A stretch of 64,000 bases of DNA from Rhynchopus sp. YZ270_cl-10. Lineage: Eukaryota. This document shows, one piece after another, positions 1 through 64,000 of this stretch (the stretch's first letter is position 1; every line of letters starts with the position of its first letter). The position numbers and the translations under genes are program-made. The notes below the pieces were generated by a model. That model did not search any database. It saw only the letters and a program-made list of their open reading frames with translations, and had not been told where the DNA came from. The stretch is from positions 248,001 to 312,000 of the forward strand of contig OZ037845.1 of assembly GCA_964035575.1 (NCBI GenBank), in the 5' to 3' direction.

Positions 1-1116
1 ACCACCAAAGAAAAACCACAAAACCAATTTTACTTCACATGCAGTCTCATTTTATTTTGTGGTTTTTGTGTGCAAACGCGAATTTTTTATCTTATTGCGT
101 CGTGAAAAAGCTTTACTTCCTCGGCCAGGCACAACGAAATTGGGATGTTCTCGAGAGGAGAGCTGAGGGGGGGGGGGGGACAAAACAAAACGAAGAAGAA
201 TATAAGAGGAAGCAGGGGACGGGGTAGACAGGGCACTCGTGGTATCAAAGATAAGGCGAAGGGCTACATACTAAGCTGATATAACTCCAAATATTGCAAA
301 GGTGGAAACATTCTACACAAAAAGAGACATATATTTGACAATGTGCAAAACGTCGTTCATTCCGTAAACATTGTCAAAAATAAGGGGGGGTAGAGTTGAC
401 AGTCCAAACGCTGGGACGCAGGTACTGATACCCTGTGGAGGGGGAAGGATAAGTTTGATAAGACGATTCTAAGCCTGTGCTTTTTGGTCATCTGGCAAAA
501 TAAAAGAGAAGTTGAAAGTGCAAATGCCTTATCATCGGCGGACGCAAGGTACAAATAAATTCATTCTGTCGGGTTACACAGAACCCTGTGCCTTCAAACC
601 TCCAAAAAATGCTGTGAAAAAGAGGGGGAAAAAAAACACAAAGATGAATCCGCACGGGGTGATACACACTAGTTCTTCCGATGTTTTTTTTGTTTTTTGA
701 TCACTTTCTGCTGTTTTGCCTTGCAAATATTGCCTCAGTTTTTGAACCACAAACACCATTCGACAAAAAAAAATAACTAAAATAACCACACCTCCTATTT
801 TTTGAAATTGAAACAAACAAACAACGGGGCCGGGGGGGTATACTGGGTAACCACTCTGTCCTTTTGAACCTCCCTTCCCCCCCTACGTTTTTCCCACCCA
901 CCTCCCACTTCCCCTTTCGCAATGCAGTCGCTGTCCAATCGTTGTGGGGAAAAACACAAATGGCCACAAACTCCTGGCAGCGCCTAAACACTTGCAAAAA
1001 AAGAGGAAAAAAAAACACAATACTGAACGAATGGGTGCAGCAGCACTAGGCGCCAAATAATGGAACGTTTTTATATGCACCAATCATCGCGTGCACCTGC
1101 AACATCGGGTCTGTAT

Positions 1117-3420
1117 CTACAGAGGGATGTTGCCGTGCTTCTTCCACGGGTTTGTCACGGACTTGTTCTGAAGTCTCTCGAGGTCCTCGCAGATCTGTGA
1201 AAAGAGTGTTGACAGTGAAAACGTTATTCAGCTTGAAACAAAAGAAAGTGAAGCTGATAAAGGGGGGCCCCGTCGATTATTTACCTTTTGAAAAGGTAAA
1301 TAATACACGAAAGGTAAATAATACATGGAAGGTAAATAATACAATATTTGGACTTTATTAATTCAAAAGGTAAATAATATACGGTTTGACCTATTGCGGG
1401 TAAACGGTCCTGTTTTCGATGCACACCCACTAGACCCCCGACTCACTGCACAACAGATTTTCACACCCCGCCCTTCCCCCTCCCCGGAACCCCTCTCGCC
1501 GTCATGTTGAACGCCTCGACCCTTGCAGAGCTGAACCACCAGTGGGATGAGGTGCGCCGTGGCCGCTGCGAGATGGTCGTCGGCCTCGACGAGGCAAGCG
1601 TGGCGAGCCTGGACCTGGACGTTGAGAGCTTCAGCGACACGTCCAGTGCCTCAGAACTTCACCCAAAAAAAGCGGGGCGGAAAATTAATTAATTAAATGC
1701 CAATTCAAAAGGTAAATAATACACGAAAGGTAAATAATACAATGTTTGGCATTAAAAAGGTAAATAATACACGAAGGTAAATATTAAAATAGGTAAATAA
1801 TCGACGGGTCCCCCCTTTAGTGCAAACGGCACTTACAATACGCAGGTTATTTGTGAAATGTGAAAAGAAGTGACATTGCATCTATCAAGTCTTTGTGAAG
1901 GGGAGACTAGGGGAGGGCATGAAGCATACGAGTCTGCGGGTGTCGCTCGGGCGGATGACGGCATCGACGTATCCCTTCTTCGCTGCCTCGGCAGGGGTGC
2001 AGAACTTGCCCTGGTACTCAGCGGTCTTCTCTGCAAGCTCCTCTTCGGAGGAGCCTCTGTGGATGATCTCGCATGCTCCCTTGGCGCCCATCACCTGTGT
2101 GTGTGTGTGTATGTGTTGCAGTGCCGTGTGGTGCTGGGTCCACTGTATGGTTTATGAAAGACATACCGCGATCTCTGCCGTCGGCCATGCGTAGTTCATG
2201 TCTCCACGGATGTGCTTGCTGCTCATCACGTCGTACGCACCTCCGTACGCCTTACGTGTGATGACAGTGATCTTGGGCACGGTGGCCTCGCAGTAAGCGT
2301 ACAGAAGCTTGGCTCCGTGGCGGATGATACCTCCCCACTCCTGCCCAGTGCCGGGGAGGAACCCGGGCACGTCCACGAGCGTGATCACAGGGATGTTGAA
2401 GGAGTCGGCGAAGCGCACGAAGCGTGCGGCCTTGGAGGAGCTGTCGATGTCGAGCACACCTGCGTTGTGCTTGGGCTGGGAGGCAATGATCGCAACAGTG
2501 CGGCCCTCCATGCGTGCAAACCCGGTGATGATGTTCTTCGCGAACTTGGGCTGCACCTCGTAGAAGCTGTTCTCGTCCACAATCGGCTTGATCACGGCGT
2601 TCATGTCGTACGCCATTGTGTTCTCCGGAGGGATGATGCGGTCCAGGATGCCACAGTCACGGTCGCGCTTGTCGTTGCTTTCGTACACAGGCGCCTTCTC
2701 CTTGTTGTTCAAGGGCAGGTAGCTGTAGAAGGTGCGCAGACGTTCCAACGCCTCCAGCTCGTTCGCAAAGCTTCCGTGGCACACACCCGACTTGCTTTCG
2801 TGCGCAGACGCGCCACCAAGCTCCTCCTTGGTCACAGTCTCGTGGGTCACGGTCTTGACAACGTCCGGTCCGGTGACAAACATGAAAGAGTTGTCCTGCA
2901 CCATGAAGGTGAAGTCCGTCAGTGCCGGGGAGTACACGGCACCACCTGCGCAGGGTCCAAGCACAACGGAGATCTGCGGCACAACACCAGACGCCAATGT
3001 GTTGCGCAGGAAGACGTCTGCGTACCCTGCCAGGGAGAGGATGCCCTCCTGGATACGTGCACCTCCGGAGTCGTTCAGGCCGACAATCGGGACACCGACG
3101 TTGACGGCTTCGTCCATGATTTTGCACATCTTCGCTGCGTTGGTGAGCGACATCGACCCTCCGAGGACGGTGAAGTCCTGGGAGAACAGGTAGACGGGAC
3201 GTCCGTGAATCATCCCTGTACCAGTCACGAGACCGTCACCCTCGGGCTTGGTTTTTTCAAGGCCGAAGTCGTTGCAGTTGTGCACAACACCTGCATCACG
3301 CTCACGGAAGCTGCCCGCGTCACAGAAGAGCTCGACACGCTCGCGTGCTGTGAGCTTTCCACGCTTGTGCTGCTTGGCAGCGGCAGCGCTGCAGTGCCTC
3401 CTGGCCGCTCTCATGAACAT
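1117..3420 (-). CDS. PCCB: Propionyl-CoA carboxylase beta chain (carboxyltransferase), mitochondrial; 3 exons
   Basis: Motifs [50 protein letters not shown]. Exons 3420-2167, 2094-1930, 1194-1117, joined by GTATG...CACAG introns (2095-2166, 1195-1929). Splicing restores the canonical end ...[10 protein letters not shown]. Short Arg-rich N-terminus resembles a transit peptide. Confidence 0.95.
1260..1817. mobile_element. MITE-like element (TA target duplication) in PCCB intron 2
   Basis: TIRs AAGGGGGGCCCCGTCGATTATTTACCT / AGGTAAATAATCGACGGGTCCCCCCTT (1 mismatch), flanked by TA at 1258-1259 and 1818-1819. Many internal AAGGTAAATAATA direct repeats near both ends. Confidence 0.85.
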
Positions 3421-3520
3421 TATCGATTCGTTGGTGCCTGGTTGTGGAGATTGTAGGCGAGGGGAGGAGAGGAGGAGGTTAGGGCATAGCAAAGTGCAGA
3501 GCCAAGGAGCGTACGGCAAA

Positions 3521-3625
3521 GAAAGTTGACTTGAAATACAAAAGCCCGCTTGACAGTGTACCTTGGTACATGACCGGTAGTACCCCAACCATGCAGTCCT
3601 ACATCCATTTCGTGGTTTACATCTG
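3521..3625. repeat. Dispersed SINE-like repeat, module B (...ACCCCAACCATGCAGTCCTACATCCATTT...)
   Basis: Same core at about 39525-39611 and 49063-49175; the left half recurs at 58702-58761. Always the same orientation. Confidence 0.75.
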
Positions 3626-4600
3626 ATATGCGCTACTCCCCACTCATCAGACAGATGAACGGGGATCATTGCGAACACAGGGACATGAATCCTGTGTCAG
3701 GAGGTTGATTAGTCCTGTGTGATCTATGGCCCAGTTGGGGTCCTCTGCCCGTTTCGCAGTGTGGGAAAGAAAAGATCCGCAGGCAGAGGGTGTCGTGTGC
3801 TGAACAGAAAAGTTAAAAGTGTGTAGCAGATGCAGGTTGCGAAAGAAAAAGAGAGTAGGGAGGGGGAGGTGGCGGACATCTTAATTTTACCTTATTAATT
3901 GATGACAGTTGGGCAGGGTGGGCGAAGTAAATGTGTATCTTCATATCCTCGACGAAGGTTATTTCTTGTACGCCACACGACATGTTCGTTTCGAGAGAAA
4001 AATTTGCTGAACGTTTTGTTTGTTTTTTTTGTTTATATTTTGAAAATGATAGCAATTCTTTTCTTTTAGTAAGGGATACGGTAGCGTACAGGAAAAACCT
4101 ATATTTTCGTTTTTTTTTCGAGTTTCTCACATCCAAGGGATACTAGTCACGTTTGGGGTGTTGGACAGAGATTAAACTTTCGTCATCGTCTCAGAAATGG
4201 GGCTGCGGTCTTCAAAAAAAGATCTGGTATCCAGAAAATAAAATGAACAAAAAAAAACCCAAAAAAAAAAAAAAAAGAAGGAAAAAAAACAAAGACAAAG
4301 CAACAGTTATGTCAAGTTGCAGAGTTAGCTAAAAGACCTTAAAACAAATAACCCCAGTCTCAAATAAAACCACCAAATCACACAAAAAGCACGTTTAAAA
4401 ACAAAGACGTGGTATCGTCCTTGCACATGGTACACACGTCCTTCTGTTCATTCAACTAACAGGACAATTGCTGCAAGAGTCCACAAATAAAGAATCAAAA
4501 CATCGTGGAGACACGGAGTTAGCCTTGCGACACTGCACTGTAACAAAGGGTGACTGGGTTGGGAAGGGTAGTAAGTATCACAGCTGATCATATGCACAGC

Positions 4601-6277
4601 TTACTGGGCAAGCTTTGCTCCCTCAGGGATCTTCAGCTCACGCACGTTCTCCCATGTGAATCCCTTCTCCGAGGTACGGCCGAAGTGGCCCATCGCTGCG
4701 GTCTCAGAGTAGATAGGGCGGCGAAGGTCCAGCTCGTTGATGATGTCGTACGGGCGCAGACGGAAGTTCTCAAGCACGATCTGTGAGTGTGGTGGTTGTG
4801 TGATGTGTGGTGAGGTGGTGTTGTGTGATCACATACCGCAAGGGTGCTCTCGTCAGTGTACTTGCCGGTTCCGTAGGTGTCGACGTGCACGGAGAGCGGC
4901 TCGGCAACTCCAATTGCGTACGCAAGCTGCACAAGGCAACGCTTTGCGAGTCCTGCAGACACAATCGACTTGGCGATCCAACGTCCTGCGTACGACGCAG
5001 ACCTGTCCACCTTCGTGGGGTCCTTTCCAGAGAAGGCACCTCCTCCGTGTGCTCCCCATCCACCGTAGGTGTCCACAATGATCTTCCTTCCGGTCAGACC
5101 AGCGTCTCCCATCGGTCCTCCAATCACGAAACGGCCAGAGGGGTTCAAGTGGTACACGGTCTGTGAGGTGGGTGTGTTTCAGTGTGATGTGATGTGATGT
5201 GGTGGGGGTCTCTTTAGGATAAAATATGGGGGGAAAGGTCTTTTTTGGTTAATAGCGCCGAAAAAACGGCAGCGAGGTATGTGGTCATGAGGGCGAGACT
5301 GGGGAAACACAACACAAAAAATACTGATGAAGGTGGTGGTGAGATTTCCCCGTAACGTCCTCAACCAACCTTGCCGAAGCAAGTGGTAAGCAATAACAAC
5401 AAAAAGGGCACGTAGCAATAGATAAATGGTACGCGCAAAAAAAAAAATATATATATATATATACATAGCGAAAAAGGGGGAGGGGAAAAAGACTTTCTTA
5501 TTCGCGACATATTTTATCCTAGAGACCCCCCTGGCGTAGCAAAGCTACTTAAACAAGTTTACAGTGTGAGAGTGTGTGCTGTGTTCATACCTTCTCGTCA
5601 AGGAACTTGGCAGGGATCACGTCCTTCACAAGCTCCATCAGATCCGCACGGATCTTCTCGTTCGTCACCTCCTCGCTGTGCTGGGAGGAGATCAGCACAC
5701 AGTGCACACGCAGGGGTGTCAGAAGCTTCTTGTTGTCGTGCTCGTCAATCTCGTACTCAACAGTCACCTGGGTCTTGGCATCGGGACGTGCCCAGGCAAG
5801 CTTTCCGTTGTTCCTCCACTCGGAGTGACGCTGGGCAAGCTGACGTGCAAGCTCGTACGAAAGGGGCATGAGGGTCTCGGTCTCGTCGGTGGCGTATCCG
5901 AACATGAGTCCCTGGTCTCCCGCTCCGAGCTCAGCCTCGTGCACGTACTGTGTGCACTGGCCGATGTCGGGCGACTGCTGCTCAATCGCCACAACGACGT
6001 TGCAGGTCTTGTAGTCGAATCCCTTCTCGCAGTGGTCGTATCCGATCTTCTTCACAGTGCTACGGAGCACGGTCTGGTAGTCAACGTTCGCCTTCGAGGT
6101 GATCTCTCCGAACACCATCACCATGCCAGTCTTGCAGCACGACTCACATGCCACCTTCGACATGGGGTCCACAGCCAGGCAGGCGTCCAGCACTGCGTCG
6201 GAGAACTGGTCGCACATCTTGTCGGGGTGACCCTCGGTCACGTGCTCCGACGAGAACATGAAGGTGCGCTTTCCCAT
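4601..6277 (-). CDS. MAT: S-adenosylmethionine synthetase, copy 1 (396 aa, 3 exons)
   Basis: Motifs [20 protein letters not shown]. Exons 6277-5591, 5160-4837, 4780-4601. Intron 1 is expanded to 430 nt by an insertion. 3' flank differs from the other copies. Confidence 0.96.
5204..5563. mobile_element. Non-autonomous inverted-repeat element inserted in intron 1 of MAT copy 1
   Basis: Absent from the 61-72 nt intron 1 of the other four copies. Inverted repeats GGGGGTCTCT(TT)AGGATAAAATATG at 5204-5228 and 5508-5530, internal (AT)n, and about 33 extra nt with a small hairpin beyond the right repeat. Confidence 0.8.
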
Positions 6278-6667
6278 TTTGATTTTGATTTAGTGTTTGT
6301 GTGGTTTTGATAACTCTGTCGGGGGCAGGAGGGGTAACCTTATGACATTCCGATTAGCCCTCTGAGGGGTACACAATTAATAAGACCTTTCAAAGCCGTA
6401 ACAAGTCTGATAGATAATCAGGAACCAGTACTATGTATTGCTAGCTCAGATACTACACACACAGGGCTGGGGAACTAGCTTTGCACGGACTACAAGGTAA
6501 ATACACGATGACGCGTGTGTGTACTCAAGACATGTGGATCCTCAGTGTACTCAGTTCACTCGAGAAAATCTCACAATGAACAGTTCAAAAATAAGTAGAG
6601 ATCTTTCTTTATACGTCTTCGCTGTAGTGCAATAACCGAAGGCTACTTGACAAATACTTTTCCGTTT

Positions 6668-6891
6668 TCCTTCAACGGCCTGCATCTACGGTCAAAAAAC
6701 CGGAGCTGCCCGTCTACTAACTAACAATTGAAAATTAAGTAAGTATTCTGTCCTGGCAACTATCCTAACCGCTCATCCGTATGATCGATCCCCCACCCAC
6801 TCGCTCAACGCTTCGTTCGATTAATCTCACTTCACTAACTGCCACAAACATGGAACAAAAATACTCAAAACACGCGAAAAAAGAGAGCAGC
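6668..6891 (-). repeat. Shared MAT 3'UTR block (also at about 8870-9109, 10881-11104, 13877-14100)
   Basis: Near-identical ~225-240 nt downstream of the stop codons of copies 2-5, ending sharply at CCTTCAACGGCCTGCATCT (+ strand). Confidence 0.9.
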
Positions 6892-8199
6892 TTACTGGGC
6901 AAGCTTTGCTCCCTCAGGGATCTTCAGCTCACGCACGTTCTCCCATGTGAATCCCTTCTCCGAGGTACGGCCGAAGTGGCCCATCGCTGCGGTCTCAGAG
7001 TAGATAGGGCGGCGAAGGTCCAGCTCGTTGATGATGTCGTACGGGCGCAGACGGAAGTTCTCAAGCACGATCTGTGAGTGTGGTGGGAGTGTGATGTGTG
7101 GTGAGGTGGTGTTGTGTGTTCACATACCGCAAGGGTGCTCTCGTCAGTGTACTTGCCGGTTCCGTAGGTGTCGACGTGCACGGAGAGCGGCTCGGCAACT
7201 CCAATTGCGTACGCAAGCTGCACAAGGCAACGCTTTGCGAGTCCTGCAGACACAATCGACTTGGCGATCCAACGACCGGCGTACGATGCAGACCTGTCCA
7301 CCTTCGTGGGGTCCTTTCCAGAGAAGGCACCTCCTCCGTGTGCTCCCCATCCACCGTAGGTGTCAACAATGATCTTCCTTCCGGTCAGACCAGCGTCTCC
7401 CATCGGTCCTCCAATCACGAAACGGCCAGAGGGGTTCAAGTGGTACACGGTCTGTGAAGTGGGTGTGTTTTAGTGTGATGTGATGAGGTGAGAGTGTGTG
7501 CTGTGTTCATACCTTCTCGTCAAGGAACTTGGCAGGGATCACGTCCTTCACAAGCTCCATCAGGTCCGCACGGATCTTCTCGTTCGTCACCTCCTCGCTG
7601 TGCTGGGAGGAGATCAGCACACAGTGCACACGCAGAGGTGTCAGAAGCTTCTTGTTGTCGTGCTCGTCAATCTCGTACTCAACAGTCACCTGGGTCTTGG
7701 CATCGGGACGTGCCCAGGCAAGCTTTCCGTTGTTTCTCCACTCGGAGTGACGCTGGGCAAGCTGACGTGCAAGCTCGTACGAAAGGGGCATAAGGGTCTC
7801 AGTCTCGTCAGTGGCGTATCCGAACATGAGTCCCTGGTCTCCCGCTCCGAGCTCAGCCTCGTGCACGTACTGTGTGCACTGGCCGATGTCGGGCGACTGC
7901 TGCTCAATCGCCACAACGACGTTGCAGGTCTTGTAGTCGAATCCCTTCTCGCAGTGGTCGTATCCGATCTTCTTCACAGTGCTACGGAGCACGGTCTGGT
8001 AGTCAACGTTCGCCTTCGAGGTGATCTCTCCGAACACCATCACCATGCCAGTCTTGCAGCACGACTCACATGCCACCTTCGACATGGGGTCCACAGCCAG
8101 GCAGGCGTCCAGCACTGCGTCGGAGAACTGGTCGCACATCTTGTCGGGGTGACCCTCGGTCACGTGCTCCGACGAGAACATGAAGGTGCGCTTTCCCAT
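6892..8199 (-). CDS. MAT: S-adenosylmethionine synthetase, copy 2
   Basis: Exons 8199-7513, 7451-7128, 7071-6892; GT-AG introns of 61 and 56 nt. Confidence 0.96.
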
Positions 8200-9109
8200 T
8201 TTGATTTAGTGTGTTGTGTTTAGATAACTGTACGTTGATGATTGAGGATAAGCAGTCGTGGGAAGCGTTACCACCACGAGCAGGTTGGGTGTGTGCTGTT
8301 GCCATGGCAGACGAAGACCCGACTGTTGAACATCTTCAACGAACACAGCAGAAGCAGCGCAATTATGTTGTGAGTCAGAATAGTTTGAAAATTGGAATGT
8401 TGTTATCTGGTCATGAGAAATGTCAGAAGCAAGACTGGCGTGTCATGGTTGTGTTGTGTCATCATCCGCGGAAGCGTAAAACATGGCAAGAAGGCAGTTA
8501 CGTTACTCACTGCCCTGGTAGTTGATAATTGAAGAATATTTCCTGGTCGCACAATTTCGGTGCGTACAAGCTAAGCACCGTGGTATCTTACAAGCGATAG
8601 AAAACGTTGCTTTTCAGATGCCCACATGCACTCGCGTAAAGCCGCAAATAAAAATGAGCCACACAAACATCACGCGTACGCTGCGTACGTCAAGATGCGG
8701 CTTGTGCAGTGCAAAATTGAGGACAGGTTAGTCTTTGGCAATGAATGTGGTCCATACTGTGTTTCATAAAGTGTACACAATGGCAAAGAAGCATGAGAGC
8801 AACACTGAAAGGTGTGGAATAAGTAGATTAAAAGAGTGCAAAAAATACTCCCCCCAGTTCTTTCCCTTGTCCTTCAACGGCCTGCATCTGACGGCCCAAA
8901 CCGGAGCTGCCCGTCTACTAACTAACAATTGAAAATTAAACGAAAATACTTAAACAAACTATTATTTGTCCGGGCAACTATCCTAACCGCTCATCCGTGT
9001 GATCGATCCCCCACCCACTCGCTCAACGTTTCGTTCGATTAATCTCACTTCACTAACTGCCACACACATGGAACAAAAATACTCAAAACACGCGAAAAAA
9101 GAGAGCAGC

Positions 9110-10415
9110 TTACTGGGCAAGCTTTACTCCCTCAGGGATCTTCAGCTCACGCACGTTCTCCCATGTGAATCCCTTCTCCGAGGTACGGCCGAAGTGGCCC
9201 ATCGCTGAAGTCTCAGAGTAGATAGGGCGGCGAAGGTCCAGCTCGTTGATGATGTCGTACGGGCGCAGACGGAAGTTCTCAAGCACGATCTGTGAGTGTG
9301 GTGGGAGTGTGATGTGTGGTGAGGTGGTGCTGTGTTCACATACCGCAAGGGTGCTCTCGTCAGTGTACTTGCCGGTTCCGTAGGTGTCGACGTGCACGGA
9401 GAGCGGCTCGGCAACTCCAATTGCGTACGCAAGCTGCACAAGGCAACGCTTTGCGAGTCCTGCAGACACAATCGACTTGGCGATCCAACGTCCTGCGTAC
9501 GACGCAGACCTGTCCACCTTCGTGGGGTCCTTTCCAGAGAAGGCACCTCCTCCGTGTGCTCCCCATCCACCGTAGGTGTCCACAATGATCTTCCTTCCGG
9601 TCAGACCAGCGTCTCCCATCGGTCCTCCAATCACGAAACGGCCAGAGGGGTTCAAGTGGTACACGGTCTGTGAGGTGGGTGTGTTTTAGTGTGATGTGAT
9701 GTGGTGAGAGTGTGTGCTGTGTTCATACCTTCTCGTCAAGGAACTTGGCAGGGATCACGTCCTTCACAAGCTCCATCAGGTCCGCACGGATCTTCTCGTT
9801 CGTCACCTCCTCGCTGTGCTGGGAGGAGATCAGCACACAGTGCACACGCAGAGGTGTCAGAAGCTTCTTGTTGTCGTGCTCGTCAATCTCGTACTCAACA
9901 GTCACCTGTGTCTTGGCGTCGGGACGTGCCCAGGCAAGCTTTCCGTTGTTCCTCCACTCGGAGTGACGCTGGGCAAGCTGACGTGCAAGCTCGTACGACA
10001 GGGGCATAAGGGTCTCAGTCTCGTCAGTGGCGTATCCGAACATGAGTCCCTGGTCTCCCGCTCCGAGCTCAGCCTCGTGCACGTACTGTGTGCACTGGCC
10101 GATGTCGGGCGACTGCTGCTCAATAGCAACCAGAACGTTGCAGGTCTTGTAGTCGAATCCCTTCTCGCAGTGGTCGTATCCGATCTTCTTCACAGTGCTA
10201 CGGAGCACGGTCTGGTAGTCAACGTTCGCCTTTGAGGTGATCTCTCCGAACACCATCACCATGCCAGTCTTGCAGCACGACTCGCATGCCACCTTCGACA
10301 TGGGGTCCACAGCCAGGCAGGCGTCCAGCACTGCGTCGGAGAACTGGTCACACATCTTGTCGGGGTGACCCTCGGTCACGTGCTCCGACGAGAACATGAA
10401 GGTGCGCTTTCCCAT
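9110..10415 (-). CDS. MAT: S-adenosylmethionine synthetase, copy 3 (slightly divergent)
   Basis: Exons 10415-9729, 9667-9344, 9289-9110; introns of 61 and 54 nt. Substitutions NVLVAIE, ETSAMGH and EGVKLAQ relative to the other copies. Confidence 0.96.
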
Positions 10416-11104
10416 TTTGATTTAGTGTATTGTGTTTAGATAACTGTGTGTTGATGATTGAAGACCGGTTTGGTATATGTGTATAAACAGACTACAGTCG
10501 GAAGAGCACTTGACAAACTGAACAATCGTCGAGCACTTGGTCCTTAGAACATTGAAGTTGCAACACGCTCCTCGAGCGGCATGGAGAATACGTCTCATCA
10601 CGACGTATCTGACATGAACAGTTGGTGTTCGTTGGGACGTGAAACGCACAATGCGAGACTAACTGGACATAGAGCAGAGATGGCAAAGGCGTGCATCGTC
10701 CTGCTGCTGCTGGATATCATAGCAATGCCGCAGACGTTGTTCTTGAATTACAAACTAACCACCCGTGACAAGGTGCTCCAGCAGCTAAGTTTTGTGGCTT
10801 CAACGAGACCTGCGCGAGGTGTCGAAGCAAGAAGATGTGTGTACAAAATAAATCAAAAGTACATAAGTTTTTTTCCTTTGTCCTTCAACGGCCTGCATCT
10901 GACGGCCCAAAACCGGAGCTGCCCGTCTACTAACTAACAATTGAAAATTAAGTAAGTATTCTGTCCTGGCAACTATCCTAACCGCTCATCCGTATGATCG
11001 ATCCCCCACCCACTCGCTCAACGCTTCGTTCGATTAATCTCACTTCACTAACTGCCACAAACATGGAACAAAAATACTCAAAACACGCGAAAAAAGAGAG
11101 CAGC

Positions 11105-12423
11105 TTACTGGGCAAGCTTTGCTCCCTCAGGGATCTTCAGCTCACGCACGTTCTCCCATGTGAATCCCTTCTCCGAGGTACGGCCGAAGTGGCCCATCGC
11201 TGCGGTCTCAGAGTAGATAGGGCGGCGAAGGTCCAGCTCGTTGATGATGTCGTACGGGCGCAGACGGAAGTTCTCAAGCACGATCTGTGAGTGTGGTGGT
11301 TGTGTGATGTGTGGTGAGGTGGTGGTGTGTGTTCACATACCGCAAGGGTGCTCTCGTCAGTGTACTTGCCGGTTCCGTAGGTGTCGACGTGCACGGAGAG
11401 CGGCTCGGCAACTCCAATTGCGTACGCAAGCTGCACAAGGCAACGCTTTGCGAGTCCTGCAGACACAATCGACTTGGCGATCCAACGTCCTGCGTACGAC
11501 GCAGACCTGTCCACCTTCGTGGGGTCCTTTCCAGAGAAGGCACCTCCTCCGTGTGCTCCCCATCCACCGTAGGTGTCCACAATGATCTTCCTTCCGGTCA
11601 GACCAGCGTCTCCCATCGGTCCTCCAATCACGAAACGGCCAGAGGGGTTCAAGTGGTACACGGTCTGTGAGGTGGGTGTGTTTTTCGTGTGATGTGATGT
11701 GATGTGATGAGGTGAGAGTGTGTGCTGTGTTCATACCTTCTCGTCAAGGAACTTGGCAGGGATCACGTCCTTCACAAGCTCCATCAGGTCCGCACGGATC
11801 TTCTCGTTCGTCACCTCCTCGCTGTGCTGGGAGGAGATCAGCACACAGTGCACACGCAGAGGTGTCAGAAGCTTCTTGTTGTCGTGCTCGTCAATCTCGT
11901 ACTCAACAGTCACCTGGGTCTTGGCATCGGGACGTGCCCAGGCAAGCTTTCCGTTGTTTCTCCACTCGGAGTGACGCTGGGCAAGCTGACGTGCAAGCTC
12001 GTACGAAAGGGGCATAAGGGTCTCAGTCTCGTCAGTGGCGTATCCGAACATGAGTCCCTGGTCTCCCGCTCCGAGCTCAGCCTCGTGCACGTACTGTGTG
12101 CACTGGCCGATGTCGGGCGACTGCTGCTCAATCGCCACAACGACGTTGCAGGTCTTGTAGTCGAATCCCTTCTCGCAGTGGTCGTATCCGATCTTCTTCA
12201 CAGTGCTACGGAGCACGGTCTGGTAGTCAACGTTCGCCTTCGAGGTGATCTCTCCGAACACCATCACCATGCCAGTCTTGCAGCACGACTCACATGCCAC
12301 CTTCGACATGGGGTCCACAGCCAGGCAGGCGTCCAGCACTGCGTCGGAGAACTGGTCGCACATCTTGTCGGGGTGACCCTCGGTCACGTGCTCCGACGAG
12401 AACATGAAGGTGCGCTTTCCCAT
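11105..12423 (-). CDS. MAT: S-adenosylmethionine synthetase, copy 4
   Basis: Exons 12423-11737, 11664-11341, 11284-11105; introns of 72 and 56 nt. Confidence 0.96.
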
Positions 12424-14100
12424 TTTGATTTAGTGTGTTGTGTTTAGATAACTGTACGTTGATGATTGAGTATGAGCAGCCGTGGGAAGCGTAAACACAA
12501 CCACGAGCGGGTTGGGTGTGCGCTGTTGCCATGGCAGATGAAGGTGCGACTGTTGAACACCTTCAACGAACACAGCAGAAGCAGCGCAATTATGTTGTGA
12601 GTCAGAATAGTTTGAAAATTGGAATGTTGTTATCTGGTCATGAGAAATGTCAGAAGCAAGACTGGCGTGTCATGGTTGTGTTGTGTCATCATCCGCGGAA
12701 GCAATGAAGGGGAAAATATGGCTAGAAGGCTCTTGTACCTTGTAACAATGAAAACGAGCAGCGGGACGTGCAGACTTCGGTGGTGCGATGTGCGGGGCAG
12801 GCTGACGCAGAAAACCAACGAGTGTATGGCAACAGGCGCGAGTTTTCTTCTGGGAGACATACAGCACAATGCCACGTCAACGACCGCCATTCAGTTGACG
12901 AGGAGGCAATGTTCTGCAGACGAGGCAGTTAGCAGGAGGTGCACGGCCAGCTTCCAGGCGCAGGGAATATCCCCGCCCACGTTTGGTTACGTACGAGTGG
13001 GACCTGGCTACGCCTTGCGGCATCCCATGGGAGGAACACCCTCGAGGACCCTCACTCTGAAGAGCCGGGTCGGGCAGTGCCACCACGAGGACGCAAAATA
13101 GCAAACAGAGGCGCGTAGAGTGGTTGACTGGGCCACGACGCCTTAGTTTTCATCTCTGCCTTCATTTCCCCTCTCCCCTAGCCGGGGTAGGTACGTCAGT
13201 GTTAGTATGCACGCCATTCGCTCAGTGGCGCTTGCGTACACATGTCTAGTCATAGCACATCTGAATCTCGCAAACCCTCCAACTCCTATCCTAGCACAAA
13301 CAGCAATGCACAGGTGTTAATGGGCTGCTCACAACGTTTGACACTTGGGTGTCACTGCACTTGGAAGGTCAGTGTTTTGCATCGAGAAGGCAACCTTATT
13401 GTAAGATGCTTCTATACTCCACATGAAGCACCTCGAAGACAATACAGTAAGCCCAACCCTCGCATACAATGTGTTATTCGGAACAACGCTGTTTTCCTAG
13501 TGAAAATATGAAGGGAAACACTGAACTTCCTGGCTTTGTTTCTTTGTGGTTCAGACGGCGAACGTATGTCTCCATCAGCAGGCGTCAAGATGTCCTGCAG
13601 TCTGCAGTGTTGCGGGACGTCCTTCGTCAAGGTGTCGATCATTACGCCACAACTCTTCTGAGATGACATAGATCACTCTGAGAGTACATCACACAAGCAG
13701 GTAAACAGTATATGTCCACTGCCTGCAGAAGTAGTAAGATTGCTTAGGTCGGGGGGTACGTGAATAGTGGTCAGAACACTGAGGGAGACTTCGACAGAAG
13801 TAAAATAAAGGTATATATCGTCACGTGGGGTGGGTGGGAAAATAGTTGTCGCTTTTTTTTTCTTCTTTAACACTTGTCCTTCAACGGCCTGCATCTGACG
13901 GCCCAAAACCGGAGCTGCCCGTCTACTAACTAACAATTGAAAATTAAGTAAGTATTCTGTCCTGGCAACTATCCTAACCGCTCATCCGTATGATCGATCC
14001 CCCACCCACTCGCTCAACGCTTCGTTCGATTAATCTCACTTCACTAACTGCCACAAACATGGAACAAAAATACTCAAAACACGCGAAAAAAGAGAGCAGC

Positions 14101-15408
14101 TTACTGGGCAAGCTTTGCTCCCTCAGGGATCTTCAGCTCACGCACGTTCTCCCATGTGAATCCCTTCTCCGAGGTACGGCCGAAGTGGCCCATCGCTGCG
14201 GTCTCAGAGTAGATAGGGCGGCGAAGGTCCAGCTCGTTGATGATGTCGTACGGGCGCAGACGGAAGTTCTCAAGCACGATCTGTGAGTGTGGTGGTTGTG
14301 TGATGTGTGGTGAGGTGGTGGTGTGTGTTCACATACCGCAAGGGTGCTCTCGTCAGTGTACTTGCCGGTTCCGTAGGTGTCGACGTGCACGGAGAGCGGC
14401 TCGGCAACTCCAATTGCGTACGCAAGCTGCACAAGGCAACGCTTTGCGAGTCCTGCAGACACAATCGACTTGGCGATCCAACGTCCTGCGTACGACGCAG
14501 ACCTGTCCACCTTCGTGGGGTCCTTTCCAGAGAAGGCACCTCCTCCGTGTGCTCCCCATCCACCGTAGGTGTCCACAATGATCTTCCTTCCGGTCAGACC
14601 AGCGTCTCCCATCGGTCCTCCAATCACGAAACGGCCAGAGGGGTTCAAGTGGTACACGGTCTGTGAGGTGGGTGTGTTTTAGTGTGATGTGATGTGGTGA
14701 GAGTGTGTGCTGTGTTCATACCTTCTCGTCAAGGAACTTGGCAGGGATCACGTCCTTCACAAGCTCCATCAGATCCGCACGGATCTTCTCGTTTGTCACC
14801 TCCTCGCTGTGCTGGGAGGAGATCAGCACACAGTGCACACGCAGGGGTGTCAGAAGCTTCTTGTTGTCGTGCTCGTCAATCTCGTACTCAACAGTCACCT
14901 GGGTCTTGGCATCGGGACGTGCCCAGGCAAGCTTTCCGTTGTTCCTCCACTCGGAGTGACGCTGGGCAAGCTGACGTGCAAGCTCGTACGAAAGGGGCAT
15001 GAGGGTCTCGGTCTCGTCGGTGGCGTATCCGAACATGAGTCCCTGGTCTCCCGCTCCGAGCTCAGCCTCGTGCACGTACTGTGTGCACTGGCCGATGTCG
15101 GGCGACTGCTGCTCAATCGCCACAACGACGTTGCAGGTCTTGTAGTCGAATCCCTTCTCGCAGTGGTCGTATCCGATCTTCTTCACAGTGCTACGGAGCA
15201 CGGTCTGGTAGTCAACGTTCGCCTTCGAGGTGATCTCTCCGAACACCATCACCATGCCAGTCTTGCAGCACGACTCACATGCCACCTTCGACATGGGGTC
15301 CACAGCCAGGCAGGCGTCCAGCACTGCGTCGGAGAACTGGTCACACATCTTGTCGGGGTGACCCTCGGTCACGTGCTCCGACGAGAACATGAAGGTGCGC
15401 TTTCCCAT
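14101..15408 (-). CDS. MAT: S-adenosylmethionine synthetase, copy 5
   Basis: Exons 15408-14722, 14660-14337, 14280-14101; introns of 61 and 56 nt. Confidence 0.96.
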
Positions 15409-15985
15409 TTTGATTTAGTGTATTATGTTTTGATAACTGCGTATTGTGGTGTGTTACTAAAACTATGTCTGCCAGCAAATTTTTATTGGAAAGTTGCAAA
15501 GCTGAGGGAGTTGTTCTACTTCTATGGCGATCGGGTTCGCTTCGCTTTTCCTTTTTTATTTTTTTTTGAAAACTTGGTATTAGTGCAGACACCGTATGAC
15601 GTGGCATCGTACTCACTAAACAAAGGATGAACGGGGGTTTATTTTTTTTCTGATTCCTTTACACCAGGAGGGAACATCCTCTTGCGCCCCACGCTACAAA
15701 CCTACACCAACCCTGTGTTATCAGGGCACATTGCAGTTGCAAACGCAGGCCACTCTGGGTACTCAAACACATGCAGAACATATGGCATACACGCCATTAT
15801 CATTGCTATATGCGCAAACAATGATTTTCACACTAAAAAAACATGACACAGATAACCTGAGTGAAGCTAATCAGAGGTTTTATCCTTATCCCTTTTTTAT
15901 CGATCACCCTACGGGTTCTGCTCCGCAAACCTTTTCGAAAGGCCAGGGGTACTTAACAGATTTGGTTTTCTTTTACTACCACACG

Positions 15986-17692
15986 TTAGACACTGTACCG
16001 ATCATCCTCTGGGTCAGCATTGACTACATTGCCGCTCTGCTTCTGCATTGCGACACATGCCGAACCGAAGTGTCCGCCATGCTCGCGCAGGCTCTGAAGT
16101 GCTTGCCCACGGGAGATGTCAAACTCCTTCGCGAGCGTGACAACATGCGGCTTCCAGTCTGCAATGTACGGCTCGTCTGCGAGATACGTTGGGTCCGTGT
16201 GCGTGCCGTGCACATAGTACACAGGTGCGTCCCGTTCGCTTTCACGTGGCTCCTCGGTGTCCTTCCTCCTCACAATGGGGTTGACACTTTGCGGGCTAAA
16301 CCCATACGGCGATACGTACTCATGAGAGCTGCTCGATTGCGAGCTTGCATCAGAAGGGTCCGAGTCAACGTCCGCCGCAAGAGCAGACCGCTTCTTGCCC
16401 AGCATAGCCTCCAGACCGTGCATCTTCGCCCAGTCAAACTCCTCTGCTCGCGCCCGCTTCCACAATATGAACGTTAAACAGCACAGCAAACAGAGACCCG
16501 CGACCACGACACCAATCCACCACAACCCAATGGCCTCGTCGTCGATGGGCACCTCGGTTAGTGTTATGGCAGGGGTGATGGTGAACGTCTCTGAAAACGT
16601 TATGGTGCGGGTTTGAGTGACAGTGGGTGTGAGCGTGGCGGAGAGGGTAGGTGTGTTGCCTGTGAGCGTCAGGGTTGGTGTCGTTGTCTTTGTTGGTGTC
16701 GGTGGGGCGATGGGCGGCATGTACGCCTCTGGTGGCCACGGCCTGTCTAGAGTGTTCGCAAGCTTCTGACAGAGGTGGCGGTACTCCTGGCTGCACAGTG
16801 CGGGGCAGAGGTCTCCTGTGTTGGCACTGCAGTTTGTTGTCATATTCATCTGCGGCTCTGACCCTGCAATGAATGCGCAGGCACCCAGCGGGCTGCTGTC
16901 TCTGTTCGCAAACCACTTTGGCTGGTATGTGTCCAATGGGTCCAACCACTCCCACCTCTTCGTCCGTATCACGCCACCCTTTGACGCACTCACCCACGCA
17001 CCCACTACGTCACCTAGCAGCTCTTTTACGGCAGCAGCTTCGTCTGCGTCGAACATATAGGCGAGATCTGCTTTGGGGTTGCCACCTGTTCCGCGGCAGT
17101 TTGTGGCGATTCTTTGGACAGGGGTGGTGAAGAGTTTGAAGCACATTTGCGAGAAGAAGGTCCAGTCTACGTCAGTTACGTCACATGCGACACCCGAGGT
17201 GGATTTGTAGACACACACATAGGGCAGCTCACGGAGGCAGGACTCTTCGCATATGACGGGCGCGCCTAAAGCAGGGAAGAGCGGGTCGTCGTAGTGGCAG
17301 TCAACTGCAGTGGTGGCCAGACCGCCGCCCATAAAGGCACAGTGCTTGTCACCGCTGTCCACGTCTGGACGTGTTGCTGGCCACATCGTGGCGTCGACTG
17401 CAGTAGTCAGTCGGTCGTCCCACACCCACCCCTCCCGCGTGGTCATCTCCCGCATGCCCACCCAAAACTCCCCAAAGTGGTCGGCAAACCCACCCATATT
17501 GCTCTGCATCTGTGCGTTTTCCATTGCGTATAAGTTTGCATCAAGGCGAAAGCAGACCTCCGGTCCCCAAGGGCCCTTTTCAGTGGAGCGTAGTACACAG
17601 CGTGTCCCCCCGTCAAAGACCCAGGGGTCCTCGCAAGGCTCGCCGCAGAAGGCAAAAGGAAAGAGCAAGGAGGTGGCAACAATTCGGAGCAT
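15986..17692 (-). CDS. Type I membrane protein: two C-type lectin-like domains, Pro/Thr stalk, TM, cytoplasmic UBA-like domain
   Basis: Signal peptide MLRIVATSLLFPFAFCG from the ATG at 17692. CTLD hallmarks C..W....C, FWVG/AWVS, W.W.D, CAF, LPYVC. TM LWWIGVVVAGLCLLCCLTFILW. Confidence 0.8.
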   Translation of the reverse strand: MLRIVATSLLFPFAFCGEPCEDPWVFDGGTRCVLRSTEKGPWGPEVCFRLDANLYAMENAQMQSNMGGFADHFGEFWVGMREMTTREGWVWDDRLTTAVDATMWPATRPDVDSGDKHCAFMGGGLATTAVDCHYDDPLFPALGAPVICEESCLRELPYVCVYKSTSGVACDVTDVDWTFFSQMCFKLFTTPVQRIATNCRGTGGNPKADLAYMFDADEAAAVKELLGDVVGAWVSASKGGVIRTKRWEWLDPLDTYQPKWFANRDSSPLGACAFIAGSEPQMNMTTNCSANTGDLCPALCSQEYRHLCQKLANTLDRPWPPEAYMPPIAPPTPTKTTTPTLTLTGNTPTLSATLTPTVTQTRTITFSETFTITPAITLTEVPIDDEAIGLWWIGVVVAGLCLLCCLTFILWKRARAEEFDWAKMHGLEAMLGKKRSALAADVDSDPSDASSQSSSSHEYVSPYGFSPQSVNPIVRRKDTEEPRESERDAPVYYVHGTHTDPTYLADEPYIADWKPHVVTLAKEFDISRGQALQSLREHGGHFGSACVAMQKQSGNVVNADPEDDRYSV

Positions 17693-17762
17693 TGTGTGTA
17701 TGTGTGTGTGTGCTTCTGTTGTGTGGTGTTGGGGGTAAAGAGAAGGGCCAAACAAAAAATAT

Positions 17763-18687
17763 ATATCACCCATTCCATGAAATTCCGTATACTTTTGCAA
17801 AAAAGTCACTCAGAGAACCCAGATGCAAATTTTTTATCGTCCGACCCCGCATTTGATTCATTTTGACTCCCCGGATCTGAGAATATTTTTTTCAAAAAAA
17901 ATAAAAAAAAAATCCCATCCGAGGATGTGTGGGAGAGTTTTGGGTCCGGCGCTCCCAGTTATCTCGACAATTTCCTGGTCACAAAAACCCCCCAAAACAC
18001 CGCTAGTGTGAATTTCCGAGCTCAGCGCTTTTCATTAAAAAAAAAATCGAGAAGATTAGTGGAGTAGAAGTTGTCTACTTTTTTTACCATGGGTAATTTT
18101 GCACTATAGCTGTATATAGCAGGGCAAATTACCTTGGAAAATGGGGTGTTCGCCGCTGGTATACGGTAGTACCCTGGTCGCCTTCTGCGTCTACCCGTTG
18201 GTCGTACGACCCCGGAATTGCAAGATATTGCACTGCATCTTTCAAACGCGTGATTGGGCAATTTTTTGTTGACGAAAGCGTGGCCTTAAAATATAGAGGG
18301 ATTCCTCTGTAAAAGGGGCACCATAAGGCACTTCCTAGTAGGTACCTTCCGCCTAAGAACTGCCCAAAAAATAATAGACATCAACAGATGCATGAAAAAA
18401 ATCGTCCGACCCCGGAATTGAAAGATTTCGTACCCGATCTTCCAAAAAAAGAAAAAAAATATTTTTTTTGGGGACCTGGGCCCCTGTTAAAATTATGTGG
18501 CCACGGACGACATCGTTTGCGGAAATATGAAGTATTTTTTTGTTGTCGAAAATGCGCTAGTGTGAATTTCCGAGCTCGGCGCTTTCAATTAAAAAAAAAA
18601 TCGATAAGATTAGTGGAGTAGAAGTTGTCTAGTTTCTTTACCAAAAACAGGGGTTTTGTATACGGTTTTTCATGGAATGGGTGATAT
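17763..18687. mobile_element. Inverted-repeat-bounded element with internal direct repeats
   Basis: 30-nt inverted repeats at 17763-17792 and 18658-18687 (28/30 match); 77-nt direct repeat at 18001-18077 and 18555-18631; CGACCCCG motif three times. Confidence 0.6.
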
Positions 18688-19787
18688 TTTTCCCGGTATT
18701 TTGCCATTTATGTAGCTTTTTAATAGCATTGGAGCTTTTGAAGAAAAGGGGGATGGGAGAGAGCATTGTGGGTTGTGGAAGCGAAACAAATGAAATGCAT
18801 TCATTATTTCAAAGAAAAAAAGGAGGGAAAAAAAAGGGTTTGTTAAAAAGAGGAACTTCAGCGCTTGGGTACTGGGTACTCTGTTGCTGTAGTTAGTCTT
18901 TGAAACAGGAAGAACAAAACAAAAAGAATGCGTCATAAGTGCTTCTGTTGATCGTAAAACTAAAACAGAGAAGTTGAAAGTGCAAATGCCTCACCGTACA
19001 CCGGCGGACGCAGGCACTGGTAAAAAATGACCACAAAAAAGAAAATAAATAAAAAAGGAAGGAAGGATGCAATTCAAACAAAGAACAGGGTGTGCTGGAT
19101 CAGATAAAAGGGGGTGAGGAGATTTGAGAAGAAGACAATACAACTACAACTCTTGTGGAGGGGGTGGGGAGAGGCCCTAGCCCCTAAGAAAAAAAAAAAG
19201 ACAAAAAGACAAAAACTAATGCTAAAAATGGTGTTCCGGAACGGCGAAAAACTATGTTTTTTATTTTTTGATAATCTGTTGGAGTAGTGTAGCTGCCACG
19301 CAAGCAGTCCGCACTGTCCTTTTTTTTTTTGTTGCGCAGGGTTTTGAAGCACGTAGTCAAGAGAAAAAAGAAAAATTCGGAAAATACAATCAACGGGGGA
19401 TAAGGATATCTAACCCCTTTTGTCTATGTCTCCTTCATCTCGACGATGCTCTCCCGCTGCAAGAAAAAAAAAACAACAATTCACAATTTACATTTCAAAC
19501 ACATTTCTCTTCAAGAGAGAAGAATTTTTGGGAAAGTGAACCATGCATCGGCTGGTGTATTTGCAAAAACTCCTTTTGTAAATAACACACGCCAATTTCT
19601 ATAAGATCACCAAGCCCAACTAAGACGCTAAAACTACTGGATAATGTCTGCTGCCTTCAATTTTATGATTAAAAATTGAACCGAACAGCAAGGTTTTTGT
19701 GTCAAGCAAATATTTCATTTTCATTCTTTTCTAGACGAAAAGAAGGCAGAAAAAGAATGCGAAAAAAATGAAAAATAAAAAGTTTAT

Positions 19788-20358
19788 AAGATGAACCTAA
19801 GCCTCTCATGCTTAGTCATCTTGAAAAAAAAGGGGCTAAAAAAGAGTGTGGAAAACCCCTTTGAACCAATAAAAAAACAACAATGAGATGAGCACAAAAA
19901 AGCAAAGAAAAGAAAGGTTTATAAGACGAACCTAATCCTCTCTGTGCTTTAGTCACCTCGAAAGAAGAGAGAATCAATGAAAAAAGAAAAAGAACAAGGT
20001 GAAATAATACTCTCGTCGTACCCCCGCGTAGAGTATATCAGAATGCATCCTTACTGCCAAAAAACAAAGAAAAGTTTATGAGATGAACCTAAGTCTCTCG
20101 AACAAAAATAGCAAATAAAAAAAAAAAAACGCTCAAAAGGGAAAAGAGACAGTTAAAAAAGGGGGAACTGTCATGGGGAGAGAGAGTGATCAGTGTGAAG
20201 AGTGTTGTAACATAGTGACGTTGTGGCTTTGCTCTTTTGTAAAAAAAAAAATGAATGATTCTCACAAAATGAGTAGACAAACTTTAACGCCAACAAAAAA
20301 ATATAAAAAAAAATAGTTTGCAAGATGAACCTAAGCCTCTCTGTGCTTAGCCACCTTT
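19788..20358 (-). repeat. Cluster of four copies of dispersed hairpin repeat, module A (AAGATGAACCTAAGCCTCTCGTGCTTAGTCACCTT)
   Basis: Copies at about 19788, 19923, 20081 (half) and 20322. Further copies at about 460, 48749, 49003, 50492, 51390, 51979, 52239, 56724, 58628, 59077. Confidence 0.85.
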
Positions 20359-20632
20359 ACATTGGAAATGGTATTTCAACGCACGCAGTTTTTTTTTTTT
20401 TTTTTTTTTGTTGAAAAAAAGGAGACATTGTTGCGAAGGGTTGCGGCATCTCTTGTGCGAAGAAGTCTCCGCTTGCCAACAACCCTCACAACAAATATCA
20501 ATGATACAAACGTGGTAAAAACAAAACAGAAAACAAACAGAACTGAATTCATAGAAATATCCCCCTCTCAACACAGGATATTTCCCTCTCGAATTGGAAT
20601 AACAAAAAAACAAAAACAAAACCCAAGCAATT

Positions 20633-23600
20633 TTACACAACGTCATGTTGAATTTGCTCCTGACAGGGTTCTGTACTCCCGACTGGGGCTGTGTTGTTCT
20701 TGCTGCCCTGCTTCTTTGTGTACACCAGAAGACCAAGGACAACAAGCAGCAGAACCACAACGGCAACAACAAGAAGCACAATCATCACAACGTTGTCCTC
20801 GTTGTCCTTCTTGGGGACACTGCGCACTGTCGTGGCAGGCCCACACGAGTACTCTGTGACAATAACGTCTGAGTCGACCTTGGTCCACCGCATCTGAATG
20901 TTGGAGACATGGCTGCCGCCGTGCTTCTCAAAGAGAGCTGCGAAGAAGCGGCTCTCCATGCAGCCGTCAAAGTCGATCTTGGGTGTCGGCGTGCCGTCGA
21001 CGACGAACTGAACACCGTGCACCTCGTTTGTCTCTGGCATGCGTGCTGGGCATAGTGTCGGGGTGGTGCTGCTGCACAGACCGATGCTGTGGAAGGTGGT
21101 CTCGGTTGAGGTGGGCCCACGCAGGGCCACCAAGGCGCTCGCCTCGTTGCGTGCAAAGTCCGACACCTTGACCAGCATCGTCGAGTTCTCAACCTCGTCA
21201 GTCGTCCAGCAGACGTGGCTGCCGTTGTAGCGGCTTGTCCAGTCCTCCTCCCCGACCTGCATGGACAGCGTCGACACATCGACACCAGAGATTGTGTCCT
21301 CGAGGGCGAGGTGGATGCAGCCCTGCGAGTAGCTGCGCGTGTTGATCGTTGGCGGTGCAAAGTCCCACACAGCCTCGGCAGAGGTCGTGACGTTGAGCCC
21401 AAAGCGGTTGGCCGCAGTGCAGGTGATGCGGGTCGAAGGTGTCGCCTTCTTCTCAAAGGAGATGGACCCAGCCTCGGACGTCGTCACCACCTCTGCGATG
21501 GTCGTGCTCCCGTCGTCGTTCAGCACAGACAGCGTGCAGTTGTACAGCATCTCCGACTCTGCGTCCGCACACCCACCCCACGAAGCCGTGGCGTTGCGCC
21601 CCACCGTCACAAAGACACGCTCGCTAGAGCAGTCCTCCTCCCCGTCGACCTCGGAGCACATCTGTGTGAAGTTGTCCTTGCACACCGGCGGCGTCACATC
21701 CACACTCCCAAAGTCCGCAAGGGTGTTCCCCTCCGACAGCAGTGCCGACACCTCTGCGTCCGACAGCACGACAGACGTCGCTGTGCTGCACGCAGACACC
21801 TGGTTCGCCAGTGTGCAGCACACCTCTGCCCCCAGCACATCCCCGCCAGCGACCTCCAAGGGGAATGGGAACATGGTCGCCTCAATCTTCTCAGACTCGT
21901 CCGCAAGCCCGCCGTTCACTGTCAACGTAAAGCGGCAGTGCAGGAGCGGCACTGCTGTGTCCTCTTCAAGCCCAGAGCTCAGCGTCACACCAAGGCCAGG
22001 CTTCACACGCCCCTGCAGGGGTGCGCTCCCGAACCCGAACCTCGCCACCACGTCGGGCGAGTCCAGGGAGACCGTCGTCGTGTTGCAGACCTGGGTCGTC
22101 AGGCCTGCCTTGTTGTGCGCCGTGATGCACGTCACTGCGGGGCCCGCGGGGAACGTCGCTGGCAGCAGCATTTCGTACTGTGGTGTCTCTGTGTCGAGAC
22201 GCACTGTGCATGCGCCACCTTCCGCTGCCTCTGCAGACGCAGCAATGCAGATCACAAACCTGCTTACGTCTGTCTCGTCGTCTTCAAAGGTCGTGTTGAA
22301 ATAAACAGTCTGCCCCAGGCTCGGTGCTGCATACACCGGCACTGGCAGCCCCTCCACCTTCACCGGTGCAGTCAAGTCGTACTGGAACACCCCCAACAGA
22401 GCTGTGCTGCACTCCGTCAGACACACGTGTGCTGTCAAAAACACCTCCCCCAGCACAACTGTCGTCAGCTCCGCCTCGTAAACACCCTCCTCAGAGAGCG
22501 GCAGCCAGGTCACCGCAACAACATCCGACCCAGGTCCTGCCCGACCTGCAGAGAACCCCACAGAACGCACCGCAAACTCAGAGGAGATGCGGAACCGCAC
22601 AATGTTGTCCTTCTGTGTCAGGTATGTGATTGTGTAGTTCGCGTCCAGGCTCTCGTCCGTCACTGTGTCCACAAGGAGCACACCGTTGCGCACTGTCGGG
22701 ACATGGGCGTGCGACAGTGCGTCTGCAAGCACTGTCTCCTCGTTGTCGGTGTCGTTCTTCAGCATCTCAATAACGGGAACGTGGTCCACAGGGACCGACT
22801 GGAACGACGTCTCCCCCAGAACAGCAAACCCACCATGTGTCCTGAACTGCGCCACCACCTTGTACACCCCAGACTCGAAAGGCTCCGCAAACTCAGCAAC
22901 AAAGGAGCGTGTCCCATCCGCAGCGCCCTCCTTCGTCCCCTCGGTGTCCACAGCGATGTTCCTCTCCTCCGCAACAGTCTCCCCAACACTGTTCTGCACA
23001 GTCACGTCGAGGCTCCCCGGGTACGCAGTGTTGATCGCCACACGCACCGTCTGCCCTGCAACGTCCGGCGTCACGTCGTACGTCTTCACACCAAGGAGAA
23101 GCGGCTGGGTCACCTCGTTCACAAGAAGCCCAGCAGCAACCTCACCCGACAGACGTGCCCCCCTGCACTGTGCGACTGCCTGCAGGGTTCCTTCAGGGAG
23201 GGTTGCTGTTGCTGTCGCGTTCTCACTGTCGGTGGCATTGTCGTTCTTCCTGAGCGCAACACAGACAACGTCGAGAAGCGTGTCGTTCTTTGCAGTAAAA
23301 GTCGTTGTCACTGCGCCAGCACACTGTGCTGCAGTCTGGTCAGCATTCTGCGGCTCGCACGCAACGTCCGGTGTGACGACAACGTCGCAGGAGAGCGTCT
23401 CGCCGCTGGCAGGTGCCAGGCCGCTGACGTCGACGCAGACCTCCCCCGCAGAGACGTGGTGCACAGACTCGTAGCTGCTGCCCGCAGTGAAGTTGAGTGC
23501 ATGCACAACCTCCGTCCGACCCTCCGCAAACACAAAGGACACCACGTCCGAGGTGAACGTCAGCCCAAACCCGTAGTTGTCCGTCGCCACCACGCGCACC

Positions 23601-26600
23601 GCGTACTGCACAGCGTTCTCCCACGCAGTGAAGCCCGCAGGCAGCGCCTTCCCATCCGCGTCCTCAACCTCCGTTGCGTAGGTCACCCAGTCGTGCGTCT
23701 CGTGCGACACACACAGCGTCGCATGTGCCCACAGCGTCTTCCCGTCCTCAAGGATCGCACGCCCCTCCTCACACCCAAGCTCAACCGCAAATGCGGGGAT
23801 CGCCGTTGCCACACGCACAACCTGTTCCACAGAGGACACCAACCCAACCATGTCGACTGCCGTCAGGGAGACCACGTAAAGCCCGTCTGCAAGCGGCTTC
23901 AGGCAGTGCTGCGACTGTGCGTTTGTCGCCACGGCTGCTGTCTCCACAACCGTTCCAATACTGCCACTCCCACTGCCCTGTTGGCGCACAGTCAGCTCTG
24001 CAGAGCGCACGTTGTGGTCGTCCGTCGCCGTCGTGTCCACGCACAGGTCAGAGCTGTTCGCAGCCCCCTCTGCAGGCAGACCCGCAACTGCCACCAGCAC
24101 CGCCGGGTGCACAGAGTCCGGTGACACACGGTAGCGTGTCGTGCGCTCCTGCCCACTCGCCACACGCAGCGACACAAGCCCGACCCACACGTCCCCGTCA
24201 CCACCGTTGCCACGCGACTCGTTTCCAAAGCACAGCGTTGTCGTGTTTGTCCCTTCTGGTGCTGCTGCACCAGTAGTGCCTGGGAGTGCAGCACCCGCCG
24301 CATCCTCAACACGTGCACGCAGGGTGACATCCCCCAGGTCGTGGGTCGCATTCCACTGCACGCACCACCCGTTCGGCGCAAAGGCGTTCACAAGCATCAC
24401 CGACACATCCTCGTCCGAGACGAAGTCAGTCATCGCAACGTCGTTGACGGCAACAGACAGCGCCGCAGGGGTGGTGTCAACAATCTTCGACTGCGACACC
24501 TTCGCAGACAGGCCTGCGCCGTTCTCGACAAACGCAGTCACGGTGAGCTTCTGTGCGTGCGAGGTCGCCACACGCGCAAAGTACGTCTTCGCGAAGAAGC
24601 CCTCACGCACCACAGCAACACCGACCTGCGAGAACAGCACCCCCTCAGCACCACCGTCAATCGTCAGCGTGATGTCCACCGCATCACTCGAGGGCTCGTC
24701 CCCAGACACAAACACCGTGCACGTCACGTTCTCGTCCTCGCTGCAGGCATACCCCCTCGAGGCACCGCACCCGCAGTCCACGTCGACTGCCGCCTTCGGT
24801 GGCGTCGTGTCCACATCCGCCGTCGCAACAGGCAGCTCGCACGTCGGCAGGCCATCCTTCAGCACACGCACCAAGAGGAACACCTGCGTGTCCTCGCTCA
24901 GCTTCAGCTGCGTCACGTTCGTCGAGTTCGAGAAGTCCAGCGTCTCAGCAAACTGCGTCTGTGTCGTCGCAACCACACTGCAGTCAAAGGGCGCCGTCCC
25001 GAGACAGTACTCAAGCGTGCAGCCGCCAGAAGACACACAGTCATAGGCAGGGATGTCCACTGTCGCAGCCAAGCTCGCCACGTCGGGGTAGGCACGCTGT
25101 GTGAAGGCAACCTCGCCAGAGCACTGGCTGTTCAGAACAGAGGGCGGGGACGCGGCAGAGACATAGGTCCCAGTCCCGTCGGAGCAGGTCACGCGGGACA
25201 CGACCGAGATGCCTTCCTCCGACGCAGAGTCGGTCAGGTTCACCGTAATGCTGTGCTGGCCGGCGAGCAGTGCGCCTGTGTGGTACACCACCGAGGTGTT
25301 CTCCGCGTCGAGGACCGCAAGCGAGCAGGCGTACTGCAGCTCCTCGAAGCGGCTTGGGATCGGGCACGTCCCGTCGTGGTCGACGACCGCCTGCGGCACG
25401 CCCCACACCGCGAGGTACGTGTTGTGCACAGCGCCACCACCTACCACCGCCAGTCCCGACATTGTCCCGTCCACACCCAGCCCTGCCGCATCCGACGCAC
25501 GCACCACCATGCCCGCACCACCAAAGGTAAGCACGTCTGCGTCCACAGCAGGGTGCCCACGCACACCGCCAAAGCGGCCCGTCCCGCACCTTGTCTCCTC
25601 AGCATCATCACCGCGCAGCACCGCGTCCAGCGTGCGCCCGCCGATGCAGTTCCCCACAGTCTGCACGTCCGAGTGCCCGGGTGACGTGAAGAGCACCTCA
25701 CGCAGGGGCAGCGACCGCACCAGGGCCGAGCAGTAGCCAGTGTCGCCGATGATGCGTCCCCTCCCGCTCACGGGTGGCAGGCCCCAGGCTGTGTCCTGGC
25801 ACATCCTGCGTGTTGCTGTTGCTGTCGTTGTGGTGTTCGCACTAATGACCGCAAGCAGGACACGTTCACCCTCACACATCACCTCAACAGCGGTCGTGGC
25901 ACTGGTGCGCACAAGGCGGTGGCCGCTGTCGCTACAGCGGCGCATTGCCTCCTCTGCAGCAGCTCTCGTCAGCACCGTCGTTGCGCCATACACACCCGTC
26001 ACCACGACCTTGTCGCTCAGTGCAGTAGTAGCAGCAGTCGCATTAGCACGACGCACACACGGCAACAACGTCACAGTGAGTCTGTCCTGCGGCACCACAG
26101 CGTCGTGCGCATAGCGTCCGTTCACAACGTCCCCAGCACTCAGCTGCGGCGGCGTCCACACAACAATGCGGCCAGACTCGCGCTGCACATTCCCTGCCGC
26201 ATCCGTCGCTGCGTAGAAGAACTGCACGTTCCCACTGAAGTTCCCGGTCTCGAACGTGAAGACCGTGTTGTTCGCCGCGTCCTGCACCGAGGTCACCGAG
26301 AGCAGCTCCCCCCCGAGGAACGCCGTCAGCGTCTCCGTTGCTGTGTCGTCCGAGACACGCCCAACGGACACAGTCACCACGTTCCCTGCGTGCACCACAA
26401 CAGGGTGGGTCACGTTGTTTGCTGGCGGGGTGAGGTCGACGGTGAAGCGGTGCGAGGTGAGGCAGGTCTTCAGGTTGCCTCCGGTTGCGGTGAAGGCAAG
26501 GGTGTACTCTGCTCCGTCGTCGAGAGGCGTCGCTGCGTCCACGGGGAGGCAGTGCAGGGCACCGAGGACAGCAGGGCCCGTCGCAAGCGTCGCACCAAAT

Positions 26601-29600
26601 GCGTCAGAGAGCGTCGCCTGCGCACCGTGCACACCACACCCCTCCGCCGTCGCAATGAAGCACACCTTGCTCGCAAAGCGCGACACCTCCCTCCGCCCCG
26701 TCGCATCCCCAACATACACACCACACTTCGGTGCCAGCGCCGTCACCCGCACCACATTCCCCAGAGTAAACTCAGACACCTGTCCCAGCTGTGTTGCAGC
26801 AACCCCAACACGCAGTCCCACCTCGGCATGCGACGCAGGCATCGAAAAGCACTGCTGCGCGTCAAATGTAACTGCTTCTGAGGTTGAAGCCAAGGCTGCC
26901 TCCACCGCAGTTTCACCATCAAACAGACGCATGCTCAGTGTCCGTGTCGGCCCAAACCCAAAGTCTTCGGGCTCTGTCAGTGTCACGCAGACCTGCCCCG
27001 AAGGCAGCACACAGGCCGGGTTCGCAACCCTCTCAGGTGCCTGTGTCGCAAAGGTGAAGAAGCTGCCCAGAGGCACACGAGCTGAGCTCCCTGCCTTCCC
27101 CTTCACAGTTGCCTCTGCGTAGTTGCGTCCGACAGGCAGGTCTGCTGCAGTGTCTCCCACAACTACAGAGGCAGTGAAGCGCATGTCACCACCACCAGCA
27201 ATAGGCGTAAGCACACCACGTCCTGTGATGAGACTCCCGTTCGCAAGCTTCACAAAGAACACTGGCTCCGCCTCAAGACCACCAAAGGGAACGTTCCCAA
27301 CACGCGCAGAGAAGCAGAGACGACGCAGGTCAGTCTGAAAGGTGGCGTCATCACCACAGGTCGCAGTCGCCTCAGTCACCTGCGGGACACGGAAGTCAGT
27401 GCGCACACACATGCTGTCCTCAGAAGAGAGCCCAGTAACGCCGACAGTCGTGACAGTCATGTTGTAGGCCTCGCCGTCGGGAAGCTCGCGTGCGACGTCC
27501 CTGATGCAGAAGCGGCGCCCCAGCTGCCCAGACGCAGACGCAACCACGTCCCCGCTGCTGTTCGTCACAGCAACAGTTGTGTTGGCAGAGAAACGCGACT
27601 CGGTCCACCGCACACACAGCAGCGCCGCGTCCGTACGGTACTGACAGCCGTCCGCATCCTTCGGGACGTCGGCAGTCGTGTCAAGCACAGGCACCGGCGG
27701 CCCCTGCACAACATACATCTGCCGCCCAGCCTGCGTCGCAGCACGCCCAGTCGACCCCTCCGCACTCATCTCAACCGTCACCCACCCGTCCGAACAGCCC
27801 ACCGTCGGGACATCCAAGGTCGGGACCGTGCTGCACGTCGTCGCCCCACAGGCACTCCCGTCCGCACCCAGCATGCGCCCGCAGTACTTTGTCACAGGTG
27901 TGTTCGACCCCGGCCACTGCTTCGTCCGCATCGCACTCGAGGCTCCACCCTCAACAAAGGTCGCACTCGAGCCAAGGGCAACCTGCGGCATCGCGCGTGG
28001 TGCCTCGGGCGTCGCTGTCGGGAACTCACGCTTGAAGAGCATCAGTTGGCGCGACTTTGCAGAGAACCGCAGGATCGTGAAGCGGTGCGTCTTGAAGCTC
28101 ACCCGCACGTAGAAGAACCCAATCTTCACCTGAATGTACGCCACAAACGCGTTCACCTCAATCGCAAACGGCACAAGCTCCAGCGGCACAGACAGACTCG
28201 TTGCCAGCGGGAAGCTGCTGAAGTCCACCCCAGCCGTCACAGGGATCGTCACGTCCATCACCACACCACGGATCTCCACCCCGACCTTGGCAATAATCAG
28301 CGAGATCGACGCCTGCGCCGTTACTAGCAGACGCACGTTCGGCCCAAGCCCGGCAGTCAGCTGCTTCTCGGGGAGGTTCAGCCCGACAGACCAGGTCGCC
28401 CCAATCTCGAGCGTCGCCTCCGCACTCAGCTCCAGACAGAAGAACACCACCAGGATGCAGGTCTGCACGCGCGCAAGCAGGATCCGCTTCCCGGGGATGT
28501 CGTTCGTCACAGACAGCTCCGCTAGCGCACTCGCCTCGTGCGCTGAGATCACAGGTCTGTCGATAATCGACTGCCCGGCGAACTCGAACGACAGTCTGTT
28601 CAGCGTCTCCTGCGTCACCTCAAAGGGGAGGTCGATCCCAACCGACTTCCCAAAGTCGAGCACCAGTGTGTAGTGGTCTGCCGTCGCCCCGTCTGCGTAG
28701 CGCACCTTTGCCGCCCAGTTCCCGTCTTCGCCCCTCGCACTCCGCTCAAAGGTACGGTACGCCGACACGTCCCCGAACGCAGCACAGGCAGACCTCGCAG
28801 ACGCGTGCGCCACAACTGCCGCAAGCTCAAAGTTATGCGTGAAGAACGTCTCCACCGCCTCCTCGTCCAGCTCACCCGCCTCCACACCGTCCTCACTCCG
28901 CGCAAAGTTCAGAATATGCACCATCATGCAGGTCTGCTCCCAGGGCGCGTACGTCACATACGACACAGCACTGTCCCGCGTCAGCCAAAACGCTGCCTCA
29001 GCATGGAACATCGCCTCCGCAACAGACGGCTTCGCACCCCCCTTCGCCTGGTACGACCGTGGGATCCCCTCAATCGTCAGGTCAGACCCGGTCCGGTGTG
29101 CAGTCCCGTGCAGGGGCTTTGCCTCCGACGGGTACGACCCGCCCTGTGGCGGGGATGCCGCACCGATGCGTGGCAGCGACCCGGAGCCACGTGCACGCCA
29201 GAAGTCGCAGAGCTGCTGTGCAATTGCCTCCACCACGTCCTGTGCTTCGGAGCGCAGGTGTGTCTCGCGTGCGCCTGACGCAAGGTCCAGGCAGTCTGCC
29301 CCAGAGGCCCGCTGCCACATTGCTTTCGATGATTTTTTCAGGAACGCCTGCAGCTTCGGACTCAGTGTCGTGCTCTGCTCCTCCACAGAGCGCTTCCCCT
29401 GCACAATTGCCTTGAACAGCTTCACTGCCTGCACATAGTCCTTCGTTGTCGCCTTCACCGAGCTGCACGAAGAAGAAATATCAAACCCACGCGTCTTCAG
29501 CTGTGCGCAGATCTGTGCCTCAGTGAGGGTCTCTGTTTTGCTTGGGGTCTCAAATCCAGACTTCTTCTTTGCAGCCAGTACGTTGCTCTCTCTTTCGTCT

Positions 29601-31577
29601 CCTTCCGTCAGCGCGGTAATCACGTCAATCGCCTCCCCCAGTGGCGGTGCCGACAGGGAGAGGAACTTGCCAAGGCGGAAGTCTGCGTCAAAGATCGTGA
29701 ACGTGAAGCCAAGCACCTCAAGCTCTGCAAAGGCGTGCGCCACAGCCTTCGCTTCAAACTCAAAGAACCCGCCAAGGATGTCTGCCGCAAGCTTCGCGAA
29801 GACACCGTATTCGAAGCCCATTGTCACAACAATAGGGCCGCCACCAAGCTTCTTCTCCTTCGACTTCAACGGCAAACCAAAAGTCTTGTCGAAGCTCAGC
29901 AGACTCTCCTGCACATCTGCAGTCCGCCCACAGCGTGCTCCAGCCAGCAGACGCACCAGCTTCTTCTCTGCTTCGTCCACGTGTCCTCTTCTTGTTGTTG
30001 CTGTTGTTGTTGTAGTCACATTCCCTGCAAGCATCCCAGCCTCTCTGCACCCAAAGTCGTGTCTTTTGTGCAGAAGCGACAGTGCAGTTGCGCGTGCATC
30101 CGGGTGTGGGTGGGTCACTGCGTGGTGTGCCAGTGTGTCGCGCACAACAGCGTTCTTTGTGTCGCGCGACAGAACACGCAGGGCCGCACCACAACCAAGC
30201 CCACCACTGCTGCACTGTGCGTCCGCGAACTGCGCTGCGTGGTCGCGCACCGTGTGCATCGGCAGGCTGCGCAGCACGTCGACCCCAGCACGGTGTGGGC
30301 CCTTCAGTACTGCAAGCAGCGTGTCTGCGTGCGCCTGCTGGTCTGCCGCGGCAGAGTGCTTCGCAATCACCGCACCGACCAGGTGTGGCTCCTCCAGTTT
30401 TGTTGTTGTTGTCCCCGCAGCTGTGCTCGCGTGCTCCTCCACAGCGCTCAGCAGTGCACGCGACAGCGACGGCACACCCTCACCCTCCGCATGCGCAGCC
30501 ATCCCCTGCCACACCACCGCCGACAACACGTTCACATCCGCACACCGCACCACAATGCACTGCTCCAGCCTCGCCGTTGCCTCCACTGTCCCTGCCAAGG
30601 CAAGTGCATCAAGAACACGCCGCATGTGGCGAGTGTGCTGTTGTTTGCGTTCATCCTCGTCCTCATCCTCGTGTTGGTGCTCCACACGAGAGAGGTACTC
30701 CTCCTCTTCAATCACAACCACAACCTCCTCCCAACGGTGCGTCATCAGTTCCATCAAAGCGTGCACTGCTTCCAGCGAGTCTGACATTCCCGTGACTAGG
30801 TGGCGCACACGTGGCGCAAGGCTGTCCTCCTCAGGCTCCGCAGCGCTGCGGTGGGCGTGCGTGTGGATCTGTGCTTTCGACGCAGCTTCCGTGAGGGTCA
30901 CGCGTGTCAGCAGGGTTGAGGTTGCTGCTGCTGTACGTGCAGCTGTCGCAGGGGTCGCACGTTCACGCGACAGCGTCGCACATGTTCTGCTGACCATCCC
31001 GTGTCCGTGGTCCTCGTGCGTCGTTGCGTCCGTGCAGATCTCCAGTGTTTTCAGTCCGTGAGCGTCATGTGTCCCACTGAGGGTGTGGCTGTGCTGCGAA
31101 ACCTTGCCCTGTGCGTGCTGCATCTCCTCCTTTGCAGTGCCGTTCCCAAAGCTGTACCACATCGTCAGCGGGCGCAGCATCAGCATCACCTCAAGGGCTT
31201 CAGGTGCTGTGCACTCTGCGCTGTGTCTGCGGAAGGCCGGACCAGCAGGCGAGTCTTCATCGCACACGTGCAGAAGGCATTTGTTGAGGACCGCCGTGTC
31301 CACCTGCTGCGGCATCGAACCTGCCACGCCTTCGAACAGAGAGCGCACGTGCACTGCATGGCAGGACGCCCCAACAGCAGTCAGGTCAAAGTCCGCCCAG
31401 CGCACTCCTCCAGACACCGTCGTTGCGGAGTGGTGCTTCACCTCAGTCTTGCTCTTGATACGCATTCTGTAGTCGACCTCGCTGTGCAGGGGGTGGTCAC
31501 GGTGCGTCACCTCTGCTCCCGACACTGAGGTAGCTCCTGTGCAGAGCACGCACACCAACGCTGCGAGCCACATGTGG

Positions 31578-31608
<31 letters not shown>

Positions 31609-34402
31609 TGTGTGTTGTCATCTTTGCGGCTCTTGTTGTTGTTGTCACTGCCGTGAACAGAACCTGAAGACCACACACAACCACAGTCGCATGAAGCACA
31701 ATGTACAGCGCAAAGACACCCAGCACCACAAGCCCTTCCCATGCAGTCGGGACGCGTGGTGCTGCACGAAGGTCGGTTTCCCCGCCACCAAAGGAAGAGG
31801 CACACCAGAGGAGGCCGTTTGCCCACCAGTGCAGGTGGTCGAGGCCCGCCTCTTGCGGAGAGTCAATGTCGCCGGTGAAGGTCGTCAGGAAGTGGAAGGG
31901 GAGGTACACGAGGTCCATCACCTCTGCCGAGAAGTCGTAGCTGCTGTGTTCCGAGATCAGTGTCCACGCACCCTTCGCGTCACTGCGGATGAGAAGTGTC
32001 GAGGTGGGTGTCAGGTGCGAGACAAACCCGTCCACAGTCTCTGCACCAATGTCCGTCACAGGGGACGCAACCAACACCTCCTCACCTTCACCCTCACCCT
32101 CGTGGACAAGCAGGACGTCACCCAGAGCCACCTCCTGCGCACGCTTCCGGCCGTCAGTTGTGTACACAAAGTGGTCTGGCGACACAACCAGCAGACCTGC
32201 ACCATGGCGCAGACGCGTCATGTCAATAGGGGTTGCATGCGAGTGGTGGTGCACACCGTGCATCGTCGACCATGTGCACACACCCTGCGCAGTGCAGGTA
32301 CGCAGTTCGTCTGCCGACGTCACGTCCGCTGCCATCTTCGGCCCATTCCGTGTCAGAAGCTCTGCCGTGAGAGGGTAGCAGCCAGAAGTTGACGGGATAC
32401 CCAAATCAACATTTATAGGGGGGCAATTGGCAGGCATTGTGCAGGAACGGGTGCTCGCGCCGCCACAGAAGGAACTCGCGACGGGCACGCTGTCACACTG
32501 TCTAGTGCAGCCCATCGTCTGCGTTCCGCCACGACCGACGCAGGTGGGCCTGCAGGTCCCTGGGCGGTCTGCTTTGTAGCCACCTTCGAAGAAGGTACAT
32601 CCGCGACGGAGGGTCAGCTCGGCCTCAGAGGTGCCGCATTGCGCCAGGTTGAAGGGGGTTTTGGGGAGCGTCGTCTCGCATGTGTCCACACAGAAGGCTT
32701 GGCGGTGCTGCGAGCCCGCCCCGCAGATGTTGTCGCAGATGCCGTACTCGGTGTGCGTCACACCAAAGACACGACGCTGGCAGGGGAGCTGCGGCTTCTC
32801 CAGGCCCGCGCAGTGTGTCTCCGCCACAGTCAGCCCCGAGCACGCAGCACGGCACACCATCTGCGACACACCCTCGCACGACGAAGGAGACGTCGCGCCA
32901 GGTGCATCTAGACACACCTCCGTTGCAGTCCACTCGTGCCACTCCCCAACACAGGCCTGCACTGCACGCGGCTGTGTCTCGGGGCTGCACTCGTCCAGAC
33001 CAGTCACCGCCAGGGTGCACACATCGCCACATTGCACACTGCGTGTCTGGACCCCCTCCACACCGCACTTCTTCTGTACAGACGTCGTGCACTCCGAGAA
33101 CTCCCCAACCGGCAGCCAGTCAATCGTCTGCGGCGTGCACGCCACCTCCGTTGTGGGACGGTCTGCCTCAGAGCACAGCGTCGACACCGTCCCGTCGCAG
33201 AGCAGGCATGTCGCCGCCTGTGTCTGCGTGCCACTGCAGGTGCAGTTTCCGGCCGTGATGTGCCAGTCTGCCGGCAGCGAGGTGCACGCCACCGTTTCCG
33301 TCTCGTCTGCCGTCGCGCACGTGTTCCCGCCGTACATCGGCGTGGGGTTGGAGCAGGTGCGTGTGCGTGACATCGTCCCCGACCCGCACGCATTGCTGCA
33401 GGCCCCGAAGGTACCGAACTCACTCAGACCTCCGTGCTGTGCAGGGGGGAACACAAGGAACACCTGCCCACGCACAACAACCACCCCACCGTGCTCAGTA
33501 CTGCACGCCACAGCAGGTGGGTTCGGCGAGGACAGTGGTGTCAACGTCGCAAGCGTCTGCCCACCCGCGAGCAACACATCGTCGCCGATCTTCGCTGTAC
33601 GCAGCTCTGCGCCCTTTGCAGTGTACGTCACTGTCACATCCTTGCTGTCCGAGGATGTGGATGTAGATACAGATGCTGCGTACATTCCACTCGAAAGACC
33701 ACACAGCGACCATGTTGCTGCTGCCTCATCAACACAGGTCAGTCCCACACCAAGGAGGTGCTCCAACCCCTCGCAGGACATCCCCAGGCGCGTCGACGTC
33801 ACACCACCGGCAACCTCCTCAAGCACCGTCTCCTCGCCACTCTGTGCAGCAACGTGCCCGGCCACCATGGCAACCGAGTCTGCACTCAGCTGTCTCATTT
33901 CGTCGGTTGTGTTGGCAGTCCCGGAGCAGACGTCTGAGTAGAGGCTGCGTTCGATGTGGTCGTCGAGGTGTGCTGTCGCGAAGGCGCCTTCGTAAGCAGA
34001 AAAGGCCGTCACCGGGGCTGCCGTACGGAAGGCAGTGAAGGCAACCTCAGTCAGCACACAGTCCGCAGAGATGGCCACAGTGTGCACACCTGCAGCAGAG
34101 GTCGCTGCCATACGCGCACCACCACCCTCGCAGCCAGCAAGACACTGCACCTTCGCACCAAACATCTCTGCACCAGAGGACACAGCACCGCACTGTGTCC
34201 ACCCGCCTGCCGTCTTGTGGTACGCAGCCAGCGTCAGCAGCGGCGCACGCCCCACAACAAGGAACTCCCCGCAGTACGCTGCAGAAGAGGCCGTAGGTGC
34301 GGCACCTGGCTCAAGGTCGAACACCACCGCAGGGGTTGTGTCCGCACACACGCATCCGAGTGAGAGGAGCAGCCCCATCGCGACTGCTGCAGGTTGCAGC
34401 AT
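20633..34402 (-). CDS. Giant (~4589 aa) surface polyprotein: SP, TSP1 repeats, Hog (Hint+SRR), TM, second SP, vitellogenin-like lipid-transfer region, Ig/FN3-like repeats, TM
   Basis: Uninterrupted ORF. ATG at 34402 (MLQPAAVAMGLLLSLGCVCA) follows a polypyrimidine tract and AG. TSP1 motif CSNACGSGTMSRTRTC; Hint motifs G|CYP...LVVSPDH; recurring D.T(P/A)P and A.N.AGL motifs; C-terminal TM at about 20720-20793. Confidence 0.9.
31790..32380 (-). other. Hedgehog-type Hog autoprocessing domain (Hint module plus sterol recognition region) within the giant ORF
   Basis: Gly|Cys junction (Cys codon 32380-32378); B-block LVVSPDHFVY; RAQEVALGDVL; GFVSHLTPTSTLLI; SRR-like ...VYLPFHFL...HWWANGLL (Hh: AFAPLRL...HWY..LL). 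Confidence 0.88.
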
Positions 34403-35160
34403 TGTCCTCGTCCCTTCTCCTTTCGTGTCTCCGCAGACAAAAAACGACAAAAGGAAAAACAAATGAAAAACGGCTTCTCAAAAGAAACAAAAGAGTTTGC
34501 GGGTGTGTTTTACTACGGGATATATCAATTCTGAGGGATTGTTATGGTTGTGTCGGTGTGGGAGGTGGGAGGTGGAAGAAGGAATCTAACAATACAATCG
34601 GTTTGGTGACTACACAATCCGAGTAACACGCAACGAGGTGCAGGTGACAGATGACATGAAGAGCGAGGTCGATGGCACCCCGTAGGCCGCTCAAAAAGCC
34701 AGTTTACCTTGGAACAAAGCCAAAACGACACCTGCAATGCACTGTATACTAAGTGGACAAGCCAGCCGAAGCTCAGTTGAGCAGGAGTAGCTGTAAGAGC
34801 AGTACAGTAGTGAGTAAAATCTCGCAATACTTAGCGGCCCTCTCGAGGTTTACGAAGGAAAGCCACGGAGGTATTTGAAGCTGCTTGTGTGGGTACTGTT
34901 GTCAGTAAGAAATGTGCGTCAGTTAGAGTCGAATGCTTTGAGTGGGAGAGAGGATAAGGGTGAGGTGCAAATGGAAAAGGAAAAGGATTCGTTTTCTTTT
35001 GAGCATGACTTCTTCCAAGAAGGAAAGTGTGCAATTAAACAACAGTATGTCGCACGCTGTATTCCGTTTGTATCCTTTCGAATAAACAAAAGGAACGGCG
35101 TACCCGTGCCACAACGTGACCAAATAAGGCATAAATAACCACAAAAAAAGGAAAGAAATA

Positions 35161-35774
35161 GAAAGAAACAGAGCAAGTTGGCGAGGTAAGTTGTGTAGTA
35201 CAGAACACAGAAAAAGAAAGTTGTGTTGCCAATGTGCAGGTATCTCATGGACACAGACATGTGACAATACAAATAAAAATGCGGAGAATAAAAGCTCAAA
35301 AAACTCAATATCTCCAAGAGCAACAGTCCGCCCATATAAGCAAATGCATGGGTCATGCAATTGCAACATGAGTGGGTTAAGAGTAAGGGAACAGAAACAC
35401 ACATCAGGGTCGGAGCACCACACGAAGGCAACACAAAGCCAAAGTGACAGAAATGTTGCGCAGTGTGGGCGGAGAGTGTGGATGGCAGATATGTTGGACA
35501 TCCCTTCCCCTTCTTGTGTCTCGTGTCTCTCAAACTGAACAAACGAGAATCGAAAACGAATGAAGAACGAAACCCCCTCAGCCACCTTAAAAGAAGACGC
35601 GGAGATGAATATGCGTCTCGTTGTAGCAAAGCCGAGAGTGCAGATGAGTCGGGGATGCAGCACTGACTTACCACACCTCAGGAGTGGTGCGTTTGGGTGC
35701 TTTCTTTCTTGAAAAAATGAAAACCGCGAACGCCGTTATCAAATCAAAAACTCAAGGCTGGAAGGCAGTACGCA
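35161..35774 (-). repeat. Duplicated GST 3' flank (copy of 36671-37290; diverged third copy at about 38150-38462)
   Basis: Near-identical sequence at an offset of about 1510 nt, ending in a 24-nt relic of the GST2 stop region. Confidence 0.9.
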
Positions 35775-35876
35775 TCCCGGGTACCAATCGGTCAGTGTTT
35801 CGTCACCGACATAAAAAATGAAAATGAGCACCGCTTTCAAACCGAAAAGGCTCAGGACGACTCAAGACACAACGAC

Positions 35877-36512
35877 TCAGGGTTGGAAGGCTGTGTAGAC
35901 GCCCTGCGCAGACGCGTAGTACTGTTTCACCTTGGGGAGGTTTGCAATCATAGCCCTGTGTGCAGCAAGGTTCCTGTAAGGTAGCACTGCTTCCGGCGTG
36001 ATTCCGCTGAAAAACCTCGTCCTCAGCACGTTAATGGATGTGAAGAGCGCCAGGTCCGCCACTGTCAGGGAGTCACCCACAGCGTACTTCTTCCCCGCAA
36101 GACGTGAGTCCAGGAAGGCAAGCCATTTCTCGATGTCGCCGCCCTTTGCCATGACTGACGCAGGGGTCATTCCCTTGGTTTTCTCCATGTACAGTTTTTG
36201 CAGGACGGAGAAGATCTCCCAGATATACTCGATCGTCTCGTCCACACGCAGTGCTGTGCGTGCATCTGTCGGGTACAGCTTCGCTAGCCTTGCAACGTAG
36301 CGCAGCTGTGCGTCACTCTGCGCCACCAGCTCCTCGTTCACGTACAAAAGCGGCAGCTGCTGTGGGGTTACCTTCGGCTTCAAACCCGCAACCCACCGAC
36401 CGTACTCCAATTGATTGTTTTCCAGCACCACACCACCCATGTGCGCTGTAAGACGGATTGACTCAGGCTTTCCAGGGAAGTCGAAGGACACTAGCCTCAG
36501 GGTGGGTGCCAT
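35877..36512 (-). CDS. GST: Glutathione S-transferase (sigma-like), copy 1, with Tyr->Ser at the catalytic position
   Basis: MAPTLRLVSFDFPGKPE..., QLPLL, QSDAQLRY, GDSLTVADL. Confidence 0.92.
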   Translation of the reverse strand: MAPTLRLVSFDFPGKPESIRLTAHMGGVVLENNQLEYGRWVAGLKPKVTPQQLPLLYVNEELVAQSDAQLRYVARLAKLYPTDARTALRVDETIEYIWEIFSVLQKLYMEKTKGMTPASVMAKGGDIEKWLAFLDSRLAGKKYAVGDSLTVADLALFTSINVLRTRFFSGITPEAVLPYRNLAAHRAMIANLPKVKQYYASAQGVYTAFQP

Positions 36513-37267
36513 GTTTGGTAAGAAGACGAATATACCTGTAAAAAGAGGTGAACATTGATAGAATATTCGTACTGTGGACACAAAGGTGGGGGCAGGAAAG
36601 GGATTCATTTTATGAGCAGCAAAGAAGGTGTGCGACAAACACACAAGGTGAAAATGAAGAAAGAAAGAAAGAAAGAAACAGAGCAAGTTGGCGAGGTAAG
36701 TTGTGTAGTACGGAACACAGAAAAAGAAAGTTGTGTTGCCAATGTGCAGGTATCTCGTGGACACAGACATGTGACAATACAAATAAAAATGCGGAGAATA
36801 AAAGCTCAAAAAACTCAATATCTCCAAGAGCAACAGTCCGCCCATATAAGCAAATGCATGGGTCATGCAATTGCAACATGAGTGGGTTAAGAGTAAGGGA
36901 ACAGAAACACACATCAGGGTCGGAGCACCACACGAAGGCAACACAAAGCCAAAGTGACAGAAATGTTGCGCAGTGTGGGCGGAGAGTGTGGATGGCAGAT
37001 ATGTTGGACATCCCTTCCCCTTCTTGTGTCTCGTGTCTCTCAAACTGAACAAACGAGAATCGAAAACGAATGAAGAACGAAACCCCCTCAGCCACCTTAA
37101 AAGAAGACGCGGAGATGAATATGCGTCTCGTTGTAGCAAAGCCGAGAGTGCAGATGAGTCAGGGATGCAGCACTGACTTACCACACCTCAGGAGTGGTGC
37201 GTTTGGTTGTTTCTCTCTTTTTTGATAAAATTGAAAACGCGAACGCCGTTATCAAACCAAAGACAAC

Positions 37268-37900
37268 TCAAGGCTGGAAGGCAGTACGCACGCCATTTGC
37301 AGACGCGTAGTACTGCCTCACCCTCGGGTGGTTTGCAATCACAGCTCTATGTGCCGCAAGGTTCCTGTAAGGCCGCAGCGAGTGTGCAGAGATCCCGCTG
37401 AAGTACCCTGACCTGAGTAGGTTCACGGATATGAAGAGCGCCAGGTCTGCCGAGGTCAGGGTGTTACCCACAGCGTACTTCTTCCCCGCAAGACGTGAGT
37501 CCAGGAAGGCAAGCCACTTCTCCATGTCGCCGCCCCTTGCCATGGCTGCAGCAGGGGTCACTCCAGTAGTGTTGTTGGCAAAAACTTTTTGCAGAGTGTT
37601 GAAGATCTCCCAGGCGTAGTCGGTAAGCTCGTCCACACGCAGTGCTGTGCGTGCGTCTCTGGGGTACAGATTTGCGAGCTTTGCAACGTAGCGCAGCTGT
37701 GCGTCACTCTGCGCTACCACCTGCCCGTTCACGTACAAAAGCGGCAGCTGCTGTGGGGCCACCTTCGCCTTCAATGCGCCCCATCGACCGTACCCAATTA
37801 TGTCGTCCTCAAGCGCAAGACCACCCACAAAAGCTGTCAGACGGATAATCTCAGGCTTTCCAGGGAAGTCGAAGTACACAAGCCTCAGGGTCGGTGCCAT
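37268..37900 (-). CDS. GST: Glutathione S-transferase (sigma-like), copy 2
   Basis: MAPTLRLVYFDFPGKPE..., QLPLL, QSDAQLRY, GNTLTSADL. Confidence 0.93.
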   Translation of the reverse strand: MAPTLRLVYFDFPGKPEIIRLTAFVGGLALEDDIIGYGRWGALKAKVAPQQLPLLYVNGQVVAQSDAQLRYVAKLANLYPRDARTALRVDELTDYAWEIFNTLQKVFANNTTGVTPAAAMARGGDMEKWLAFLDSRLAGKKYAVGNTLTSADLALFISVNLLRSGYFSGISAHSLRPYRNLAAHRAVIANHPRVRQYYASANGVRTAFQP

Positions 37901-38580
37901 GTTGTGCGTTGTGGGTTGTTTTGTTGTCAAAAATCTGTGTAGGTGTTGTTGGGGTTCCCAGAGGAAGAGGAGGTGGCGCGGTATTGAACAGGAATACTAA
38001 AAAGGGGATAGGGTGCGGTGAAGAGATTGCTTCTGCTACACAAAAAGAGAAACGTTTGTAACAGGTCACAAAAAGAAAAGTGAAGTTGATAGTGCCAACG
38101 CCTCTGGGACGCAGGAACTAAGAAAAGAAGAAGAAAATCAAAACAAAAAGAGAGTAAGCAGGCGAGGTAAGTAGCTGTCACATGCAGGCATCTGGACGCG
38201 GTGTGTGACAAGAAAAGAAAATGTGGAGGACAAAAGTTGGAAGCTGAAATGTCCCCCAAGAGCAACAGTCCGTTCGTATGTGCATGTATCATGCAATTGC
38301 AACATGAGCGGGATCAGAGTAGCGGAAAAGAAAGAAACACACGTCAGGGTCGGAGCACCACACAAAGGCAACACAAAGCCAAAGTGACAGAAAGGTTGCG
38401 CAGTGTGGGCGGAGAGTGTGGATGGCAGATATGTTGGACATCCCTTCCCCTTCTTGTGTCTTTCAACATCCGAACAAGAAAACAAGCAAAAAAAAAAAAA
38501 AATTCGGATCATGAAATGTGCTTCACAGGCACAGATCTAAAAAGTCAAAGCAAACGTAAACAACAAAGGCCACAATCAGT

Positions 38581-39225
38581 TCATGCCTTCAAACCAACAC
38601 GGAGGCCCTCCGCAGACGCGTAGTACTCCTTGATCTTCGGCTGGTTCGCAACCACAGCCTTGTGTGCAGCAAGGTTCTTGAACGGCGCCAGAAGGGTCGA
38701 CGGGATCGCTTCAAAGAACCCACACACAAGCGCGTGTGTCGACACGAAGACCACCAGGTCTGCCACTGTCAGGGAGTCACCCACAGCGTACTTCTTCCCC
38801 GCAAGACGCGAGTCCAGGAAGGAAAGCCACTTGTGGAAGTCCCCACCCTCAGCAGACGCAGTCACAAAGAACTCCTTCTTCTCCGCCTCGTCCTGGATCC
38901 CCATTCCCTTCCCCAGAACTGTGAAGAGCTCCCCTGCGTAGTCAATCGTCTCGTCCACACTCAGCGCCACACGTGCATCCTCGGGGTACAGACCCGCCAG
39001 CCTTGCAACGTAACGCAGGATTGCGTTGCCCTGCCCGACCGTCTCCCCGTCCACGTGCAGAAGCGGCAGCTGCTGTGGGGCCACCTTCTGCTTCATACCT
39101 CCACCCCACGTCGGGAAGTCAATGTGCTCATCTTCAAGCGCAAGGCCGCCAATGTGTGCGGCAAGACGGGTCGCCTCAGGCTTTCCGGGGAAGGCGAAGT
39201 AGACAAGCTTCAGGGTCGGTGCCAT
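38581..39225 (-). CDS. GST: Glutathione S-transferase (sigma-like), copy 3
   Basis: MAPTLKLVYFAFPGKPE..., QLPLLHVDG, QGNAILRY, GDSLTVADL. Confidence 0.93.
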   Translation of the reverse strand: MAPTLKLVYFAFPGKPEATRLAAHIGGLALEDEHIDFPTWGGGMKQKVAPQQLPLLHVDGETVGQGNAILRYVARLAGLYPEDARVALSVDETIDYAGELFTVLGKGMGIQDEAEKKEFFVTASAEGGDFHKWLSFLDSRLAGKKYAVGDSLTVADLVVFVSTHALVCGFFEAIPSTLLAPFKNLAAHKAVVANQPKIKEYYASAEGLRVGLKA

Positions 39226-39620
39226 TTTGTGGTTGTTTGTTGTGGTGTGTTATCAAAAAATAAATTCTGTGTGTGGTTTTGTTGAGGACGCTTTGCTGTG
39301 GCTTCTTTGCGCAGCAATACTAAAAATCCCACATCAAGACGAACACCGCAACGGGTTCCAAACCCCCACGACGAAAACACCACAAAACACACCCCCATAC
39401 GGTATAGGTCTACATTACTGATGGTACGCGAAGACAATGTGACAACACTGCCTCCACGCAACTTAAACTCCTTTGGCTGATGCCAAAACTGATCACCACC
39501 CCACCCCACAATATGGAGCAAAAAGTTAGACTCGAAAAATACAAAGCCCTCTCATGACGCACCTTTCCTGCACCGCGTCACCCCCAACCATGCAGTCCTA
39601 CATCCATTTTCTAAGCAAAC

Positions 39621-41189
39621 TCAATCAACCCCAATCGGGTCAGAGGGGACCGCTGCCATCGGGATCCTCGGTGCGGTGGGGTAGAACGGTTCTGCCGAGA
39701 GAAGCGACTCATCCTGGACCTGATCTATATCAAAGGTACGCTCTCTTGTTCCTTTGAATGGTCTACCTCCCCCTACTGCGGCACCACGCTTCTTCCGCAG
39801 TACCGGCGCCTTCCTGCGTTTCAACTGCTCAATCCGTTTGTCCCGCTCCTGCACCTGCCTTGCCGAGAGGTGCAGTTGCTTCCGCAACACTGTCACCTCC
39901 TGCATCAAGGATTTATACCCTACCGGCCGGTCTCCCTCTCGATCTGCACGGTACACCCCTCTTTCTGCTAGGGTAGTCGCATAGTTGCCGTCGCACCCTA
40001 ATTTGAAGGTCGCTTCACGTCGTTGCTGTTGTGTTTTGCGTGGAGGGGTGGGCATAGGGTATGCTTCTGTTAGATATGCGGCCCAGTGGTGCTTTCTGCG
40101 GAAGGGCTTGGCGCTGTTTTGTGTGCGTTGTTGTGCTGGGCGGATGCAGGAGGTGCCGTTCACCCTTGCTAAGGCCTCTATGCAGAGTTGGTTGAGTGGG
40201 GTGTCGTCTGTTGCCTCCTTTGCTGTGGCACCGCCACAGCCGCCGAGGATACGGAGGTCGGAGATAGGGACTAACGTGGAGGTCGCACCTCTGGAGAGAT
40301 CTGAAATGTCTAGAATGGTATCGTGGTCGAATTCGACGTTCACTGCAGTGCCGTTCTCGGGGACGTCAACGACACTGCCGACATCGCCTTCGGTGTACCC
40401 TTCGCCACTCACAACACATTTCACAACATCATCAATCAATATGCTCCTCAGCGGAGGAGCTAGGCTGGCCATCTGAACATTCGGTTTTGCTGTCACAGCG
40501 CGTTGATGTGAGGGTTTGCTCTGTCCTCCCCCCCCTCCTCCTGGCGCTGAGGTGATCAACCGGGTGGCAGCCTTAGGTGTCAACACCTTCAAGGCAGGAG
40601 GCAGCATCTGACACTTCTCTGGATAATACAACGAATATGTCGATAACGCAAGAATCGACCTCCCAGCTCGATCTGCAGGCACCTCGTTCGGCCCCCTCCC
40701 CGCACCGCCACGGCCTTTAAATCCATTCACCGAAAGAAGGCTATTAAAGGCACGCTTTCTCCGCAACAGAAGAAAGAATTGGGTGAAGGTGAGTCGAGAG
40801 AGGACCCCACCCCCTGCAGCCTGTTGGGCTTCGTTGAGAGGCGTGGCGAGGGCGTTGAGTGCTGTCCAATCGATGTCGATGTCGAAGAAGCAGCAAGCAT
40901 CCTTCAGGCTTTTGACACTGATACTCCCGGTCCCGTCGCTGTTTCCACCTACCTGAGTGAAGACGGAGCGGAGTGCGCTATGGTTCTTCTGTGCATGGTT
41001 GGCTGCGAGAAGCGCCTTCAAATTTGTGATGCTCAGCTCTGTGCTGTCCTTTCGGCAGATCTGCAAAAAATCGCATAAAGTGGACTCAAGAAGCTCGCAC
41101 CCTGCGGCCTTGGCAGCGGAACGCACATCGCGTGTCTCTAAATATCGCTTCACACCGCTTGCCACGTCCATGCTGTTGCTTGGCTTCAT
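39621..41189 (-). CDS. Hypothetical protein with a degenerate EF-hand-like N-terminal region and a C-terminal coiled coil
   Basis: 522-aa ORF on the coding strand. VFTQVGGNSDGTGSISVKSLKD resembles an EF-hand; EVTVLRKQL...IEQLK is heptad-like. Confidence 0.65.
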   Translation of the reverse strand: MKPSNSMDVASGVKRYLETRDVRSAAKAAGCELLESTLCDFLQICRKDSTELSITNLKALLAANHAQKNHSALRSVFTQVGGNSDGTGSISVKSLKDACCFFDIDIDWTALNALATPLNEAQQAAGGGVLSRLTFTQFFLLLRRKRAFNSLLSVNGFKGRGGAGRGPNEVPADRAGRSILALSTYSLYYPEKCQMLPPALKVLTPKAATRLITSAPGGGGGGQSKPSHQRAVTAKPNVQMASLAPPLRSILIDDVVKCVVSGEGYTEGDVGSVVDVPENGTAVNVEFDHDTILDISDLSRGATSTLVPISDLRILGGCGGATAKEATDDTPLNQLCIEALARVNGTSCIRPAQQRTQNSAKPFRRKHHWAAYLTEAYPMPTPPRKTQQQRREATFKLGCDGNYATTLAERGVYRADREGDRPVGYKSLMQEVTVLRKQLHLSARQVQERDKRIEQLKRRKAPVLRKKRGAAVGGGRPFKGTRERTFDIDQVQDESLLSAEPFYPTAPRIPMAAVPSDPIGVD

Positions 41190-41927
41190 ACTCCGTAAAG
41201 AAACACAGAAGAGGTTAAAAAATGCAGTTATAATTTGATCATTTGATGTAGTAGGGAGAGGCTGGTTTGAGTGAAGGCTGTGAAATGGGAGGATTTAAAA
41301 AAAAAACGAAAAATTTAAAATTTGATGTGCATGTGCAACCTCAAGGCGGATGCAGGGCACTGTGCTATCCCTACCAAGTTGTGCCAAATGCAGAGACTAT
41401 TGAACCATTGTATGTGGGATGGTTTCATAATGAAAAAAGAAAATGGGGCGAAATTGGCTCCATTCTGATAGCATTTTACCAGAAATGCAGGGAAATGAGT
41501 TTTTGATAGTGGCTTTGAGCGCACAAACAAAAGACCCGATATTTTTTGATAGTAAAAAATACACCAGAGTACGTAATACAGCCGGAGAGAGAGGAGAAAG
41601 GGGGTGGGATGTTTATGTTCATTTGCTATGTATTGACCAGCCCCAGTTTGAAGGGCATGTGTGTCGCAACGCCACCACGGACGTAGGGCAACACATACCA
41701 GAGAAGAAAAAAGAAAAATAAACTGTGTCTCTCCCACACCCCCCCTTATTACGGTCGTTTCGAAGAAATATGTGGTGGTTTTTATAGCGGAATGCCTTGA
41801 GGGACCACCGTCCCAGACAGTTTTGAGGTCTTGTCTAGGACAAGGTATTGTCTCGTGCACGATGGCTTGCGGCCTTCTGCGCGAGATGTTACCCGAGAGA
41901 TGTGGGATGTTTGAGCATCGGCGTGTC

Positions 41928-43317
41928 TCATCCCTGTTGTGTGATGTGTGTGATGTGGTGATGTGGTGTGTGAAGACGTGTCGTGGCATACCACTGCGGT
42001 CGGGTCGCTCTTCGCATTTGCCTTTGTCTCATCGGTGGTCTCAACTGTGGCTTCAGGTTCAGCCTTCGTCTCCTCGTCAACCTTTGTGTCCTCAGTAGCC
42101 TCCACCTTCTCCTCAGCCTTCGCTTCGGTGGCGGTGTCAACCTTCTCCTCAGTGGGTTCAGGCGTGGCTTCGGGTTCAGCCTTCGTCTCTTCAGTTGCAT
42201 CGGTCTTGATCTCGTCAACCTTTGCTTCCTCCACAGCCGCTGGCTCCTCAGCCTTCGCTTCGGTGGCGGTGTCAACCTTCTCCTCAGGCGTGGCTTCAGC
42301 TTCAGCCTTCGTCTCTTCAGTTGCATCGGTCTTGACTTCATCGACCTTTGCTTCCTCAGTGGCCTCCACCGCCTCTGGCACCGCTTCTGGCTCCTCAGCC
42401 TTCGCTTCGGTGGTGTCTTTCTCCTTAGTGGTCTCAGGCGTGGCTTCAGGCTCGGTGACCTCTGCAGCTGCCTCCACCTTCGCATCCTCGGTGCTCTCAG
42501 GCTTGGCTTCGGACTCCTCAACCTTCTCAGTTGCCTCAGTGGACTCAGCCGTGGCTTCAGGTTCAGCCTTCACCTCTGGCACCTCCTCCGTTGTCTCAGC
42601 TTCGGCTGGCGTCTCCTCAGCTGCCTCCACCTTGGGTTCTTCTGCCGCAGCTCCCTTCACTTCGGACTCTTCACTAGCCTCCACTTTGGCTTCCCCTTCC
42701 GATGCAGGCTCCACCTTCACTTCTTCGGTGTTCTCAAGCGTCACCTCTTCCTCTGTCTCCGCCACTGCCACCTTAGGCTCCTCCACCTCAACACCCTTCG
42801 GACACTCCCCCATGTAGGCCCAGCCCTTTACTGCCGTGGGGTGGGTGGGGAGGGGGCTGTCGTGGTGGTCGTATTGGTACCACATGAGGCCGTCGCGGTA
42901 GCCGAGCACGGTGGCGAGGCAGTGCTTCATGGGCCCGGCGGTGGCGATGATGCGCTGCCCGCTGGAGTACTTTGCGTTGCTTGGCTTGGGATCGCTGTAC
43001 TGCTTCGTGAGAAGGCGTGCACCGCGCTCTGCACCCTCCGTATCAGTTGTTGCCACGTCGATCCGAATGGTGCCGTACCGCTTCTGCCTCTCCGCCACAC
43101 GTGCCCGCAGCGCCTCCCGCTCCTCACCACTCAAAAACTTCCCGTGCAACTCCTTCTTCCAAAAGCTCTCCGCCAACCGCAGCTGGTAGTAGTCGTTCAC
43201 CTCCTGGTCAAACTGCGGGGTACCTTCCATAGGCGGCAAGTGCTCCTCTGGGATGGCAATACCCTGTGGACGGAAGCCTCTCCGCTGTGCACGGAGCAGT
43301 CCTCTTCTCAATGACAT
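41928..43317 (-). CDS. Probable mitochondrial protein with a long Glu/Ala/Thr/Lys low-complexity repeat tail
   Basis: Transit-peptide-like MSLRRGLLRAQRRGFR and (T/A)EEAKVDE..TDATEETKAE repeats. A 58-nt GTATGC...CAACAG intron (41934-41991) leaves a final exon coding G-stop. Confidence 0.75.
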
Positions 43318-43380
43318 ATTCTTTTTTTAGATTTTTGCTTCGAAAAGGATGGGGATGGAGTGGGTGGGGTGGGGTGGGCA

Positions 43381-43436
43381 CTGCTGAGAATAAGACTCGG
43401 GGACCTGGACCCAGGGACCCGACTTATTCTCAGCTG
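43381..43436. repeat. Mini inverted-repeat element GCTGAGAATAAG...CTTATTCTCAGC (second, longer copy at 56179-56273)
   Basis: Perfect 12-bp terminal inverted repeat with a GGGACC-rich interior; shared at two loci. Confidence 0.7.
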
Positions 43437-45560
43437 TGGGTAGGGGGGGAGAAGAGAAATTTCAGTGAGGAGGAGGAGGAGGAGGAGAGAGGTTTACCAT
43501 TTTCATCTCACAAAAAATGCGGACTCCAACTTCCCGGAAAAAAAAAAGGAAAAAAAAAAAAAAAAGAAGCTAGCAGGGGCGGTTTAAAACATTTTTTTGC
43601 CTTTTAATATGTACTGCAAAAGAAGAACACTGCTTCTCGGGTGTGGTCTCCTCCCCTGTTGTATTTTTAAGGAGAAAAAAAAATACTCAAGGAAGCAGAT
43701 GTCCCCTCCCAGGGGACTCCTTCTCCTCCTCCTCCCTTCCCATGCAATTCGAAACGGTTCCGCATATACGAAGTAATATCTGCGCCATTTGAGCACAAAA
43801 AAAAACTGTAGTTATTGATGCAGGCACCTCCGACTGACTCACATACGATGCCAGCCATCCGGATGAAAGCACCAACCCTGCGGCCTAAAAAATACAGAAT
43901 TTTTTTTTGAAACAAAAATACACATGGTCATCAATCTTATCATAACTTTATACCCACTCTTCAATACCGTTACGAACCAACCAGGAATACAGGGACGGGA
44001 GGGGGGAAAAGCAGTGCTTCAGGGGGGTAAGGAGAGGCTAGACCCCGCTACAGAAGCAGATAACAACAACAGATTTTTTTTTTTTTCACTCCATAAAAGT
44101 CCAGATGAGTTTTTTGCTTTTTGTAAACCTGGTTTCGTATGGGGTACACCCCCAAAAGGCTACCCCATAGCAGCCAGGATATGTTCCTTTTTTGGTGTGT
44201 AAAAAACCAAAAAAAAGGACATTCTTGCAAGATGAATGTGCCTTCACACAAAAATCTAAATGAAGAGGGCGGGTTGGTTGTGTGGTGTTTTTTTTTTTTT
44301 TTTTGGTGGGTTGTTTTGAGGGAATAATTAGTGAAGTTTGACGTAGGCAAATTTTCACAGAGGGGAGTTTCTTTGACAAAGCGAATTCTTCGTTATCTTG
44401 AAAAACATAAGAAAAAAAATTGACGTCAAATGAAAGAAAGAAAAAGACTCTCACTCAGGCGAAGAGATACTGTAAGGTTGCCATTTTATTTTTTTTTGTG
44501 TATTTTTTTATTCTTCTTTTCACGTTGAATACCACGACACTTCTCTTCCAATTTTTCATCTCAAATGACAAAAAAATGAGCTTTTTAAATTCTGCCCTTA
44601 TTCTTATAGTGAGGAACATCACGAATGAAGACATCTCACTACAAAAAATAATCTCTAAAACTGGAGGTGTATTTGGTAATTTTCTGGGGAAAAAATTAGG
44701 GAAAAAAAGAGGGGTACAACGAGCTTAACTCAGCAGGGGGGGTAAAAGCAGGTGCGTTTGAGAAGAGAAAAGACCGATTTGATCCACAGTTGGCCATCAA
44801 GGGCTTTGGTCGGGAACAGTGGCTTTATTTCGCAAGCGCGTTTTGCTAATACATTTGTGAATATTTCCGATTATTCTTGGGTTGCTGGTTTATCGTTGAG
44901 ACGATTCGATTCATATACTTTCAGTTCACGGAGTTGAAAGCATTTGAAAAAATGAGATGTTTTCATCCTCCTCTCTCTCGTAACCATTTAAAGAAAAAGC
45001 AGAAAAAAAACCATAAAGTACACTCCGTATTTTAGAGGGGAAAAAGAGAACAGAAGAAAAAAAAAACGAGCGTATTGTGGGTACACAAATTTGTGAACAA
45101 AAATAGAACAAAAAAAGAACACGATGCTTTGGTTTGACTCGGAAATATTGTTTTGTATTGAATGGCTTCCATCATAGTACCTATTCTGGGTTGAGGTCAC
45201 AGAGACAGTTTCTTGATGTATTGACAAAAAAAAAATAGAAATTGTTGACAGATGAATAGATGTACTTAGCATGAGGCAATGTAGACAATCTATTAAAGGA
45301 GTTCTTCCTTTTGACAACGAAGTACAAAAAAAAATGTTAGAAAAAAATTGACAATAAAATTCGAATTTATTCCAAATGCAACACAAAGACCCTGAGGTGG
45401 ATCAACGTTTTTTTGCATACTTTGTTCGAAAAATTATAACCAAAAAAAAAAGCGTTTTTCAAGGTTTTCAACAAATAAAGAAGGAATTCACCTTTTTCGA
45501 GGGAATCACGGCAAGACTGGCATTTATGTCAGCGCGCGTTTTTAGCAACTAAAAACGCGC

Positions 45561-45895
45561 TTATGCGCCTCAACCGCCTGCAGATGCACCAGATTGCACT
45601 GTGAAGAGAGAGAGAGAAAATGGTTTTATAATTTCTATCTAAAATACATACTCTGCCCCTTGCCGACCCCGTGGATGTTCGGTCCACCTCCACCTCCACC
45701 ACCACCTTTTCTCGACCGTTCGAGCACCTTATGATGGTCACCTAGACTTTGTCCAGGCACCATCGACATGAAGAAGAAGACAATGAAGTTGAACACTGCC
45801 ATCACAAATTCGTAGGCACGCACCTGGAAGGGCTTCGGGCCGATCTTTCCGCCACTCAGGTACATCGGGGCGGACCCCGCCGTTGGGCTGGACAT
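45561..45895 (-). CDS. SELENOK: Selenoprotein K (Sec encoded by in-frame UGA at 45572-45570); 2 exons
   Basis: MYLSGGKI..., single TM (VMAVFNFIVFFFMSMV), Gly-rich tail. Removing the 53-nt GTATGT...CACAG intron (45599-45651) gives ...GQMQSGASAGG-UGA-GA-TAA, matching the SelK GGUG(R/x) C-terminus. Confidence 0.88.
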
Positions 45896-46076
45896 GGTTG
45901 CTTGGTCGCCTATCTAGACGTCCTGTAGGTGGGTAGATGATTGTAGTGTGGAGAGAATGGAAAGGGAAATCATCGAGAGGGAAAAGGGGGGATTTGTTTT
46001 TCGTTCTTTTCTCTTGATTTTTGACCTCTGTTTTTTGACAAAGAGGGGGTTTTTGATATTCCGCTATAAAAAATAA

Positions 46077-47807
46077 TCACGCCTTCGCCACCTTCCTCCG
46101 CTTGCGCCGCCTTCTGTTCCCTTCTTCATCGCCTCCTTCTTCCTTTTCCACTACTGCGGCCCACCTTTGTATTCTTTGTTGCAGAACCGTTTCGGGGAGC
46201 ACACCACTGCTGGCGAGGCCACGTACCCTGGCAAGACCACTGCGGACACCTCCAAAGTAGAAGGGCCACTTGCCGCATCCTACCACCACTTCGACAATGC
46301 CATGTGGCGTGGTGGTGGTGCTACCATTGTCTCCACCTTTCGGTGTCCCTGTTTTCCACCAATCTGCGCTGATCGTTTTTTGTTGCTGTTTTTCACCAAA
46401 AAGGGAGGCAAACTCATGAAACCGAACTACAACGAGGCTTTCCGGGACTCTCGGCCTGGTTGCATTTACTATGGCGGCGATGGTGTCGGAAAACTCTAAA
46501 CGAACTTCGGGGGTCAGCGCGATGCCGGATCCTTCGATGGTGCCATTGTCTTTTACTCCTGCAAAGAGACGGCCGCCACGATGGCTGTTGAGAAAGGCGT
46601 TGATGCAGACCCGCGCTGGGGCGTCAAAGTGTGCTGCTGAGGTGTGCGATTTGAACTCCACCTGCGCACCTTCCTGCACGGTCATGCGGTACGTCTCCTT
46701 CCCTTCTGCTATCTCCTTGCGGATCGGCGCTGCCTGCAACACCGGGGTGGTGTCGTGCACACTAAGCGAAGGTGTTGCGTGCTCACGCATTGCAGAGAAA
46801 AAGCCGGTTTCGTTGCGGGATGCGGTGGTGGCGGTGGTCTTCTGTTTTTTGCCGTCCGCAACCCTCAGATCTAAAAGACTCTGCAGCGCTGTTGCCTCCT
46901 CCGCCTCGAAGGATTCGATGGTAGTGTTGTACAGAGTGGCGCCTTGGGCAGTGGTGGCCAGACGTTTTGCTCGGATTTTGAGGGGAAATGGCTCGTCGAT
47001 GAGGAGCGAGGGGCGGGAGGTGCTTGGAAGTGCAGAGAGTTGTGTGTATGTTGGGTTGCGTTTTGTTTTGGCAGCCTCGTCGAAGGGTGTTGTGGTGCGT
47101 TGTTTCAGACGGCGTTCGAAGCGGCGGAGCTGGGAGGATGGTGATGTGAATACTATTTGCCCAACGTAGGCGCCTTCTGCGGTGCTCAGATATGCTACGC
47201 TGTGTGCGCCACTCACCCACCCCCCATCTGCCACCCGCACCGCAGACGCATTCAACGTGAACACCTCACCACCCACCCCAGCCTTCCCCAACACCTCCTC
47301 AAAGTGACCGTTCAACTCCTGTGACGTCTCCCCTTCACGGTCCCCACCCTTCCTCCCATTCACCCTCCCTTCTTGAAGCTCCCATACTATTCCTTCAATG
47401 CTGTGCTCTGCTGGAGCAGCGGATGATACGGTAAGCACACACACAGTTGAGGTAGATTGCTCTGAGAAAGAGGCGGTGACGTACGCAGGGTCAACCGAAG
47501 GGGTGACCGAGGCGACGAGCTGGTCGATGGCGACAAGCAGTTTGTCCTTTTCGCGTACTACCTCATGGGGTTTGAGGGGGGTGGCAGGGAGAGGGAGAGG
47601 CACCACACAGCACGCCGCCACGCCCTTCGCAGCTGCGTTGACTGCCGCAACGAACAGAGGTGCGGAAGCGGACACCGCCTTCCCCAAGGGTGTCAAATGC
47701 GGGGACTCAAGATACCCCTCGGTCGTCCGTGAGGTGGGAACAACGCTAGTGTACGGCACACCAGAAAGAAGTGCCTTCGCGGCCGCTTCAGCTGCAGCTA
47801 CATCCAT
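46077..47807 (-). CDS. Schlafen/AlbA_2 domain protein with a C-terminal basic NLS-like tail
   Basis: EGAQVEFKS...INAFLNSHRGGRLFAGVKDNG...IVEVVV is the AlbA_2 signature; protein ends RRRRKRRKVAKA. Confidence 0.85.
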   Translation of the reverse strand: MDVAAAEAAAKALLSGVPYTSVVPTSRTTEGYLESPHLTPLGKAVSASAPLFVAAVNAAAKGVAACCVVPLPLPATPLKPHEVVREKDKLLVAIDQLVASVTPSVDPAYVTASFSEQSTSTVCVLTVSSAAPAEHSIEGIVWELQEGRVNGRKGGDREGETSQELNGHFEEVLGKAGVGGEVFTLNASAVRVADGGWVSGAHSVAYLSTAEGAYVGQIVFTSPSSQLRRFERRLKQRTTTPFDEAAKTKRNPTYTQLSALPSTSRPSLLIDEPFPLKIRAKRLATTAQGATLYNTTIESFEAEEATALQSLLDLRVADGKKQKTTATTASRNETGFFSAMREHATPSLSVHDTTPVLQAAPIRKEIAEGKETYRMTVQEGAQVEFKSHTSAAHFDAPARVCINAFLNSHRGGRLFAGVKDNGTIEGSGIALTPEVRLEFSDTIAAIVNATRPRVPESLVVVRFHEFASLFGEKQQQKTISADWWKTGTPKGGDNGSTTTTPHGIVEVVVGCGKWPFYFGGVRSGLARVRGLASSGVLPETVLQQRIQRWAAVVEKEEGGDEEGNRRRRKRRKVAKA

Positions 47808-48765
47808 TTGTGAGGGGTAGGTTGCAACCCCTTAGTGTAAGGATAATGTCTGGAGTGGAGTGGGTGATGCCTAGTGAGGGAAAGTGTTGCCTCCTGTTGC
47901 AATTTAGCTTTGAACGTATTCTGTGGCCCAAGCTGCAGTCGTAATGTGATGTGATGTGATGTGTTTGGTGCCTAGTGAGGGTAATTCTCGCGCAGAATAT
48001 GGCCCTTTGAAGTGGAGGGGAGCGGTTTGATAACAGAGTGGGTAACACCTGAACGGAGTATAGCCCACAGAGTGGAGTGGAGTGGAGGGTAAGTATCGAG
48101 TAGCGACGTCTTTAAAAAAAGTGAGAATATTTGAGCTATTTTTCTATAGTACGAGTATTGACTTAGCACACATGAAATTTACACACTTCTTTTTCGTTCA
48201 AAAAAAGAAAAATCAAGGGATTGTTATTTGATAGATTGCGTTACACAATAGTAGGGCTCTCTAATAGTAACTCTGATGGAGGAAAAAAAGAGTTTGTTTT
48301 TTTCGTTGATTGCTCAATTACCCTGTTTGAGGGGGTGATTGGCAACCGTTTCGGAGGAACCATTTCTCCTTTTACTCCAGTAAGCTACTCTTTGTAGGTA
48401 GGGGGAAAAAAATGTTGGTAATCGTTGCATACGCGTTCTTGGGGCATATCAACGACAACATATCACGCAAAAGGAAGTCGAAAGATGAACGCGCCTTCGT
48501 TGTGCACAACAAAGAGAGGTTCAAAAAAAATGCCCCCTTTTTGTGTACCGGTGGAGGAAAGCACCCCCGGCAAACGCAAAAAAAAAAAAGGGATCTGCAA
48601 CAAAAGTGAGTGTTGATAACATAACTAACATAACCATGCGAGACACCTCAAGGTGAATGCAGACAATGTAGCCATCTTTACCAAGTTGTGCCGAACAATT
48701 ATGGTCTGCCGACTGACTACTGCATCGGAAGGGTCAACAAAAAGTTCATAAGCCTGTCGTGCTTA

Positions 48766-48878
48766 CCGGCCGCGTACATATTACGTCGCGTACTAATTAA
48801 GTCGCATCGGGCAAATGGCGATTCAATTAGTACGCGACGTAATATCCACGACCGCACCTGATTCCGTTACGCGGCCGG
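48766..48878. mobile_element. 113-bp palindromic MITE inserted at a TA inside a module-A repeat
   Basis: TIR CCGGCCGCGTA/TACGCGGCCGG; TA duplicated at 48764-65 and 48879-80; inner perfect 21-bp inverted repeat at 48778-48798 / 48825-48845. Confidence 0.88.
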
Positions 48879-49002
48879 TAGTCATCTTTAGAACACCCTT
48901 TAAAAGGAACGTAGAAATGAAAAGGGAATTCGAAGAGTAATCAAACAAAAGACTACAAAAAGAGGTGTTTCTTTACAAAGAAAAGGAAAGAGAAAAGTTG
49001 GA

Positions 49003-49175
49003 AAGACGAACCTAAGGCCTCTGCTCAGGTTACCTTTGAAGTGCAAAAAAAATTTAAATTTAACTTGAGATACAAAGCCCTCTCGTGACAATGTACCTTT
49101 GGTGCATGACCGGGTGCACCGGGGGGTGGACCCCAACCATGCAGTCCTACATCCATTTTCGAGGTTGGCATCTGA
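49003..49175 (-). repeat. Most complete copy of the SINE-like repeat (module A plus module B); similar linkage at 58628-58761
   Basis: Hairpin module followed by TACAAAGCCC...TGTACC...CCCCAACCATGCAGTCCTACATCCATTTTC. Confidence 0.7.
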
Positions 49176-51099
49176 CAAATAAGTGAGAAGTTTAAGAGTG
49201 TAAGATAAGCCGCTATAACACATCTTACGAAGACCTGCAAATGCAATACGTTGACTGAAAACAAACACGTTATAGAGAAATATGCGCTTGATGTGCACAC
49301 CTTTCAAAGAACAAGAACAAAGAGAGGCACACACAAAAACACTCACATTTTTTCAAAGCTAAAAAAAAAGGGACTTTTTTGAACACCTTTTTAGAAGGCG
49401 TTAACGTGGCAAATAGGGGAACGCTTCGTGTCACAACCCACACAGGCAGAACCACCCAACGCTCTTGAGAAACAGACGCGGAGTCTTTCTTTTGTATACC
49501 ACAGACAAAACATGATAACGCTAGCCACGACTGCCTAGACAGAGCGGTGTCCCAAACGGTTCACTGGGGGGGGGATCCTCATTGATACAGAAAACAAGTA
49601 TTTGCAACATATGCAATCAATAACTTGATAGCATAGGAGGAGGGATCAATTAAAATGTTCCCATCTTTGTTTTTTTCTGAAAACAAATAAAGAGCCAACA
49701 CAGAGATACCAAGAAGACGAACACCTGTGCACGTCTTCAGGGAAAACCTCAACAGACGCCTCAAGATCAAGAGTGTCACCTCAACCCAGAAATGAATCTG
49801 GGCCACGTAGAAATGCAGCAGTATGTGGACCACGTCATCTCTCTACGATACGGGAACATCTCTGTGTCCAGGTGTGGCGTCAACAAAGGGCAGATAATCC
49901 CGAGAGGTATGTCCCTAGTTACAGTAAAGAACAACAAACACTGGTGGGGTAAAAAGAACTAAGGATTTTGGGAATTTCAAAACTCTAAGGGAAAGTTTTT
50001 ACCCCGTCAATGTTTGTTGTCTTATTGTATTAGGTCCTGACAAAGAAGGGCAGATTTTGTCATTCCAAATGCCTTGAACGATTTGCTTTCCAATAAACAC
50101 CATTGAAGACGATGAGTCATAAATGGTGCATTTTTTTTTTTTTTTGAAAACTTGGTATTTAATTGTTTCGTGGTGCACTGCAAAGCGGAGGCAGACATAT
50201 TATCTAACCAACCTGCCACACATGCAAAAAAAAACGAACCATTTCTTTTCAAAAAAAATCTTTTTTGAAGAAAGCCAGTGAGGGGATAGAAGGGAAGAAG
50301 GAGTAGTAAAAAGGGGGAAATTCGTTGAGTTAAAAAAGCCTTCCTTCAGATACGCACAGGCTTGACTGAGGTAGGTTCGTGATAACAGAAAATGGTTTAA
50401 GACGGGGACAGATTTTTTTTATATAGTGTTCTCGTTCGAATAACAAAGAGAAGTTGGAAGTTGGAACTTAACGAAAACAAAAAAGGTTTGTAATGAACTA
50501 AGCCTCCTGCACTTAGTCACATTGCAAATAAAGTGGGTCACAAAAAGACAAAATTGTGAGAAGAGTTGAAGGGTGCTATTGACACGCATATCTGTGGATA
50601 AAGAAAGAAAAAGAAAGTCCCTTCTGCACACACACACACATCTGTACCACTATAGGTATCGCGGCGTCTCGTGTTGTTCTATGTGGGCTAGACAGGCTTG
50701 CGATCCAAGTGGTGACTTTTTGTTGTGTCGACAATCACCTGCTAGTGCAGGATCTGTACTCAATGTCGCCCGAAGGCTTTTTTTACTCAGCATCAAATGC
50801 CAACAAAACAAATCCCTCCTACTTCCTCTTGAGTGCCAAGCGGAAGAGCGGAGGGCGTATTTGAATGTGAATGACCATATTGTTTGCTTCTGCACCGTCT
50901 GCTGAGTAATCAAAACAGAACAAAAGAAAATTTGTAAGATGCATGCCTCTCGTGCACAACACATTAATAACTGATCTCAAGACGCACAAAAAAAAAAGAG
51001 AAAAAAAATTCACACGAAACAACGGATGCTTCAAAAAGAAACCCCCAAAGACGTATGCACATCCGCAGTACTCGCTACGTCCATCTTCCGAGGTTTTAT

Positions 51100-51139
<40 letters not shown>

Positions 51140-52618
51140 AAATTTGAGCACTCCTTTTTGTTCACAATCAATTTCATAAAGTTCGGTCATTAAAGAAAAT
51201 ACAGCAAAGTTACGCAACGCTTGGGTGGCTTACATACGAATTTACGTTGTCTTTGTTGGGCAATGTATTGGTGTTTTCCCAAGGATATGCTCCGCTATTG
51301 TTTTGTGGTCAAACCAAAGAAAATTCGTGACAACAACACAACCATCCAAACGTGACTGAAAAAAAAATACGCATATAAAAAGAAAAGCAAAGATGAACCT
51401 AAGCCTAACAAAAAACAGAATCTAACTTCAGGAAAACAAGAGAAAAAAAAAGCCCAGAAAAACAAAAAAACAAAGTGAATGCTGCAAATGTGCTGTGAGT
51501 ATGCATGCGTGATGGTGATATGATCGGCGAAAAACAAATTGCGCCGCACCGTTGATTTCTTGTTTCTTTCAATCAAAAATCGAAAAATCTTATCATTGTG
51601 TCACAGAAACAGATAAAAAAAAAAGAAAAGCTGGCAAGACTCTGTGCACACACATACACCAACAAATACAAAATGAGAATAATTTTAGAAGACCAACCAA
51701 CACCTTCTATGTGTAACACGATCACCAAGACGCACAGAGCATCTTGCAGACCGGGGGGTACTCGCCCCCTCCCTTTCCCCCCTTCTGGTCCTGATTTATT
51801 TTTTTTCTTCCTTTTCCAAAAAGCGGAAGACAGGTACAGTACCTCCAGGGGGAAAGTGTGTCGTGATTCCTTGGGGAGAGGGTGAATAGGGGGGTGTGTT
51901 CTATGCAGAGCAAGGGGAGTGGAGGAAAGTGGGCAGGGGGCGAGACAGGGAAAGGACAGAAAAAAAAAAAAGGTTGGGAAGATGAACCTAGGCCGCACAC
52001 TGCCTGAGTCACATCTTCAAAACAAAATCGTATACTTACTACTCTAGCAGGCAGTAAGAAGAAATGGTGTATCATTAAAAAAACGCAAACGTTTTGTGGA
52101 AAAAAGCGTTTTGGGTTGCATTGTGTCGGGAATACGAAAGCTGAGGTAGGTGACACATGGTAACTTGATGCTAAAGCAAGAAAAATTTAAAGATGAAATG
52201 TGCACCACCGTGCACACTCATCAAAAGAAATGTTGGTTAAGATGAACCTAAGCCTCTGCTTAGTTACTTGGAGAAGAAAAAAAATGCCAAAATAAATTGA
52301 CTACGAACACATAAAGTATCAAAGACAAAACAAGAAGCGTACGTAAAAACACGCATGAATGAGGTGTGTGTACGTCAACGTCAACATCAACACACACCCC
52401 TACACACACTGAAAGAATTTTTTTCAAAAAACAAAAAACAAAAAACTATGATTTTCTCTTTTCCCATTATAATCGAAATAAGCATTTTTTGTCGGAGTTG
52501 CTATTCTCCGTCAGGTTGCTTTCTTTGACAGAACAGGGATGGAATACCCTGCAAACGCTGTATTCTTCTCAACAATTTGAACTGGCCTGGGAGATGCGTT
52601 CGTTCTCCTGCGTTCCCC

Positions 52619-55129
52619 TCAAATGTGCTGAAGCACCGCGTGCACCCGCTGGCTGTTGTGTATGCTTGCCCCTAGACTCCCTCGGCCTTTTGGCCCCCCG
52701 TCGGAGAGAAAGCTGGACTCAGGACTAAACACACGAGATTCAGGCAGACGGTAGAAGCTGCTTGCAGTGGAGGCAGCGGCACCTAGACCACCTTCGCAAA
52801 GCGCACTCTCCTTGGCGGAGGCAAGGAGCAGCTTCTCCCTTGGGGTCGCATCCGAGATGCTGTGGGTGTGGGTGACCGGAAGCAGATCGACGTAGCTGTT
52901 GTTCGCTTGCGACACGAGAAAGGCTTCTTCGTCTTGTTTCTGCTTGTGGTCGAGCTGTTCGAAGACGTCCTCTTGGAGTGCCTGGCGCCGTCCGGAACAA
53001 AAGAGGTACACCACGTTTGCGGCGTCCAACACAACTTTGAATAGTAGAACGCACACCGCCACAAACAGAAGCACCCCTGCTACGTCGAACCCCACCGTGG
53101 TGTCGGTGTAATACGCATTCGCCATGAAGATGAGGGCCGAGGTCTGCAGGGCATTCAGAACAAACTCTGCTATCGCATCGCGAGGCTTGACGTATGGTTT
53201 GTGCACTATCTGGAGGCCCAGGAGGCCCAGAAAGATGCATGCGCTGGCAGCTTTGACATGCCCACAGCCGATGCTCGATTCGGGTGCGGTGCTCTTCAGT
53301 GCGGACAGCGCAAACGCTGCTGCGTACTCGATGCCAAGAAACCAGACCCCCTCTGGGCGGAAGCGCCGCACCGCTGATGTGTACCGTTCGACCCAAAGGC
53401 GTTCTCTGCGAAGGTTCACCCACTCCCCAGGGCCAAGCCAGTAACGCAGTGCGCAGCTCGCTTGTCGTGTATGTGACACAGCGTACGTAGCGTGCACCGT
53501 GGCGTCCCGTTGGAGGACGGCTAACAACCATGCAGGAATAGCGACGCACAGCAGTAGTGTGGCAACACCCACCACAGCGTGCCACTGTTGCTCGTGGTAC
53601 ATAGTAAGGTTCATCCCTGCGAGCGTCATCGATTGGTAGCAGAATTGGAAGATAAGATGAGGAATAGAAGGAAGTCGCAGAAACCCCTGCGCATCAAGGC
53701 GGGACAGCGACGGCACGCAGTGTGTAGTGAGCAGGATGAACGAGCGCAGTGCGAAGTACGCGAGAAGCGCAGATCCGACTGTGAACGCGATGTTCATAAT
53801 CTCAGCACCCACATCCTGCGAGCCGTCGACAAGGACACCGGTGGGGTTGAGTGGCTCGGGGACCCCTCTCTTGCAAGAAGAGGAGACGATGAGGAGACGT
53901 GTTGCAGACCCTGCAGACCCGCCCATGGCACCACCAAGGAAGGCGGCAGTGGCTCCGGTGTCGATGGGGTCGGCTGCAGGCAGCTTGCGTGCGATGATGC
54001 GTTCATCTGGCACCTCGGTGGCGGGTGAGATGCGTAGCGGTGCTGTGGTGGGGGGTGCAGGTGGCAGCTGTGTGGTTGGTGTGCCCGGTGCGGTGGTCTG
54101 TGGAGGTGGTGTGCGCGGTTGGGTTGTGCCAGGGGTCGTGGAAGGTGGAATGGTAGCTTGTGGTGTTGCTGGTGTGTCAGTGGGAGGGGCAGGGGCAGGG
54201 GCAGGGGAGGCAGTCGTGGAAGTGGGTGTGCTAGGCGCATCAGTTGGGGAGGGTGGGAGGGTTGCCGAAGGAGATGTGGGTGAAGGTGTTGTTGGTGTCA
54301 GGGTGACCGGCGCGTCCGTTGCAGGGGCGGATGTTGCTGGCGGGAGAGTAGCGGGTGGGAGAGTTGTGGGTGCACCAGTCTCTGGTGCAGATGTTTCTGG
54401 TGAGGGGGTTGCGGGTGCATGAGTTGCTGGCGCCTCTGTAGTTGGTGCGGGAGTTGCAGGTGCGACTGTCGCTGGTGCGGGAGTTGCTGGCGCATCTGTT
54501 GCTGGCGCGGGAGTTGCAGGTGCGACTGTTGTTGGTGCAGGGGTAGGAGGCGCAAGTGTTGCTGGCGCATCGGTTGCGGGCGCTGACGTGGCTGGCGGGA
54601 GCGTGGTCGGTACCGATGTTGGGGAGAGGGTGGCTGGTGGATCTGTGGGCGGCGCATCTGTTGCCGGTGCTTGCGTAGACGGCAACGACGTGGCTGGCGC
54701 ATTTGTCGGTGCAGCCGTGGCGGGTACTGATGTCGGTGGCGACTGTGTCGCGGGCACAGCTGTAGGCACTGCTGTGGCCGGTGCGGACGTGACGATGATC
54801 TGCCAGACTGAGTTACGGTTCCCCCCACCACACATCTGCAGCGGGTCGCCGTTGCAGGGTGTGTTGCAGAGACTCTCATCGGAGGCACCGTAGTCCCCAT
54901 ACGTGTTGCCGCAGTAGCACTCATCCTGATGCTCGAGACCTATGTACACAAACGGGCCTGACGCGTGGCCCGTGCAAAACGACTGACACATTTCCAGCGT
55001 CATGCTGCCCCTCAACTCTGCCCCACTCAAATCCCTGGGCATCCCATCCAAGAAACACCCGATGTACACCGGAACCCCCACCACGTACACTGGGAACAAC
55101 GCTGCCAGCAGCCCAGCGGCGAGACGCAT
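52619..55129 (-). CDS. WSC carbohydrate-binding domain, Pro/Thr mucin-like stalk and multi-pass (~7-8 TM) membrane domain
   Basis: SP MRLAAGLLAALFPVYVVG; WSC motif YIGCF.D...MTLEMC..FC...YIGLE...ECYCGN; PAT repeats; several hydrophobic helices. Confidence 0.85.
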   Translation of the reverse strand: MRLAAGLLAALFPVYVVGVPVYIGCFLDGMPRDLSGAELRGSMTLEMCQSFCTGHASGPFVYIGLEHQDECYCGNTYGDYGASDESLCNTPCNGDPLQMCGGGNRNSVWQIIVTSAPATAVPTAVPATQSPPTSVPATAAPTNAPATSLPSTQAPATDAPPTDPPATLSPTSVPTTLPPATSAPATDAPATLAPPTPAPTTVAPATPAPATDAPATPAPATVAPATPAPTTEAPATHAPATPSPETSAPETGAPTTLPPATLPPATSAPATDAPVTLTPTTPSPTSPSATLPPSPTDAPSTPTSTTASPAPAPAPPTDTPATPQATIPPSTTPGTTQPRTPPPQTTAPGTPTTQLPPAPPTTAPLRISPATEVPDERIIARKLPAADPIDTGATAAFLGGAMGGSAGSATRLLIVSSSCKRGVPEPLNPTGVLVDGSQDVGAEIMNIAFTVGSALLAYFALRSFILLTTHCVPSLSRLDAQGFLRLPSIPHLIFQFCYQSMTLAGMNLTMYHEQQWHAVVGVATLLLCVAIPAWLLAVLQRDATVHATYAVSHTRQASCALRYWLGPGEWVNLRRERLWVERYTSAVRRFRPEGVWFLGIEYAAAFALSALKSTAPESSIGCGHVKAASACIFLGLLGLQIVHKPYVKPRDAIAEFVLNALQTSALIFMANAYYTDTTVGFDVAGVLLFVAVCVLLFKVVLDAANVVYLFCSGRRQALQEDVFEQLDHKQKQDEEAFLVSQANNSYVDLLPVTHTHSISDATPREKLLLASAKESALCEGGLGAAASTASSFYRLPESRVFSPESSFLSDGGPKGRGSLGASIHNSQRVHAVLQHI

Positions 55130-56839
55130 GGTCAACCTGCAGTGCGAGAGCGCACCCCCTTCATGAAATCTGGTAAGGTGTGCAGTGCGGGTGGGGAAGG
55201 CAGGGAGGCGGTGCAAAAAGAAGGTGTGTGGGGGGCTGGTGGTGTTATTCCTTTGGGTTTCGCAGATCTACTGCCTAATGAGGACTTCCCGTTGGACTGT
55301 GGCTCAAATCAAGTGCCTGTTATGCTTGTTTTCTACGATGACCCCCAGTAGGGTATGTTACGACCGTTTTCTTTAAACTTTTTCCCCATATTGTTGACAA
55401 TCCGGCGTGTAATAATGGACAAAATGCCAACAAATATGGAAAAAAGAAAAAATATGGAAAATTGAGAAACGAACAAAGTGTCTCTGCGCTGTCTTTAAAA
55501 AAAAAAATATCGCCAAATTTGCGACCTTCAATCAACCGGTTCCAATGAACCTAAATATACGCAATAATGCTGGAAACTACGAGAAAAAGAAAACAACCCG
55601 ACTTTACGGTCGCCACCTGATCTTTGATTACTCGACTAGGAAGGGGGAAGATTATTTTCATTGAACGCAGCCAAAAACAGTATGTGGAATCTGAATTTGT
55701 GGCAAATGATTTTTAAAGGGTTGGAGAAATAGTCGGTATCATGCGATATAACGTTGGCGACATTATTCGGGTTTCTATTGACACTGCAGAAAATACAATG
55801 TAAATTGACTTGAACCTTGTTTTATTTCAGATTTTTTGTTGCATTGACAACCACTTTACACCTCTTCGAACTCCACCTGATTTTTCCTTTGAAATTTGGT
55901 GGAGTTTTGGGGGAGTTTGTTTAGTGGAGTTTTGGATTAAACATTACCAATATACCACGCTTCATCAAATTTCAGACAAAATCCAGATGCTAGGCTACTG
56001 GTATAAATGATCTGTACTCAATGTCAGCCGAAGCCTTTTGTACTACAGAAGGTATAGACGCAGATCATCTTCAACACCCCCTTTTTTTGCTGAAAATCAA
56101 AGCTATGCTTCAATATCACCTTTTTTCAAAAATAAGACCATAACTAACTGCTACTGAGAGGAGGAGAGGAGGGAGGCACAGCTGAAAATAAGACTCGGGG
56201 ACCCGGCTATTCTCAGCCGAACTGGGGACTGGGACCTGGACCAGGACCCAGGGACCTGGCTTATTCTCAGCTGTGGAGGGAGGGCAAAAGGGTAGCGATT
56301 CCAAAGCGGAAAAACGTCTTAAAGCAAAACCATTGAGGATCGAAGCCCCGGAGATTTGCTGTGAAAAAAAAAAAAAAAAAACTCTTCCTTGGAATGGAGC
56401 ATCATTTGTACAAGTTCAAGAAACTAAGCCTACGTAACCTTTCCATGTGGCCACACTGTTCGTGTGGGAAACTGCATAAAAAACCCATCAACTCTGGATA
56501 ACATTTCTACAGAATTACCCGGAATTGAATTTTTAAACCCATCAATAAAAAACCTGAAGTTAGGAGGAAAAAAACAATCGAAAATCTACCTCTACCCCCT
56601 TACGCCAACAATATGGAACTACAGCTAAAAAAACAACAACCAAAAACGTAGATTGGCAAACCATGGTAGCAAAAGGCAAACCCTGTTTGGGCACACCACC
56701 AAAAAAAAAAAGAAAAGTTTATACGATGACCCTAAGCCTCACCCTTGATCACATTCGTCGTTGAGCAAAAAAAAAAAAAAAGCAGATTTTTTTCCCTCTC
56801 TGTACTGTCTCTATAACTAAAACACATTAAAATCTCGCT

Positions 56840-58387
56840 CTAGGCAAAGAGATCTGGCCTTGAGAAGGTGTAGCCCTTTTGATCATCGACGAGGACGTTG
56901 AAACGCTCTGGCGCACGGAGCTCCTCTTTGATCTCCTCCCACAGGTATGTGTGGTTGCGCATCAACGCAAGCTCGACGGTGACGATGTCTGAGTACATAT
57001 TCTTGATCGCGGAGAGAGGCACAAAGCGGCTGAGCTCGGGGCTGTAGTTCACCTCGAAGACAAACGGGGTCAACGTCTCTGCCTCTAATGTCATGTCTGC
57101 CCCGTAGACCCCGAAGTACTGATGACCCGTCTTTAGGTTCTTCTGGCTTGTTCGGAAGATGTGTGTGAATACCGCCATGATTCTAGGCCGTAAAACTTCC
57201 TTCAAATAGGCGTCCCCACCAAATTCGTTTGCCTGGTACTTTGCAGGGAGGTCCCCCTGGGCGTGCATATATCTTGTGAGTTCTGGAAGCATCCAGAAGT
57301 GTTTGACGTCGTCGTTGCTCTCCTTCCCTTTGCGTTTCCACACCTTCTCGGAGTTGCTGATAAACGCTTTGTTGTCGTTCCCATCAACGTTATATTTGCT
57401 TTTTGTGAGCCGAAGGTATCCGTCGTAGTACACAACAAACGCAGGGCTGCCTCGCAACACCAACATAAACAGACGAAGGTTGAAGGTCCGCCCCTCCACC
57501 AGATAGGGGTTCTTGAGGAACCGTTGCACCAACACACGGCCCCCTTTGCAGAGGTGCGTTTCCTTGTACACAGCCAGCTCCGCAAGGAGGTCCGCACCGT
57601 TCAGAATGGACAGCCCTTTGCCATTGTGCCCTCCTACCAGCGCCTTGCGGATGAACTGTGGTCGTCGTAGTTCCGCAGCGTTCTCTTCTTTGTGAAGTGC
57701 CATGTCTTCGACCAATGCAAAAAACCCATCACAATCCTGAGGTTTTTCTGTCGCAAAGCTTTGCTTAAAGAATGCAGACGAAACAATACCCGTCTGTCTC
57801 GAGGCAGGTGACCCCAGGTGGTCCCCAGATGCTAACGTTCTTGCCAAGCCATCCTTTGTCACAAACGCCTTTTGTCCTGGGATGTGGTTGTGCTTCATGG
57901 TCCCTTCGCAGATCTGCCAGTTTACGACCTTCCCAGAGGCTTTTCCTATGACGAAGTCAGCTTTGAGGTGGTCGGGTACCTCGGTGAAGCCTTCATCCCA
58001 GAATGCGGTTTTTACGTACTGTTCTACAGGGTATTCAGATGGAAGAAACTTCACGGTTTTGTCGATAAACAGCGGCGGTGGGGTGGAGGATGCGTCGTGA
58101 ACAATGGGGGTGCGGAGGTGCGCATTGCTTGCACGGAAGGCCTCTTCCCTTTGCGTGCAGCGCGCAGCAAAGGACAGCGGCCTGCCTTTCGCATCACGCC
58201 CGGTCTCCTCCTGGACAGACCTCCCTGTGTTGCCGTACCCTCTGCCTCCGTTCCCCTCACTGCGCACTGCGTACAGCGCCACCTCATACACATAATACGA
58301 GAACGTAACAAAAATGCACAACATCATGTACACTCCTATGCCGTTCCACCTGGGCATCCAGGAGCGTTTGGAGTCAGGGCGCATCAT
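56840..58387 (-). CDS. Tubulin-tyrosine ligase-like (TTL/TTLL, ATP-grasp) protein with an N-terminal TM anchor
   Basis: FIRK...GKGL, VQRFLKNPYLVEGRTFNLR, YLR, YGAD, FEVNYSP; hydrophobic segment IGVYMMLCIFVTFSYYVYEVALYAV near the N-terminus. Confidence 0.82.
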   Translation of the reverse strand: MMRPDSKRSWMPRWNGIGVYMMLCIFVTFSYYVYEVALYAVRSEGNGGRGYGNTGRSVQEETGRDAKGRPLSFAARCTQREEAFRASNAHLRTPIVHDASSTPPPLFIDKTVKFLPSEYPVEQYVKTAFWDEGFTEVPDHLKADFVIGKASGKVVNWQICEGTMKHNHIPGQKAFVTKDGLARTLASGDHLGSPASRQTGIVSSAFFKQSFATEKPQDCDGFFALVEDMALHKEENAAELRRPQFIRKALVGGHNGKGLSILNGADLLAELAVYKETHLCKGGRVLVQRFLKNPYLVEGRTFNLRLFMLVLRGSPAFVVYYDGYLRLTKSKYNVDGNDNKAFISNSEKVWKRKGKESNDDVKHFWMLPELTRYMHAQGDLPAKYQANEFGGDAYLKEVLRPRIMAVFTHIFRTSQKNLKTGHQYFGVYGADMTLEAETLTPFVFEVNYSPELSRFVPLSAIKNMYSDIVTVELALMRNHTYLWEEIKEELRAPERFNVLVDDQKGYTFSRPDLFA

Positions 58388-60477
58388 TGGGGGTGCAGTG
58401 TCTCTGTCAGGTGGGTTGAGGAGTACTGTGAGCAAGAGAGGGGGATCCCATCGATGTGGGGGGTACTATGCGCAAAGAGAGTGGTGTGAGAGAAGCTTGC
58501 GACCAAGCATAGCGTTTTCCATAATAATTACAAAAAAAACCCCCCCCTCTTTTCCTTGCAGTAACATTGTCCAGAAAACTTGCGGGATTCGAATTCCTCT
58601 CTGTGCACACATCAAAGAAAAGTTTATAAGATGAACCTAAGCCTCTCGTGCTTAGTCACCTTAAAACACATCAAAATAGACGGGTGGAAGAAAAGCTTGA
58701 TATGAAATACAACAGCCCGCTCGTGAGCAGTGTACTTTTGGTACAATGACTTGGGTGTACCTAAAAATTGACTAAAAAAAAATTGAAATTCAAAGCCATC
58801 TTCGTTGAACAGTGTACCTAAAAAAAAACCTCCGTTTTTTTTTTTTTGTCACACCCCATGAAAAGTGGGGATTCTCCAATGCACAAGAAAGAGTTGTATT
58901 TTTGTTTGTCAAAGTATGGTTTTTTTTTTGTGAAAAATCACACTTAAACGGGCAGTTGTGGATGTGAGTACCCGCAATCTGCCATATTTATTTTTACCCC
59001 TCTTTTTTTGTGCAGGAGAACACAGCCTTCTATGGTTCATGAAGATGTGCTGAAGGACACCCTCCTCATAAAAGCTAAGATGAAATCCAAGCCTCTTCGG
59101 GCTTAGTCACGTAGTAGCCAAAGAAGGATCGACAAAAAATAAACAAAAGATAACTGCACAAACAAAAGCGAGGAAAGTGCAAATGCAACAGAACAAATAA
59201 TTTTTTTTTTTTCGAAACATATCGGAATGGCAGAAAAGGAACAGAAAGAAGATAAAATAAAAAAGAAAGCGAATCATAACGTTAAGAGAAGAGAGAAGAA
59301 CCGTCCAACAAAGTGGAGTTGATAGGTGCAAATATTTCATATACTATCTATTTTACTGAATAGAAGGTATAACAGGGTGCAAATATAAAAAAAAATCGCC
59401 TGGGGGACGCAGACACCGACGCTCCGTGGGGATTATCGAAACCCTCACTAGAGTATTGCACATTGGGATAACAAATGCATATACCCATGCACACTTAAGA
59501 AGAAAAAAGATAACTGTCCCCGACACTTCATGATACCTCATACGTGACCCGGACATAAGGAAAACCTGACAGGTACTGACGATGTTTGGTGGGGTGTATA
59601 GCGTAGCCCCAAAAACAGACAGTCATCTGCATCGCTTTCCGTTCTTCCGGAACCAAATGAGAACCATTAGAGAAAGACACCTGGTAAGACGCATGCTTCT
59701 CGTGTACACATCTTAAAAGGAAAACTTGAAAGAACTGAAAAAGACTCTGTCGATACTTCAGTCAATAAAGAGAACAGTTGGCAAAGATGCTATGCCCCAC
59801 TGTCACCCAGAAATACAATGTGACAAATACAAAGCGCGCGACAGTGTACCTAAAAACAGGGCTTAGGGAAGGTTGCAGTCCGAAGCAAGCATATGGTATC
59901 TGCCATGCCTTCAGACTCAGCCGCACATGCCACCCCTGTACAGGGAATACTCTGCACTGCGATGTGCACACCATGCACCCTGCCTCAAGGCTGAGTGCAT
60001 GGTGTGCATCCAGGCATCTCTAAGTTAAAGACTCAAGAAAAACACACGTGTCATGGAACACAACACTAGGCGTGCTGAATCCAAGCGCAGGGGCGACAGA
60101 ACGGAGTGTACACGATCCCTCTCTTCACACCAGGGAAGGGTCGCCGAGTTTCGCTGTAAATGCTCGCGTGTTAGCTTTGACGATGAGCCTTTGTATGGCC
60201 CGCCCACGCACGAACAAAAGAAGGCCCTGAAGACAAGAATGGGCCCTCAGCATGAACAAAAGCGATGTGCAAAAAAAAAGTGCAAAACGTGTCTTTTGCA
60301 AGAGACACAATAAAGTACAACCGTACAATTCCCCGCAGGATAAGAGAAGTCCTGGGGTAGGTGCTTCAATCAGCAACACTGACAAAATAAAAAACCCACA
60401 CCGTCACCTAATAGCTTGTACAAAACTCACAGCAAAGGAGTTTTGTTCACATTAGCGTAACCTACTGCTGCTGCTTC

Positions 60478-63400
60478 TCATTCGACACACACTATCGCAT
60501 CTTGCGGCGAGGTAGTCCTCTTCACGTAGTCAGACTGAAGCAGTTGGTCTGCAGTGGAGCGCAGTCTTGGGTCACGGTGGAAACATTCCTGCAGGAAAGC
60601 TACTGTGTCGGGAGATGCATTTGCGGGCACGGGCGGTCCGCCTCTGCCGTTGATGATCTTGTTCAGTGTTTCGTGTGTGGGTTCCAGCTTCCCTGTGCGC
60701 CAAGGTGTGACGCCAAGCATCTCAATGATGGTGCATCCCAAAGACCAGATGTCGCATCGTGTGCCGTACTCCACATCGCACTCGCCAGTCTTGCGCAGAA
60801 GCACCTCGGGTGCCATCCAAAAGGGTGTGCCCACACACGTCTGTGCACCATGTGCACCAAACGTCTCGTCCTCCTCCTCATCAAACAGCTTGCTGCAGCC
60901 AAAGTCAGACAGCTTCACCGTCGCGTCAATCGACAGCAGAAGGTTGTCTGCCTTCACGTCGCGGTGTGCAATCGCAGAGCGCCCGTTGTTCCCGCTGTGC
61001 AGGTACGCCAGTCCCAGAAGCACGTGGCATGTGTACTCACGCACTGTGTCCTCGTCCAGTGCTGCCTTCCGTGCACGCAGCAGGCTCTTCACAGACCCGC
61101 CAGGCATGTACTCCATGAAGATCTCAAGACACGACGCATCACGCCACATGTGTCCCAGGTACTGCACAACGTGTGGGTGGTGCAGGGATCGCATCAGAGT
61201 GAACTCCTGTTCCACACGCATCCGTGCCTTTGCCGAGTGTGACGCACCCAACTGCATCTCCTTCACTGCCACATGCCGGTCTGACCCCTTCAGTGACGCA
61301 AGGTAAACAACCCCAAACGACCCCTTCCCCAGTGCAGGACGCATCTTCTTGCACGTCTTCATCTCGTCCGGCTGCAGCCACATCTTCTCAGGAGGCACCG
61401 ACACAGGCGCAGACGGCTTTGCAGACATCGTCCCCTCCACCCACAGCGCAATGAAGGGGTGGCGCAGAAGCTCAGGTGCGTCGTCACGTTCGCTTGGGTC
61501 CTTCGTCAGACACTTCCAGATGAAGTCGTGTGCAGACGTCGACACGTCCTCCACCACGTTCTCTGGTGGGTATGCGGGTGCGTTCATCATTGCAGCCCAC
61601 AGGTTCGCACAGTCGGCCTTCCCAGGAGGCACACCCTTGTTCAGCACCTCCGACACCGTGCACCCCAAGCTGTAGATGTCTGCAGGTGTCCCTGCCGTCA
61701 CAAACCCTGTCCCGCATGCAAGCACCTCGGGTGCGATCCAGTTCGGACTCCCCACCTGTGTGTTCCCACATGTCGACATCGTCGCGTTGCTGAAGGGCAT
61801 TCCCGCAGCAGGAGAGAACGGCATTGCTGCAGGTGAGGGCAGCTTCCCCCAGTCCGCATCGCTGTTGAGCTTCTTCAAGGAACCAAAGTCGCACAGCTTT
61901 GCCGTCCCCTCTGGTGTCAGCAGGATGTTGTCGCCCTTGATGTCCCTGTGCACAACTTCGTTGCTGTGCAGAAACGACAGTGCCTGCAGCACTTGGTGGA
62001 TGTAGTACGCAGCTGTTGCCTCCTCCAGACGTGTGTCCATCCCACGCACAAGCGCACCCAACGTGCCCCCTGACACGTACTCCATCAGGATGCAGAGACG
62101 GCCCCCGACAGGGTCGAACACCACGTCCAGCATCTCTGTCAGGTGTGGGTGGCGCAGGCCCTTCAGCAGCTCTAACACCAGCTTAGCCTCCTCTGCGTCC
62201 CGGCGCTGTGCACCGAGCTGCTCCTTCATCGCGAGATGGACGCCGTCGTCGAGCACACCCACGTACACTGCGCCGTACGCACCGACACCTATTTGCCGCG
62301 TCTGCTTCCAGGAGTGGTGCGCTTTATGCGTTGGGCCGTCTACATGCGGTCCTGTGGGGAAGTTGCCTATGAGCTGCGCACCTGCTGAGACGACGCTGTT
62401 CAGAAACTGTGTGTGCTGTTGCGACAGTGCTGTTTTGAGGATAGCTGTTTGCTGGCTGCCTTGAGTACCCATGATAAGCTGCGGGTCGTACGACCCTTGC
62501 GTGGTGAGGAGCGGCTGGCTTGGCTGCGACTCGTCGTCCTGCTGTGCGGACTGCATCTGTTCCTCATCCTGCTCGCACAGCACCTTCGTCATCTCACTAC
62601 CTTCCACGACATCTTCCACTACCCGTAGCCTCTTCCTCACGAGGTACACACAGAGACACCACCCCGCCAGCAGCAGCAACACACCACCGACCACCCCAAG
62701 CACCAACGGCAGGTTGCTCGCTTGGGATGCTTCGGGCACTGGATCTGGTGTCTCCGTCTGCATGCTCACAAAAGGTGGTTCCATAGTAGGGACGTCGGTC
62801 GGTTGAGACGGTTGAGACATTGGTTGGTCGGTTGCTACTGGTACCGGGGTGGTTGCGGGTGTGGGGATGTACGCCGTACAGCATGGGGCGATTTGTGTCC
62901 TGCATGACGAGGCAACGTCGTTGCAGGGGAGCGTTTTGGAGTCTGTGGTCTTTTTGGTGCCGAAGGGGCAACGCACAATATCGCATGTGGGCATGAGGGA
63001 GCTGACGCAGCTGGTCAGCGCTGTGTACGAGTCTGGTGTCTTGGAGTTCCCCCAGACGGTAGGAGGGGCCGTGTTGTTGTAGTACGCAACGAAGCCGCGG
63101 TCCAACGGCAGCACCCACGCTACGTCGTGCAAAATCATGTTCGCGCCACGCCCCCCCGAGTCTGGACTGCCCCAGCTCACCACCGTGCCGTTCACGAAAC
63201 GCATGGCAAATGCCTGAGACTTCGGCGTGGTGTACACTGTGTCGATCTCAGTGTACCCAAGCAGCGTTGCCACAGAGCTGAGGCTGCCTCCAGACTGCTG
63301 CCTGCCCCAGGCAGTGATGCTCATCCAGTCGTCATGAAGAACGACGTACGCGTCTTTGTTGCTGAAGACAGTTTCGATGCCGACCAAACGGTTGGCACTG

Positions 63401-64000
63401 ATATTTGCTGCACCTTTTGTGTCACCCCAAACCACACCACGACGGTCCGACGTGACGTACAACGCAGCGTCTTCTGTGGTCCAGAGCGAGTCTGCTAGGA
63501 TGTTAGAGGTCGTAGTCATGGTATCGTACGGTGCGAGACGCATGCCTGATGAATTCGCCAGCCCGCCCTTCCCCCAGGACACAATATCACCACTCTGGCG
63601 CAGCGCGAGAAACACCGACGCACCGTCATACGGCGGCATGAAGATGTCCACGACGTCGGAAAGCAGGCCCTGCACGGAGGAGGAGTCGCCTCCAGCATCC
63701 TCCTTGCCCCAGGTGTAGACGGAACCGTCATCGAACAGCACTGCGTACGCTCCGGCACCGTGCCCCACCCATTTGCGGCTTGTTTTCCCACGAAGAATGA
63801 GGTCATTCGGACAGCCTTGCGTCTCGCTATTCGCGCCCCTGCAAATCGCCATTTCAGACTCGCCGTTCGCACCATAAAGCACCAACGAATCCGCCCCAGC
63901 AAGCGACCCTTCCGCAAAAAGCTCTTTCCCAGAAAGGTCAAACCTTCTGTCCGCATCACCAATGACAACCCCAGGGATGTACTCCCCTGAGGTCCCCATC
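60478..64000 (-). CDS. Receptor-like protein: RCC1-like repeat ectodomain, TM, two tandem STE/MAP3K-like Ser/Thr kinase domains (5' end outside the window)
   Basis: Repeats such as AVLFDDGSVYTWG...GGD; TM LPLVLGVVGGVLLLLAGWCLCVYLV. Kinase 1: GVGAYG/AMKE/HRDIKGDN/DFG/APE. Kinase 2: GKGSFG/AVKE/HRDVKADN/DFG/APE. Confidence 0.92.
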   Translation of the reverse strand, partial: MGTSGEYIPGVVIGDADRRFDLSGKELFAEGSLAGADSLVLYGANGESEMAICRGANSETQGCPNDLILRGKTSRKWVGHGAGAYAVLFDDGSVYTWGKEDAGGDSSSVQGLLSDVVDIFMPPYDGASVFLALRQSGDIVSWGKGGLANSSGMRLAPYDTMTTTSNILADSLWTTEDAALYVTSDRRGVVWGDTKGAANISANRLVGIETVFSNKDAYVVLHDDWMSITAWGRQQSGGSLSSVATLLGYTEIDTVYTTPKSQAFAMRFVNGTVVSWGSPDSGGRGANMILHDVAWVLPLDRGFVAYYNNTAPPTVWGNSKTPDSYTALTSCVSSLMPTCDIVRCPFGTKKTTDSKTLPCNDVASSCRTQIAPCCTAYIPTPATTPVPVATDQPMSQPSQPTDVPTMEPPFVSMQTETPDPVPEASQASNLPLVLGVVGGVLLLLAGWCLCVYLVRKRLRVVEDVVEGSEMTKVLCEQDEEQMQSAQQDDESQPSQPLLTTQGSYDPQLIMGTQGSQQTAILKTALSQQHTQFLNSVVSAGAQLIGNFPTGPHVDGPTHKAHHSWKQTRQIGVGAYGAVYVGVLDDGVHLAMKEQLGAQRRDAEEAKLVLELLKGLRHPHLTEMLDVVFDPVGGRLCILMEYVSGGTLGALVRGMDTRLEEATAAYYIHQVLQALSFLHSNEVVHRDIKGDNILLTPEGTAKLCDFGSLKKLNSDADWGKLPSPAAMPFSPAAGMPFSNATMSTCGNTQVGSPNWIAPEVLACGTGFVTAGTPADIYSLGCTVSEVLNKGVPPGKADCANLWAAMMNAPAYPPENVVEDVSTSAHDFIWKCLTKDPSERDDAPELLRHPFIALWVEGTMSAKPSAPVSVPPEKMWLQPDEMKTCKKMRPALGKGSFGVVYLASLKGSDRHVAVKEMQLGASHSAKARMRVEQEFTLMRSLHHPHVVQYLGHMWRDASCLEIFMEYMPGGSVKSLLRARKAALDEDTVREYTCHVLLGLAYLHSGNNGRSAIAHRDVKADNLLLSIDATVKLSDFGCSKLFDEEEDETFGAHGAQTCVGTPFWMAPEVLLRKTGECDVEYGTRCDIWSLGCTIIEMLGVTPWRTGKLEPTHETLNKIINGRGGPPVPANASPDTVAFLQECFHRDPRLRSTADQLLQSDYVKRTTSPQDAIVCVE

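What the first reader, a model, noticed from the sequence alone, without database searches (positions are those of the whole stretch)
20633..34402. Giant self-processing polyprotein coupling a Hedgehog-like sterol-ligation module to a lipoprotein-like surface protein
Seen in one 13.8-kb intronless ORF, in order: SP; ~300-aa beta-rich region; a run of TSP1-like repeats (about 33436-32420); G|C Hint and SRR; TM (about 31732-31645); second SP (ATG at 31573); vitellogenin-like region; ~2300 aa of Ig-like repeats; TM and short tail. Known: Hog domains cleave at Gly|Cys and attach sterol to the released N-terminal part, and are normally C-terminal. Drosophila Hh travels on lipophorin, an apoB/vitellogenin-family protein. 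Inference: one precursor gives (i) a sterol-tagged TSP1 adhesin or ligand, (ii) a membrane-tethered spent Hog domain, and (iii) a very large stalked lipid-binding protein that could carry, display or receive product (i). That would be a self-contained Hedgehog-like export system in a unicellular euglenozoan. I know of no described protein with this architecture.
Basis: partly seen in the sequence, partly recalled or inferred. Interest (0 to 1): 0.93.

Follow-up and report, generated by a model that had tools for sequence, protein, structure and literature searches.

The report
Hedgehog-type self-cutting diplonemid surface polyprotein
One giant gene, whose domain order recurs in a predicted protein of the marine flagellate Diplonema papillatum, carries a Hedgehog-type domain in mid-protein rather than at its end, followed by a likely second export signal, so it would be cut into a possibly lipid-tagged adhesion piece and a huge membrane-anchored protein with a likely lipid-carrier-like head.

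Summary
The 4,589-aa ORF is real and open across the junction; contigs from two public runs bridge it with frame-keeping indels only. Two further 95-97% identical copies are also fused. A D. papillatum protein model (KAJ9462395.1, 4,917 aa, 24-28% identical in BLAST segments) has the same order: signal, beta-rich region, TSP1 repeats, Hint+SRR (Pfam Hint above cut-off), hydrophobic junction ending in a signal-like segment, the same beta/helix/sheet module, stalk, TM. Chance read-through is therefore unlikely.

The Hog domain keeps Cys1, SxxH, His where Hedgehog has D46, and SRR motifs, but all four proteins lack the C143 cysteine that Hedgehog needs. Self-cleavage is likely; sterol ligation is open. 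The vitellogenin-like call is indirect: one beta-sheet is homologous to that of a Vitellogenin_N protein, but the N-terminal part did not match. No RNA or protein data were available, so an internal trans-splice start is not excluded. The 'Hedgehog-on-lipoprotein' export system is untested. I found no description of an internal, membrane-tethered Hog domain in a polyprotein. New variant of a known kind; interest 0.78.

The parts
20633..34402 (-). Whole ORF, 4,589 aa (P0001)
   Evidence: fused copies P0002 (4,565 aa) and P0003 (4,561 aa)
34343..34402 (-). N-terminal signal peptide, aa 1-20 (judged by hydropathy and the -3/-1 rule; no SignalP available)
33434..34342 (-). Beta-rich N-terminal region, aa 21-323; no family hit; homologous to the same region of P0005
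   Evidence: no hit; z 6.9, 0 of 200 shuffles
32417..33433 (-). Cys-rich TSP1-type repeats, about aa 324-662
   Evidence: PDB thrombospondin-1 E 7.8e-15 with profile A1
32378..32383 (-). Predicted autocleavage site G674|C675; the 19 residues up to G674 are hypervariable between copies, G|C itself is invariant
   Evidence: 13 of 20 columns variable; S|C in P0005
31937..32380 (-). Hint domain, about aa 675-822: Cys1, His triplet at positions 44-46, S741-P-D-H744; no Cys at the C143 position
   Evidence: 4 of 148 columns variable among copies
31793..31936 (-). Sterol-recognition-like region, about aa 823-870 (YLP and HWW motifs; FLP and HWY in P0005)
   Evidence: Pfam model covered to position 206 of 213; Drosophila Hh 6td6 residues 250-459 matched; 1 of 48 columns variable
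31652..31732 (-). TM1, aa 891-917, predicted stop-transfer anchor of the Hog fragment
   Evidence: Kyte-Doolittle peak 2.63; codon use in the ORF's normal range
31574..31651 (-). Short Thr/Ser-rich linker with Arg/Lys, predicted cytosolic; triplet-repeat DNA; length differs between copies, frame kept
   Evidence: 18 of 25 columns variable
31514..31573 (-). Internal signal-peptide-like segment, M944 to G962/A963
   Evidence: M944 kept in 3 of 3 copies, M928 in 1 of 3
28013..31513 (-). Putative large-lipid-transfer-like module, aa 964-2130: beta-rich start, helical region, sheet 1 (about 1500-1600), insertion, sheet 2 (about 1935-2125)
   Evidence: indirect
20813..28012 (-). Beta-rich stalk, aa 2131-4530, weak bacterial-Ig-like hits, enriched in N-glycosylation sequons
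   Evidence: 32 sequons against 13.9 expected
20636..20791 (-). C-terminal TM (aa 4538 to about 4562) and short basic cytosolic tail
   Evidence: KD peak 3.84

Best explanation
The gene encodes, in one open frame, a TSP1-repeat module, an internal Hedgehog-type Hint+SRR domain, a hydrophobic junction and a giant membrane-anchored protein; it is likely translated as one secretory polyprotein that would be cut into three pieces by likely Hint self-cleavage at G674|C675 and by predicted signal-peptidase cleavage near A963. Steps: (1) shown: domain order and open frame here, the same order in a D. papillatum model. (2) Inferred, about 0.8: the first signal opens translocation, TM1 stops it, and the internal signal restarts it and is cut, which puts the 382-kDa C-terminal product (lipid-transfer-like head on a glycosylated stalk, type I anchor) outside the cell. 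(3) Inferred, about 0.65: Cys675 makes a thioester (N-to-S shift) and frees the 67-kDa beta/TSP1 fragment, leaving a 31-kDa Hog-TM stub. (4) Inferred, about 0.45 given step 3: the thioester is resolved by a membrane sterol or similar lipid, with His in place of D46 as base and TM1 holding the SRR at the luminal membrane face; otherwise by water. Likely purpose: delivering a releasable or lipid-anchored adhesin and a stalked, probably lipid-binding surface protein together in fixed ratio, for attachment or prey handling.
For: Open frame. Three copies 95-97% identical, all fused, with linkers of three lengths. Contigs of run X5 (30903-32383) and X2 (31551-32101) bridge the junction; the 7 indel rows in 30900-33000 are multiples of 3 or pair up to 3. 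P0005 (KAJ9462395.1): Hint E 1.6e-13, 51.1 bits, above cut-off, after TSP1 repeats; 5 collinear BLAST segments along P0001; 7 of 8 modules homologous by shuffle test, z 4.6-39. Profile A1 matches Drosophila Hh 6td6 residues 250-459 (E 5.1e-8) and 6tyy (E 2.7e-4); ESM Atlas first hits are Hint clusters at 0.91 with 176 shared features. Hint, SRR and the LLT-like module vary least among copies (2.7%, 2.1%, 3.4% of columns, against about 8% for TSP1 and stalk), and G|C is invariant next to a 65% variable stretch. D46H Hedgehog still autoprocesses (PMC12054796, passages). Stalk sequon excess 32 vs 13.9 fits a luminal passage, which after TM1 needs a second signal; P0005 also has a signal-like segment directly before the same module.
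Against: No Cys between Hint positions 35 and 192 in P0001-3, and none near the matching place in P0005, while C143A and C143D abolish Hedgehog autoprocessing in cells (PMC12054796). P0001's own Hint score is below Pfam's cut-off. The junction is the one module not clearly homologous between P0001 and P0005 (z 1.2, 26 of 200 shuffles; p about 0.01 with other boundaries); it is 223 aa with about six hydrophobic segments in P0005 against 92 aa with two here. D. papillatum models are often wrong (125 of 319 inspected, PMC10161547 section 6), and 4 of 5 D. papillatum relatives seen (P0006, P0007, P0008, P0017) lack the TSP1-Hog part as modelled. The DNA before M944 has the highest T-rich window of all 65 internal ATGs tested (0.50, shared with M928; real gene starts 0.30-0.73) and two AG sites, so an internal splice acceptor is possible. 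Junction substitutions are 3 synonymous to 3 non-synonymous among those listed. The LLT N-terminal part did not match P0011's Vitellogenin_N region (hhalign probability 0.02).
Confidence: 0.58

Rival explanations
1. Polyprotein with a non-cleaving Hint: the N-terminal half stays whole as a type I membrane adhesin (beta region, TSP1, Hog, TM1); only the internal signal is cut, giving two surface proteins.
For: C143 equivalent absent in 4 of 4 proteins and required in Hedgehog (PMC12054796); TM1 already provides an anchor, so a lipid tag could be redundant.
Against: Cys1, SxxH and the His at position 44-46 are kept across 24-28% diverged proteins; G|C is invariant beside a hypervariable stretch. 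Many protist Hog domains also replace the motif-J Cys (PMC2362128 section 9), so its loss does not single this one out as dead, though their activity was not tested there.
Confidence: 0.2
2. Dual expression: the fused mRNA exists, but much or most of the large protein is made from a second mRNA created by spliced-leader addition at an AG just upstream of M944.
For: T-rich window and two AGs within about 100 nt upstream of M944 and a C/A-rich stretch like this genome's 5' UTRs; M944 kept in 3 of 3 copies; SL trans-splicing marks 5' ends in diplonemids (PMC10161547); several D. papillatum models begin inside the large module.
Against: T-richness is expected from TM codons; GC stays at 0.55 against 0.37-0.55 before real starts; the signal-like segment in P0005 before the module has no Met. 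Not exclusive of the best explanation.
Confidence: 0.14
3. Artefact: two neighbouring genes whose spacer happens to be stop-free here and was mis-fused in the D. papillatum annotation.
For: 6.4% of intergenic 90-codon windows are stop-free; junction homology is weak; annotation error rate is high; linker indels sit in triplet repeats, which keep frame by themselves.
Against: The first half has no stop before M944 in any of 3 copies or in the bridging contigs; TM1 and the internal signal vary no more than flanking coding DNA (8.5%, 4.8%); both species continue past the SRR with a shared GG.TDL.A motif into a TM; two independent open junctions would be needed.
Confidence: 0.06
4. The large product is not a lipid carrier but a generic helical-repeat plus beta-sheet adhesin head.
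Against: Sheet 2 is homologous (hhalign 99.2%, E 1.5e-19) to the sheet that follows Vitellogenin_N (E 1.9e-28) in Pyxidicula P0011; P0012 and P0013 give weak MTP lipid-binding hits over that sheet (E 2.8e-4, 0.081); the order beta, helix, sheet, insertion, sheet is the same; all ten best Atlas hits share that family or clan.
Confidence: 0.33

Closest known systems
Hedgehog C-terminal autoprocessing domain (Hint+SRR; Drosophila Hh, PDB 6td6, 6tyy; Pfam PF01079)
   Same: G|C (S|C) site, Cys1, (S/T)xxH, general-base position, SRR-like tail; secreted N-terminal cargo
   Different: Internal, followed by a TM and 3,600 more residues; His for D46; no C143; cargo is TSP1 repeats, not Hedge
Protist and nematode Hog proteins (Burglin 2008, PMC2362128; abstract, sections 9 and 16, passages)
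   Same: Signal peptide, Cys-rich lineage-specific N-terminus, Hog domain; motif-J Cys often replaced
   Different: In the sections read, the Hog domain follows the secreted N-terminus and nothing downstream is described; no euglenozoan is listed; no polyprotein
Uncharacterised LLT-like giants of protists and chytrids (Pyxidicula P0011; Spizellomyces SPPG_08216, P0014/P0020)
   Same: Homologous beta-sheet; similar module order; followed by long extracellular repeat arrays
   Different: Their module sits at the N-terminus; no Hint or TSP1 hit in P0011 or P0020; their Vitellogenin_N region could not be aligned to the diplonemid module
Lipoprotein-associated Hedgehog release (Palm et al. 2013, PMC3595218; abstract only)
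   Same: A possibly sterol-tagged ligand and a large-lipid-transfer-like protein in one system
   Different: There, separate genes and soluble particles; here one ORF and a membrane-anchored stalked protein; no interaction shown
Viral envelope polyproteins cut at internal signal peptides (bunyavirus, flavivirus; recalled, seen as search listing only)
   Same: TM, short cytosolic linker, internal signal, next ectodomain
   Different: A cellular gene, with an autoprocessing domain added

Membership tests
Hog domain (Hint+SRR) | Profile match over Hint and SRR | tested here: met
   P0005 51.1 bits, above cut-off; P0001 25.9 bits, below cut-off, positions 10-206 of 213; A1 vs 6td6 E 5.1e-8
Hog domain (Hint+SRR) | Cys1 nucleophile after a small residue | tested here: met
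   G|C in 3 copies, S|C in P0005
Hog domain (Hint+SRR) | Block B TxxH | tested here: met
   SPDH at positions 67-70; SKDH in P0005; Ser for Thr
Hedgehog-type cholesterolysis domain | General base D46 | tested here: inconclusive
   His triplet at 44-46, HH in P0005; D46H is active in SHH. Register set by residue count and recalled motif; no tool alignment to Hh was displayed
Hedgehog-type cholesterolysis domain | Second cysteine C143 (motif J) | tested here: not met
   No Cys in that region in 4 of 4 proteins, in any register
Hedgehog-type cholesterolysis domain | SRR motifs K and L | tested here: met
   YLP/HWW and FLP/HWY; the match to 6td6 runs to residue 459. Motif wording recalled
Hedgehog-type cholesterolysis domain | Sterol esterification of the released fragment | not testable with these tools
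   needs biochemistry
Hedgehog proteins | Hedge N-terminal signalling domain and C-terminal Hog | tested here: not met
   TSP1 repeats instead; Hog internal
Large lipid transfer proteins | Vitellogenin_N (PF01347) match | tested here: not met
   No hit in P0001, P0005, P0006, P0007, P0017; no profile match to P0011's region
Large lipid transfer proteins | Lipid-cavity beta-sheets after the helical domain | tested here: inconclusive
   Sheet 2 homologous to that of P0011 (E 1.5e-19); sheet 1 weak (E 0.019-0.66 in 4 comparisons, each single-target match at the expected place)
Large lipid transfer proteins | Fold match to lipovitellin, MTP or ApoB | tested here: inconclusive
TSP1-repeat proteins | PF00090 match | tested here: met
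   26.8 bits, cut-off 21.6
Internal-signal polyprotein | Cleavage by signal peptidase at the internal signal | not testable with these tools
   Sequence pattern and topology only

The most novel reading that the evidence does not exclude
Diplonemids encode a self-contained Hedgehog-like export system in one ORF: a membrane-tethered Hog domain, working without C143, esterifies a TSP1 ligand to sterol, and the co-translated lipoprotein-like head takes the sterol tail into its cavity and displays the ligand at the tip of a 2,400-residue stalk. This would be a unicellular counterpart of Hedgehog riding on lipophorin.
Probability: 0.12. Interest if true: 0.93.

Novelty: new variant of a known kind. 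Interest (0 to 1): 0.78.

Why it matters
In the literature I read, Hog domains follow their secreted cargo and end the protein. An internal, TM-tethered Hog domain in a cellular polyprotein, present in two deeply diverged proteins of probable diplonemids, would widen what the module does. It makes two open questions testable in a genetically tractable protist (D. papillatum): whether protist Hog domains without C143 cleave and add sterol, and whether the pairing of sterol-tagged ligands with large-lipid-transfer proteins exists outside animals. It also points to an unannotated family of giant surface proteins in an abundant marine group (the D. papillatum model is labelled only 'Coadhesin').

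Tried and rejected
No whole genome is held. No RNA holder listed among 8 runs; this says nothing on expression. Both AlphaFold jobs were single-sequence and poor (pLDDT 40.2 and 37.5); their Foldseek searches gave no match at E 0.001 and are uninformative; lipovitellin and MTP do not appear among the 50 VIA rows, which excludes nothing. Single-sequence PDB searches with the Hog region found no Hedgehog, only inteins at E about 0.8. Two attempts to display a Hedgehog alignment failed through misalignment. Word-based homologue searches: region 660-1500 near length, 1 hit of 1,340 candidates; region 320-920 shorter, 1 unrelated SCO-spondin of 7,993; P0005 region 660-1260 shorter, only P0006 of 7,993. 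Both metagenome scans found nothing. NCBIfam and PHROGs gave nothing useful. The P0005 junction has no Pfam hit at E 1; a by-eye likeness to PrsW or rhomboid motifs (recalled) was dropped. The P. papillatum subcellular proteomics supplement (PMC12697944; 4 files searched, main table cut when stored) holds none of four paralog tags and no 'Coadhesin'; the locus tag of P0005 is unknown, so it could not be looked up. An in-frame intron at the junction was rejected: no intron of this genome's type, and the one GT..AG candidate (41 nt) lies in the linker that differs between copies. One indel cluster in run X4 at 23950-23956 sums to 5 in the rows shown, but 46 rows were hidden: unresolved. No complex prediction was run, as a lipid-mediated contact would not be tested by it. 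Earlier findings: none by sequence or in this genome.
Full report
Observation. The ORF at 20633-34402 (minus strand) is open for 4,589 codons. All long ORFs of the window lie on this strand, and the SAM-synthetase array carries short GT-AG, C/A-rich introns. My scan found 7 such introns in the window and none in this ORF. The best four non-self hits among 1.84 billion representatives are Diplonema papillatum proteins, so the organism is probably a diplonemid (inference). Pfam finds TSP1 repeats above cut-off and, on the isolated segment, Hint at aa 672-866 (E 8.6e-6, 25.9 bits, cut-off 29.7, model positions 10-206 of 213). Hydropathy shows a TM from aa 891, a signal-like segment from M944 (nt 31573) and a TM from aa 4538.

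Is the fusion real? One open junction is weak evidence: 767 of 12,040 intergenic 90-codon windows are stop-free. Three further lines matter. First, two more copies (P0002, P0003; 95-97% identical, other ENA contigs) are fused, with linkers of different length. Contig depths are compatible with about three near-identical copies, though the tool warns that depth is no copy number. Second, contigs of runs X5 (30903-32383) and X2 (31551-32101) bridge the junction, and the 7 indel rows in 30900-33000 keep the frame. Of 40 substitutions listed there (31 more hidden) I classified 31, leaving out 9 rows in the gapped stretch at 32385-32403: 18 synonymous and 13 not; in the junction 3 and 3. Third, P0005 (KAJ9462395.1, 'Coadhesin', 4,917 aa) has TSP1 repeats and then Hint at aa 675-878 (51.1 bits, above cut-off), five collinear BLAST segments of 24-28% identity, and 7 of 8 modules homologous in shuffle tests (z 4.6-39). 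It was found with the downstream module as query, so its Hint was not selected for. Against this: the junction itself is not clearly homologous (z 1.2; p about 0.01); it is longer in P0005, with about six hydrophobic segments; D. papillatum models are often inaccurate (125 of 319; PMC10161547 section 6); and four other D. papillatum relatives lack the Hog part as modelled. P0006 joins the beta region directly to the downstream module, P0007 and P0017 start inside it, and P0008 is a 327-aa fragment. Their DNA could not be inspected.

The Hog domain. Profile A1 (P0001, P0003, P0005) matches Drosophila Hedgehog 6td6 residues 250-459 (E 5.1e-8) and 6tyy (E 2.7e-4), and the Atlas gives Hint clusters at 0.91. 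Hedgehog's active site is C1, D46, T69, H72, C143; D46H still autoprocesses, C143A and C143D do not (PMC12054796, passages); the SRR is needed for sterol recognition (PMC13738340, passages). Here Cys675 is C1, a His triplet lies at 44-46, SPDH at 67-70, and YLP and HWW follow (HWY in P0005), but no cysteine lies near position 143 in any of 4 proteins. The register of D46 rests on counting and a recalled motif. Replacement of that Cys is common in protist Hog domains (PMC2362128 section 9), whose activity was not tested there. Hint and SRR vary least among the three copies (4 of 148 and 1 of 48 columns), while the 20 columns ending at G674 are 65% variable and G|C is fixed. I read this as an active cleavage site (about 0.65), with sterol transfer open (about 0.45 given cleavage). 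It works like a Hog domain; it fails one defining feature of Hedgehog-type cholesterolysis.

Topology. Signal 1 in, TM1 out, a short linker with Arg/Lys, signal 2 in, C-terminal TM with basic tail. The stalk has 32 N-glycosylation sequons against 13.9 expected, which fits passage through the ER and requires a second insertion signal if the protein is made in one piece. P0005 has a signal-like segment just before the same module; my count of six hydrophobic segments would keep the parity but several are weak. No signal-peptide predictor was available. An internal trans-splice acceptor is not excluded: the 200 nt before M944 hold the most T-rich window among 65 internal ATGs and two AGs, although TM codons explain T-richness.

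The downstream module. No direct family or structure hit. Sheet 2 (about aa 1965-2125) is homologous to the sheet that follows a Vitellogenin_N domain (E 1.9e-28) in Pyxidicula P0011 (hhalign 99.2%, E 1.5e-19); P0012 and P0013 have weak MTP lipid-binding hits over it; Spizellomyces P0020 has Vitellogenin_N at E 0.14. Sheet 1 aligns weakly at the expected place (E 0.019-0.66). The N-terminal beta and helical parts did not match (probability 0.02). Atlas hits are Vitellogenin_N or HEAT clusters at 0.77-0.80, a lead only. The fold models were unusable; ApoB appeared at rank 35 among generic helical repeats. I put a large-lipid-transfer-like fold at about 0.65 and do not file it as a member. The stalk is probably Ig-like on weak hits.

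Mechanism. Most likely one precursor gives a 67-kDa beta/TSP1 fragment, free or lipid-tagged; a 31-kDa Hog-TM stub; and a 382-kDa stalked type I surface protein (masses). TM1 would hold the SRR at the membrane where sterol lies. The likely benefit is joint, stoichiometric delivery of an adhesin and a lipid-binding surface protein. All processing steps are inferred. Rivals: dead Hint (0.2), dual expression by internal trans-splicing (0.14, not exclusive), chance read-through (0.06).

Novelty. Searches: 'diplonemid, Hint, hedgehog' returned 0 papers. In one search, none of the 25 listed of 152 papers held both a Hint/Hog term and a Diplonema/Euglenozoa term. Searches listed no internal Hog domain or cellular Hog polyprotein (listings only, apart from PMC2362128). 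The D. papillatum genome paper has no 'hedgehog' or 'Hint' in its main text; its supplements were not searched, and most subscription journals are outside the library. Earlier notes of this scan describe internal-signal polyproteins in a marine protist and terminal Hog domains on viral and bacterial fibres; they are unchecked leads. Verdict: observation confirmed, interpretation partly supported, new variant of a known kind, interest 0.78; most novel reading 0.12 probability, 0.93 if true.

Noticed in passing
window 4633-15408 (-): Five tandem S-adenosylmethionine synthetase genes, 96-99% identical, with short GT-AG C/A-rich introns (56-72 nt); in the last copy the first intron is enlarged to about 430 nt by an insertion.
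   Followed up: partly
window 35877-39225 (-): Three tandem glutathione S-transferase genes (70-80% identical DNA) with a duplicated 636-nt spacer.
   Followed up: no
window about 19760-20100 and 20295-20357: A short dispersed repeat with extremely high contig depth and many A-rich loose ends in the runs laid; probably an abundant interspersed or 3' UTR element.
   Followed up: no
window 46077-47807 (-): 576-aa protein with a Schlafen/AlbA_2 domain (PF04326, E 2.5e-7).
   Followed up: no
window 15986-17773 (-) and 52619-55129 (-): Two more mucin-stalked surface proteins: a C-type lectin and a WSC-domain protein.
   Followed up: no
window 60478-63999 (-): Protein with RCC1-like repeats followed by more than one kinase domain, possibly cut by the window end.
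   Followed up: no
P0005 aa 881-1103: The D. papillatum junction looks like a small multi-pass membrane domain (about six hydrophobic segments) with no Pfam hit; the window's protein has only two segments. P0005 also has Asn near the place of Hedgehog C143, as inteins have before their C-terminal cut (recalled).
   Followed up: partly
P0006 (DIPPA_10038): The model joins the N-terminal beta region directly to the downstream module, skipping TSP1, Hog and junction: a natural Hog-less variant or a mis-predicted intron.
   Followed up: no
P0011, P0014, P0016, P0019, P0020: Unannotated proteins of an amoeba, chytrids and others with an LLT-like head, most followed by EGF, FN3, cadherin-like or laminin-G arrays; an apparently little-described eukaryotic group.
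   Followed up: partly
window 32383-32437 (-): The last 19 residues before the G|C site differ strongly between the three copies, so the released fragments would have variable C-termini.
   Followed up: partly
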